45,483 bases of DNA, taken from NCBI GenBank assembly GCA_003670865.1, contig QWQJ01000070.1, positions 1 to 45,483 of the forward strand. Direction: 5' to 3'. Source of the stretch: Planctomycetota bacterium (GTDB lineage Bacteria; Planctomycetota; Planctomycetia; Pirellulales; UBA1268). The notes below the pieces were generated by a model. That model did not search any database and was not told where the DNA came from. It saw only the letters and a list, made by a program, of their open reading frames with translations. The position numbers were made by a program, and so were the translations under genes. Positions 1 to 45,483 of the stretch are shown here, piece after piece. Within the stretch, counting starts at the first letter, position 1. Every line of letters starts with the position of its first letter.

Positions 1-175
1 ACGTTGTCTCTCATCTTTTCCGTCAATCGATTACAGCGATCTCGACCGCCAGATACGATCCAGGCTCTGCTGGCCGTGGGGCTTTACCGGGCGATCCGCC
101 AGCTCGAGAGCACGCCGCTGTGAATAATTTGCCTCAGAGTTATTTTTGTCGCGAGTGGACTGCACAGCGGCCCAC

Positions 176-1015
176 TTAGAGCCACAGTTGCAATCGCCCG
201 TCGAGCATGTCAGGCAATCGCTTAGCAATGATGCGTCGAATGCGATCGTCGGTGTAACGCGTCGAGAAGTGCGTAGCAATCACAACCTCGTTGTGAAAAC
301 GATCGCGTCGCTCCAGCAGATCGTCCAAGTGCATGTGGCCAAACTTATGGATCTTTTCCTGGCGATGATTCTGGGCCACAAACGTCAGCTCTGTGATCAA
401 GATCATGGCCTCAAACATGGCCGGACAGTCATCAAGGCCCTGCGGCGAACTGTCGCCCAAATAGGCCACCAGCGGTGCCCGCATCTCGTGCGTCACATCG
501 ACGCCAGACATCCGCAGGTCGCGAATTCTGTCCCCCGGCAATCCGACATACTCCGGCTTGAGTTTGCGACGCCGCTCCCAAACCACATAGCCGACGCTCG
601 GCAGCGTGTGGCAGGTGTTGGAGACAGTCACAAGGTGTTCGCGGGAGAGTTCAATCTCATCGCCTGCGCGAGCGGGCACCAGCGTGCAAGGCAGGCGGCC
701 GCGATCCAGCCGCGAGACAGCCTTGAGCAATTTTTCAATCGGTTCTATGGCCGACTCTGGCAGATAGATCGTGGGCGGCTCCATCTTCATCATCCGTCGC
801 CTAGCGACATAGACGGGCAAGGCCGCAATGTGGTCCAGATGCGTGTGGCTGATAAACCACGTGCTTGTTGCCATGAATCCCCAAGGCTGCGCACCCAGAT
901 CAAAACCCAGCTTGAGTTCTGGGATTCGCCAGTAGCTCTGCACGGCGGCCCGAGAATAGCCCTCAACGGTGAGTCCCTTGTGGACAAGGGTGCGGAGCGG
1001 AGCGTTCTCGATCAT
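176..1015 (-). CDS. MBL-fold metallo-hydrolase (RNase Z/BN-like)
   Basis: 279-aa ORF with an ATG at 1015. It carries the metallo-beta-lactamase HxHxDH motif '[12 protein letters not shown]' and a later 'HFS' His. It lies 19 nt downstream of scpA on the same strand. Confidence 0.8.
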
Positions 1016-1034
1016 GCGGCCTCTCGGGACAGAG

Positions 1035-1838
1035 TCAATTCAAAGGCGGGGTGGACACGACAAGGTCAGGGACAAGCTCAAGCCAAATCTCAGCGAAGAG
1101 TTGCTCCTGCCGGGTAGATAGCTTTCCGCGCCGCACCAATTCCAAGACTGCCAGAAAAATACCCACGAGCTTTATGCGTGGCATATCCTCTTGGAAAAGC
1201 TCCGAGAAAGCGACCCTCCCCTTCTCTCGTACGAGCGATTCGACCCGGATGATGTGGACCTCGATCGGCGTGTCATCGTGGATGATCTGCCGCGGCCGCC
1301 GCTTCTCGCGTTGGCGAAGCACTCGCGACATCGCTCCCACAAGGTCCCACGCGTGCGCTTCGCCGATCAAGACCTCGGCGGGAGCCGCTCGCTGCACTCC
1401 TTCATCGACTGGCGTGCGGGCAAATCGTAATTCCCATTGCCGGGCGCGGTCCTCCAGCAGTGAGGCTGCGTCGCGATACTGTTTGTATTCCAGCAGTCGC
1501 TTGACGAGATCCTCGCGCACCAACTCCACCGGCTCCTCCGTCTCTTCGGGCCGAGGCACAAGCGCCCTGGCCTTAATTTCCAGAAGCACGCTTGCCAACT
1601 CGACAAACTCGCCAATCTGATCGATGGCCATGTCTTGCATCACATCGATATACGCCACAAATTCTTCGGCGATCTTTGCGATCGGCACTTCTGCCACATC
1701 GACCTCGTGTTTTTTGACGAGATAAAGCAACAGGTCCATCGGACCAGAAAAGAGATCGAGAGCAACTTTAAATTCCACTACTTGATACTCACTGACGCCT
1801 CGTGCGACACAACCGAGAAAGAGACTGACATTTGCCAT
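1035..1838 (-). CDS. scpA: segregation and condensation protein A (kleisin ScpA)
   Basis: The typical ScpA N-terminus is present: '[40 protein letters not shown]'. The full ORF runs to 1988 and would overlap the divergent HIT start by 8 nt. I therefore chose the ATG at 1838 (MANVS...); ATGs at 1871 and 1886 are alternatives. Confidence 0.8.
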
Positions 1839-1980
1839 GCGGCGATGCTGTGTGTCAATGCCGAACACCATTTTCACTTTGTCCATCCCATCGCACCGTT
1901 CATGCCGGAGCCCTCGAGGAAAAGGTCTTTTGCCTCGCCAAAGTGTGCGGATTGCGATCTTTTGATTAGGATCGGTCCCC

Positions 1981-2535
1981 ATGAGCATCGAAACACTCTG
2001 GGCACCGTGGCGGCTGGGATATGTGCAGGGCCGCGACCGCGGTCAGCCATGCGAAATGGTTGCGCCGTCGGCGTGGCGTGACGGCGCCGATCAGGATTGT
2101 TTTCTCTGCCGAACTGCAGTGACTGATCGATCGCACGACCGCTCGCTGGGCGTGCTTGAGCGGACGCAAGAGAGCGTTGTTGTGATCAACCGTTTTCCGT
2201 ATTCTAACGGTCACCTTCTGGTGGCTCCCCTCGACCACTCGCCGTCGCTAACCGACCTGGCTTCCGAGCAACTTCTCGACTTGCAGCTTTGCCTAGCCCG
2301 CTGGTGCAGCATCCTCGAGCAGTCGCTAGAGTCGCAGGGGTTTAATATCGGGTTAAACGTTGGCGCTGTGGCCGGCGCGGGACTGCCGGGTCACCTGCAC
2401 TGGCATATCGTACCCCGCTGGAGCGGTGACATAAACTTCATGCCGACTGTGGCCGGGGCCCGGGTGCTGCCGCAGTCGCTCGACAGTCTCTGGGAACAGC
2501 TCTCTGAAAAGTTCACCACCGAATCCAGCAGATAG
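1981..2535 (+). CDS. HIT family nucleotide hydrolase/transferase
   Basis: 184-aa ORF with an ATG start. It has the histidine-triad motif 'HLHWHIVPRW' and the N-terminal 'LWAPWRLGYV' typical of the bacterial HIT branch. Confidence 0.85.
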   Translation: MSIETLWAPWRLGYVQGRDRGQPCEMVAPSAWRDGADQDCFLCRTAVTDRSHDRSLGVLERTQESVVVINRFPYSNGHLLVAPLDHSPSLTDLASEQLLDLQLCLARWCSILEQSLESQGFNIGLNVGAVAGAGLPGHLHWHIVPRWSGDINFMPTVAGARVLPQSLDSLWEQLSEKFTTESSR

Positions 2536-2580
2536 AGCCGCAGCTCGCCCTCAAAAACCACTCGCCGGAGGAGTCTTTTC

Positions 2581-3723
2581 ATGACCATCACGCCAGCCGA
2601 TTGGCAATCCCGTGAAGCCCTGATCCTGGCCCCCTGGGCCATGCACGCACATGCTTCCAGAGGCCGCGTCCATGCCGAGCAACCGCATCCCTTTCGCAGC
2701 CCCTACCAACGCGATCACGACAGAATCGTTCACTCGGCGGCGTTCCGCAGGCTGGCTCATAAGACGCAGGTTTTCACTGCCTATCCCGGCGACTACCACC
2801 GCAGCCGCCTGACGCACACACTGGAAGTGACGAGCATCGCCCGCACGCTGGCCAGAGCCTTATCGCTCAATGAAGACTTAGTGGAAACTCTCGCCCTAGC
2901 GCACGACATCGGCCATCCCCCACTGGGACATGCCGGCGAAGACACTCTGAATGAATTGCTGGCCGGTGAGGGCGGCTTCAACCACAATCGGCAAGCTCTA
3001 CGGATCATGGAGTTTCTAGAGACTCGCTACCCACAGTTTCCCGGCTTAAATCTTTCTCTGGAAGTGCTCGAGGCGCAGGCCACACGGAAACGCGACGGCA
3101 CAGCTCCGCCTCCCTTGCTCGAAACGCAAGTCGTCGATGCAGCCGACTCGATTGCCTACGACACCCACGATGCCGATGACGCCATTGAGCTAGGACTATT
3201 GACGCTGGACGAATTGATCGAGCTGCCGCTGGTGGCCGACGCGGCAGCCCGAGTTCGCGATCGCTATGGCTTACTCATTGGCGTGGAATTACGGCGGGCT
3301 GTGCTGCACGAGTTAGTTGATTTTCAAGTGGCGGAGCTTATCTCATGTGCTCGGATCACGCTGGCCGCAGAATCGATCAACTCCGTCGCGCTGGTCCGAG
3401 CATTCTTTACCACGTCCGCAAGCCCGGGAGGCGGGCGGATCGTGACCCCTTCTGACCTAGTGGCAACGGGGAAGCAGCAACTGGAACAGTTTCTTTTCCA
3501 GCGGGTCTACCGCAGCGAGCAGGTGATGAGGGTGCGAGTGGCTGTGCAGGACAAAATCAGCCGACTTTTTGGCTGGTATTGTCAACGTCCCGCTGAAATG
3601 CCGGCGGGCTACCGACAGCGAGCCCTTGACATGGGCGCGCCGAGAAGCGTGGCCGACTACATCGCCGGCATGAGCGATCGCTATCTCGACTGGGAGTATC
3701 AGCGTTGTCTCGGCGTCGGCTAA
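2581..3723 (+). CDS. dgt: dGTPase-like HD-domain triphosphohydrolase
   Basis: 380 aa. The motifs 'SPYQRDHDRIVHSAAFRRLAHKTQVF', 'SRLTHTLEV' and 'LAHDIGHPPLGHAGE' are the dGTP triphosphohydrolase-like HD signature. Confidence 0.85.
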   Translation: MTITPADWQSREALILAPWAMHAHASRGRVHAEQPHPFRSPYQRDHDRIVHSAAFRRLAHKTQVFTAYPGDYHRSRLTHTLEVTSIARTLARALSLNEDLVETLALAHDIGHPPLGHAGEDTLNELLAGEGGFNHNRQALRIMEFLETRYPQFPGLNLSLEVLEAQATRKRDGTAPPPLLETQVVDAADSIAYDTHDADDAIELGLLTLDELIELPLVADAAARVRDRYGLLIGVELRRAVLHELVDFQVAELISCARITLAAESINSVALVRAFFTTSASPGGGRIVTPSDLVATGKQQLEQFLFQRVYRSEQVMRVRVAVQDKISRLFGWYCQRPAEMPAGYRQRALDMGAPRSVADYIAGMSDRYLDWEYQRCLGVG

Positions 3724-3828
3724 CTCCCCAGTGGGCGGGTATGATAGACTTTTTTGGCAGTGAAAAACCCCAAAACCTTTCAGTCGCATGCTTCCTCACA
3801 CAATCTTCACACATAAATCCTTGCAACT

Positions 3829-4860
3829 ATGCATCACTTCCCTCTTTTGATCTTGCGGTCAGTTTTCTTGATGGTTTCCATCGGGATTGCCGTGCTGATC
3901 TTCAATTCTCAAGCCATGCAGGAAGCGCCGCAGTGGGTGCCATGGGTCGTGCTCAGCGGCATGGTCGCCCTGCCCCTGACGGTGATTGCCGTCGATGGAT
4001 CGATCCGCAAAAAAAATCTGGCGGTCATCACGGCGGTTTATTTCGGGCTCTTGATTGGTGTCTTTCTCAACTACATTGCCATTTTAGCCCTCACACCAAT
4101 TTTGCCGACAAGCCCTCGTGATCCCATAACGACCTGGCTGCCGCTGATTCTCGGTATGGTTTTTTGCTACATCTGCACGAGTCTCCTGATCCAGACTCGA
4201 GACGATTTTCGATTCCTCATTCCCTATGTTGAATTCGCCCGCGATGTGCAGGGCCTCCGCCCGAATATTTTAGATGCCAGTAGCGTCTTCGATGGCCGAA
4301 TTGCCGATCTGGCTGAAGCCGGCATCTTTGAAAGTCGGTTTGTCATGCCGGCGTTTGTTGTCGATGAAATCCAGGCGGCGGCTGATTCTTCCGAAAAACA
4401 GCGTCGCCTGCGGGGCCGCCGAGGCCTCGATATTCTGGCCCGTCTACAGGCTGGCAAATACATCAACATTGAAGTGCTCTCGACCGACGAACCCAATGGG
4501 AACGAATCGGCCGAATCACGGCTGGTGACAACGGCACAAAAACTTGACGGACGGATTATCACCGTCGATGCCGATCTCTTGAAAATTGCCAGTCTGAGGA
4601 AGGTGCTCGCGATCAACATCAATGATCTGTCGCTGGCACTCAAGCCGACATTTGTTGCGGGCGATCTGTTTGATGTGAAACTGACCCGGGCCGGCGACGA
4701 GACCGGCCAAGCCGTCGGCTATCTCGACGACGGCACAATGGTGGTAGTCGAAAATGCCCGCGAGCAGATCGGCCACAACCTTTCTGTGAGCGTGACAAGT
4801 ACGCTGCAAACCGCGGCCGGGCGATTGGTCTTTGCCAAACCAGAAGTCTCGCGAGCCTAA
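3829..4860 (+). CDS. membrane-anchored PIN/TRAM domain protein (YacL-like)
   Basis: 343 aa. About four N-terminal hydrophobic helices are followed by a PIN-like core ('ILDASSVFDGRIADLAEAG...VVDEIQ') and a C-terminal TRAM-like segment ('FDVKLTRAGDETGQAVGYLDDGTMVVVENA'). Confidence 0.75.
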   Translation: MHHFPLLILRSVFLMVSIGIAVLIFNSQAMQEAPQWVPWVVLSGMVALPLTVIAVDGSIRKKNLAVITAVYFGLLIGVFLNYIAILALTPILPTSPRDPITTWLPLILGMVFCYICTSLLIQTRDDFRFLIPYVEFARDVQGLRPNILDASSVFDGRIADLAEAGIFESRFVMPAFVVDEIQAAADSSEKQRRLRGRRGLDILARLQAGKYINIEVLSTDEPNGNESAESRLVTTAQKLDGRIITVDADLLKIASLRKVLAININDLSLALKPTFVAGDLFDVKLTRAGDETGQAVGYLDDGTMVVVENAREQIGHNLSVSVTSTLQTAAGRLVFAKPEVSRA

Positions 4861-4912
4861 ATCTTTCCCCCGTGAGAAACGCTGTGGGCCGACTGAGAAG
4901 GTATACTTTCTC

Positions 4913-7465
4913 ATGATGCACTTCGTACCATCATCGACGTTCGCTCGCCACCGGCTCACGCCGCTTGCCACGCTGAAATGCATTTTGTGCCGGGCGGAGC
5001 GAAGGACAGTCGGGCCGTATTGGGTCGTCTTAGCCCTGGGCATGAGCGGGCTCTTTTTCTGGCTGCCGAACCAGTTGGCATCGGCTTTAGAACCGGACCC
5101 GCCACATGCCATAGCTAGTGCCTCAGGAACCCCGCATCCCGGTCTTAACGTCTACCGCAACCACTGCCAACGCTGTCATGGCGAAAACGGCGGCGGCACA
5201 AAGGTTTTTGCCAAACCCCTTATAGGCGATCGTTCGATCTCCCATCTGGCCGCCTCGATTGACGAAACAATGCCCGAGGACGACCCCTCATTGGTCACGG
5301 GACTCGCCGCCCAGCAAGTCGCCGAATACATCCACGGCGCCTTTTACTCGGCTATCGCACAAGACCGCAATCGACCCGCCCGACTCGAACTCTCCCGGCT
5401 CACCGTGCGGCAATATCAAAACACCGTTGCTGACATCGTCGGCAGCTTTGGCCGTCGCGACCCGGGCATCCCAGCAGGCCGTGGGCTGCGTGGCGAATAT
5501 TTCCGTGGCCGTGACTTTAACAGGCTGTCCCGCGTGCTTGAGCAGATCGATCCGCAGGTGAGCTTCGACTTTCGCAGCGAGGGCCCTGATCCCGAGCGAT
5601 TCGAGCCCAACCGCTTTGCCATTCGCTGGACGGGGTCGATCGTGCCCCCTGAAACAGGCACCTATGAGTTCATCGTTCGCACAGAGCACGCCGTCAAACT
5701 CTTTGTTAACACCGCATCCTATGCATCGCCGCTGGTGGATGAGTGGGTTCAATCGGGGGACAGCCGCGAGCACAGAGGTTTTATTTTTCTCCTCGGCGGC
5801 CGTTTGTACCCCCTGCGGCTTGATTTTTCCAAAGCCAATCAGGGGATTGATAACACGCGTCATGAGCACCTCACGCAGGCGTCGATCGAACTCCTCTGGA
5901 AGCCGCCGCAGGGGGTTCTGGAAATCGTGCCGCAGCAGTGCCTGAGCCCCGTTGAAAGTCCGCCAACATTCGTCGTTCAAACGCCCTTTCCCCCTGACGA
6001 TCGTAGCATCGGCTACGACCGCGGCAGCAGCGTCTCAAGCGAATGGTTTGCCGCTACGACTGCCGCCGGCACCGAGACGGCCGATGGGGTGGTAAAACAG
6101 ATTGAGCACTTGGCCCATGTCAAACGAGATGCGGCGAATCGAGCCGAAGGACTCCAGAACTTTGCGGCAACATTTGCCGCTCGCGCGTTTCGCCGACCGC
6201 TTTCGGACGATCTTCGCCAACTGGTAGTCGATCGGCACTTTGCCACTGCCCCAGACATCGACACGGCACTCTTTCGCTCGCTGCTAGCGGTTCTCGGCTC
6301 GCCTCGATTTCTTTTTTGTGAGCCAGATTCGCGACAGAATCGATCAACTTCCGCTGAGAGTGCCTTGAAAATCTCTGCTTTCGAAACCGCCTCTCGACTC
6401 TCGTTTGGGCTCTGGGACTCCATCCCCGACGAGCCTCTCTGGCAGGCAGCCGAACAGAATCAGCTCGCCACCCCAGAGCAGGTGGCCGGGCAAGCGGAGC
6501 GGATGGTCAACGACCGTCGCACGCGGACCAAGGTTCGCGATTTTTTGATGGCGTGGCTCCGCGTTGATCACAACCCAGAAATCCTTAAGGACAAATCACT
6601 TTTTGTCACCTTCTCGCCGCAGATTGCCGCCGACATGCGTCGCAGCTTAGAACTCTTTTTAGATGATATTGTCTGGGGACCGGGCTCCGACTTTCGCCGA
6701 CTCTTCAGCGATGACGAGGTCTATCTCAACGGCCGTCTGGCGTCGCTCTACGGTGTCGCACTGCCGGCCGATGCGCCGTTTCAACGCATTCGGCTGGACG
6801 ATGGCAAGCGGGCCGGCCTGCTCTCGCATCCTTACATGATGAGCGTGCTGTCCTACGCAGGTTCCACGTCGCCGATTCATCGCGGCGTGTTCCTGGCCCG
6901 TAGCGTGCTGGGCAATGTGCTTCGACCCCCTCAGGAAGCCGTCTCGCCGCTGGCCCCGGAACTGCATCCCGACCTGACCACAAGGCAGCGAGTAGCCCTC
7001 CAGACAAGTGCCGTTGCCTGCCAAACCTGCCATACTTTGATCAATCCTCTGGGATTTGCCCTCGAGGAGTTTGACGGCATTGGTCGCTATCGCCGCACAG
7101 AACAAAAAGGGGGCCTTGAAAAACCGATCGAGCCCTCCGGCTCCTACCAGCCTCGCGCCGGAGGAATTGCCACATTCTCTGGTGCTCGCGAATTGGCAGC
7201 CTCTCTGGCAAACAGCCGCGATGCCCAGGAGGCCTTTGTCCAATCACTTTTTCACGCGCTGGCGAAGCAACCGGTGAGAGCCTGGGGCCCGGAGACGCTC
7301 GAGTCTTTGCGGCAATCGTTTGCATCACACGACTACAATATCCGGCACTTGCTGGTTGCCATCATGACCGTGGCCGCCACTCCCCCCGGCCCAGCCAGCC
7401 AAGGGGCCGAGCAAGCGGCTATCGAACTGATCCTACAGCCATCTCTCGCAGGCCCATTGCCATGA
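4913..7465 (+). CDS. DUF1592/DUF1588/DUF1585-family protein with N-terminal cytochrome c and PA14-like domains
   Basis: Haem-binding CxxCH '[10 protein letters not shown]' is present, with a PA14-like segment '[12 protein letters not shown]...[19 protein letters not shown]'. The C-terminal signatures are '[15 protein letters not shown]' and '[25 protein letters not shown]'. The track start at 4832 is TTG; I chose the first ATG at 4913, which is preceded by GAGAAGG. Confidence 0.8.
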
Positions 7466-8790
7466 CCCATCCCTCTTTCACTCGTCGCGACCTCTTGCGC
7501 CGGCTTGGAATCGGCCCGGCTATGCTGCCGTTTCTCAGTAATTTGCCCAGCGTGGCAGTGGCCAATCCGACAAAACACAGCCAGCGATTGATCATTGTCT
7601 TTAGCCCTGACGGCGTTGTCCGCAACAACTTTTGGCCAGCAAAGCCTGGGCCATTGGCGGGCCGAGAACTGCCGCCCATCCTCAAGCCCCTTGAGCCGTT
7701 CAAAGACAAAATCCTGACGCTCAAAGGCATTAACGACAAGGTGCAGGGCGACGGTGACCGCCACATGCGCGGCATCGGCTGCCTGTTGACAGGAATCGAG
7801 CTCTTTCCTGGTAATGTTCAAGGTGGCAGCGACACGCCGGCCGGCTGGTCCAGTGGGCTTTCAATTGATCAGGAAATTAAAAACTTTCTCCAGGAGCAGG
7901 CTGCCACGGCCACGCGTTTTGGTTCGCTGGAGTTTGGCGTGCTGGTGCCGAGTAAGGCTGACACATGGACGCGGATGATTTACGCTGGCCCCAACAAGCC
8001 CATCGCGCCGATCGACGACCCCTACCAGATGTTCAACAAGCTCTACGGCCAATTCAAAGACCGCCAGAGCATGCACAGCGTGCTTGATGATGTGGGTGAG
8101 GATTTGGCAACTCTCGCAGCATCGCTGCCGGCTGAAGACCGGCGGATTCTCGAAGAACACGCCTCGCTGGTGCGCGCGTTTGAAAAAGAACTCGCCACTC
8201 ATCATGTCGCGATGGCCCATGAGGTGCCGGTGCTGGAGCAGGGTGTTATCGAACACAACGATACGATGCCAATAATCAGCCGGATGCAGATCGAACTTAT
8301 CGTTGCTTCGCTGGCTGCTGATTTTACTCGGATCGCCAGCCTGCAATACACCAACTCCGTCGGTCAGCCTCACATGACATGGCTCGACATCAAGGAAGGT
8401 CAGCACGACCTCTCGCACGAACCCAACACGAACGTGGACGCGCAGCTAAAACTTACGAAGATCAATGCGTGGTATGCCGGAGAAGTGGCCCACCTCGCCC
8501 AGCGATTGGCCGACACTCCCGAACCGGGGGGCGATGGCTCGCTCCTTGACCACACCACCATCCTCTGGACCAACGAATTAGGAGAGGGCAACTCCCACTC
8601 TCTCGAAGACATTCCGTTGGTGCTGGTAGGTAATGGACTCGGCTGGGCAACCGGCCGCGCCGTGCAACTGCCAGGCGTGCCGCACAACAGGCTCCTTTTG
8701 TCGCTGGCCCACGCGATGGGCCAAAGCGATCTCAAACGCTTCGGTAACCCTGACTACTGCGGCGACGGTCCTCTGACAGGTCTCACCTGA
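7462..8790 (+). CDS. DUF1552 domain protein with Tat-type signal
   Basis: 442 aa. The twin-arginine-like N-terminus is '[15 protein letters not shown]'. Its ATG overlaps the upstream stop as ATGA at 7462-7465, the classic partner arrangement with DUF1592 proteins. Confidence 0.8.
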
Positions 8791-8873
8791 CCGTACAAGA
8801 ATGCTGCGGGTTGCCGCTTGATTGAGCCCAGTGCATACTTTTTCGGCCCCTTCACCCTCTTTGGAGACTTTGT

Positions 8874-9929
8874 ATGATCGCGATTTCGTCCCGCACTCGA
8901 ACCCCTTTTACGATCCTCGCCGCACTGATTTTTCTTTGTGCAGGCAACCTTTCGCTAAGCGTCGATACGGCCAAGGCAGCTGGTCCAACTTTTGCAGATC
9001 CCGCAAACACAGACGATGACTTTCCGATTCAGGGGGAATATGTCGGAGAAGTCAAACACGATGGCCAGCCCGTCCGATACGGAGTTCAGGTGATCGCCCT
9101 AGGCGACGGAAGGTTTGATGCCGTCGGCTATCCGGGTGGGTTGCCAGGCGCTGGCTGGACCCCGCCCAACAAAATCTCTGGTAAGGGCCAACGCGAAGGC
9201 AATGGCGCTGAGGCTATTGTGAAACTGGAGGGCATCGACTGGGGCGGTGCAACGCGAAAAGGGGAAATTCGTCAGGGTGCGATTGTCGTACTCTCCGAGA
9301 GCGGCGAAGAAATTGCTAAGTTGCCAAAAGAAAAACGGGTCAGCCCCTCGCTCGGCAAGAAGGCCCCCGAGGGGGCTGTCGTCATTTTTGACGGCATGGG
9401 CACTAGCACCGATACAGCCAAGTTGGCTGATGGCCGCGTCAGCGAAGACGGCCTCTTGATGCAAGGCGTAACAACAAAAGACGCGTTTGGCGATGCTCTA
9501 TGGCACATTGAATTTCGTTTGCCCTATCAGCCCAAGGATCGGGGGCAGGGTCGCGGCAACAGCGGTGCCTATGTTCAAGGCTGCTACGAAGTCCAGATGC
9601 TCGACAGCTTTGGCCTCAATAGCAAGCAGGATGATTGCGGCGCCGTCTATTCTGTGGCCGCACCCAGCCTCAACATGTGCCTGCCACCACTGGAATGGCA
9701 GACATACGATATCGAGTTCACGGCACCACAATTTGACGGGGATACAAAAACGACAAACGCACGGATGACCGTGCGGCACAATGGAGTTGTGATTCAGGAA
9801 AATGTCGAAGTTTCCAAGATCACTCCCGGCGGCCCTCAGAATCAGATGAAGCCCCTCGGGCCGCTCTATTTACAAAACCACGGTAACCCTGTCCGCTACC
9901 GTAATATCTGGGTGCTCCCAAAGTCTTGA
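8874..9929 (+). CDS. DUF1080 (3-keto-disaccharide hydrolase-like) secreted protein
   Basis: 351 aa with a signal peptide ('ILAALIFLCAGNLSLSVDTAKA'). The C-terminal half, 'WHIEFRLPY...GNSGAYVQGCYEVQMLDSFG...LYLQNHGNPVRYRNIWV', matches the DUF1080 jelly-roll pattern. GGAGA lies 6 nt upstream of the ATG. Confidence 0.75.
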   Translation: MIAISSRTRTPFTILAALIFLCAGNLSLSVDTAKAAGPTFADPANTDDDFPIQGEYVGEVKHDGQPVRYGVQVIALGDGRFDAVGYPGGLPGAGWTPPNKISGKGQREGNGAEAIVKLEGIDWGGATRKGEIRQGAIVVLSESGEEIAKLPKEKRVSPSLGKKAPEGAVVIFDGMGTSTDTAKLADGRVSEDGLLMQGVTTKDAFGDALWHIEFRLPYQPKDRGQGRGNSGAYVQGCYEVQMLDSFGLNSKQDDCGAVYSVAAPSLNMCLPPLEWQTYDIEFTAPQFDGDTKTTNARMTVRHNGVVIQENVEVSKITPGGPQNQMKPLGPLYLQNHGNPVRYRNIWVLPKS

Positions 9930-9957
9930 GGCAACGGACCTGAGGCAAGATCTTTTC

Positions 9958-12915
9958 ATGGCCGCAGCAGATGCCGTCCTCAAAGCTCAGCGGTCGAGTG
10001 TCTGCACGGCCTGCTCCATGCTCTGCGATGACCTGCTGCCGTGGAGCACGCGAGAGGAACAGTCCTGCGCGTTTGCGCAAAAAGCGTTCGCGGCGGCGAG
10101 ATCGCTCGCTCTTTCTGCCGACGCGTGGTCGCTCGGCCAGCCAGTTTCTCGGCAGGCTGCTCTTATTCAGGCGGCTGATTGGCTCTCGGTGTCCCGGCGG
10201 GTGCTGGTTACGGGCCTTGCCGGAGCGACCCTGGAAGCGATTGGCCAAGCCTGCGATCTGGCGGAACTCCTCGGTGCGGCAATCGATGCCGGAGCAGCGG
10301 AGTCCGCCATCACAGCAGGCCCGACTGTGGCCCGCGTGGGCGCGGTGACGGCTGGGTGGGAGGAACTTCGTGACCGCGCTGATTTAGTTCTCCTTTGGTT
10401 CTGCGATCCGACCCTTTCTCACCCTCGCTTCAGTGAGCTTTTTTTACTTCCGCAAGGCAGCAACTTTACCCGCCGCACGATTGCAGTCGGCCCCAACTCT
10501 GTATTAGGGCTCTGCCCCACGCACCGCCACTGTCCCTTGCCAAGCGGCATGGCGGTTGCTGCAGCCAGAGCATTGCAAGCAGGCCTTACGCGTCCCAATG
10601 CTCAGCCAATTCCAGCAGATCCCCTCAGCCACGCAGCCTCAATGACTGTTTGTGTAAGCCTGCTTGTGGAGGCCATCACCGCAGCCAAGTGCGTGGTAAT
10701 CGTGACGGGCGGTTGTACTGGCAGCGATCTTGAAAAAGGCCACTCTGTCGATCCTCTCGGATTAAAACCGTGGAGCGTAGGGCATCTGGTGCGAGCGATG
10801 GCCCACGTGAAACAGGCTTTTGAAATCCCCTTGGGGCCAGGCATTTGGGCCAGCGGTGCCAATGCAGCCGGTGCGGCGGCCATCTGCACATGGCGCTACG
10901 GCGCAGCGGGTGCCATTGCCCGCGCGGATGCCTTGGGCAGCGAGTTTCTCCCGGCCGAAGCCGACGCTGCCAGATTGATTGCACGCGGCGAGGTTGACTG
11001 CGTGCTGGCGGTAGGACCACTCGAGAAAGCCCTCGAAGCGGCAATTGCGGGGCGTCGCGAGTCGATTTCTGTCGTGCGTGTGAGCGATAGACTGTCACCG
11101 CAAGCCAACAGCCAGCCAACAATTCATCTGCTGTGCGCTAGCACGCTGCTGGCCACATCGGGCACGATGATCCGCGAAGACGGCCGGCAGGTCGTGATTG
11201 AGGCCCAGCCTCGAGCGATCCTCTCTCAAGCGCCGGCTGAAAACGAAGTCGCCTCATTACCGCAGATGGACGCGTTACTCGCAGAGCTGATCACTTGCGT
11301 GGCTGCCTGCCCGAATCGTGTTTCTGATTTGTCCCGCATCACATCAAAAGCCGGAGCCCCAGGCCGAGCTCGTATCCCAGCAAAGACGGCAACTGCGGCC
11401 CAGCGGCTTTCTGAAAACAAGACTTCGGCGTTGCCGGCATTTGTGCTCACAGGTGGCACGATTCACGATCCGGCCAACCAACGAGATGGCGTTGTCGCTG
11501 ACATCTGGGTGGAAAACGGAAAAATTATCGTCCCACCCGCTGAATCCTCACGATTCACTTCTATCGATGCCACCGGTCTTGTTGTCATGCCCGGAGGTGT
11601 CGATCTCCACAGCCACGTGGCCGGCCCGAAAGTTGGGGCCGGTCGGCAGATTGCTCCCTCGCTTAGTCGGGGCAGACCGGCGGCTGTGCCCACGATTCAA
11701 GCCACTGGCGGTCTCTATGCATCGCTGGGCTACACCACTGTCTTCGATGCGGCCATTGCCACGAGCGCCGCTGCAATGGCCCACCGCGAACTCGACTCAC
11801 TGCCGATTCTCGACAAGGGAATCTATTTGCTCGCTAGCGATGATGCCGCTGTGCTGACGGCTCTGGCGGCCAACGATGCCAACCGAGTCGAGCGACTCCT
11901 CGCCGAGACGATCACAGGCTGTCGTGGCTGGGCTGTCAAAGTGGCTAACCCTGGCGGGTCAGTATTTTGGAAGCACGGCCGTCGGGGTGACCACCACGAT
12001 CTCGACGCAGCCCTGCCCATCGGCAAATCTCTCACGCCTCGTCTGATTCTAGAGCGACTAGCGCTAGCCGTGCAGGCGATCGGCCTGCCGCATCCGCTCC
12101 ATGTTCACACTGCTAACCTTGGCCTGCCCGGAAATTATTCCACGCTGCTAGAAACGATGCGCACCTTCGACGGTATCCGCGCTCATCTGGCCCATGTGCA
12201 ATTTCATAGCTACTCAGGCGGCTCGCAGGATCCCGGCACATTTGGCTCTGGAGTTGCACCGCTCGTGGAATGGTTCAACGCCCACGAGGAACTCACGCTT
12301 GATGTCGGCCAAGTCCTCTTTGGCGACACGGTGGCTATGACCGGCGATTCCGCGGCCGCCGAACACCTCGCCCACGCCACCGGCATGCCCTGGGTTTCAC
12401 ACGACTTGTCGCTGGAAGGAGGCTGCGGCGTGCTACCGATCAGCTACCGCGAAAAGAGCCTCATTCATGCCTGGCAGTGGGCCATCGGGCTGGAATGGTT
12501 TTTAACCGTGCGCGATCCGTGGAGGCTTGTGCTTTCGACCGATCACCCCAACGGCGCACACTTCTGTGCCTACCCACTGCTGATGCGGTTACTGGCTGAC
12601 GAGCCCTTTCGCCGCGAGGCCTTCGCGAGAATCCATCCGACTGTGCGCACGCGCAGTCCGCTAGCAAGCATTCGCCGGGAATACTCCCTGCAGGAACTGT
12701 GCATCATCACGCGGGCAGCGCCAGCCAGAATCGCGGGGCTCCCCCAGAAGGGACACCTCGGCATTGGCGCTGATGCCGACATCGTGCTCTATCGTCCCGA
12801 CGCCGACATCTCGCGGATGTTCTCAATGCCAGCCAAGGTTTTCAAAGCGGGCGTCCTTGTCGCCGAAAATGGCCATCTCCGCGACCTGCCTCGGGGTCGC
12901 ACGCTCTCGCGATGA
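9958..12915 (+). CDS. fused FhcB/FwdB-like + FhcA/FwdA-like protein (formyltransferase/hydrolase complex or formylmethanofuran dehydrogenase subunits B and A)
   Basis: Single 985-aa ORF. The N-terminal ~455 aa begin with 'CTACSMLCDDL', as in subunit B. The C-terminal ~490 aa carry the amidohydrolase subunit-A signature 'LTGGTIHDPANQRDGVVADIWVENGKII...IDATGLVVMPGGVDLHSHVAGPKVGAGRQ'. A Lys/Ala/Pro-rich linker spans about 11323-11430. Confidence 0.7.
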   Translation: MAAADAVLKAQRSSVCTACSMLCDDLLPWSTREEQSCAFAQKAFAAARSLALSADAWSLGQPVSRQAALIQAADWLSVSRRVLVTGLAGATLEAIGQACDLAELLGAAIDAGAAESAITAGPTVARVGAVTAGWEELRDRADLVLLWFCDPTLSHPRFSELFLLPQGSNFTRRTIAVGPNSVLGLCPTHRHCPLPSGMAVAAARALQAGLTRPNAQPIPADPLSHAASMTVCVSLLVEAITAAKCVVIVTGGCTGSDLEKGHSVDPLGLKPWSVGHLVRAMAHVKQAFEIPLGPGIWASGANAAGAAAICTWRYGAAGAIARADALGSEFLPAEADAARLIARGEVDCVLAVGPLEKALEAAIAGRRESISVVRVSDRLSPQANSQPTIHLLCASTLLATSGTMIREDGRQVVIEAQPRAILSQAPAENEVASLPQMDALLAELITCVAACPNRVSDLSRITSKAGAPGRARIPAKTATAAQRLSENKTSALPAFVLTGGTIHDPANQRDGVVADIWVENGKIIVPPAESSRFTSIDATGLVVMPGGVDLHSHVAGPKVGAGRQIAPSLSRGRPAAVPTIQATGGLYASLGYTTVFDAAIATSAAAMAHRELDSLPILDKGIYLLASDDAAVLTALAANDANRVERLLAETITGCRGWAVKVANPGGSVFWKHGRRGDHHDLDAALPIGKSLTPRLILERLALAVQAIGLPHPLHVHTANLGLPGNYSTLLETMRTFDGIRAHLAHVQFHSYSGGSQDPGTFGSGVAPLVEWFNAHEELTLDVGQVLFGDTVAMTGDSAAAEHLAHATGMPWVSHDLSLEGGCGVLPISYREKSLIHAWQWAIGLEWFLTVRDPWRLVLSTDHPNGAHFCAYPLLMRLLADEPFRREAFARIHPTVRTRSPLASIRREYSLQELCIITRAAPARIAGLPQKGHLGIGADADIVLYRPDADISRMFSMPAKVFKAGVLVAENGHLRDLPRGRTLSR

Positions 12916-12922
12916 GGGATCG

Positions 12923-14014
12923 CTAGGCCATCGCCCGCTCCACTGCCACAATCTGCCGTATTACCAAGTCTGCTGCTGAAAAGTTCTGTATCGCCCTGGC
13001 TCGCGCCGCCCCGCCATACCGCGCCCACAAGGCATCATCCTCAAGAAGGGCCATCGCCCGCCGGGGAAATTCGCTCTCTGGATCGGCAGCCACAATGCGG
13101 CCCGTTTCCTCTGAGACGATCAACTGGCCGGCTGCATCGCTGGCCACGGCAACCGCACCCACGCCGTGAGCCATGCCATCCAGGATCGCACCGCCGTAGG
13201 CAACGTCACCCGACTGCCAAACCAGTCGTACCTGTGACAACAGATCCTCAACGCAATCGCACTCTGAAACCAGATGCAGCCGCTCAGCGAGTTGCTGCAC
13301 TCGCGCCCGTCGCAAGAGTTGCAGCCGGAGCCGTCCCGATCCAATCAGCACATGTTCTAAATCACGATTGACAACTCCAAGCTGATCGATCGCCCACAGC
13401 AATCGATCCAAACGCGATCGGGCTTCCAGAGGCGCGACGCAAAGGGTCCACTTTTTGTTGGCATCGAGTCCGAGTCTGGCAGCCAACTGCTGCCGTGAAA
13501 GCCGAGCTTCTGCCGCCGCAACGATCCCCGGCGGAATCAACTCAAGTCTCCCGGCGGCCACACCCGCCCGCTGGCAAGCCTGCTGCACTCCCGGCGATGT
13601 GGCAATCACGCAATCTGCCAAACGCAGTGCCCACGCTGTTGCCAGACCTTTAGGCGGCCTCGCAAGATGACTGATCAGCCGCACGCCGGGGCAGTAGGCC
13701 TTAGCCAGAACTCCCGCTTGAGCCTGCGAGCTTCCCCAACAAAAGATCACAGCGGGTCGAACGGCTCCCACCACTCGCAGCAGATGCCTGACGGCTGTCA
13801 GATCAACGCTGGTTCGCCCGTTGAGCCTGTGAATGCCAAACCCTGCCCCGTGAAGTCGCAAAGGCACAGCACCGCCGGAGGTTGTCACGGCCACTTGCAC
13901 CGTCCAGCCCGCATGGCGAAATCCCTCGGCCACAATTTCGATTTGCCGACCGGTGCCGACAGGGTCAAGTCCCCGAATCACCATCAGAATCGATTTGGGA
14001 ATCACGCTCTTCAT
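12923..14014 (-). CDS. GT4-family (group 1) glycosyltransferase
   Basis: The N-terminus 'MKSVIPKSILMVIRGLDPVGTGRQIEIVAEGFRHAGWTV' is typical of the family, and a C-terminal 'EETGRIV' E-x7-E-like region is present. The 470-aa track ORF is an upstream extension that overlaps hpt. I chose the ATG at 14014. Confidence 0.75.
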   Translation of the reverse strand: MKSVIPKSILMVIRGLDPVGTGRQIEIVAEGFRHAGWTVQVAVTTSGGAVPLRLHGAGFGIHRLNGRTSVDLTAVRHLLRVVGAVRPAVIFCWGSSQAQAGVLAKAYCPGVRLISHLARPPKGLATAWALRLADCVIATSPGVQQACQRAGVAAGRLELIPPGIVAAAEARLSRQQLAARLGLDANKKWTLCVAPLEARSRLDRLLWAIDQLGVVNRDLEHVLIGSGRLRLQLLRRARVQQLAERLHLVSECDCVEDLLSQVRLVWQSGDVAYGGAILDGMAHGVGAVAVASDAAGQLIVSEETGRIVAADPESEFPRRAMALLEDDALWARYGGAARARAIQNFSAADLVIRQIVAVERAMA

Positions 14015-14531
14015 GAATGTCGGCCGGCTCCAATTCCGCAAGGTAAGGCAGGTGTCGCCACGCACCGTTGTAATCGAGACCATACCCGACAGCGAACGCA
14101 TCGGGAATGTCGAAACCGACGAAGTCTGGCTTAATCTCCACTTCCGATCGCCCTTGTTTGCGTAGTAAGACAAGTGACCGCACCTGTTTGGCACCTCGGC
14201 AACGCAGTTCCTTGACCAGAGCCTCCATCGTACGACCCGTGTCAAATATGTCGTCCACAAGCAGAACCTCTTGCCCGGCGAGATCGGGCAATAAGTCAAG
14301 CCGCAGCTCGAGGCGTCCGGGCGTTGTGGTGGCACCCCGGTAACTGCTAGCCCACACCATGCTCACGCGGACGGGGCCCTCCAATCGTCGGATCAGATCC
14401 GAAACCAGTACGATGCTGCCGGTGAGCACTCCCACGACAGTGATTGGCCGCCGACCAACATCATCCCGTACTCGTTGGGCGAGCCGAGAGATTCCCTCAG
14501 CCAGTTGCTCGGCGGTGAGCAAAATCTTCAT
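13965..14531 (-). CDS. hpt: hypoxanthine(-guanine) phosphoribosyltransferase
   Basis: It has the PRPP loop 'VLLVDDIFDTGRTM', plus 'VGFDIPDAFAVGYGLDYNG..RHLPY'. I chose the ATG at 14531 (MKILLTAEQ...). Confidence 0.85.
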   Translation of the reverse strand: MKILLTAEQLAEGISRLAQRVRDDVGRRPITVVGVLTGSIVLVSDLIRRLEGPVRVSMVWASSYRGATTTPGRLELRLDLLPDLAGQEVLLVDDIFDTGRTMEALVKELRCRGAKQVRSLVLLRKQGRSEVEIKPDFVGFDIPDAFAVGYGLDYNGAWRHLPYLAELEPADIHEERDSQIDSDGDSGT

Positions 14532-14570
14532 TGCATAAAACCTTTTCTCAGAAAGACATTGAATCAATGA

Positions 14571-15428
14571 ATGAGTTTGAAACTGGCAAAATACGCTACC
14601 CTACTTTCAGCGCAACTCCTACTCGCTAGCGTAAATTTTCTTATGAACCAATCCCTCACATTTCCTTCCCGCTTGCACTGGTCGACGATCACAGTCGACG
14701 GCCACGCATGTGAGATCTACGATCCGCCGCAGCCAGTCAGCGGCCGAGGAATACTCTATCTCCACGGCGTCCGCGAGCGCACGCTGCTGTCATCGCCCGG
14801 CCTTCGAAATGCTCTTGAGGCCGCGAATGTGCCTGTCATCGCACCCCGCGCCGGCCGCTCGTGGTGGATCAACACCATCGTGCCCGCGTTTGACACGCAC
14901 ATCACCCCGGAGCGATTTGTAGCCGAAAATGTCGTCCGTGAAATTGAACGACGCTTTTCTGTCAAGCCTCCCGGCATCGCGATCATTGGCACCAGCATGG
15001 GCGGCCAGGGGGCGCTGCGTCTTGCCTACCGATACCCCACGATCTTTCCCGTCGTGGCGGCCATTGCACCCGCGATCGATTTTCATCTAGCGATGCGAGA
15101 CAGCGACGCTTCTGAAAATGAATCCCTCTACGACACGCTCTGGGACATCTACAGCGATGTCGAACGAGCCCGACAAGACACAGCGATCCTGCACGTGCAT
15201 CCGCTCAACTGGCCACGTAATCAATTCTTTGCCAGTGACCCTGCCGACTGGCAGTGGCACGACGGCGCGGTGCGACTGCACAGTAAACTCGTGGCGCTAG
15301 GCATTCCCCACACGGCCCTGCTAGAACCGCGAGGCGGCCACGGCGACCTCTATGACGATGGCGTTGCCCCGGAAGTCATCCGCTTTGTTATCGATGCTCT
15401 TGATCACGAATCTCGCCGCATTCCGTGA
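14571..15428 (+). CDS. alpha/beta hydrolase, esterase-D/putative-esterase family
   Basis: The nucleophile elbow is 'GTSMGGQGALRLAYRYP', and a C-terminal 'GGHG' His region is present. An alternative ATG lies at 14643. Confidence 0.7.
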   Translation: MSLKLAKYATLLSAQLLLASVNFLMNQSLTFPSRLHWSTITVDGHACEIYDPPQPVSGRGILYLHGVRERTLLSSPGLRNALEAANVPVIAPRAGRSWWINTIVPAFDTHITPERFVAENVVREIERRFSVKPPGIAIIGTSMGGQGALRLAYRYPTIFPVVAAIAPAIDFHLAMRDSDASENESLYDTLWDIYSDVERARQDTAILHVHPLNWPRNQFFASDPADWQWHDGAVRLHSKLVALGIPHTALLEPRGGHGDLYDDGVAPEVIRFVIDALDHESRRIP

Positions 15429-15452
15429 GCATGAGCATTGACTCCCTCCCGC

Positions 15453-18400
15453 TTATGTGCCGGGCCTAGGCCGGTTGACTGGTGTCGCCGGCGTCGCCCC
15501 CATACCGGGTAGTTTCATGCCGGCACCCCCAGCACCACCGAGTTGATCCAGATCGAGAAACCTCGCGTCGTCCACATCCACGCGGTTCTGTGATCGCCAG
15601 TAAAGAATCTTGCCAGCCGATGCACTCGACGGTGCTGCTCCCACACGCAGTTGCCTAAAAAGCTGGGCATCGCTGCGGCCATCTCCTTCAAAGACAAGCA
15701 AGTCTTTGGCCTCACTCCAGGTCAACCGCGCGCTGCGGGCCGTAAACGACTCCCCTTCCACAAGCACGCTGCCCCCAGCGATCAATTCCAATGACGACCG
15801 CCGTTGCCCCGGACTGGGCGGCGTCTGAGCAACTCCCAGCACATCGCTATTGATGCTGACGGCCCGCGGCGGCAAACCCGCGGCAGCGTGTGGATCGAGC
15901 GTATCTTCCCACGTGGCTACAGGTCCCCAGATCGCTTCCACTCGCTGGTGAAATTCCATTGTTCGAGTGTTGATATTGCCCCGCATGCCCCGCTGAAAAT
16001 CGACGCCCAGGTAGGTCAACTCGTCTGGTCGCGGCGGCGGCACAGTTGGCGTTTGGACCGCTCCACTGGGCCCTTGAACAGCCTGGTTTTGAGCCCCCGA
16101 CAGCGACATGCCCGGAGCTTGTCCAAACCGCGTGCTGGCCAACCTACCGGGGCCATTGCCGGATAGATTACCCGTTGCCCGGTCGAGCAAAAGATCGCGG
16201 ACATAAAGATTTTCAACCGACTTTGAGCCGTCGTTACCTGTTGAAGTGCTCTGAATCCGCACGCCACTGCCGCAGGCAACTCGCGCCACATCGGCACGCT
16301 GCGCCGAACGCTGCTGGTTATGAGCGCTAAAATCAATCGGCTGCGTGAAAATCACATCCAGCGAACCGGCCCGTAGAGTCGTTGTGCCGCTGGTGGTGAC
16401 AACGCGATCAATGAATCTTGCGGTCAGTCCGTCAAATTCCATCCGACCTTGCCAAACCACATCGAGCGTGGCAGGCGGTGACCCAGGCACAGGCGGCTTG
16501 GGCGCCGCAGCGGACGCACCTGCCATGCCGAGCGACTCAAGTCCACTCATCCCGTTGGCCATCGGGAGCTTGAGTCGGCCGGCTCCATCGACAGTGAGTC
16601 GATTGCGACCACGATCAAATTCGATCAGCGGCCCGTCTAAGTCGACCCCCCTGCCCTTCACCTGAGCAGGCCGACCCGAGACAACAGCGCGGGCATCAAA
16701 CCGCGTCGCTCGCGAGAGCTGAAGTTGATCGCCGCGTATTTCAAGCGACGCATCCGGGGTGGAATCGCTCGCCAGTCCGGCCGCTGGCAGTCCCACTGTC
16801 AGTGGCTCCTCTACCAGATGCACCTGTCCTTCCAGCGACATCTCTTCAAGTTGATTGCCATCCGGCGACATGCTCACCAATCCCCGCACCAGTGCCCCGG
16901 TGGCCACCAGCTTACCTCGCGTGGGTGGGGCCGGCGAAACCTTGGCCGGTACCTTGGCAGGCACCGTGACCGGCACAGCGGCAGGCGGGGCGACAGGCGG
17001 AGCCGCCGCCACGGCCACGACCGGCACCGCTGGATGACGAAACCAAAGCTCCATACGATCGGTGCGCGCGGTGAGTTGTTCAACATCAATCTCGACCGTG
17101 CCACGAGCCAACATCCGTGCCGGCCGCACGCCAGAGAGATCCGGGCCGGCACTCTGACGGCCTGCTGGAATTGGGAGGGATTGTGCGGCGAGTGGCTTGG
17201 ACTGATTGGCGAACGTCAGCCAAAGATGCATTTCAGCCGCGCTCAGCCGGCCTTGCGTTTCAATCGACACCTCGGCCTCTCCGGCGATCGAGGCGACATG
17301 CCCCTCGCCATCGGGCCGCATCCGCAGCCACTTCCGCCACCGGGCTTGCAGGGGTGGCGATCCCTCCGTTTTAGTTCGTAGCCATCCTGGTCCTACGGCC
17401 ATCAGTGACCCGGGATCGCCAGCTGGGCCCGGAGTATAATCGATTGATCGTGCCTCCATTTCCATGCCTCGTGCCACCAACGAGACCGGTTCTTGTCCAT
17501 CCAGTAAAATTCTGCGCGTGGCGATCTCATAGCCGAGCCGAGCAGCCCGGGCCTCCAGACCTGCCCCACTGCTGCGGGCCACGACCGGTGTGCCGCGAGC
17601 CTGGATTTCCTTTGGCACAAGTCCACCGCGAGCAGGGTGCCCTTGTGTTGCCGCTGCGATCTCGATGGCGGTCGCGGTCGATGGTAGCTCTTTGCGGCCC
17701 AGTACGATGCCCAGCATTTCACAGGCCAATTGATCGCTCGAGCCGCCCGGCATTGTCCGCATCACGTCCACGTGGTCTTCAAATGTGATCACATTGGCCG
17801 CCACATTGAGACAGAGGCTGCCGCGGCAACTCACAAGCACCGGCGGGGCCTCGGCAGAAGCCTGCGGCTGGGCTGCGATAGCAGACGCCACTTGCCCCGG
17901 CATTAAGCCGCCTTCGAGCCCTTCTAACCGCATAGTGACATCGCGATCGAGTCGGATCGAATCAACGCCACCAATATTGGGGCCTTGATCGGCTGGCCCC
18001 GCCCGAGGCAAGAGCTTGGCCACCATCGCCCGACCGCTGCCGCTAGAACGCCCGTACCGAAATTGCACCATTTCATTGGTGCGCAGTTCCATATCCTCTA
18101 GCTCCAAGTCACGGGTGACAATTTCAATGTCGTCATCAACCCCCGGTGCGGTTGGCGTGCCGCGCACCGTGACCTGTCCGCGCAGGCTACCGCCGATCAG
18201 TTTGGCGAGTCTTCCCTGTCGCAGATCGAGTGGCTCATCAAATTCCAAGACCGCGCCTTGCGGCGCACGCAAAATCAGTGTGCGACCTACCGAAGCCTCG
18301 GTCGAGACCCGATTGCGATCGGGTAAAATCACGAGAGTGCAGGGCACGAGATTCACGCGACCGTCGGGCAGCGAGTGGTATTGCTTAAAAAGTAAGCGCA

Positions 18401-18650
18401 TCTGCCGGCTCTCCAGCACGATTGGGTCTTCGCGTTCCCAGGAGCCCACCGGAAATACATCCCCGATGGCCGCGAGTCGATGGTCGGCGCGGGCCCTGAT
18501 GGCAGCCGCCTCCTCGGGAGTCGGCTCGATCGCCGTCACCGTATCGTATCGGCGAGGCTCAACCCAAGGCACCACCGCCAGCCGATAAAAACCCGCCAGA
18601 GCCACAACGATGAGAAACACCCGAGCCGTGCGTCCAAAGCGATGTTCCAT
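15453..18650 (-). CDS. giant N-terminally membrane-anchored protein of unknown function (possible multi-module OstA/LptC/LptA-like protein)
   Basis: The uninterrupted ORF gives 1065 aa from the ATG at 18650; the track start at 18665 is TTG. It has one N-terminal TM helix, 'ARVFLIVVALAGFYRLAVV'. Repeated beta-strand segments are separated by a Pro/Ala/Val linker encoded at 16920-17033. It starts 35 nt after kdsC. The functional call is inference only. Confidence 0.7.
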   Translation of the reverse strand: MEHRFGRTARVFLIVVALAGFYRLAVVPWVEPRRYDTVTAIEPTPEEAAAIRARADHRLAAIGDVFPVGSWEREDPIVLESRQMRLLFKQYHSLPDGRVNLVPCTLVILPDRNRVSTEASVGRTLILRAPQGAVLEFDEPLDLRQGRLAKLIGGSLRGQVTVRGTPTAPGVDDDIEIVTRDLELEDMELRTNEMVQFRYGRSSGSGRAMVAKLLPRAGPADQGPNIGGVDSIRLDRDVTMRLEGLEGGLMPGQVASAIAAQPQASAEAPPVLVSCRGSLCLNVAANVITFEDHVDVMRTMPGGSSDQLACEMLGIVLGRKELPSTATAIEIAAATQGHPARGGLVPKEIQARGTPVVARSSGAGLEARAARLGYEIATRRILLDGQEPVSLVARGMEMEARSIDYTPGPAGDPGSLMAVGPGWLRTKTEGSPPLQARWRKWLRMRPDGEGHVASIAGEAEVSIETQGRLSAAEMHLWLTFANQSKPLAAQSLPIPAGRQSAGPDLSGVRPARMLARGTVEIDVEQLTARTDRMELWFRHPAVPVVAVAAAPPVAPPAAVPVTVPAKVPAKVSPAPPTRGKLVATGALVRGLVSMSPDGNQLEEMSLEGQVHLVEEPLTVGLPAAGLASDSTPDASLEIRGDQLQLSRATRFDARAVVSGRPAQVKGRGVDLDGPLIEFDRGRNRLTVDGAGRLKLPMANGMSGLESLGMAGASAAAPKPPVPGSPPATLDVVWQGRMEFDGLTARFIDRVVTTSGTTTLRAGSLDVIFTQPIDFSAHNQQRSAQRADVARVACGSGVRIQSTSTGNDGSKSVENLYVRDLLLDRATGNLSGNGPGRLASTRFGQAPGMSLSGAQNQAVQGPSGAVQTPTVPPPRPDELTYLGVDFQRGMRGNINTRTMEFHQRVEAIWGPVATWEDTLDPHAAAGLPPRAVSINSDVLGVAQTPPSPGQRRSSLELIAGGSVLVEGESFTARSARLTWSEAKDLLVFEGDGRSDAQLFRQLRVGAAPSSASAGKILYWRSQNRVDVDDARFLDLDQLGGAGGAGMKLPGMGATPATPVNRPRPGT

Positions 18651-18685
18651 GGGTGATGCTTCCAACGAGCGGAGCCGATTTCAAA

Positions 18686-19234
18686 TCAAACGATCGAATA
18701 CCGGCGCACGATCGTCTCCCAACTTCCCCGGGCATGCAGCAGTTGCTCAATGACTTCACGCACCGCCCCCCGTCCCCCGGGAAGGCGTGTGACAAGGGCT
18801 GCTACTCGGACCACATCTGCACAGGCATCGGCCACCGCCACGCCGATGCCACAGCGGATCATGACAGGCACATCAGGCAGGTCGTCGCCGATGAAGGCTG
18901 TTTCTTCCCAGGAAAGACCGCACTGCGCCACGATCTCTGCCGCCACTTCCAGCTTGTTGACAACTCCCTGCCGGACAATGCCAATGCCTAGCTCTGCCGC
19001 GCGGATATCGACAATCCGGCTCGATCGCCCCGTCACGATGCCAGCTCGGCCGCCAGCTTCCTGCCAGAGTTTGAGACCCAGACCATCCCGAATATTGAAT
19101 GTCTTGTGCTCGCTGCCGGCGTCGGTCCATGTCACGCCGCCATCGGTGAGCACACCATCAACATCCAGCAGCAGAAGTTGCACTCGTGCGAGGCGATGCT
19201 CGAAAGACTCGGATCGATTGATCGCAGTGATCAT
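18686..19234 (-). CDS. kdsC: 3-deoxy-D-manno-octulosonate 8-phosphate phosphatase (HAD-IIIA)
   Basis: 182 aa from the ATG at 19234. The HAD motif I is 'LLLLDVDGVLTDG', followed by 'FIGDDLPDVPV' and 'GGRGAVREV', typical of KdsC. It lies directly downstream of kdsD. Confidence 0.8.
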   Translation of the reverse strand: MITAINRSESFEHRLARVQLLLLDVDGVLTDGGVTWTDAGSEHKTFNIRDGLGLKLWQEAGGRAGIVTGRSSRIVDIRAAELGIGIVRQGVVNKLEVAAEIVAQCGLSWEETAFIGDDLPDVPVMIRCGIGVAVADACADVVRVAALVTRLPGGRGAVREVIEQLLHARGSWETIVRRYSIV

Positions 19235-19262
19235 GATTGTTGTTCCTGCCGACAGCCTCCAT

Positions 19263-20309
19263 TCAAGCGGCCGCCAGCCTCTGAGCATCGGTTGAATTCT
19301 CAAGCAGTTCCTGGGGTACAAGCCCCACAAGATCGACGATGTCAAGCAGACCGACTGGCCGGCCTGCGTCATTCACAACCGGCAATTCACTCAGTCGTAG
19401 TGACTCTAAAATAGCAACCGCATCGCGGAGCCTTGTGCCCGCCGCAACCGTCTTCGGCCGACTCGTCATAACGCATTCAATCGCTGCGTCGATTGCAGCG
19501 TCATTGCGCCGTTCAAAGAGTCGGGCCAGATCGCTGTCGGTAAAAATTCCTGCCAATGCCCCAGCATTGTCGATGATCATCACAGCACCCGTGCGACGGG
19601 CTGGCAGCGGCCGGGCAAAGACGGCTCGGACCGTGTCACTGGGCTGCGCGATACGGCATTGAGAGAGGGGTCGCATGGCCTCCTCGACAAGCGTCAACTG
19701 CCGACCGAGACTGCCACCGGGATGCCGAACGGCAAAGTCTTCGTGTGTAAATTGCCGTAGACTACTTGTCGCCAGTGCTAAGCCATCCCCGATCGCCAAA
19801 AGCAGCGATGTGCTGGTGCTGGGGGCCAGCCCCAGCGCGCAAGCTTCCTGCACGCGGCCTGTGACGACAACCACGTCGGCAGCGCGGCCCAGAGTGCTGG
19901 CGACTGTCCCTGTGATTGCCACGATCGTGTTTCCAAGTGATGCCACATGGGGGAGCAGACGCGTGACTTCTTCGGTCTCTCCCGACTGGGACACAGCCAG
20001 CACAACATCGTCACGTCGCAGGCTGCCCAGATCACCGTGCATCGCCTCGGCCGGGTGCAAGAAATGGCTTGGAGTGCCGGTCGAAGCAAGCGTTGCTGAA
20101 ATCTTGCGGGCCACGAGGCCAGCCTTGCCGATCCCCGTCACGACAACACTCCCCGTACAGGCTTCGATGATCCGCACTGCACGGCAGAACGAAGCGTCGA
20201 GGCATTCAGCCGCTGCCCCAATGGCGGCAGCTTCGGCGCGGAGGATCTCGCGTCCACGCGCAATCACGTCTTCATCTGTCGCAGTCGCGGTCGAAACAAA
20301 CTGATCCAT
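19263..20309 (-). CDS. kdsD: arabinose-5-phosphate isomerase (SIS + tandem CBS)
   Basis: The SIS core is 'VVVTGIGKAGLVARKISATLASTGTPSHFLHPAEAMHGDLG...VSQSGETEE', and it is followed by two CBS-like repeats. I chose the ATG at 20309 (MDQFV...). Confidence 0.85.
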   Translation of the reverse strand: MDQFVSTATATDEDVIARGREILRAEAAAIGAAAECLDASFCRAVRIIEACTGSVVVTGIGKAGLVARKISATLASTGTPSHFLHPAEAMHGDLGSLRRDDVVLAVSQSGETEEVTRLLPHVASLGNTIVAITGTVASTLGRAADVVVVTGRVQEACALGLAPSTSTSLLLAIGDGLALATSSLRQFTHEDFAVRHPGGSLGRQLTLVEEAMRPLSQCRIAQPSDTVRAVFARPLPARRTGAVMIIDNAGALAGIFTDSDLARLFERRNDAAIDAAIECVMTSRPKTVAAGTRLRDAVAILESLRLSELPVVNDAGRPVGLLDIVDLVGLVPQELLENSTDAQRLAAA

Positions 20310-20477
20310 TGAAGGCCATCCACGCGGTGTCTCTCGGAATCGCGCAGCATGCGGGGCGCGGGGCGAGACTATAGGGCGTCTGGGCAAGGGTCACAACGCC
20401 AAATCACGCACCGCCACATCAATGGGGTGGAGAGCTTTTTATCCCGGAAAAAAAGGCTGTACCGCCGCCCTACAAGC

Positions 20478-21521
20478 CTACGACTGGGTGTATCGCTGGG
20501 CCATTTCTGCCAGTGTCACGATTGGTATCTTCCTGGCGTTTCCGGCTTGGCCAAATTGGACCATTCGCTCGGCACAAATTTTCTTCATCGCATCCCGTGC
20601 TGGCTTGAGATAGTCGCGTGGGTCAAACTTATCCGGGTATTCCCAGAGCACCTTGCGAATGGCGGCTGTGATGGCCATGCGGTTGTCGGTATCGACGTTG
20701 ATCTTACGGACTCCGTGCTTGATGCCTCGCTGAATCTCTTCGACCGGCACGCCCCATGTCTGCGGCATCTTGCCACCGTAGCGATTGATCATGTCCTGCA
20801 GTTCTTGCGGCACACTCGATGAGCCGTGCATCACGAGATGGCAATTCGGCAATCGGCGGTGAATCTCCTCGATCCTAGCCATGGCTAGCACTTCACCATC
20901 GGGCTTGCGGGTAAACTTATACGCACCGTGACTGGTGCCGATAGCGACGGCCAATGCGTCGACGCCTGTGGCTGCCACAAAACGCTCCGCCTCATCGGGA
21001 TCGGTGAGGAGTTGGTCGTGAGAGAGCGTACCCTCGGCACCGTGGCCGTCCTCAGCTTCGCCGTGGCCACTTTCCAGAGAACCCAAGCAGCCCAGTTCAC
21101 CCTCCACCGAAACTCCCCTTGCATGAGCTGTCCGCACAACATCCGCAGTCACTTTCACATTATAAGCGAAGTCGGCCGGTGTCTTACCGTCATCCTTGAG
21201 TGAGCCGTCCATCATCACGCTGGTAAAACCGTTGTCGATGGCACTGGAGCAGGTGGCGGGTGAGTTGCCGTGGTCTTGATGCATGGCCATCGGAATCGTC
21301 GGATAGAGTTCGGCGGCCGCGATCATCAGATGCCGTAGATAGTTGTCTTGACTGTAACTCCGCGCACCTCGCGAGGCTTGGACGATCACGGGTGAATCGG
21401 TTTCCTTGGCCGCTTCCATAATCGCTTGAATCTGCTCCATGTCATTGACATTGAAGGCGGCAAGGCCGTAGCCGTTCTCGGCAGCGTGATCGAGCAGAAT
21501 GCGCATGGGAACGAGCGGCAC
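20478..21521 (-). CDS. fba: class II fructose-1,6-bisphosphate aldolase
   Basis: The N-terminus reads '[53 protein letters not shown]', and 'HLVMHGSS' is also present. Family N-termini start MxLVPMR, so the GTG at 21521 (giving M-PLVPMR) is more likely than the ATG at 21506 or the track start at 21638. Confidence 0.9.
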
Positions 21522-21652
21522 GGGGTGGGCTCCAAGGAGTGCGGGGAAAAAAAAGGAACGCGGATCAAGAGTCGTGGGAAGACAAATCATAAGTCGTTTT
21601 GGACCGCACGACAAACAGCAGCAAAGAGCGGGCGGCATGCTAGACTCTTTGG

Positions 21653-22078
21653 ATGGATTTCAAGCCCACAACCGATCCGCTTTCCAGCTTTCTGTATGTC
21701 GCTGGGGGCTGGATGTGCGTTGGCTTGGCTGTGCTGGGGGCCGTTCTTCCAATCCTGCCGACAACCCCATTTTTGCTGCTGGCAAGCTGGTGCTTTTTTC
21801 GTGGCTCACCACGGATTCATGCCTGGCTGCATCGCTCGAAGTGGTTTGGACCGACGCTCGACGACTGGGGTCACTACCACGGCATTCGCCGCAGCATGAA
21901 ATACCGTACCTTCGGGATGATTGGGGTCGTCGTTGCCGCCAGCTTGGTGCTCAGTAGTTTGCCCTGGTGGCTCCAGTATGGTGTGCTCGGACTGGTCGCC
22001 ATCGGCCTCTACGTCGTCTGGACGGTGCCAACATTGCCTGACGATGCGCCTCGCGCTCCACGCACGATCGTGCAGTGA
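21653..22078 (+). CDS. DUF454 (YbaN-like) inner-membrane protein
   Basis: 141 aa. '[31 protein letters not shown]' is the DUF454 signature, and there are four hydrophobic segments. Confidence 0.75.
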
Positions 22079-22107
22079 AGTTCTAAAACTATGCACTCAG
22101 ACAAAAA

Positions 22108-23628
22108 TTAGTTTTCAAGACTGGCATCTGGCTCGGGAAGCCAGTGGGTCAGCAGCACGCCCACAAGTGCATACGTTCCGGCAACGGCCGCCCCCACCCA
22201 TGCGATCCGCACTGGATCGGGAGGCGTTGCCGCCGAGAGTGTCAACGTGAGCCATGCTGCAGCTGTGCCCAGCACTCGGCCACCGATATTGGCTGCAAAG
22301 CTTTCCCCCGTACCGCGCAGGTGCGTAGGAAAAACGAGCGGAATGTAGTTACCCCAAAAGCTAAACTGTGCGACTGTAAAAAGGCCCGCCACAAAGATGC
22401 CTGCCTTGATCCATGGCAGGGATTCAATGCTGGAAAGTTGTGTTGAAATCCACCAAAAGAGCGCTGGCACAATAAGCAGCGCCGGGATTTGAAAGAGCCG
22501 CAGCAACCGCCGACGCCCGATGATCCGTAACGCTGCTAAGGCCAGCAGTACGCGGCCCACGAGGCCGCCGATTTCCTGATAGATCGTTACCGTGGCCACA
22601 GCCTCGTCTGTGGCATTGCCTGCGATGCTCTTGAGTTTGGCGGCGGTTGGAACAGCTCTCCCCTGCTGCTTGGCTGTGAGAAGAGCCTGCTCTTTTGCCG
22701 CATTGGCCTTGGCCACAATCGCCGCATGACCCTTGGGGCCACCCAGGATCTGGGGCAGTTGCTGGATCGCACCAAAGGCAATGCCGTAACTGGCCGCAAA
22801 CACCAGCGTTGTCAGCACCGTCGAACGGATCAACTGCGGACTGAAGAGTTCACGAATGCTGGGACGCCGTAGCGTGCCGGCCGCTTTTTTTTCAGCCCAG
22901 ACAGGGCTCTCTGGAAGAAATGGGCGAATCAGAATCAGCGGTAGAGCCGGGATGACACCCGATATCAGCGTGTAACGCCAAGCATCGTGGCTGCCGTGGA
23001 TGGCTGGCAGGATGTCGGCGAATCGCGCCGCCAGCACATTGGCTGCGCCTACGAGCAGGCCGCCCACGGATGAAAATGCCTGCGTCCACCCCAGCGCTCG
23101 CTCCCGCTGCTCTCTGTCGGGAAAGAGTTCGGCCAGCCAGGCAACGGCCGCCACAAACTCCACGCAAACGCCAATGAATACCAAGCAGCGAAAGACCAGC
23201 AACTGTTCCAGCGTCGTCGCAAATCCAGCCGCGAGTGCCGAGAAGGCGTAGAGCAGGATGCTCAACGTGAGCACGCGACGGCGACCCAGCAGGTCGGTGA
23301 GATACCCGCCAAGGAGCCCAAACACACCGCCCGCGATGGCTGGCACAAAAAAAAGAGTCCGCGCCCAACCCACATAGCTCGGCCCACCCGGACTCCAAAG
23401 TGCCAGTGCATCGGCCGCTGACATGCCCCCCTGCGTAAGCGCATCGATGACTGGTTTACTCAGATCTCGAATCGCCGGCTTAATTACCAGCGGTAACATC
23501 AAGAGTTCATAGATATCAAACGCAAAACCAATCGCCGCGATGACGCAGACCAGCCAACCGGTTGCCGACAGCCGACCAGAGGATGCAAGACCGCTGCTAG
23601 GAACTGCCGGCGTTGATCGCGATTGCAT
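22108..23628 (-). CDS. MFS transporter
   Basis: 506 aa with about 12-14 hydrophobic helices. It has the MFS loop motif 'GYLTDLLGRRRVL'. The ATG at 23628 lies 19 nt after the stop of the lipoprotein gene. Confidence 0.8.
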   Translation of the reverse strand: MQSRSTPAVPSSGLASSGRLSATGWLVCVIAAIGFAFDIYELLMLPLVIKPAIRDLSKPVIDALTQGGMSAADALALWSPGGPSYVGWARTLFFVPAIAGGVFGLLGGYLTDLLGRRRVLTLSILLYAFSALAAGFATTLEQLLVFRCLVFIGVCVEFVAAVAWLAELFPDREQRERALGWTQAFSSVGGLLVGAANVLAARFADILPAIHGSHDAWRYTLISGVIPALPLILIRPFLPESPVWAEKKAAGTLRRPSIRELFSPQLIRSTVLTTLVFAASYGIAFGAIQQLPQILGGPKGHAAIVAKANAAKEQALLTAKQQGRAVPTAAKLKSIAGNATDEAVATVTIYQEIGGLVGRVLLALAALRIIGRRRLLRLFQIPALLIVPALFWWISTQLSSIESLPWIKAGIFVAGLFTVAQFSFWGNYIPLVFPTHLRGTGESFAANIGGRVLGTAAAWLTLTLSAATPPDPVRIAWVGAAVAGTYALVGVLLTHWLPEPDASLEN

Positions 23629-23647
23629 AAGCGCCTATTGTGAAATT

Positions 23648-24046
23648 TCAGGGTCCGATGGAGGGCGGGTTCTTAGCCAGGAAGTCGCGCGGGCCGCGGG
23701 TGGTGTAGTAAGGATACGCCACGCCACCAGTGGGCGGACCAGCAGGGCCTGTTTGGCCGTAATTGGATGCAGCCAAGGCGGCCTTTTCCTGCGGCGTGAG
23801 GTGATGCTTGGCCAATCCACCATACTTTCCGCCGGGCTGGCAGGAAGCACCTTGGCATTCTTGGCATGCGCCATCTTGGCATGCGCCATCTTGGCACTGG
23901 CCATTTTGGCCTCGGCCACCGGCATGACCAGCCTGATGGGCGTAGGGGCCGTCAAAGTTTGCAAGGAACAGTCGATCGATGATCGAGCACCCGCTCGACA
24001 TCCCGATCACTGCAACCACCAACAGAAGTCCAGAGGTTTGTTTCAT
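23648..24046 (-). CDS. small Cys/Gln/Gly-repeat lipoprotein, unknown function
   Basis: 132 aa from the ATG at 24046. The lipoprotein signal with lipobox is 'LLLVVAVIGMSSGC'. The central repeat is 'GQCQDGACQDGACQECQGASCQ', and the C-terminal motif is 'YPYYTTRGPRDFLAKNPPSIGP'. Confidence 0.6.
   Translation of the reverse strand: MKQTSGLLLVVAVIGMSSGCSIIDRLFLANFDGPYAHQAGHAGGRGQNGQCQDGACQDGACQECQGASCQPGGKYGGLAKHHLTPQEKAALAASNYGQTGPAGPPTGGVAYPYYTTRGPRDFLAKNPPSIGP
23851..23919. repeat. in-frame tandem 15-nt repeat (about 4.6 copies, two identical)
   Basis: CTTGGCATGCGCCAT occurs at 23860-23874 and 23875-23889. Degenerate copies follow at 23890-23904 (cttggcactggccat) and 23905-23919 (tttggcctcggccac), with a 9-nt partial copy at 23851-23859. 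On the minus strand the repeat encodes the CQDGA unit. Confidence 0.85.
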
Positions 24047-24232
24047 GACAGAGTTTCCAAAGACGACCGGCCCACGGGCAGCCAAATTAATCGACGGGCC
24101 AAGCGCCTCGTCGGGATGCACCGTGAAGGACCACGCCCACATCCAAGAGAAGTATCGGTCGATTGGGTTAGACCGGTTGAGAAAACTCTGCCGGTCACAC
24201 ACTGGAGGAACGAGGCAGCCTAGGCACGTCGT

Positions 24233-25579
24233 TTAACCCGCATAACGGCCCACCACCAGCGAGATATTCTGGCCCCCAAAGCCAAAGCTATTGGAAACGG
24301 CATGGGTGATTTTGGCTTCTCGGGATTTGTTGGGAACATAATCAAGATCGCAGTCGGGATCGGGTTCTTCGTAGTTGATCGTCGGCGGTGCCATGCTGTC
24401 GCGGATGGCCAGCAAGCAGACAATCAATTCCGTGGCGCCGGCAGCAGCAATCAGATGGCCCATCATGCTCTTCGTGCTGGAGACTGGGATTTTGTAGGCC
24501 CGAGGGCCAAAGACGTTTTTAATTGCCAGCGTTTCAACGCGATCGTTCACGCTGGTACTTGTGCCGTGGGCATTGATGTAACCAATCGCATCGGGGCCAA
24601 CGCCAGCATCTTGGAGCGCCATGGTGATGCAGCTGGTTGCACCGCGGCCTTCTGGATGCGTGTCGGTGATGCGGTAGGCGTCTGCCGTTGAGCCATATCC
24701 CAAGAACTCACCGTGGATCGTCGCACCGCGTTTCTTGGCATGCTCGAGTTCTTCGAGCACGACCATGGCCGCTCCCTCACCCAGGACGAAGCCGTCACGA
24801 TCACGATCGAATGGACGGCTGGCCCGAGTGGGCTCGTCATTACGAGTCGATAGCGCCCTTAGCAAATTGAACCCCGTCACTCCAAAGGGATGGATCATGC
24901 TGTGCGTGCCCCCCGACAGCATCACATCGGCATCACCGCGACGGACTAGCTCAGCCGCCTCACCGATTGCCTGACTCGACGCCGCACAGGCTGTCAGGCA
25001 GTTGACGTTTGGCCCCTGCGCATCAAATATTCCAGCCAAATGACCGGCCGGCATGTTGGGCTCCTGCTCTACTTCCGAGAGCGGATGGAGCGTTTCCAAA
25101 CCGAGCTTGGTAAACTTGGCGATGTCCAGCGTATCGCCTTCGATGGCTGCCATCATCATCCGCGTGAACGAATCAAAATCTTGTTGTCCTTCGCCGCTAC
25201 CGAGGTAAACACCCAGCCTCGTTGGATCGGCCAACCCCTTGGCAAGGCCCGCATCCCGCATGGCCTGCAGAGCTGCACCGATGGCAAACCGGGTGTGTCG
25301 GCCACAAAAACGCCATACTTTTTCGTCTTGACCCTCATGGCCCAAATCCCAGTTACGAACCTCTGCCGATATCTTTGTGGGGAATTTCGATGCATCAAAG
25401 ACGGTCGTGATGCCGACGCCAGACGCCCCCGCCATCAGATTTTTCCAGAGTTCTTCCACCCGCACGCCCAGTGGCGTAATGCAACCTACTCCCGTGATCA
25501 CAACCCTGCGTCTGCTGGCAACCATTGCCGCTCCTTCAAAAACATTTCGAGAAACCGACCACTCTTCAGCACGGGCCAT
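24233..25579 (-). CDS. fabF: beta-ketoacyl-ACP synthase II-like condensing enzyme
   Basis: The Cys-His-His triad is intact ('LTACAASSQAIGEA', 'INAHGTSTSVND', 'KSMMGHLIAAAGA'), and 'RRVVITGVGCITPLG' is present. The ATG at 25579 shares 1 nt with the upstream stop (TGATG). This may be a paralogue rather than the housekeeping fabF. Confidence 0.85.
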   Translation of the reverse strand: MARAEEWSVSRNVFEGAAMVASRRRVVITGVGCITPLGVRVEELWKNLMAGASGVGITTVFDASKFPTKISAEVRNWDLGHEGQDEKVWRFCGRHTRFAIGAALQAMRDAGLAKGLADPTRLGVYLGSGEGQQDFDSFTRMMMAAIEGDTLDIAKFTKLGLETLHPLSEVEQEPNMPAGHLAGIFDAQGPNVNCLTACAASSQAIGEAAELVRRGDADVMLSGGTHSMIHPFGVTGFNLLRALSTRNDEPTRASRPFDRDRDGFVLGEGAAMVVLEELEHAKKRGATIHGEFLGYGSTADAYRITDTHPEGRGATSCITMALQDAGVGPDAIGYINAHGTSTSVNDRVETLAIKNVFGPRAYKIPVSSTKSMMGHLIAAAGATELIVCLLAIRDSMAPPTINYEEPDPDCDLDYVPNKSREAKITHAVSNSFGFGGQNISLVVGRYAG

Positions 25580-26079
25580 CACCAATCGGGACGCACCAGT
25601 GGTTGTCCGGCTTCGTCGCGACCGATATCGTAAATGTGCATCTGGTCAAGCCACTTCAGCAATTCATCCGGTTCGAAGAGTTTCGGAATGCCTTCGCCTG
25701 GCTCAAGGTGCGCGAAAAAAAGCTCCGCTTCACCCTGCAATTGATCGCCCACTCGGCTGGTCACATGTGTCAGTGAACCGGTCGGCTTGAGATCGCGGAT
25801 CTCAGCCCGGAAAATAAGCGTGTCGCCAGGGACTGCGTCGAAATGAAAGTCGGCTACAGCCACCTTAGCCAGCACAACACGGCGGTTGTAATCAATCGCT
25901 TCGGCCACCAACAGGCCGGCCGTCTGGGCCATGCCCTCGACGATCAGCGAATTGGGCATGAGGGCCGCGCCCGGAAAATGGTCGTGCATATGCTCCTCGG
26001 CAAGAGAAACATTTTTCACCGCCGTGGCATGCTTGGCATGCACGAATTCATTAAATCGATCGATCCAAAACCAGCGCAT
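25579..26079 (-). CDS. FabZ/FabA-like hotdog-fold dehydratase (second copy)
   Basis: 166 aa from the ATG at 26079, 'MRWFWIDRFNEF'. The catalytic region is 'HMHDHFPGAALMPNSLIVEGMAQTAG', and there is an extra tail of about 45 aa at the C-terminus. Confidence 0.75.
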   Translation of the reverse strand: MRWFWIDRFNEFVHAKHATAVKNVSLAEEHMHDHFPGAALMPNSLIVEGMAQTAGLLVAEAIDYNRRVVLAKVAVADFHFDAVPGDTLIFRAEIRDLKPTGSLTHVTSRVGDQLQGEAELFFAHLEPGEGIPKLFEPDELLKWLDQMHIYDIGRDEAGQPLVRPDW

Positions 26080-26162
26080 GAAAGGGGGTCGGCAGGGCCG
26101 TCTTTTGGGACAGAAAAAGGATGGGTGAGAGTGCCTGGCAAACGATTGAAAAACCGACACAA

Positions 26163-26549
26163 TCAAGTGGATAGTTTGCCCTGTACATAGCGAACCATGT
26201 CTTCAACCGTCAGCGTATTGGCAAAGTTTTGCACACTGGGATTTGCCTCAAACTTTGTCAGATCCGCAAACGGCATCCGCACTTTAAGTGTGGCCAAGCC
26301 GGCGGCGTTCACTTTTCCATTAGTGACATATTCAGAACTGGAGAGAACATCCTCTGGAAAAAGTTCTCCCCGAGGGATTTTGATGGCAAATGTTTTTTCT
26401 AGGCGAAAGACAATGTCGAGAAAGTCGATTGACTCTGCTCCAAGATCGCCCACCATAGTGGCCGATGGAGAAACTTCGTCCTCATCAACACCGAGGGCAT
26501 CGATCAGGGCTGTTTTGACTTTTTCAAAGATTTCATCACGAGACGGCAT
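26163..26549 (-). CDS. atypical acyl/peptidyl carrier protein with C-terminal extension
   Basis: 128 aa. The carrier core 'DEDEVSPSATMVGDLGAESIDFLDIVFRLEKTFAIKIP' has the presumed phosphopantetheine Ser in 'AESID' rather than the canonical 'DSLD'. About 55 extra residues follow the four-helix core. Confidence 0.7.
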   Translation of the reverse strand: MPSRDEIFEKVKTALIDALGVDEDEVSPSATMVGDLGAESIDFLDIVFRLEKTFAIKIPRGELFPEDVLSSSEYVTNGKVNAAGLATLKVRMPFADLTKFEANPSVQNFANTLTVEDMVRYVQGKLST

Positions 26550-26766
26550 CGACTGTCACCTTGCAAACGAGGATAGAAAAAGACCGGAAACGATTCCAGC
26601 GTCGCACGGTTGTAATGTTGTGCGGCCGGAATGGGAACCCCAAACTCGGATTCCGCAGCGATTCCCCCTGCTCTGAGGCGGGAAAATGCTGGAAAATAGG
26701 TTTCTAGAGCAGACCTCCCGGAGTTCAGACGGGCGACAACAAGCCCCGTAAAAAAGATTCGCCAGA

Positions 26767-27321
26767 CTAGCGACCAGAACCCACCGACTGAAGGGCGGGC
26801 TTGGCAGTTTGGCCGCTGTATACCGTGGGTCTCGGAGTGCCGCTGAGTCGACCAGCAGGATGGAGAATCGACCAGAGTTTGCGCATTTCGGCCCGCACTC
26901 GCACATCGACTGCGTCGCCGTACGGCATGCGATCGGCCAAGTTGTAACGCTCCAGTACGAGTCTGGCCGTTAGGCTTGTGCGACCACCGATCATGCCGCT
27001 CGCCTTGATCTTGGTTGTGTTGGCATCCTGTCCGATCACCTCGGCGGTGACAGTCAGCACTTGCCCAGGCTGGAGAAAGTCGCCGTACTTCACATTTTTT
27101 GCCGTTCGCAACACAATAATGCTGTGGGCAAAATCTTCTCCCAATCGAATCGTCCAAGCGGCGGCTTGGGTCATCGCCTCCAGCATCAAAACGCCCGGCA
27201 TGACGGGAAACCGGGGGAAGTGATCGGCCAGATAATCCTCCGACAGCGAGAGCGTTTTAATCGCTGTGATGCTTTGGCCCGGCTCGATGGCAGTCACGCG
27301 GTCAAGGAGAGTAAAACGCAT
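26767..27321 (-). CDS. FabZ-like hotdog-fold dehydratase (first copy)
   Basis: 184 aa from the ATG at 27321, 'MRFTLLDRV'. It has the canonical FabZ active-site stretch 'LADHFPRFPVMPGVLMLEAMTQAAAW'. Confidence 0.75.
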   Translation of the reverse strand: MRFTLLDRVTAIEPGQSITAIKTLSLSEDYLADHFPRFPVMPGVLMLEAMTQAAAWTIRLGEDFAHSIIVLRTAKNVKYGDFLQPGQVLTVTAEVIGQDANTTKIKASGMIGGRTSLTARLVLERYNLADRMPYGDAVDVRVRAEMRKLWSILHPAGRLSGTPRPTVYSGQTAKPALQSVGSGR

Positions 27322-27666
27322 GCAATTTTTTCCGTCGTGACTGCAAAACCTGTTGAGCAATCTTCATAATGGATCGGATAACCTGCTCACAGTATAGGAA
27401 TTAGCCGCCACTCCACAACCTACCGGCCACATTTTCACACCTATTTTCGCTTTTCACCAGGAAAGCCATCGTTATGATCGACGTAATCCGGTGGGTTTCA
27501 CTTCCAGCCGCGAATGCAGCCAGGGAGCGACTCTTCTGCTGGTTTCTGCGGTGTCTATAGAAAGGCGTCAATAAACGTTTCTGCAAAACGCTTCTCCTCA
27601 AAAGGAAGCTCTCGCGGGCGTGCTCTTTGATTCATTGCCTCATCTGATAGATAAAAACGAGCCTCT

Positions 27667-28500
27667 ATGCCACTCTTCATCACCCCACTCACTCTGCCGG
27701 CAAATGGGCCGCTCTGGATCGATCTCTCCGGCATCACGCCCGATCGGCTCGCCGATTTGTCGCTGAGTCAGATTGAACGATTGCCTCTTCTGGCCGACGG
27801 TCGCGCGAGTGAATTTGGGCTGCTGTTTTCCGCGAACCGAAGCACAGATGGCAGCGATGGGGCCATCGAATGCGTTGGCGACTTTTCTCGCGTGCACCGC
27901 ATCGGTGCAAAAATGACTATCGGCACAATCGTTGTCCAAGGCGATGCGGGCCGACACGCAGGCGAGGCGATGACAGGCGGCACGCTGACAATCACAGGCG
28001 ACGCCGGGGATTGGTTAGCGGCTGAAATGACTGGCGGCACGCTCCGGGTTGGTGGCCGAGCGGGCGACAATGTGGCTGGTGCCCTGCCGGGGAGTCGCGC
28101 TGGGATGCAGGGTGGGGTGGTCGTAATCGCCGGTGACGTTGGCTGCCTAGCTGGAGCGAGGATGCGTCGCGGCATGTTGGCGATTGGCGGCGACTGCGGC
28201 GCGGGCGTTGCTTTTGAAATGAGGGCCGGCACCGCCCTTGTGGCCGGCCGCATTGGCGAGAACCCCTGCCTGGGCATGAAGCGTGGCACTTTGATTGCTC
28301 TGGCGAGCATTCCCGCCTTATCTCCGACATTCCAGCGTGGTAGCGTCTGGTCGCCAACATTCATGCCGCTTCTGGCAAACCGCTTGGCACGGGCCCACTT
28401 TCAACCCGCCAAATCCGCCGGGGATCTTTGCCAAGGCAAATGGCAGCAGTGGCACGGCGACACGCTCTACGGAGGTCGAGGAGAAGTTTTTCATCGATGA
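27667..28500 (+). CDS. fhcC: FhcC/FwdC-like subunit C (GXGXG repeat beta-helix)
   Basis: 277 aa. It contains repeated 'GDAGxxxGxxMxGGxLxxxG' units ('GDAGRHAGEAMTGGTLTITGDAGDWLAAEMTGGTLRVGGRAGDNVAG...'), which are diagnostic of subunit C of formylmethanofuran dehydrogenase and the Fhc complex. Confidence 0.8.
   Translation: MPLFITPLTLPANGPLWIDLSGITPDRLADLSLSQIERLPLLADGRASEFGLLFSANRSTDGSDGAIECVGDFSRVHRIGAKMTIGTIVVQGDAGRHAGEAMTGGTLTITGDAGDWLAAEMTGGTLRVGGRAGDNVAGALPGSRAGMQGGVVVIAGDVGCLAGARMRRGMLAIGGDCGAGVAFEMRAGTALVAGRIGENPCLGMKRGTLIALASIPALSPTFQRGSVWSPTFMPLLANRLARAHFQPAKSAGDLCQGKWQQWHGDTLYGGRGEVFHR
28284..28299 (+). promoter_or_regulatory. sequence identical to the sigma54 -24/-12 consensus (TGGCAC-N5-TTGCT)
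   Basis: TGGCACtttgaTTGCT was read directly, with GG at 28285-86 and GC at 28297-98 (GG-N10-GC). It lies inside the fhcC coding sequence, and a chance match is plausible. Confidence 0.25.
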
Positions 28501-28612
28501 CTCCACCCTTGCCCCACGAAAAACCCCCGACTTTTCACCACCGCTTCCGTCAGCACCGCCTTTCGACTAGTCTTTGACAGTTCGTTTCGTTTTGAACCCG
28601 AAGAGATGCTTC

Positions 28613-28646
28613 CTCGATTCATCTCGATTTATATTCCTCGATTCAT
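28613..28646 (+). promoter_or_regulatory. three copies of the decamer CTCGATT(C/T)AT in the rpsL leader/promoter region
   Basis: The copies are ctcgattcat at 28613-22, ctcgatttat at 28623-32 and ctcgattcat at 28637-46. The 13-mer TTCCTCGATTCAT repeats exactly at 28610 and 28634. The last copy ends 22 nt before the rpsL ATG. The function is unknown. Confidence 0.4.
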
Positions 28647-28668
28647 ATTCTTAGATCCGCCATTTTGT

Positions 28669-29037
28669 ATGCCAACGATTAGCCAGCTAGTTCGCAGTCG
28701 CCGCCGTCCGAAGCGGAAGTTCTCCAAGTCTCCAGTGCTCGACCGCTGCCCACAAAAGCGCGGCGTCTGCCTGCAGGTTCGGACGATGACACCAAAGAAA
28801 CCAAATTCGGCTCTCCGCAAGATCGCCCGCGTGCGACTCTCCAACACCAAGGAAGTGACTGTCTACATTCCAGGTGAAGGCCACAACTTGCAGGAGCACT
28901 CGATCGTGCTCGTCCGAGGTGGTCGCGTTCGCGATCTTCCGGGCGTTCGCTACCACATTGTCCGCGGTGCCCTCGACACGCTCGGTGTGCAAGGTCGCAA
29001 GCAGTCACGCAGTCTCTACGGTGCCAAAAAGGGCTAA
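28669..29037 (+). CDS. rpsL: 30S ribosomal protein S12
   Basis: The sequence '[15 protein letters not shown]...[57 protein letters not shown]' is unmistakably S12. The ATG is at 28669. Confidence 0.97.
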
Positions 29038-29062
29038 TTAAAAAGGGTTGATTTAGAAAATC

Positions 29063-29533
29063 ATGGGAAAGATCACATCGAGTCGCGAGCAACTCATCCC
29101 CGACCCACGCTATGGGTCTTTGCTGGCCAGCAAGTTTATCAACTGCCTGATGTATGACGGCAAGAAGAGCATCGCTCAGGGCGTCTTCTATCGGGCGATG
29201 GACATCGTCGCCACAAAAGTGACGGATGCTGAGCCGATTGAGATTTTCAATCGCGCTATTGAAAATATTAAGCCGGCCGTTGAAGTGCGTTCCAAACGAG
29301 TGGGCGGTGCCGCCTACCAGGTGCCGATGCAGGTCAATCGCAACCGTCAACAATCTCTGGGTATTCGCTGGATGCTGCAAGCTGTCCGCGAGAAGAAGGG
29401 CCGCGCCACTCACGAAAAGCTGGCGGAAGAAATCGTGGCGGCCTACAAACGCGAAGGTGCTGCTGTCACTAAGCGTGATAATGTGCACCGTATGGCCGAT
29501 GCTAATAAGGCATTTGCGCACTTTGCCTGGTAG
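29063..29533 (+). CDS. rpsG: 30S ribosomal protein S7
   Basis: 156 aa reading '...DPRYGS.LLASKFINCLMYDGKKSIAQ...VEVRSKRVGGAAYQVPMQV...REGAAVTKRDNVHRMADANKAFAHF', which is canonical S7. It starts 25 nt after rpsL. Confidence 0.97.
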   Translation: MGKITSSREQLIPDPRYGSLLASKFINCLMYDGKKSIAQGVFYRAMDIVATKVTDAEPIEIFNRAIENIKPAVEVRSKRVGGAAYQVPMQVNRNRQQSLGIRWMLQAVREKKGRATHEKLAEEIVAAYKREGAAVTKRDNVHRMADANKAFAHFAW

Positions 29534-29623
29534 TGCTTGCTGGTCTTCGTGCGACTATAGCTGGTCTGGCATGCTGATGTTTCAGTGCAGGGCTCGCCCA
29601 CACTGTCAGTAAGGGGGCGATTT

Positions 29624-31540
29624 TTATCGCACTTTGACTTGCATAGGCATCCTCATCAGCGGACGGCCCGACGAGAGTTGCACAAGGGCTTCGGCCTGAG
29701 TGGCTAGGGCATCTACCCCTAGCACTCCCGCAATTTTTGCCAGCAAAGCAGCCCGCAGCAGGATCTCACCAGTACCACTTTTTCCAGTCGCCGTCCCTCG
29801 GGCCAGCGGGGTTTTGGTAGCCCCCGCCATCCCAAACAAATCGTCGAAGAGGCCACGCGGTTCTGGCAGTAAAATTCGTTCGAGTTCTTCGTTCTCCTCA
29901 ATACCCGCCAGCTTTCTGGCCTCGTCAATCGCCTCCTCAAGAGTACCCAAACGGTCTACCAGTCCGAGTTCTTTGGCCATTCGACCAGTAAACACTCTCC
30001 CCTCGGCAAGCGTGGCGATCTTTTCCATATCGAGTTTGCGACCGGCAGCCACCTTCGATGTAAATAAGCGGTAGACATCCTTCATGGTGGCTAAAAAAAC
30101 CGCTCGCTCTTCGGCGGTAAATGGCGTCTGCATCGACAGCCACCCGGCGTTACGGCCCTTGCTCACCACATCGGTGTGTACGCCAAACTTTTCCATCGCT
30201 CCACCAATAGCGATCTTGCCTCCCACCACGCCGATCGAGCCAGTCAGCGTGCCGGGAGCGGCCACAATTTTGTCGGCTGCTACGGCCACATAGTAGCCGC
30301 CGCTCGCTGCGATGTCGGACAGGCTGGCCACGATCGGTTTTTCCGTCCGCTCGACCTCACGCCAGATGAGATCACTGGCCAACGCAGAACCACCGGGCGA
30401 ATCGATCCGCAGCACAATTGCCACCACCTGCTCATCTTTGGCGGCATCCCGAATTGCCTCAATCACGCTGGCACTGCCTGCTGATCCGCCACCAAGCAGA
30501 TCGTCGGAGCCCTTCCCTTCCTTGATTTCACCCGTCAAGTGAACGATGGCAACCTGCTTTTTTTTGCCGCCGGCAGACTGCTGTTTCTGGCCAGAGAGCA
30601 TCTCCACGAGCTTTACTAACCCGCCAATGCCGGAAAAGTCACTGTCTATTTTTTGCTCGGCATAATCTCGAGCCAGCTTTGGAGCGTCGACCTTGATCGC
30701 ACCGGCCAGTGCGGTCACAACTTCATCTTCATAACCGACCGCATCGATCAGCTTGGCCTCGCGGGCAGATTCAGGCGTAAACACACCGATATCAATAAAT
30801 TCTCGCACTCCGTCCAGCGGTAACTTTCTATCGGCAGCAATCCGTTCCACCATCTGTTCGTAGAGATCACCCACAAAGCTTTCATACTGCGTACGAAGCT
30901 GCGGACTCATGCTTGTGCGAGTCAGTGGTTCGCCCGCCCCTTTAAACTCACCGACCTGTAGAATCTCCGCCTCAACGCCCAGTTTGTCGAGCATCGCCTT
31001 AAAAAACGTTACTTCTGTCCGCACGCCCGTGATCTCCAGCGTCGCTGCGGGGGGCATCGTAATCGTGTCGCAGGCCGTTGCCAGCATGTAGTGGACAGGC
31101 TCTGAGCTGATCAGATACGCGGCCACCGGCTTGCCCGCCTTTTTCACCCGTGCAATAGCTCCCCGTAATTCGTCGGCCCGGGCACGACCTAAGTCTGGCG
31201 ACTCGATCGACAGCAGCACCGCTTTGACGCGAGCGTCGCCTGCTGCCTTGTCGAGCCGCTCAACAACGCGGTGTAAATGTGGGGAAACATCGGCCAACAG
31301 CCCCCCCTGCCCGACACCATCGGGGATCGACCCGGCCAGCGTAATTTGGGCTATCGTGGCGGTGACTTTTTTCGGAGTCGCTTTTTCAGCGACTTTTTTG
31401 GCCGGTTTTTCGGCTACGGCAGGCTCGCCTCGCAGCGGCCTAGCGTCACTGGCAAGGCCTGCTGCCATCGCCAAGAGGAGTAAAAACGCATGGCCACAAC
31501 GCGCCCTCGCTGAAACAGCCGACAGAAGCAAACGGATCAT
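29624..31540 (-). CDS. sppA: signal peptide peptidase SppA, 67K (two-domain) type
   Basis: It has two tandem ClpP/crotonase-like S49 domains ('VKAVLLSIESPDLG', 'VVAIVLRIDSPGGSALASD...ASGGYYVA'). I chose the ATG at 31540 (MIRLLLSAV..., signal-like); an upstream ATG at 31600 is possible. Confidence 0.85.
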   Translation of the reverse strand: MIRLLLSAVSARARCGHAFLLLLAMAAGLASDARPLRGEPAVAEKPAKKVAEKATPKKVTATIAQITLAGSIPDGVGQGGLLADVSPHLHRVVERLDKAAGDARVKAVLLSIESPDLGRARADELRGAIARVKKAGKPVAAYLISSEPVHYMLATACDTITMPPAATLEITGVRTEVTFFKAMLDKLGVEAEILQVGEFKGAGEPLTRTSMSPQLRTQYESFVGDLYEQMVERIAADRKLPLDGVREFIDIGVFTPESAREAKLIDAVGYEDEVVTALAGAIKVDAPKLARDYAEQKIDSDFSGIGGLVKLVEMLSGQKQQSAGGKKKQVAIVHLTGEIKEGKGSDDLLGGGSAGSASVIEAIRDAAKDEQVVAIVLRIDSPGGSALASDLIWREVERTEKPIVASLSDIAASGGYYVAVAADKIVAAPGTLTGSIGVVGGKIAIGGAMEKFGVHTDVVSKGRNAGWLSMQTPFTAEERAVFLATMKDVYRLFTSKVAAGRKLDMEKIATLAEGRVFTGRMAKELGLVDRLGTLEEAIDEARKLAGIEENEELERILLPEPRGLFDDLFGMAGATKTPLARGTATGKSGTGEILLRAALLAKIAGVLGVDALATQAEALVQLSSGRPLMRMPMQVKVR

Positions 31541-31560
31541 TTTTCTGGCTCCTCTAAGAG

Positions 31561-31662
31561 TAGGTGGCGATGAGTAGGTGGCGATGCATAAGCAAAGCAT
31601 TCCAATGCCCTCCCGTCGTTATAGCCCCGCAGAGGAGACATGGCGATAGGACAGATGGCGAT
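31561..31662. repeat. four copies of TGGCGAT in two closely spaced pairs in the sppA-lexA divergent region
   Basis: TAGGTGGCGATG occurs twice (31561-72 and 31575-86), and ATGGCGAT occurs twice (31640-47 and 31655-62). The core TGGCGAT sits at 31565, 31579, 31641 and 31656. A regulatory role is inference. Confidence 0.5.
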
Positions 31663-31811
31663 GCGCTATTTTAGTCTGAGTGGAGTGATTTCCGTCTGCT
31701 CAAAAAAAGTGGCCGGATGGGCTTGAAAATGGACGGCCGTATAGTAAGATACGATCGTGCACTCCTGTTCCATTATTACCTTCCGAGGCAGGCTCGACAC
31801 GCCTGAAGCAT

Positions 31812-32582
31812 ATGGCAAAAATAACGACCAAACGCAAAACTGCCCGCACGACAAAGGCACCCCGCTCCGGCAGTGCCGTTCGCAAAACCAAAGCCCGTCG
31901 TTCGGCAGCCCGCCTAGCGGCAGTGCGAAGCATCTCTTCAGCATCCGGGAATCTCTTTCCTTCCCAAAAAACCGTGGTCGATGATGTTCCGGGTGATCTG
32001 CCCACAGAGCGACAAATGGAGATTTATGAATTCATTCGCGACAAAATTCATTCCCGGGGCTACGGGCCGACAGTCCGCGAGATCGGATTGGGCTTCAAAA
32101 TTCGCTCCCCCAACGGAGTGGTCTGTCACCTCAAGGCATTGGAACGCAAGGGGTTGATTTCCCGAGGTAAAAATATGTCGCGGGCCATTGAGTTGTTGGC
32201 CGAGCCAGCTCACCGCAGAGGCCTTCCGATGGCTGGCTGGGTCGCGGCGGGGTCGCTGCGGGTGGCGGAAGAGCAAAACGAACGGATTGACTTTGAAGAG
32301 CTCTTCAACCGTGACAACCACTTCGTGCTCAAAGTGATGGGAGACTCAATGATTGAAGCCCAGATTGCCGATGGCGACTGGGTGGTGATTCAAAAACAAC
32401 ATTCCGCGCATGCCGGCGACATCGTGGTGGCACAGACAGAAGATGGTGAAGCCACGCTCAAGCAATGGTTTCCAGAACGCGACCGCATCCGCTTGCAACC
32501 CGCCAACAGCTCCATGAAGCCTATCTACATCAAAAACGCCCGAGTTCTCGGGGTGTTAGTCGGCGTCGTCCGAAAAACATAG
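31812..32582 (+). CDS. lexA: LexA repressor with a basic N-terminal extension
   Basis: The winged-helix region is 'LPTERQMEIYEFIRDKIHSRGYGPTVREIG..SPNGVVCHLKALERKGLI'. The cleavage site 'VAAGS', catalytic 'GDSM' and 'EATLKQW' Lys are all present. About 60 Lys/Arg/Ala-rich residues precede the conserved start; an internal GTG at 31974 is an alternative start. Confidence 0.85.
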   Translation: MAKITTKRKTARTTKAPRSGSAVRKTKARRSAARLAAVRSISSASGNLFPSQKTVVDDVPGDLPTERQMEIYEFIRDKIHSRGYGPTVREIGLGFKIRSPNGVVCHLKALERKGLISRGKNMSRAIELLAEPAHRRGLPMAGWVAAGSLRVAEEQNERIDFEELFNRDNHFVLKVMGDSMIEAQIADGDWVVIQKQHSAHAGDIVVAQTEDGEATLKQWFPERDRIRLQPANSSMKPIYIKNARVLGVLVGVVRKT

Positions 32583-32599
32583 CTCGTTGGTGACTGCGA

Positions 32600-34021
32600 T
32601 TACGCTCCTCGATCGAGCGAGCTACCGGTGAGATGGTGCAGCTTATTGTAAAGCGTTTTTAAACTGATGCCGAGCTCATCGGCCGTGCGTGCCTTGTTGC
32701 CCTGATGACGATTGAGTGCAGCCAGGATCGCCTGCATTTCTAGGTCTCGCAGGCTGATCGGTTTATCGCTGGCTGCCGATTCTAAGACCGCTGAGTGGGT
32801 AAACGACTGGCCGCCAATGCCAGTGATCGCTCCAGTGACGTAAGACGGTGCTGACAGGGCCCCCAGCCGTGCTGGCAGGTGCTCCACTGACAAAGGCAGG
32901 TCATCGCACAGCACCAGCGCGTGTTCAACCACGTTGGCCAACTCGCGAATATTGCCCGGCCAGCGATGGCCAGCCAGCACCTCCAGCACTTCGGCATCGA
33001 CCACCGCCAACTCCGCTGGGGTCTGCGGTCGCTGGGTTCGGACAAAATGCCGCACCAGCACCGGCAGGTCTTCGAGGCGTTCGCGCAATGGTGGAATTGC
33101 AATTTCAAATGTGTTGATCCGGAAGAGCAAATCTTCTCGAAAAGTGCCTGCAGCCACCATCTCTTCAAGGGCTCTGTGTGTGGCACAGACGACGCGCACA
33201 TCGACTGTGATCGGATGGTTGTCGCCAACGCGACGGATCTCGCCACTCTCCAAGGCTCGCAACAAACGCGACTGCAGCGACCGTGGCAACTCGCCAATTT
33301 CATCTAGAAAGAGCGTCCCGCCGTCAGCCACTTCAAAGAGTCCGGCGCGGTGTTCGTCGGCGCCTGTAAAGGCTCCCTTGCGATGGCCGAAGAGTTCGCT
33401 TTCGACCAGATGCTCGGGCAACGCGCCGCAGTTCACGGCAACCAGCGGCCCAGCGGCCCGCGAACTACCCTCGTGAATGGCTCGGGCCACTAACTCCTTG
33501 CCGGTACCTGTTTCACCTCGCACCAGCACGCTTGAATCACTGCGAGCGACACGTGCGATCAATTTTCGCACTCGCTCCAAGCCATTGGATGCGCCGATCA
33601 GGTGCGTTGTGCCTTCTGCACGACGGACGCGACCTTCCAGAGCTCGCAGCCGGGCCGTCAACTCTCGCTTCTTACGCACCCGCTCCAGCACAGCCTGAAT
33701 CTCCACCAGCTTGCAGGGCTTTGTGAGGTAATCAAAAACTCCCGATCGCACGGCGGCTACTGCGCTCTCAAGCGATGACTTGCCGGTGATGATCACAGCT
33801 TCCGTGTCGGGCGACACCTCACGCACCCGCGCGATCACATCCAGTCCACCCACCCCCGGCATGTCCAGATCGACGACGACGCAGTCGTATGCTGTGCGAT
33901 CAAGCGCCGCAATCGCCGTGCGGCCATCCGGGCAGACAGTCGCCTCGTGGCCCAGTCGAGGCAATTCAATCCGCATCAATTCCTGAATCGAAGCCTCGTC
34001 ATCGGCAAACAGAATTCGCAT
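32600..34021 (-). CDS. sigma54-dependent response regulator (NtrC family: REC + AAA+ + Fis-type HTH)
   Basis: The REC domain reads 'MRILFADDE...VVDLDMPG'. The AAA+ domain has 'GETGTGKE', 'ESELFGHRKGAFTGA' and 'GGTLFLDEIGELP'. The C-terminal HTH is 'KARTADELGISLKTLYNKL'. The ATG at 34021 lies 4 nt after the kinase stop, and the track ORF is over-extended. Confidence 0.9.
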   Translation of the reverse strand: MRILFADDEASIQELMRIELPRLGHEATVCPDGRTAIAALDRTAYDCVVVDLDMPGVGGLDVIARVREVSPDTEAVIITGKSSLESAVAAVRSGVFDYLTKPCKLVEIQAVLERVRKKRELTARLRALEGRVRRAEGTTHLIGASNGLERVRKLIARVARSDSSVLVRGETGTGKELVARAIHEGSSRAAGPLVAVNCGALPEHLVESELFGHRKGAFTGADEHRAGLFEVADGGTLFLDEIGELPRSLQSRLLRALESGEIRRVGDNHPITVDVRVVCATHRALEEMVAAGTFREDLLFRINTFEIAIPPLRERLEDLPVLVRHFVRTQRPQTPAELAVVDAEVLEVLAGHRWPGNIRELANVVEHALVLCDDLPLSVEHLPARLGALSAPSYVTGAITGIGGQSFTHSAVLESAASDKPISLRDLEMQAILAALNRHQGNKARTADELGISLKTLYNKLHHLTGSSLDRGA

Positions 34022-34025
34022 CGGC

Positions 34026-35702
34026 CTAGGCTGCCTGATTGTGATGATCCACCTCCTCGAGCGATTCCTTGCCGATCTCCTTGCTTGCCTCTTTGACGGC
34101 CGGTAAAGGCATGCCGCCGACATCGGCGATCGGCAGCGTGATGAGGAATATTGATCCTTGGTCGGGGCCGGCGCTTGTCGCCTCGATGCGGCCGCCGTGG
34201 TCGGCAATAATACGGTGGACGATGGAGAGCCCCAGTCCTGTCCCCTGCCCTGCCTTGCGGCGTGTGAAGAAGGGTTCAAAGAGGTGCTCCAACACTTCAT
34301 CCGTCATTCCACAGCCATTATCGACTACCGACAACACCGCCTCGCGGCCACTTCGCTTGACGCTTACGCAAACCTTTCCCGACTGGTCAATGCAGTCGAG
34401 GGCATTGACCAGAAGATTGAGCACAACCTGCTTGATCTCTTGCGGATTGACAAGCAACAGCACATCAATGCCTTCTTCAATCTCGATCGTCTTCCCGGCA
34501 AAACGGCCGACGTGCCGGAGCATATCGGCCACATCACTGACCAACGACATGATGGCGGTTGCCTGCCGACGCACCTCCCCGAGCCTAGAAAAGTCGAGCA
34601 ACTTCTCGGTGATTCCCTTGCAACGAAAAGCCTCGTTTTGAATCAGTTCCAGATAGCGTTTGGTGGCCTGCACATCCGCGGCCGTTGCAGTCAGCTTTTC
34701 CAGTCGACTTTCCAGCGACTCAGCACACATCGCGATCGAGGCCAGCGGATTATTGATTTCATGGGCAACTCCGGCCGCCAGAAAGCCGACGCTCGCCAAT
34801 TGCTCGCTACGAATCACCTCTCGCGTGCGAAGTTGCACCTGCCGGTCGAGGTCGTCGCGAATTTCTTGGAATCGCTGTGTCATATCGTTGAGGGCGTGGG
34901 CCAGTTCGGCCATTTCGTCTTGTGTGTCAAGCTCCAGTCGAAAGGCAAAGTCACCGGAAGCCACGCGCCGCGAGCCTTGGCCGAGCAGTCGCAGGGGTCG
35001 AAACACCCAGCGGTAGGTGAGAATGCCTAGGGCTGCCAGCAGGGCCACTGCCGCCATCGCCGATGCTCCTGTTGTAAAGATCAGAGTTCGGTAGCCGATG
35101 CGAACCTCGTGCGAGAGATCATGCAGTCGCTCTTGCAGGTAGCTTGGCAACGCCGCCGAAAGAGTTGCCAATCGTTCCAGATGCGTCTCGATCGCCAGCC
35201 GTTTCCCCAAACGCCACTCCTCTTGGCTTTCAATTTCGGCGAGCTTAGCAGCAGGCTGAATCGATAGGTTTACGAGGTGGCCATCGCCGTCCACGCCTGG
35301 TGGGGCAATCATCTCGATCGTACGCAAGCAAGCCGTGATCTCTCGGGCCGTCTCCCGCTCCCGACTGCGATCTCCGAAGGGCATGTTGTCGAGTTCGCCT
35401 TCTGCCAATTCAAGGGAATAGCGATCAAGGGCCCAAGCGGTTTCAGCCAATTGTTGACTGAAGGATTGATCGCTGGGGTCATGGCCGGAAAACGCCCTTG
35501 CATGGGCCAGCCTGAGCAGGCCGACCGATTCTCCTAATTCACTGGCACGGGGCAATTCCCCCGCACGGCAACTCAGTGCTCGCACGAGTCGGCGATACGA
35601 ATAGACACCCAAAAAGCTACTGGCCGAAAGCGTGACAACCATGCTTCCCACGAGGAGTCCGCCGAACAGCAGCTTATCTCGAATGGGTCGGCGTCTGGGC
35701 AT
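34026..35702 (-). CDS. sensor histidine kinase (2 TM, sensor domain of about 190 aa, HAMP, HisKA, HATPase_c)
   Basis: The H-box is 'AAGVAHEINNPLASI', the N-box 'LLVNALD', and the G-boxes 'DNGCGM' and 'GTGLGLSIV'. The HAMP region is 'FRPLRLLGQGSRRVASGDFAFRLE'. I chose the ATG at 35702. Confidence 0.85.
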   Translation of the reverse strand: MPRRRPIRDKLLFGGLLVGSMVVTLSASSFLGVYSYRRLVRALSCRAGELPRASELGESVGLLRLAHARAFSGHDPSDQSFSQQLAETAWALDRYSLELAEGELDNMPFGDRSRERETAREITACLRTIEMIAPPGVDGDGHLVNLSIQPAAKLAEIESQEEWRLGKRLAIETHLERLATLSAALPSYLQERLHDLSHEVRIGYRTLIFTTGASAMAAVALLAALGILTYRWVFRPLRLLGQGSRRVASGDFAFRLELDTQDEMAELAHALNDMTQRFQEIRDDLDRQVQLRTREVIRSEQLASVGFLAAGVAHEINNPLASIAMCAESLESRLEKLTATAADVQATKRYLELIQNEAFRCKGITEKLLDFSRLGEVRRQATAIMSLVSDVADMLRHVGRFAGKTIEIEEGIDVLLLVNPQEIKQVVLNLLVNALDCIDQSGKVCVSVKRSGREAVLSVVDNGCGMTDEVLEHLFEPFFTRRKAGQGTGLGLSIVHRIIADHGGRIEATSAGPDQGSIFLITLPIADVGGMPLPAVKEASKEIGKESLEEVDHHNQAA

Positions 35703-35933
35703 CTTTGGGCCTTCCTTAACAGCAGAGAACCAATCGACCGCAAGGCCCGGTGGCACTGCGGCCCTCGAACGGTTATTAAAAACGCGCTGTCTTGCTGTGG
35801 AAAAGTAGCAGGAATGACCCCTTTGCCGACAGAGCACTCCTAGCCCTAGATCCCCGTTGACTGCTCGATTCCTCGTTGAGGACAATCGCGGGGCTCAAGA
35901 TTCCCTTTCTCCCGATTATGAAACTCCTTTCCC

Positions 35934-36734
35934 ATGAGCAGTCTGATTCGAAACGCGGTTGGGACACTGGCTGCGCGGCTCAATTACTTTGCATCCAGAC
36001 GCACTCCCTACAGCCAGATTCGCTCCACAATGAACCTCTTGCGGCCGATGGACGCAGGCTACCCTTTGATTCGCATCGGGGGCGAGGGGGACGGCGGCTA
36101 TCTTCTGCCCGATGATCTGCTGGGAATACGGGCTTGTTTTTCCCCCGGTGTGGCCGAGCAGGCGACATTTGAAAAAGAGTTGCAGGGCCGCGGCATCACT
36201 CCCTATCTCGCCGACCATTCCGTCAACGGGCCGCCGACAGGCTGTACGGAGATGAGTTTTGAAAAAAAGTTTCTCGGCACCTATAACTCAGACATCTACA
36301 CGACGCTTGCCGCTTGGCTTGGCCGCCATCCCGACGCGTCCAATGGCGATCTTTTGCTCCAGATGGATATCGAGGGGGGTGAGTATGAAGTTCTTGCGAA
36401 CATCGACCCCGAACTCCTGCGGCGGTTTCGCATGATCGTGATCGAGTTTCATGATCTTGAGTGCCTGGCGCAGCCACTGTGCCACCGTCACATGCGCCAC
36501 GCACTGACAAAATTATCGTGTGACTTTATTCCCGTTCATCTTCATCCCAATAATTACGCCGGCATCGCTCAGATCGGACCGCTGCGTGTGCCTCGCATGA
36601 TGGAAATCACTTACCTGCGTCGCGACCGCTGCAAAACAATCTCACCTCGGTACGATTTTCCGCATCCCCAAGACCGCGACAATGTTCCCAATAAACCGCC
36701 TGCCCCACTGCCGCCGGAATGGTTTCAGTCTTGA
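35934..36734 (+). CDS. FkbM-family (Methyltransf_21-like) protein
   Basis: 266 aa. 'LLLQMDIEGGEYEVLANIDPELLRRFRMIVIEFHDL' matches the FkbM-type 'KiDiEGaE..vL....l.....i.iE.H' block, and the N-terminal segment reads 'IRIGGEGDGGYLLPDD'. The family call is moderate and the substrate is unknown. Confidence 0.6.
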   Translation: MSSLIRNAVGTLAARLNYFASRRTPYSQIRSTMNLLRPMDAGYPLIRIGGEGDGGYLLPDDLLGIRACFSPGVAEQATFEKELQGRGITPYLADHSVNGPPTGCTEMSFEKKFLGTYNSDIYTTLAAWLGRHPDASNGDLLLQMDIEGGEYEVLANIDPELLRRFRMIVIEFHDLECLAQPLCHRHMRHALTKLSCDFIPVHLHPNNYAGIAQIGPLRVPRMMEITYLRRDRCKTISPRYDFPHPQDRDNVPNKPPAPLPPEWFQS

Positions 36735-36900
36735 CAAACGCCTGAGAAAGTTTCTCTCATTTCCCGGTTGGGGCGTCCTTAGGTTGAGAATCCGACTCCG
36801 TTCTAGGAACATAGAGACCAGCGTGTGACAAAGCCCTCGCAAGGGTCTTGCCGCCCTTTCTGGTTCCCTTTCCTTTGATTCTTCCACGGACTGAAGCAGC

Positions 36901-38097
36901 ATGCTTGTCGAACGACTGAGTAAGACTTGGTTCAACCTCATTCACGGACGAAACATCGTCTACAACCAGTGCTGGGAGGATCCGCGACTCGATCGAGTGG
37001 CCTTGGAATTGACGCCTCAGGATCGCGTTGTTGTGATCACTTCTGCTGGGTGCAATGCGATTGATTACGCGCTGGCAGGCGCCGGGCATGTCCATGCTGT
37101 CGACATGAATCCTAAGCAGAATCACCTGCTCGATCTCAAACGAATTGGAGCTCAGCAACTCGACTACGACACCTTCTGGAAGCTGTTTGGAAAGGGCTGC
37201 CTGCCCGAGTGGAAAACGGTCTATCCGCAACTGCTGCGGCCCCACCTCGCCGCCGATGCCCGCGAGTTCTGGGATCGCAAGGGAAGTCTGTTTCGAGTGG
37301 GCAAACGAAAGTCATTTTATTTCCGCTGCACAAGTGGCACGTTTGCTTGGTTTGTCAATTATTACATCAATCGAATTGCCAAAATGCGGGACGCGGTCGA
37401 TGCGATTTTGGCTGCCAAGAATATCGAAGAGCAGCGACAACTTTTTAAAGATTACGATCTGGCAAAAACACTCTGGGTTCCGATCATCCGGTTTGCTATG
37501 CGTCGCGACATGACGCTCTCGATGCTGGGGGTTCCACCGGCTCAACGAAAGCAGATTGACGACGGCTATCCCGGCGGCATCATGCAGTTTGTGGTGGATC
37601 GCGTCGAAGCTGTCTTCACACAAATCCCACTGAAAGATAACTACGCGTGGCGTGTCTATCTGACCGGCGAATACTCGGCTGAAGCCTGCCCGGAATATCT
37701 CAAGCCAGGTAACTTTATCCGCCTAAAGGCTGGCCTAGCCAATCAGATTTCCTCGCACACAAACACGGTACAAGGCTTTCTGGAACAGTCCGAGCATGCC
37801 ATTTCACGACTCGTGCTCCTGGATCACATGGACTGGTTGTCGAAGGATCCCGCCAAAAAAGTCCTGACAGCGGAGTGGCAGGCCATCGTAGACAAGGCCT
37901 CGCCAAACGCTCGCGTGCTCTGGCGGAGTGCCGGACTCGACGGCACCTTCATCAACCCGATCGAAGTCAAGGTTCACGGCAAGAAAAAGAAACTCTCCGA
38001 CATCCTCCACTACAACCACCCTCTAGCCGAGGAACTGCATGCCAAAGACCGAGTGCACACCTATGGCAGTTTTTGTATCGCTGACATTCGTCAGTGA
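36901..38097 (+). CDS. DUF3419 protein (BtaA-like S-adenosylmethionine:diacylglycerol 3-amino-3-carboxypropyl transferase family)
   Basis: 398 aa. 'IVYNQCWEDPRLDRVALELTPQDRVVVITSAGCNAIDYAL' is the characteristic DUF3419/BtaA N-terminal block, and a C-terminal 'LLDHMDW' block is also present. Confidence 0.75.
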   Translation: MLVERLSKTWFNLIHGRNIVYNQCWEDPRLDRVALELTPQDRVVVITSAGCNAIDYALAGAGHVHAVDMNPKQNHLLDLKRIGAQQLDYDTFWKLFGKGCLPEWKTVYPQLLRPHLAADAREFWDRKGSLFRVGKRKSFYFRCTSGTFAWFVNYYINRIAKMRDAVDAILAAKNIEEQRQLFKDYDLAKTLWVPIIRFAMRRDMTLSMLGVPPAQRKQIDDGYPGGIMQFVVDRVEAVFTQIPLKDNYAWRVYLTGEYSAEACPEYLKPGNFIRLKAGLANQISSHTNTVQGFLEQSEHAISRLVLLDHMDWLSKDPAKKVLTAEWQAIVDKASPNARVLWRSAGLDGTFINPIEVKVHGKKKKLSDILHYNHPLAEELHAKDRVHTYGSFCIADIRQ

Positions 38098-38130
38098 CGC
38101 AGGTGGGGTTGGCTGCAAAAAAACACGGCA

Positions 38131-40428
38131 TCAGACCAGCCCCCAGCGTTTCCGTAAAAACCATTCGCTGCACAAACAAGCGGCTAAGAGTAAAAACATC
38201 GGCCACTTGTCCCACGGAGTGTACGACCACTGCTCCAGTGTCTCAAAGCCTGCTGGTTTTTGGCCGATCTCCGCAAAAATATCGGCCAGCTCTTCGGGCG
38301 AACGCACGGCTCCGGGCGTTGCTTCAGCCAACTGCCGCATCAAAAGCGGATTCGCGCGGGGGTTAGCGAGTTCTAGATCCTGACGAAAAACCGTAAACCT
38401 CGCTGACTTTTCCAGCCGTTCATTGCTCCGCGGCCGAGTCGCCTTGACGATCAACTTCCAATCACCGGGATCAGCACAGTCTGTCAGCAAACCCGAAAAG
38501 GTTTCTCCTTTTTGAGCCAAGCGCACCGGCCGCGATTGACCTGATGGGGAGATGACAACCGCTTCCATACCAACATTCACAAGCGCCGTTCCGTCGGGAT
38601 TTGTCAGACCACTATCAAATTCCAGGAGCGTGCCGGGGGAGAGGCGTCGCTGCGAAAGCCGCACCCACAGCGAGTCCTTTTCCTGATCGTCCTGTCTGGC
38701 CAGCCAGAGCACCATCTGTCTCCAAAATCGGCGATGCTGTTCACCCGCTCCCTGCATCACCCACTTCCATGTTGAGTCAGGGGCGAACGCCAGCACGCGG
38801 CCCCCGCCAAACTCTCGGGCTACTAGGAGTGGCTGGCCCTCTGCCGACACTGCCAGCGGCTTGGCTGAGAGGGCCAAGCGGCCCAGATCGTTGGCTCCGT
38901 CCAGCGGTGATAGCGCCTGCCACGCCGCCTGCGTCTCCTGATCGGTCTTGCCTAGTCGTAAAATTGAGACTCCGCCAAACCGTCGGTCTGGTACGACTTT
39001 CAGCGGCCCTCTTAGGTGCAGTCCCTCGCGGATAGGCTCGCCAAAGGCCTGCCTTGCCAGCCGGTCAGTTTCAAACGGTAACAGCGGCGCTAGCGCAGAA
39101 CTTCCCCAGCCTCCTGCCTCAAAGGAATGGAATCCACCCAGTAAGCCAATCCCACTGCCGGCCTGAACCTTCGCCACAATGGCCTGCAAGTCCGCTCCTT
39201 CCAGGCTTGAAGAATCAAGATCACCAATCAAAAAGACATTGTAATTGCTGGCCAGCGTACGGCTTAGATCGAGGGGCCATTTGGCCCGCTTGCTCGAATC
39301 AATCCATTGAAAATCAACCTGCATGTCGGGGCTGGCCGAAAGCACGCGACGCAAAAATCGTTGCTCTACTCGCAGTGCCCCCTCCAGGTAAAGCACCCGC
39401 AGTCCACCGTCGATGACTTCGACAAATGTTGAGAGTTCATTGTTAGTGACAACCACCTCTCCCTCTTGAGTCTCCACCAACAGCGATAGTTTTCGCTCCC
39501 CAAGACTCTGGGGAGTCCATGCCAACTGCACCGATTCTTCCAGCCCCTGCGGACTACCGCGAACCGTTGTGCGGGCCACCTCATCCATGCCGCCTGAGTC
39601 GTTTTCAGCCAGCAATTTTACAACCGCCTGCCGATCGGCCAGACCATCCAATCGCACTCGCCCGGAAATCTCTAGGGAATTTTTAAGGTAGACGGTTTCG
39701 CCCACCGAAAGATTGATGATCGATGCGTCGCGGCCCTGCCCTGCCGCACGCTGCTGGCCAAAGGTGATGCTCCACAGCGGCACGGCCATGTCACCGAGCT
39801 TGCGAGCGGCCGCCTGAGGGGGTAGGTCTCGTGGCGAATAGGCGTGCTGGGCACCGTCGCTGAGCACGATGATCCCGGCCAGATTCTTGCCGGCGCTTGC
39901 TCGCGTGCTGTCGTCGATGGCCGCGCCGATCGCCGTTTCGTCGCTCGTGGCGAGACTTTTCCAAGACCCGAGTGGAAAAGGATCTTCTGGCTGGGCGGTA
40001 ACGCTTTGCATCTCCCGATCAAATCGCCAAGCAGCGATTGTAAAATTGCCGTCGGCCACTAGCGCGTTGGCCGCTGGCGTGGCAGCAGACAGAGCCGCTT
40101 GTAACTCCTGCCAACGCGTGCGACCGTTTGGCCCATCGGCCACCGACATGCTCTCAGAGGCATCGGCTAACAGAATCACTGTAGCCTGCTGCCTGGCTTT
40201 CTTGGTCGATACAAATGTCGGCCGCAACAGACAAATCACAATCGCCACAAAGGCAAGTAATCGCAGCAGCACAAGCGTCGTCACCCTGGCCCCCGACACT
40301 CGCGACCGATCCGGACCCACTGCAAAGAGCACGACCCCGAGCACAGCGGCCACCACGGCAACAAACGGCCAGGAACCAACGGCATCGATGTGCATTGAAA
40401 AGTCATCGAGCGAGGTGACGGCAATCAT
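38131..40428 (-). CDS. membrane protein with vWA-like and GATase1-like domains (BatB/DUF-type partner of the MoxR operon)
   Basis: 765 aa. After the N-terminal TM helices comes the MIDAS-like 'VILLADASESMSVAD'. A mid-protein segment, 'YNVFLIGDLDSSSLEGADLQAIVAKVQAGSGIGLLGG', is GATase1-like. The C-terminal TM region is 'MFLLLAACLCSEWFLRKRWGLV'. The ATG overlaps the upstream stop as ATGA at 40425-40428. Confidence 0.7.
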   Translation of the reverse strand: MIAVTSLDDFSMHIDAVGSWPFVAVVAAVLGVVLFAVGPDRSRVSGARVTTLVLLRLLAFVAIVICLLRPTFVSTKKARQQATVILLADASESMSVADGPNGRTRWQELQAALSAATPAANALVADGNFTIAAWRFDREMQSVTAQPEDPFPLGSWKSLATSDETAIGAAIDDSTRASAGKNLAGIIVLSDGAQHAYSPRDLPPQAAARKLGDMAVPLWSITFGQQRAAGQGRDASIINLSVGETVYLKNSLEISGRVRLDGLADRQAVVKLLAENDSGGMDEVARTTVRGSPQGLEESVQLAWTPQSLGERKLSLLVETQEGEVVVTNNELSTFVEVIDGGLRVLYLEGALRVEQRFLRRVLSASPDMQVDFQWIDSSKRAKWPLDLSRTLASNYNVFLIGDLDSSSLEGADLQAIVAKVQAGSGIGLLGGFHSFEAGGWGSSALAPLLPFETDRLARQAFGEPIREGLHLRGPLKVVPDRRFGGVSILRLGKTDQETQAAWQALSPLDGANDLGRLALSAKPLAVSAEGQPLLVAREFGGGRVLAFAPDSTWKWVMQGAGEQHRRFWRQMVLWLARQDDQEKDSLWVRLSQRRLSPGTLLEFDSGLTNPDGTALVNVGMEAVVISPSGQSRPVRLAQKGETFSGLLTDCADPGDWKLIVKATRPRSNERLEKSARFTVFRQDLELANPRANPLLMRQLAEATPGAVRSPEELADIFAEIGQKPAGFETLEQWSYTPWDKWPMFLLLAACLCSEWFLRKRWGLV

Positions 40429-42782
40429 GCGTCTGCCTCCTGCCGATTTATCTTTTTGCGCTTCAACGGCACCGGCGGCGGGACTCCTGCGCCGCGAGGT
40501 ACCGCCTGATCGCTCGACTCTAAAGAATCAGTCGGTGGATTCCCCGTCTGCATGGCTTCAGCAAATGTGGCTGCGGTGCTTGACTCGGCCGAGGCTTTGT
40601 CGCGGGGAGTATAAAAACGATTGGCCACGATCCAGTCGCCCGCCATCACTAGCGCCACAAGCACGATAGTCCAGCCGTAGAGTTCCGCACCAATGCGTTC
40701 CAAATTGACATCGCGAACCAAATCCACTTCGCTACGGGCCAGTCGATGACCCTCACCAAACAGGGCCGCCAGCGTTTCCGGAGCGAGGTGTTTATAGTCT
40801 GTTGCGGCCGGAGCAAGGTTTGCGCTAAATCCCTCCGCAACGCCTCCCACATCGCCGCCTGAGCGGATGCAATAGTTGCCCGGTTCGGCTGTGGCCGTGA
40901 CGCTGATCGTGCCCCGCTTCTGATCGACTGCGGTAGGAAAATCGTCCCCTGCTGGCGTGTGCACAAAAGCCGTAGGCACGTCGCGGCGATCCAGATGGAG
41001 AACCGCCGGTTCTCCGGCCACAATGTTGCGGTCGTCGGCCGTGTCGATGGCGTGCAGCAGCGTCTCATTGGCAAGCATCACAAAGGGCCAAGGCTCAAAA
41101 CCACTGGCAAGCGTGTTCCACGCATCAGGATCGCCGGCCGCTTGCGAAGCGGGCGTTGTAATAATCACAACATTTCCCTGACCCACGCGGTGCTCCAGCA
41201 AAGCGGGCAGGCCGTTGCGATACGCAGCCACCACGCTGGCACCACTTAGGTTTTCCACGGTTTCGGCTGGCTGAGCGGCGGGAATCTCACGAGATTCACC
41301 CTCGGCCCGCTCAAACTCCCAGTGGCGTTCAACCGGAAAATCCTGCCACGGCACCGCATCTCCAACTCGGCGAAAGGCGGCCAAGATCGGATGGTCCAGC
41401 GACAGTGGGGACAAAAAATTTCGGCCGTCGGGACTCCGCCAGACCCGCACGATACGCCCCCCCAAAACTTTTTGCGAGGCCTCTGAATTAAATTTCGCGG
41501 GATCACCAGCCCGTGGCCCCAGCCAGATGACCAACCCACGGCCCTGGGCCAGCCACTGCCCCAGCAATTCCCAGACGCGCGGCTCCAAGGGCGGCGGATC
41601 AACAAGCACAATGCCTTGAACGCCGTCCCAGGAGGTTGTATCCAGCTTGGCACTATCGATGAGCGTGGCATCAAACCTCGCCCTGCCCGCCTTCTTCAGC
41701 GCCGTTGGCGCGATTGCCTGCGATAAAAAAAGCCCCGTGCGTGAGGCCGGAGTCGGCGCCGCCACCAGCACGCGGGCCGGCGATCCCACGCTCACTGTGA
41801 ACGATCGCAGGTTATCGGCTTCGAGATCGTCTGCCCCGTCAATCACAACTCGACCTTGCCGCACACCCGGCAAAAGCCCTACAATTTCAAAGTCAACCTG
41901 TCCGCTGACACCTTCTTTCCAGAGCAGCGGCTTGATGGCTCGCCTGGCGTAATGGCCATCGGCTGCCAGCATTTCAACCGCGACGCCGCGGCTCGTGTCG
42001 GGCCCCGTTCGGCTGGTGTTGGCCACGATCGAAAGCGGCATTCCGACAGCCAGCGACTCACTGGAAAGATCAATCGTATCAAGTGCAAAGTTTTGCGGAG
42101 CAGTCGCCGCCACGTCGATGTAAAGTAGGCTGGTCTCAGGATGGGCGGTCGCCATGTCTGGCGGCACTGGCCCATTCCATTCGCCCTGAGAACAATCGGT
42201 AAACACATACATTTCGTGCCGGACGAGCTTTGATCCATCCAGCACCCTGAGTCCCTCGGCCATCGCGGCCGACAGCGACATCGCTGGCGTGGCAGCGGCC
42301 AAGCGGTCGATACGCGTGGCGGCAGCAGCAATCGTGGGAGCAAAGGCCGCAGGACTTCCGGCTGTGTCGAGTACGGCCACTTTGCTCAGTGGCGGCAGCT
42401 TTTCAAAGAGCACGCGGGCCATCACTGCGGCCTGTTCCAGACGCGTGCGGTTGGCCTCGCGGAGCAACATTCTCGGCGAGGTGTCAAAGATAAACGCCGC
42501 CGCTACCGGCCCCTCTCCATCGGCCAGCCACCCAGCCCCACGCAGCACCGGCCGGGCCAGTGCAAGCGCCAAGAGCAGGATCGCTGCCATCCGTAATAAG
42601 AGCAGCAGCAGGTGGCTGAGTCGTAGTCGCCGGCGGTTGGCCACCGATTTCTCCCGCAAAAATCGTAGCGCGGGAAAGTCTCGCTTCACAGGCTTGCGCC
42701 GCATGATCAAGTGCAGCGCGATCGGCACGGCGACAAGCGCCGCCCCGCCGAGCAGCATCGGGGTCAAAAACGAAAGGACCAT
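40425..42782 (-). CDS. BatA_N (aerotolerance-regulator N-terminal) domain membrane protein, enlarged
   Basis: 785 aa. 'FLTPMLLGGAALVAVPIALHLIMRRKPVKRDFPALRFL' is the BatA N-terminal signature. A vWA-like 'AAFIFDTSPRM' follows, then 'GIVLVDPPPL...GRGLVIWLGP', and there is a C-terminal TM helix. Confidence 0.75.
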   Translation of the reverse strand: MVLSFLTPMLLGGAALVAVPIALHLIMRRKPVKRDFPALRFLREKSVANRRRLRLSHLLLLLLRMAAILLLALALARPVLRGAGWLADGEGPVAAAFIFDTSPRMLLREANRTRLEQAAVMARVLFEKLPPLSKVAVLDTAGSPAAFAPTIAAAATRIDRLAAATPAMSLSAAMAEGLRVLDGSKLVRHEMYVFTDCSQGEWNGPVPPDMATAHPETSLLYIDVAATAPQNFALDTIDLSSESLAVGMPLSIVANTSRTGPDTSRGVAVEMLAADGHYARRAIKPLLWKEGVSGQVDFEIVGLLPGVRQGRVVIDGADDLEADNLRSFTVSVGSPARVLVAAPTPASRTGLFLSQAIAPTALKKAGRARFDATLIDSAKLDTTSWDGVQGIVLVDPPPLEPRVWELLGQWLAQGRGLVIWLGPRAGDPAKFNSEASQKVLGGRIVRVWRSPDGRNFLSPLSLDHPILAAFRRVGDAVPWQDFPVERHWEFERAEGESREIPAAQPAETVENLSGASVVAAYRNGLPALLEHRVGQGNVVIITTPASQAAGDPDAWNTLASGFEPWPFVMLANETLLHAIDTADDRNIVAGEPAVLHLDRRDVPTAFVHTPAGDDFPTAVDQKRGTISVTATAEPGNYCIRSGGDVGGVAEGFSANLAPAATDYKHLAPETLAALFGEGHRLARSEVDLVRDVNLERIGAELYGWTIVLVALVMAGDWIVANRFYTPRDKASAESSTAATFAEAMQTGNPPTDSLESSDQAVPRGAGVPPPVPLKRKKINRQEADA

Positions 42783-42813
42783 GAACTTTTTTTAGCACTT
42801 GCTGTGTGGTGCG

Positions 42814-43713
42814 TCAGAATCGATTGCGACGACTGACGAGATATTCCATCAGGGCACGGTCAAACTGCATGCTTGTGTCGAGGGGTACGTAGTCGATTCC
42901 TCCGTGAAAGCAAAATGTTCGGTAGTCTTCCCGAAAGGCCTGCACGCTTGCCACATACTGACGCCGGGCGGCATCGGCATCGATCACAAGACGGTCCTGC
43001 GTTTCTGGGTCAGTGAAGTCGACCATCCCGTCAAATGGAAATTTCACTTCTGCCTCATCCAGAATATGAAACACAATCACATCGTGGCCGCGGTGTCGAA
43101 GTCGCAGCAGGGCGTCTCGAATCGGCTCGGGGTCAGCGAGCAGATCACTGAAAATCATCAACAGCGACCGGTGCCGCAGCATCGCCGCCGCTTGCACAAG
43201 GCTTTTACCAATATCGGTTTTCCCTGATGGCTTGACTTTGGAAAGGATGGAGAGCACCTGCGCAATCTGCGATCGCTTCGAGCGAGCCGGCAGGCTGGCG
43301 TGCAGTTTTTCATCAAACACCATCAGCCCGCAGGGGTCCTGCTGGTGAACCATCAACCAGCAAAGCGCTGCTGCCAATGAGATTGAGTAGTCGAGCTTGG
43401 TGACTTGCTGCTGGTAGGTGTAGGCCATCGAAGCGCTTGTATCGATCACCAGATAGCCAGTGATATTTGTCTCCGCCTCAAACTTTTTGACATAGTGCTT
43501 GTCGGTCTTAGCGTAGACCAGCCAGTCGATGTCTTTGGGATCATCGCCCTGGGTGTAGCGGCGGTGCTCGCTAAACTCGACCGAAAAGCCCTGGTAGGGA
43601 CTGGCGTGCAAGCCCTGTAAAAAGCCCCGCACGATGAACTGGGCGCGCAAGTCCAGCCTCGCGATCTGCCGCACCACTTCCGGCTTCAGATATTCCTCGA
43701 CCGCGCGGACCAT
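42814..43713 (-). CDS. DUF58 protein (vWA-like MoxR partner)
   Basis: 299 aa. It has the DUF58 signature 'FSEHRRYTQGDDPKDIDW' and 'YLVIDTSASM'. It starts 9 nt after the moxR stop. Confidence 0.85.
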   Translation of the reverse strand: MVRAVEEYLKPEVVRQIARLDLRAQFIVRGFLQGLHASPYQGFSVEFSEHRRYTQGDDPKDIDWLVYAKTDKHYVKKFEAETNITGYLVIDTSASMAYTYQQQVTKLDYSISLAAALCWLMVHQQDPCGLMVFDEKLHASLPARSKRSQIAQVLSILSKVKPSGKTDIGKSLVQAAAMLRHRSLLMIFSDLLADPEPIRDALLRLRHRGHDVIVFHILDEAEVKFPFDGMVDFTDPETQDRLVIDADAARRQYVASVQAFREDYRTFCFHGGIDYVPLDTSMQFDRALMEYLVSRRNRF

Positions 43714-43722
43714 GCGTCCCTC

Positions 43723-44748
43723 TCACTTCACCAGCTTGGGAATCTCTGGTTCAGGAATCTCTCGTACCAATCGCTCCACGATCGATTCACTTGTCAGCCC
43801 GTCGGCCTGCGCCTGAAAATTTGTGGCGATGCGGTGACGGAGCACCGGCACGGCAATCCGGCGAATGTCATCCAGAGAGACACTAAATCGGCCGTCCATT
43901 GCCGCCATCGCCTTACCCCCCTGAATCAAGAATTGGCCCGCCCGAGGCCCAGCGCCCCAGTCCACCAATTCGGTCACATAGGCTGGCGCTTGCGCATCTT
44001 TTGGTCGCGTCGCACGCACGAGCCTAGCCACATACTTAACGATGTATTCGCTCACCGCCACGCTGCCGACCAGCTTTTGAATATTGACAATCGCCCGGCC
44101 GGAAAGCACCTTCCGCACCTCGGGCTTTTCCGATCGGGTGGTCGCCATCAATATTTGCTCCTCCTCCGGAGCCGTCGGATAGCCAACTTTGATGTTAAAC
44201 ATAAAGCGGTCGAGCTGTGCTTCTGGCAGAGGATAGGTGCCCTCCTGCTCGATCGGATTCTGCGTTGCAATCGTAAAAAATGGGTCCGGTAGACTATAGG
44301 TTTCTTGTCCCACAGAAACCTCTCGCTCCTGCATTGCCTGTAAGAGAGCTGCCTGTGTCTTGGGGGGGGTGCGGTTGATCTCATCGGCCAAGAGGATGTT
44401 GGTGAAGATCGGGCCTTCCACAAAGCGAAAGCTGCGGCGGCCGGTATCGTCTTCTTCCAGCACGTTGGTGCCCGTGATATCCGAGGGCATCAGGTCGGGC
44501 GTAAACTGGACTCGTTTAAAGCCAACATCCAAAATCTTGGCCAGCGTCGAAACCATCAATGTCTTCGCCAGCCCGGGCACGCCCTCCAGAAGGCAATGAC
44601 CGCGAGTAAAAATCGCGGCGAAGAGCTGCTCGATCACTTCGTTTTGCCCGATAATCACCTTTTGCAGTTCCTCCTGCATTGCCTTTCGGTGCTGGGCGAA
44701 TTCCTGCAAAATGTCGTCGAGCGTCTTGGTGCGAGGAGCTGTAGACAC
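43723..44748 (-). CDS. MoxR-family AAA+ ATPase
   Basis: 341 aa. Walker A is 'LLEGVPGLAKT', Walker B is 'ILLADEINRTPPKTQAALLQAMQE', and 'FFTIATQNPIEQEGTYPLPEAQLDRF' is present. The start codon at 44748 is GTG, and there is no in-frame ATG near it. Confidence 0.9.
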   Translation of the reverse strand: MSTAPRTKTLDDILQEFAQHRKAMQEELQKVIIGQNEVIEQLFAAIFTRGHCLLEGVPGLAKTLMVSTLAKILDVGFKRVQFTPDLMPSDITGTNVLEEDDTGRRSFRFVEGPIFTNILLADEINRTPPKTQAALLQAMQEREVSVGQETYSLPDPFFTIATQNPIEQEGTYPLPEAQLDRFMFNIKVGYPTAPEEEQILMATTRSEKPEVRKVLSGRAIVNIQKLVGSVAVSEYIVKYVARLVRATRPKDAQAPAYVTELVDWGAGPRAGQFLIQGGKAMAAMDGRFSVSLDDIRRIAVPVLRHRIATNFQAQADGLTSESIVERLVREIPEPEIPKLVK

Positions 44749-45016
44749 TGCTGTGATCCTTCCTTCTATATAGCCGTACTATGCTTAAGTCTACTTCTTT
44801 CATCCGTTTTTGGCCGACCAGTAAGTATTGACTGCCATCCTCCACGCAGCAAACGGGGGCGGCCGATCAGGCTTTAGGAGTACGAATGCCGCACTCCTGC
44901 AGCGTGGTTGACGGCTACACTACAGTTCTCACGGAAAAGCTTTTTCTTTCGGATCTTTTGCGGCTGCTAGCATCTAAAGCGAGCACTCGGTTGCTTACCC
45001 TGCTCTGAGGCCTCTC

Positions 45017-45483
45017 ATGGATTTTTTTAAACGGTTGGCTCGCCTGACTCGTTTCCAGGCCATCCTGCTGCTATTCCTCCTGCCCACGTGGACGCCGGGG
45101 CTGCCTGTATGGACGGCATCGCTTTTTGCCGCCGAGCGGGACGCAGCTCCCTTGTCGCCAGAAAAAATCCAACGGTCGATTGAGAAGGCCCGCGACTGGC
45201 TGATCCGAGAACAGGAGGCGAACGGTTCCTGGGAGTGTGCCATGCGCACAGACGACACGCGCGTTGGGGCAACCTCACTGGTGCTTTTGGCGCTTGCCAA
45301 TGCGGGACTCGAACCCAACCATGTAGCAATGCAGCGAGGACTCGAATGGCTGCGCGAGCAAAAACCGGAAGAAACCTACTCCGTTTCCTTGCAAACTCTC
45401 GTGTTGGCGATGCTCGCCCCCGATGCCGATCGGGCAATCCTCAATCGGAATGTTGAGTGGCTGGAAAAAAGTCAGGTCGCACA
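45017..45483 (+). CDS. 5' part of a secreted prenyltransferase/squalene-oxidase-repeat-like protein (runs off the window)
   Basis: This ORF is absent from the ORF track because it has no stop in the window. My own translation from the ATG at 45017 is MDFFKRLARLTRFQAILLLFLLPTWTPGLPVWTASLFAAERD...IEKARDWLIREQEANGSWEC...GATSLVLLALANAGLEPNHVAMQRGLEWLREQKPEETYSVSLQTLVLAML...NVEWLEKSQVA. It shows a signal peptide plus alpha/alpha-toroid-type repeats. Confidence 0.6.
   Translation, partial: MDFFKRLARLTRFQAILLLFLLPTWTPGLPVWTASLFAAERDAAPLSPEKIQRSIEKARDWLIREQEANGSWECAMRTDDTRVGATSLVLLALANAGLEPNHVAMQRGLEWLREQKPEETYSVSLQTLVLAMLAPDADRAILNRNVEWLEKSQVA

Follow-up and report, generated by a model that had tools for sequence, protein, structure and literature searches.

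Closest Described Systems

In Escherichia coli, genes for LPS synthesis and transport form an operon ordered kdsD-kdsC-lptC-lptA-lptB. LptC (YrbK; PF06835, TIGR04409) is a bitopic inner-membrane protein of 191 aa, with one jellyroll, that accepts LPS from LptB2FG, and LptA (YhbN; PF03968, TIGR03002) is the periplasmic jellyroll of the LPS bridge of Proteobacteria. Soluble and about 160 aa long, LptA has a single domain; it oligomerizes head-to-tail, with a stoichiometry in the cell that is unknown (PMC6164715). Planctomycetes produce LPS and possess LptD (PMC3422733; PMC12673574, citing Mahat 2016), and HMM surveys report that their Lpt set is "largely reduced" (PMC8871954). A divergent protein in which LptC and LptA are fused and thereby concealed would be expected to give such a survey result. 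Here, we describe a candidate for such a protein in a planctomycete window (the whole stretch of DNA analyzed, 45,483 nt).

A Giant Gene Follows kdsC in the Window and in Relatives

On the (-) strand of the window, kdsD (arabinose-5-phosphate isomerase, KpsF/GutQ family, with SIS and CBS domains; 19263..20309) and kdsC (Kdo-8-phosphate phosphatase; 18686..19234) match TIGR00393 (E = 1.5e-72; 244 bits vs. a cut-off of 203.7) and TIGR01670 (E = 1.7e-45; 154.7 bits vs. 106.95), respectively. The next gene on this strand (15453..18650, stop included) encodes 1065 aa and is designated a multi-module Lpt-type protein gene on the basis of its ORF and translation, homologue family, AF2 model, and Foldseek matches. 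Its ATG is exactly 35 nt from the kdsC stop. The mechanical ORF extends to a TTG at 18665, but the ATG is supported as the start because M1, H3, and R4 are invariant among close homologues. Coordinates and TIGR models thus agree with the original prediction of a 1065-aa ORF 35 nt past kdsC, with kdsD further upstream on the same strand. It was also correct that no lptC-, lptA-, or lptB-sized gene comes next and that a convergent esterase does (14571-15428, (+) strand, 24 nt from the stop of the giant gene). None of the large window ORFs that were scanned is lptB-, lptA-, or lptC-like.

A word-index search identified 303 homologues of the 1065-aa protein, and the homologue family consists of 2603 representative clusters at 50% identity (1353 at E<=1e-30), indicating that the giant ORF is a real gene and not a chance ORF. 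Family length is conserved at about 950-1270 aa. A literature search did not find a paper describing a multi-module, one-chain architecture, but it is not wholly unrecognized because some members are automatically named "LptA" by JGI.

Adjacency to kdsC, which the original prediction asked to be checked, is kept in relatives. In 86 of 87 informative loci, i.e., those with upstream sequence, kdsC is directly upstream of the giant gene. Two more relatives share this arrangement; in one of them, 98% of the protein length aligns to the window protein, at about 28% identity. The upstream position of kdsD is conserved in relatives as well, and the kdsD-kdsC-giant trio recurs, including in divergent relatives whose other neighbors all differ and whose local matches to the window protein are 29-35% identical. 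Over most of the length, identity to the window protein is about 28% for homologue P0425 and about 38% for homologue P0421. Out to 8-10 kb from the giant gene, no locus examined has lptB, lptF, lptG, or lptD. Likewise, gene tables covering 8-10 kb either side show no second OstA-like ORF, and none is present in the large window ORFs that were scanned.

The Chain Is Predicted to Be Anchored and to Have About Five Modules

The AF2 model, built from 106 sequences (pLDDT 84.9, pTM 0.68), has a TM helix at residues 2-30 followed by 52 beta-strands. All coordinates in this section are on the (-) strand. The TM helix (18561..18647) is supported by a hydropathy scan, the model, and conservation. The scan found a single hydrophobic segment in the protein (residues about 8-31), in agreement with the single N-terminal anchor originally described, and Y22, P28, E31, and P32 are near-invariant in this region. 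The helix is predicted to be an uncleaved inner-membrane anchor. A juxtamembrane helix (residues 45-61; 18468..18518) was assigned by DSSP of the model.

Five modules follow. Module N1 (residues 63-243; 17922..18464) has 10 beta-strands with pLDDT mostly >85, occupies the position of LptC right after the anchor, and has a length of 177-202 aa across 106 homologues. Module M2 (residues 270-539; 17034..17843), an LptA-like core recognized by a profile match to LptA chains in PDB and by PF03968, has 16 strands in sub-blocks of residues 270-320, 344-481, and 508-539. It includes residues 345-406 (17433..17618), a stretch that in the family consensus aligns to positions 46-108 of PF03968 and that contains the previously quoted peptide 'LEARAARLGYEIATRRILLDG...'. 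A Pro/Ala/Val-rich, low-confidence linker (residues 540-579; 16914..17033; pLDDT <50 at 559-565) is followed by M3 (residues 580-698; 16557..16913; seven strands; AF2 model and hhalign to M5) and M4 (residues 728-843; 16122..16469; nine strands; AF2 model and hhalign to M2a and M5). M5 (residues 878-1033; 15552..16019; 10 strands) is the C-terminal, LptA/LptD_N-like module, as supported by PF03968 matches in relatives and hhalign to M2. The chain ends in a Gly/Pro-rich disordered tail (residues 1034-1065; 15456..15551; pLDDT <50 at 1038-1065). Across the family, module lengths are conserved and linkers vary; the Pro/Ala/Val linker has 27 to 135 aa and the C-terminal tail 1 to 53 aa.

The peptides cited in the original prediction were all found (residues 286-299, 365-405, 636-647, 675-695, 969-998, and 1013-1026). 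Its Pro/Ala/Val linker is present, but at residues 541-576 (nt 16923-17030), so the quoted span of 16920-17033 was 3 nt too wide at each end. The description of two halves joined by this linker is replaced by one of about five modules.

In Foldseek searches of PDB, the model matched LptA (TMt 0.60-0.67; for 2r19_A, TMt 0.67, rmsd 3.7, probability 1.00), LptH (4uu4; TMt 0.64, rmsd 2.5, probability 1.00), and LptC (3my2; TMt 0.70, rmsd 3.0, probability 1.00). Full-length LptD chains were the best matches by E-value (7e-8 to 1e-5) but superpose at a TMt no higher than about 0.2, which corresponds to approximately one jellyroll. At least part of the chain thus has an Lpt-type fold in the predicted structure, namely the jellyroll that had been expected and not a beta-helix.

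Sequence Links to Lpt Proteins Come from the Family

In searches of Pfam and NCBIfam, the window protein matches no model, including when the threshold is relaxed to E<=10 and when its modules are scanned individually. Because its own sequence matches no Lpt model, its link to the Lpt family is through relatives, the family consensus, and structure.

Families were scanned in 46 diverse members, with cut-offs of 20.4 bits for PF03968 (gathering), 71.7 bits for TIGR03002, and 21 bits for PF06835. In the profile search for an OstA/LptA-type match, which was set beforehand, 41 of 46 members matched PF03968 (LptA/LptD_N) with a best E of 1.5e-11 and several at 27-42 bits. At E<=0.0015, matches were found for eight of nine members in one scan and nine more in another, most of which exceeded 20.4 bits. 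TIGR03002 (LptA) was also matched by 41 of 46 members and TIGR04409 (LptC) by 23 of 46, all below the NCBI cut-offs; for TIGR03002, scores were at most 40 bits. Matches to LptC models are mostly sub-threshold and mainly in module 2, with the exception of P0408, which scores 24.7 bits against PF06835.

Relatives match PF03968, TIGR03002, and TIGR04409 in M2, and the M2 consensus alone scores 23.8 bits against PF03968. When the family profile (106 sequences) was searched against PDB at E<=10, six of seven sequences were LptA chains (best E 1.3e-3), matching at profile positions 351-429 within M2; the seventh was a capsid protein (E = 6.8). PF03968 is above its cut-off in M5 of P0131, P0132, P0184, P0408, P0409, P0411-P0413, P0415, P0416, and P0419, and the M5 consensus scores 17.2 bits (residues 933-994). 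Modules 2-5 are detectably related to one another in sequence (hhalign probabilities: M2a and M4, 92.5%; M2 and M5, 91.7%; M2a and M5, 82.7%; M4 and M5, 67%; M3 and M5, 63%). The N1 consensus has no Pfam match, and hhalign did not link N1 to other modules or LptC, leaving this module with no sequence-level Lpt signal, whether of LptC or of LptA. The single N-terminal TM anchor is thus a feature shared with LptC, but N1 shows no LptC-specific signal.

Comparison with Known Systems and Alternative Explanations

The giant protein shares with LptA the beta-jellyroll fold, a gene downstream of kdsC, and, in members or the consensus of its family, PF03968 and TIGR03002 matches in modules 2 and 5. 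In contrast to the soluble single domain of LptA, it is TM-anchored and has about five covalently joined units in about 1000 aa. Family scores are far below the TIGR03002 equivalog cut-off, and the window protein scores nothing. As with LptC, a single N-terminal TM helix precedes beta-rich periplasmic modules, the gene is first after kdsC, and Foldseek detects structural similarity. However, LptC is one jellyroll, and the anchor-proximal N1 lacks its sequence signal.

This last difference raises the question of whether the giant protein, although LptC- or LptA-like and extended, supplies just part of the bridge; free LptA, a separate LptC, or both would then be encoded at other sites and complete the path to LptD. 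That lptB, lptF, and lptG are unlinked to the giant gene is also compatible with such a division. But no second OstA-like ORF occurs in the ORFs and gene tables scanned, the slot downstream of kdsC holds the giant gene alone across the family, and HMM surveys give a reduced Lpt set in Planctomycetes. We regard this explanation as unlikely.

The LPS substrate is purely inferred, and the general layout, in which an N-terminal membrane anchor is joined to a long single-chain beta-groove capable of reaching from one membrane to another, also resembles that of eukaryotic bridge-like lipid transfer proteins and of AsmA-like proteins (TamB and YhdP). The chain could then be an Lpt-fold conduit or tether with another cargo or role (another glycolipid, a phospholipid, or an inner-to-outer-membrane spacer) and not the essential LPS bridge. 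A first, lower-quality model had a weak match to the LPD-3 complex (9cap, probability 0.35), but this match was no longer among the 50 best once the high-confidence model was searched. Those 50 include no AsmA-like or bridge-like family, and none of the 46 members matches AsmA, TamB, or DUF490. Sequence and structure matches are specific to LptA, LptC, and LptD. Moreover, the genetic link of the giant gene is to Kdo synthesis; its close operon association with kdsD-kdsC, found almost without exception, implicates Kdo and, through it, LPS. A different cargo or role is accordingly rather improbable.

It is very improbable that the protein is not Lpt-related and is a beta-helix/adhesin-type surface protein, an AsmA/TamB-family member, or an LptD-like outer-membrane barrel: although the window protein has no family match of its own, its C-terminal half has 26 strands (the strand number of the LptD barrel), and teneurin and Rhs shells are among low-probability Foldseek matches, no member of the 46 matches PF04453 (LptD barrel) or the AsmA-type models, full-length LptD superposes poorly, the C-terminal module matches PF03968 in relatives and is homologous to module 2, the teneurin matches have probabilities of 0.16-0.33, Arg, Asp, and Glu are abundant in the strands, and the TM-anchored N-terminus and disordered Gly/Pro tail lack a barrel-type terminal signal. 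The likeness to LptD is to its N-terminal domain, which belongs to PF03968; the giant protein lacks the C-terminal 26-strand barrel and is predicted to be anchored in the inner rather than the outer membrane.

Proposed Role in LPS Transport

We consider it likely that the giant protein is the planctomycete counterpart of both LptC and LptA, in one anchored chain of about five jellyrolls (residues 63-1033) that is co-transcribed with kdsD-kdsC. As a bitopic inner-membrane protein, it would use its TM helix to anchor about five OstA/LptA-type units in the periplasm. LptB2FG would take LPS out of the inner membrane, the module next to the anchor would receive its lipid A moiety, and acyl chains would move along the hydrophobic groove of serially arranged jellyrolls. 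The C-terminal LptA/LptD_N-like module would dock edge-to-edge onto the N-terminal jellyroll of LptD, allowing LPS to reach the outer membrane.

LPS is thus the presumed substrate, LptB2FG and LptD the presumed partners, and M5 the putative docking end for LptD. The model further implies that the groove is continuous, including across the 27-135-aa Pro/Ala/Val linker, and that free LptA or LptC is absent alongside the giant protein. From end to end, the chain may be long enough to span the enlarged planctomycete periplasm. Covalent linkage, if true, would determine how many units the bridge contains, and the five units would be some two and a half times as many as in the LptC plus one LptA discussed for E. 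coli.

Organization and Conservation of the Locus

The giant gene (1065 codons, reverse strand, ATG at 18650 and stop at 15453–15455) starts 35 nt downstream of kdsC and on the same strand. The kdsC gene (18686–19234, reverse strand) matches TIGR01670, the KdsC subfamily (1.7e-45; 154.7 bits against a cut-off of 106.95), and kdsD (19263–20309, reverse strand) matches TIGR00393, KpsF/GutQ (1.5e-72; 244 bits against a cut-off of 203.7). Coordinates and matches thus agree with the original prediction, in which kdsD and kdsC are followed after 35 nt by one giant ORF and an esterase gene in convergent orientation comes next (PF00756; 14571–15428, forward strand; 24 nt from the giant-gene stop). Called mechanically, the kdsC ORF (18686–19372, reverse strand) reaches back to an ATG at 19372, which makes it 228 aa long and lets it run into the end of kdsD. 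A start at ATG 19234 is more likely, since KdsC models begin aligning at residues 11–18 of the resulting 182-aa version.

The E. coli genes kdsD-kdsC-lptC-lptA-lptB make up a single locus (PMC6164715). The position directly downstream of kdsC, held by bridge genes in the proteobacterial operon, is here occupied by the giant gene. The locus differs from that operon in that lptB is not next; the convergent esterase lies downstream, and no lpt gene is among the other large ORFs scanned across the 45-kb window. Likewise, no ABC ATPase lies downstream of the giant gene in any gene table consulted for the loci of relatives, and lptB, lptF, lptG, and lptD are absent within 8–10 kb of it at every locus examined.

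Adjacency to kdsC, which the original prediction proposed as a check, is kept across relatives. When 90 loci carrying the giant gene were searched with the KdsC and KdsD of the window (tblastn), 86 of the 87 that have sequence upstream proved to carry kdsC right before the giant gene, and kdsD was upstream of kdsC wherever the contig extends far enough. The link to kdsC holds even in six loci (L084, L086, L087, L088, L089, and L090) where local alignments with the window protein show only 29–35% identity and the remaining neighbors are entirely different. At locus L085, kdsD is directly upstream of the giant gene and kdsC is absent. Two further relatives outside the 90-locus count (L091 and L092, the loci of homologues P0425 and P0421) show the same association: P0425, about 28% identical to the window protein over 98% of its length, has the order kdsD-kdsC-giant gene, and P0421, about 38% identical, has kdsC-giant gene.

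Other neighbors recur as well. A class II fructose-bisphosphate aldolase gene (20478–21638, reverse strand; TIGR01521, 2.7e-184) is just upstream of kdsD and is found near kdsD in close and distant relatives (L001, 5173–6216; L087, 6834–7829; L089, 6834–7838). A GT4 glycosyltransferase gene (12923–14335, reverse strand) lies just past the convergent esterase, and GT4 genes are near the giant gene in relatives (L085, 15316–17781; L086, 13708–14826; L090, 13245–15550; L001, 14480–15571), including distant ones with otherwise different neighbors. The GT4 gene may encode an LPS-core glycosyltransferase loosely tied to the locus.

Genes for PSCyt/PSD, DUF1552, and formylmethanofuran dehydrogenase proteins mark the window clearly as planctomycete. 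One gene pair (4832–8790, forward strand), encoding an 877-aa protein with PSCyt/PSD/PA14 cytochrome domains and then a DUF1552 (HXXSHH) protein, is a planctomycete-specific set that is also present in L001. In a 985-aa ORF (9958–12915, forward strand), a region like formylmethanofuran dehydrogenase subunit B (residues 15–417; TIGR03129, 1.9e-26) is joined to subunit A (residues 496–983; TIGR03121, 5.8e-158). Together with a GXGXG (FwdC-like) ORF 15 kb away (27667–28500, forward strand), this fusion ORF is part of a C1-transfer gene set typical of planctomycetes. A BatA/von Willebrand A/DUF58 cluster (38131–44748, reverse strand) resembles the Bacteroides aerotolerance (Bat) operon.

Size and Hosts of the Family

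Judged by its homologues in sequence databases, the giant gene is real and its family conserved. In a word-index search, 303 homologues were recovered, the best 120 of which are 63–100% identical to the window protein and 1016–1086 aa long. Run exhaustively in HMMER, a 24-sequence profile hits 2,603 clusters (representatives at the 50% identity level) at E ≤ 1e-3, and 1,353 of these reach E ≤ 1e-30; the best 150 of the 2,603 include a few shorter fragments but are mostly full-length, at about 940–1270 aa. Where members are named, they trace to metagenome-assembled genomes (MAGs) of Pirellulales, Planctomycetia, or Planctomycetota, and one to a cultured organism, Lignipirellula cremea, whose homologue (P0419) is annotated "hypothetical protein." Relatives found by scanning genome contigs with a 14-sequence alignment are 54–75% identical and all from uncultured MAGs. 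Several records with the Pirellulales-type kdsD-kdsC-giant gene arrangement (L007, L015, L016, L019, L024, L029, L035, L038, L071, and others) bear "Candidatus Kuenenia" or "Chitinophagaceae" titles and probably represent metagenome bins with wrong labels.

Present annotation calls the window protein and many of its relatives hypothetical. Several members are named "lipopolysaccharide export system protein LptA" by the JGI pipeline, and in automated annotation some members already carry an LptA or LptD_N tag.

Profile Matches to Lpt Families

The original prediction expected profile searches to recover LptA- or LptC-like domains, an expectation that is borne out in relatives and in the family consensus and fails for the window protein itself. 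The whole window protein matches no Pfam or NCBIfam family at E ≤ 0.1 and no NCBIfam model even at E ≤ 10. Searched separately against Pfam at E ≤ 10, its five modules match no Lpt family and only YabP (E 0.31) and DUF7406 (E 0.14), which are weak and unrelated. When 46 diverse members were scanned singly, 41 matched PF03968 (LptA/LptD_N) at E ≤ 1, with a best E of 1.5e-11. Scores exceed the gathering score of 20.4 bits in homologues P0131 (42.5 bits), P0129 (41.6), P0126 (37.3), P0132 (33.9), P0184 (29.5), P0133 (28.7), P0127 (28.3), and P0128 (27.4), as well as in nine further members (21.8–34.6 bits).

Matches of members to Lpt models cluster at two places, corresponding to about residues 290–480 and 880–1000 of the window protein. 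A majority consensus of residues 263–545 (module 2) scores 23.8 bits on PF03968, aligned at residues 345–406, and that of residues 870–1040 scores 17.2 bits, aligned at residues 933–994. The two aligned stretches overlap peptides at residues 365–405 and 969–998 that the original prediction had quoted as resembling Lpt beta-jellyrolls; every peptide it quoted is found in the window protein. Since relatives and consensus pass the Pfam threshold and the fold matches, the giant protein is, at the family level, a member of the PF03968 LptA/LptD_N family, whereas the window sequence alone fails the threshold.

More specific models draw a boundary around this assignment. The LptA equivalog TIGR03002 matches 41 of the 46 members, all below the NCBI cut-off; because the best score is at most 40 bits against a cut-off of 71.7, the giant protein is not an LptA equivalog in the NCBI sense. 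LptC model PF06835 matches 11 of the 46 members, almost all below its cut-off, and the LptC equivalog TIGR04409 matches 23, all below the NCBI cut-off. These LptC-model matches lie mainly at about residues 290–385 in module 2 rather than in N1, the module next to the anchor. With E. coli LptC as query, the word-index search gave Enterobacteriaceae sequences alone, all at least 80% identical, too narrow a set for a broad LptC profile. Against the resulting shallow enterobacterial profile, N1 has an hhalign probability of 1%; for the modules as a whole, the probability never exceeds 12%, whether the comparison is with E. coli LptA or LptC as a single sequence or with the shallow profile of the LptC family. 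As far as sequence comparison goes, the giant protein fails as LptC, and N1 is without LptC signal.

A profile of 106 homologues compared with all PDB sequences at E ≤ 10 returned seven matches. LptA chains make up six of them, led by 8onu_A (E 1.3e-3), and the seventh is a capsid protein (E = 6.8). The sole PDB match of the shallow 24-sequence profile, to a tubulin, is attributed to chance.

Predicted Structure and Modules

An AF2 model built from 24 close homologues was poor (pLDDT 58); the model from 106 diverse homologues has a mean pLDDT of 84.9 and a pTM of 0.68. It predicts a helix at residues 2–30, the transmembrane (TM) segment, a helix at residues 45–61, and then 52 beta-strands between residues 77 and 1032, followed by a disordered Gly/Pro tail from residue 1038. 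A hydropathy scan finds a single hydrophobic segment in the window protein, at about residues 8–31. By the Foldseek matches given below, at least part of the modeled chain has the fold of the PF03968 type, a twisted antiparallel beta-jellyroll with V-shaped groove. The predicted topology, a single TM helix at the N terminus and then a jellyroll in the periplasm, is that of LptC.

Structure comparison, another check proposed originally, recovers Lpt folds from the model. Foldseek matches PDB entries for LptA (2r19_A; TMt 0.67, rmsd 3.7 Å), LptH (4uu4; TMt 0.64, rmsd 2.5 Å), and LptC (3my2; TMt 0.70, rmsd 3.0 Å), each at probability 1.00, with superpositions given for the whole chain and not assigned to particular modules. 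The best matches by E-value (7e-8 to 1e-5) are full-length LptD chains, with a TMt of only 0.17–0.21. A TMt near 0.2 is what superposition of roughly one jellyroll would give; therefore, the N-terminal domain of LptD is predicted to be shared and its C-terminal 26-strand beta-barrel is not. No member of the 46 matches PF04453 (LptD barrel), and on this and the low TMt values an LptD-barrel reading was rejected. An AsmA/TamB reading was also discarded, with no AsmA, AsmA_2, DUF490, or TamB profile matched in the 46 members and none among the top 50 Foldseek matches. A beta-helix or adhesin reading was rejected on Foldseek probabilities of only 0.16–0.33 for teneurin and 0.05 for Rhs.

Module boundaries were set at low-confidence loops of the model (residues 257–260, 559–565, and 849–864). 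Across the 106 homologues, beta modules hold their length and loops and linkers are variable. Module N1 (residues 63–243) is 177–202 aa long, M3 (residues 580–698) 104–123 aa, M4 (residues 728–843) 111–132 aa, and M5 (residues 878–1033) 150–179 aa; M2 (residues 270–539) consists of sub-blocks at residues 270–320, 344–481, and 508–539. The Pro/Ala/Val linker of the original prediction was located at residues 541–576 (nt 16923–17030), within a region delimited here at residues 540–579 (nt 16914–17033, reverse strand) whose length among family members ranges from 27 to 135 aa. The linker may serve as a hinge or as a spacer that crosses the peptidoglycan layer.

Profile–profile comparison reveals internal repetition, with probabilities of 92.5% between M4 and M2a (a sub-block of M2), 91.7% between M2 and M5, 82.7% between M2a and M5, 67% between M4 and M5, and 63% between M3 and M5; N1 shows no detectable relation to any other block. 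With about 140 alignment columns in the Foldseek matches to LptA and a beta core of about 790 residues, the model suggests about five LptA-sized units, within a range of four to six. Three of the five cysteines of the window protein (Cys104, Cys275, and Cys310) are nearly invariant across the 106 homologues. Cys275 and Cys310 are in modeled strands of one sub-block and could form a periplasmic disulfide.

Candidate Function and Alternatives

LptC is a bitopic inner-membrane jellyroll that takes LPS from LptB2FG, and LptA jellyrolls stack head-to-tail in a groove that leads to the N-terminal jellyroll of LptD (PMC6164715). The giant protein is like LptC in having a TM anchor and in being encoded by the first gene after kdsC, and its family is like LptA/LptD_N, as seen in the profile matches of relatives and in the modeled fold. 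A TM anchor and LptA/LptD_N-type modules in one polypeptide would make a covalently fused LptC-(LptA)n bridge. This is the most economical reading, and probably the correct one, given the LptC-like topology, the LptA/LptD_N modules, the internal repetition, and the conserved operon-level tie to Kdo synthesis. By this reading, LPS would be the cargo, the protein would dock to LptB2FG and to LptD, the groove would be continuous across the Pro/Ala/Val linker, and the length of the protein would match the enlarged planctomycete periplasm (PMC5394234).

A stronger form, in which the single polypeptide is the entire planctomycete periplasmic LPS bridge, with LptC and all LptA fused and no free LptA, has somewhat less than an even chance of being correct. 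The main rival of the fused-bridge reading is that free LptA or LptC is encoded elsewhere and the giant protein is only part of the bridge, which we consider unlikely. It is less likely still that the protein carries a different cargo or acts as a tether, and the link to kdsD-kdsC speaks against both roles. A non-Lpt fold is very improbable in view of the profile matches among the 46 members and the Foldseek result.

Possible Implications for Planctomycete LPS Export

Full-text literature searches on planctomycete Lpt returned no description of this architecture, and an earlier one may exist. An HMM survey describes the Lpt system as "largely reduced" in Planctomycetes, with no per-gene table in its supplement (PMC8871954); Planctomycetes are not among the phyla aligned in a cross-phylum survey of LptC (PMC9544173), and Lpt goes unmentioned in a 2025 review of the phylum (PMC12673574). 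Passages in PMC3422733 and PMC12673574, the latter citing Mahat 2016, describe planctomycetes as making LPS and having LptD. The giant protein does not leave the Lpt paradigm, and automated annotation has anticipated it in part; the kdsC-linked family could be given a name.

In E. coli, the number of LptA units in vivo and the matching of bridge length to periplasm width are open (PMC6164715), and a one-chain Lpt bridge bears on the question of bridge stoichiometry. A natural chain of an anchor and about five jellyroll units would be a bridge of defined stoichiometry that could be modeled, purified, and imaged. If the stronger, whole-bridge form is true, the family would represent a natural Lpt bridge of fixed stoichiometry and fixed length, about five jellyrolls with a variable Pro/Ala/Val hinge, and would set or report the distance between inner and outer membranes at sites of LPS export in cells with an otherwise enlarged and variable periplasm. 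A fused bridge would also explain why Lpt appears "largely reduced" in HMM surveys despite LPS and LptD, and would supply the missing LptC and LptA of a phylum whose periplasm is enlarged and variable (PMC5394234).
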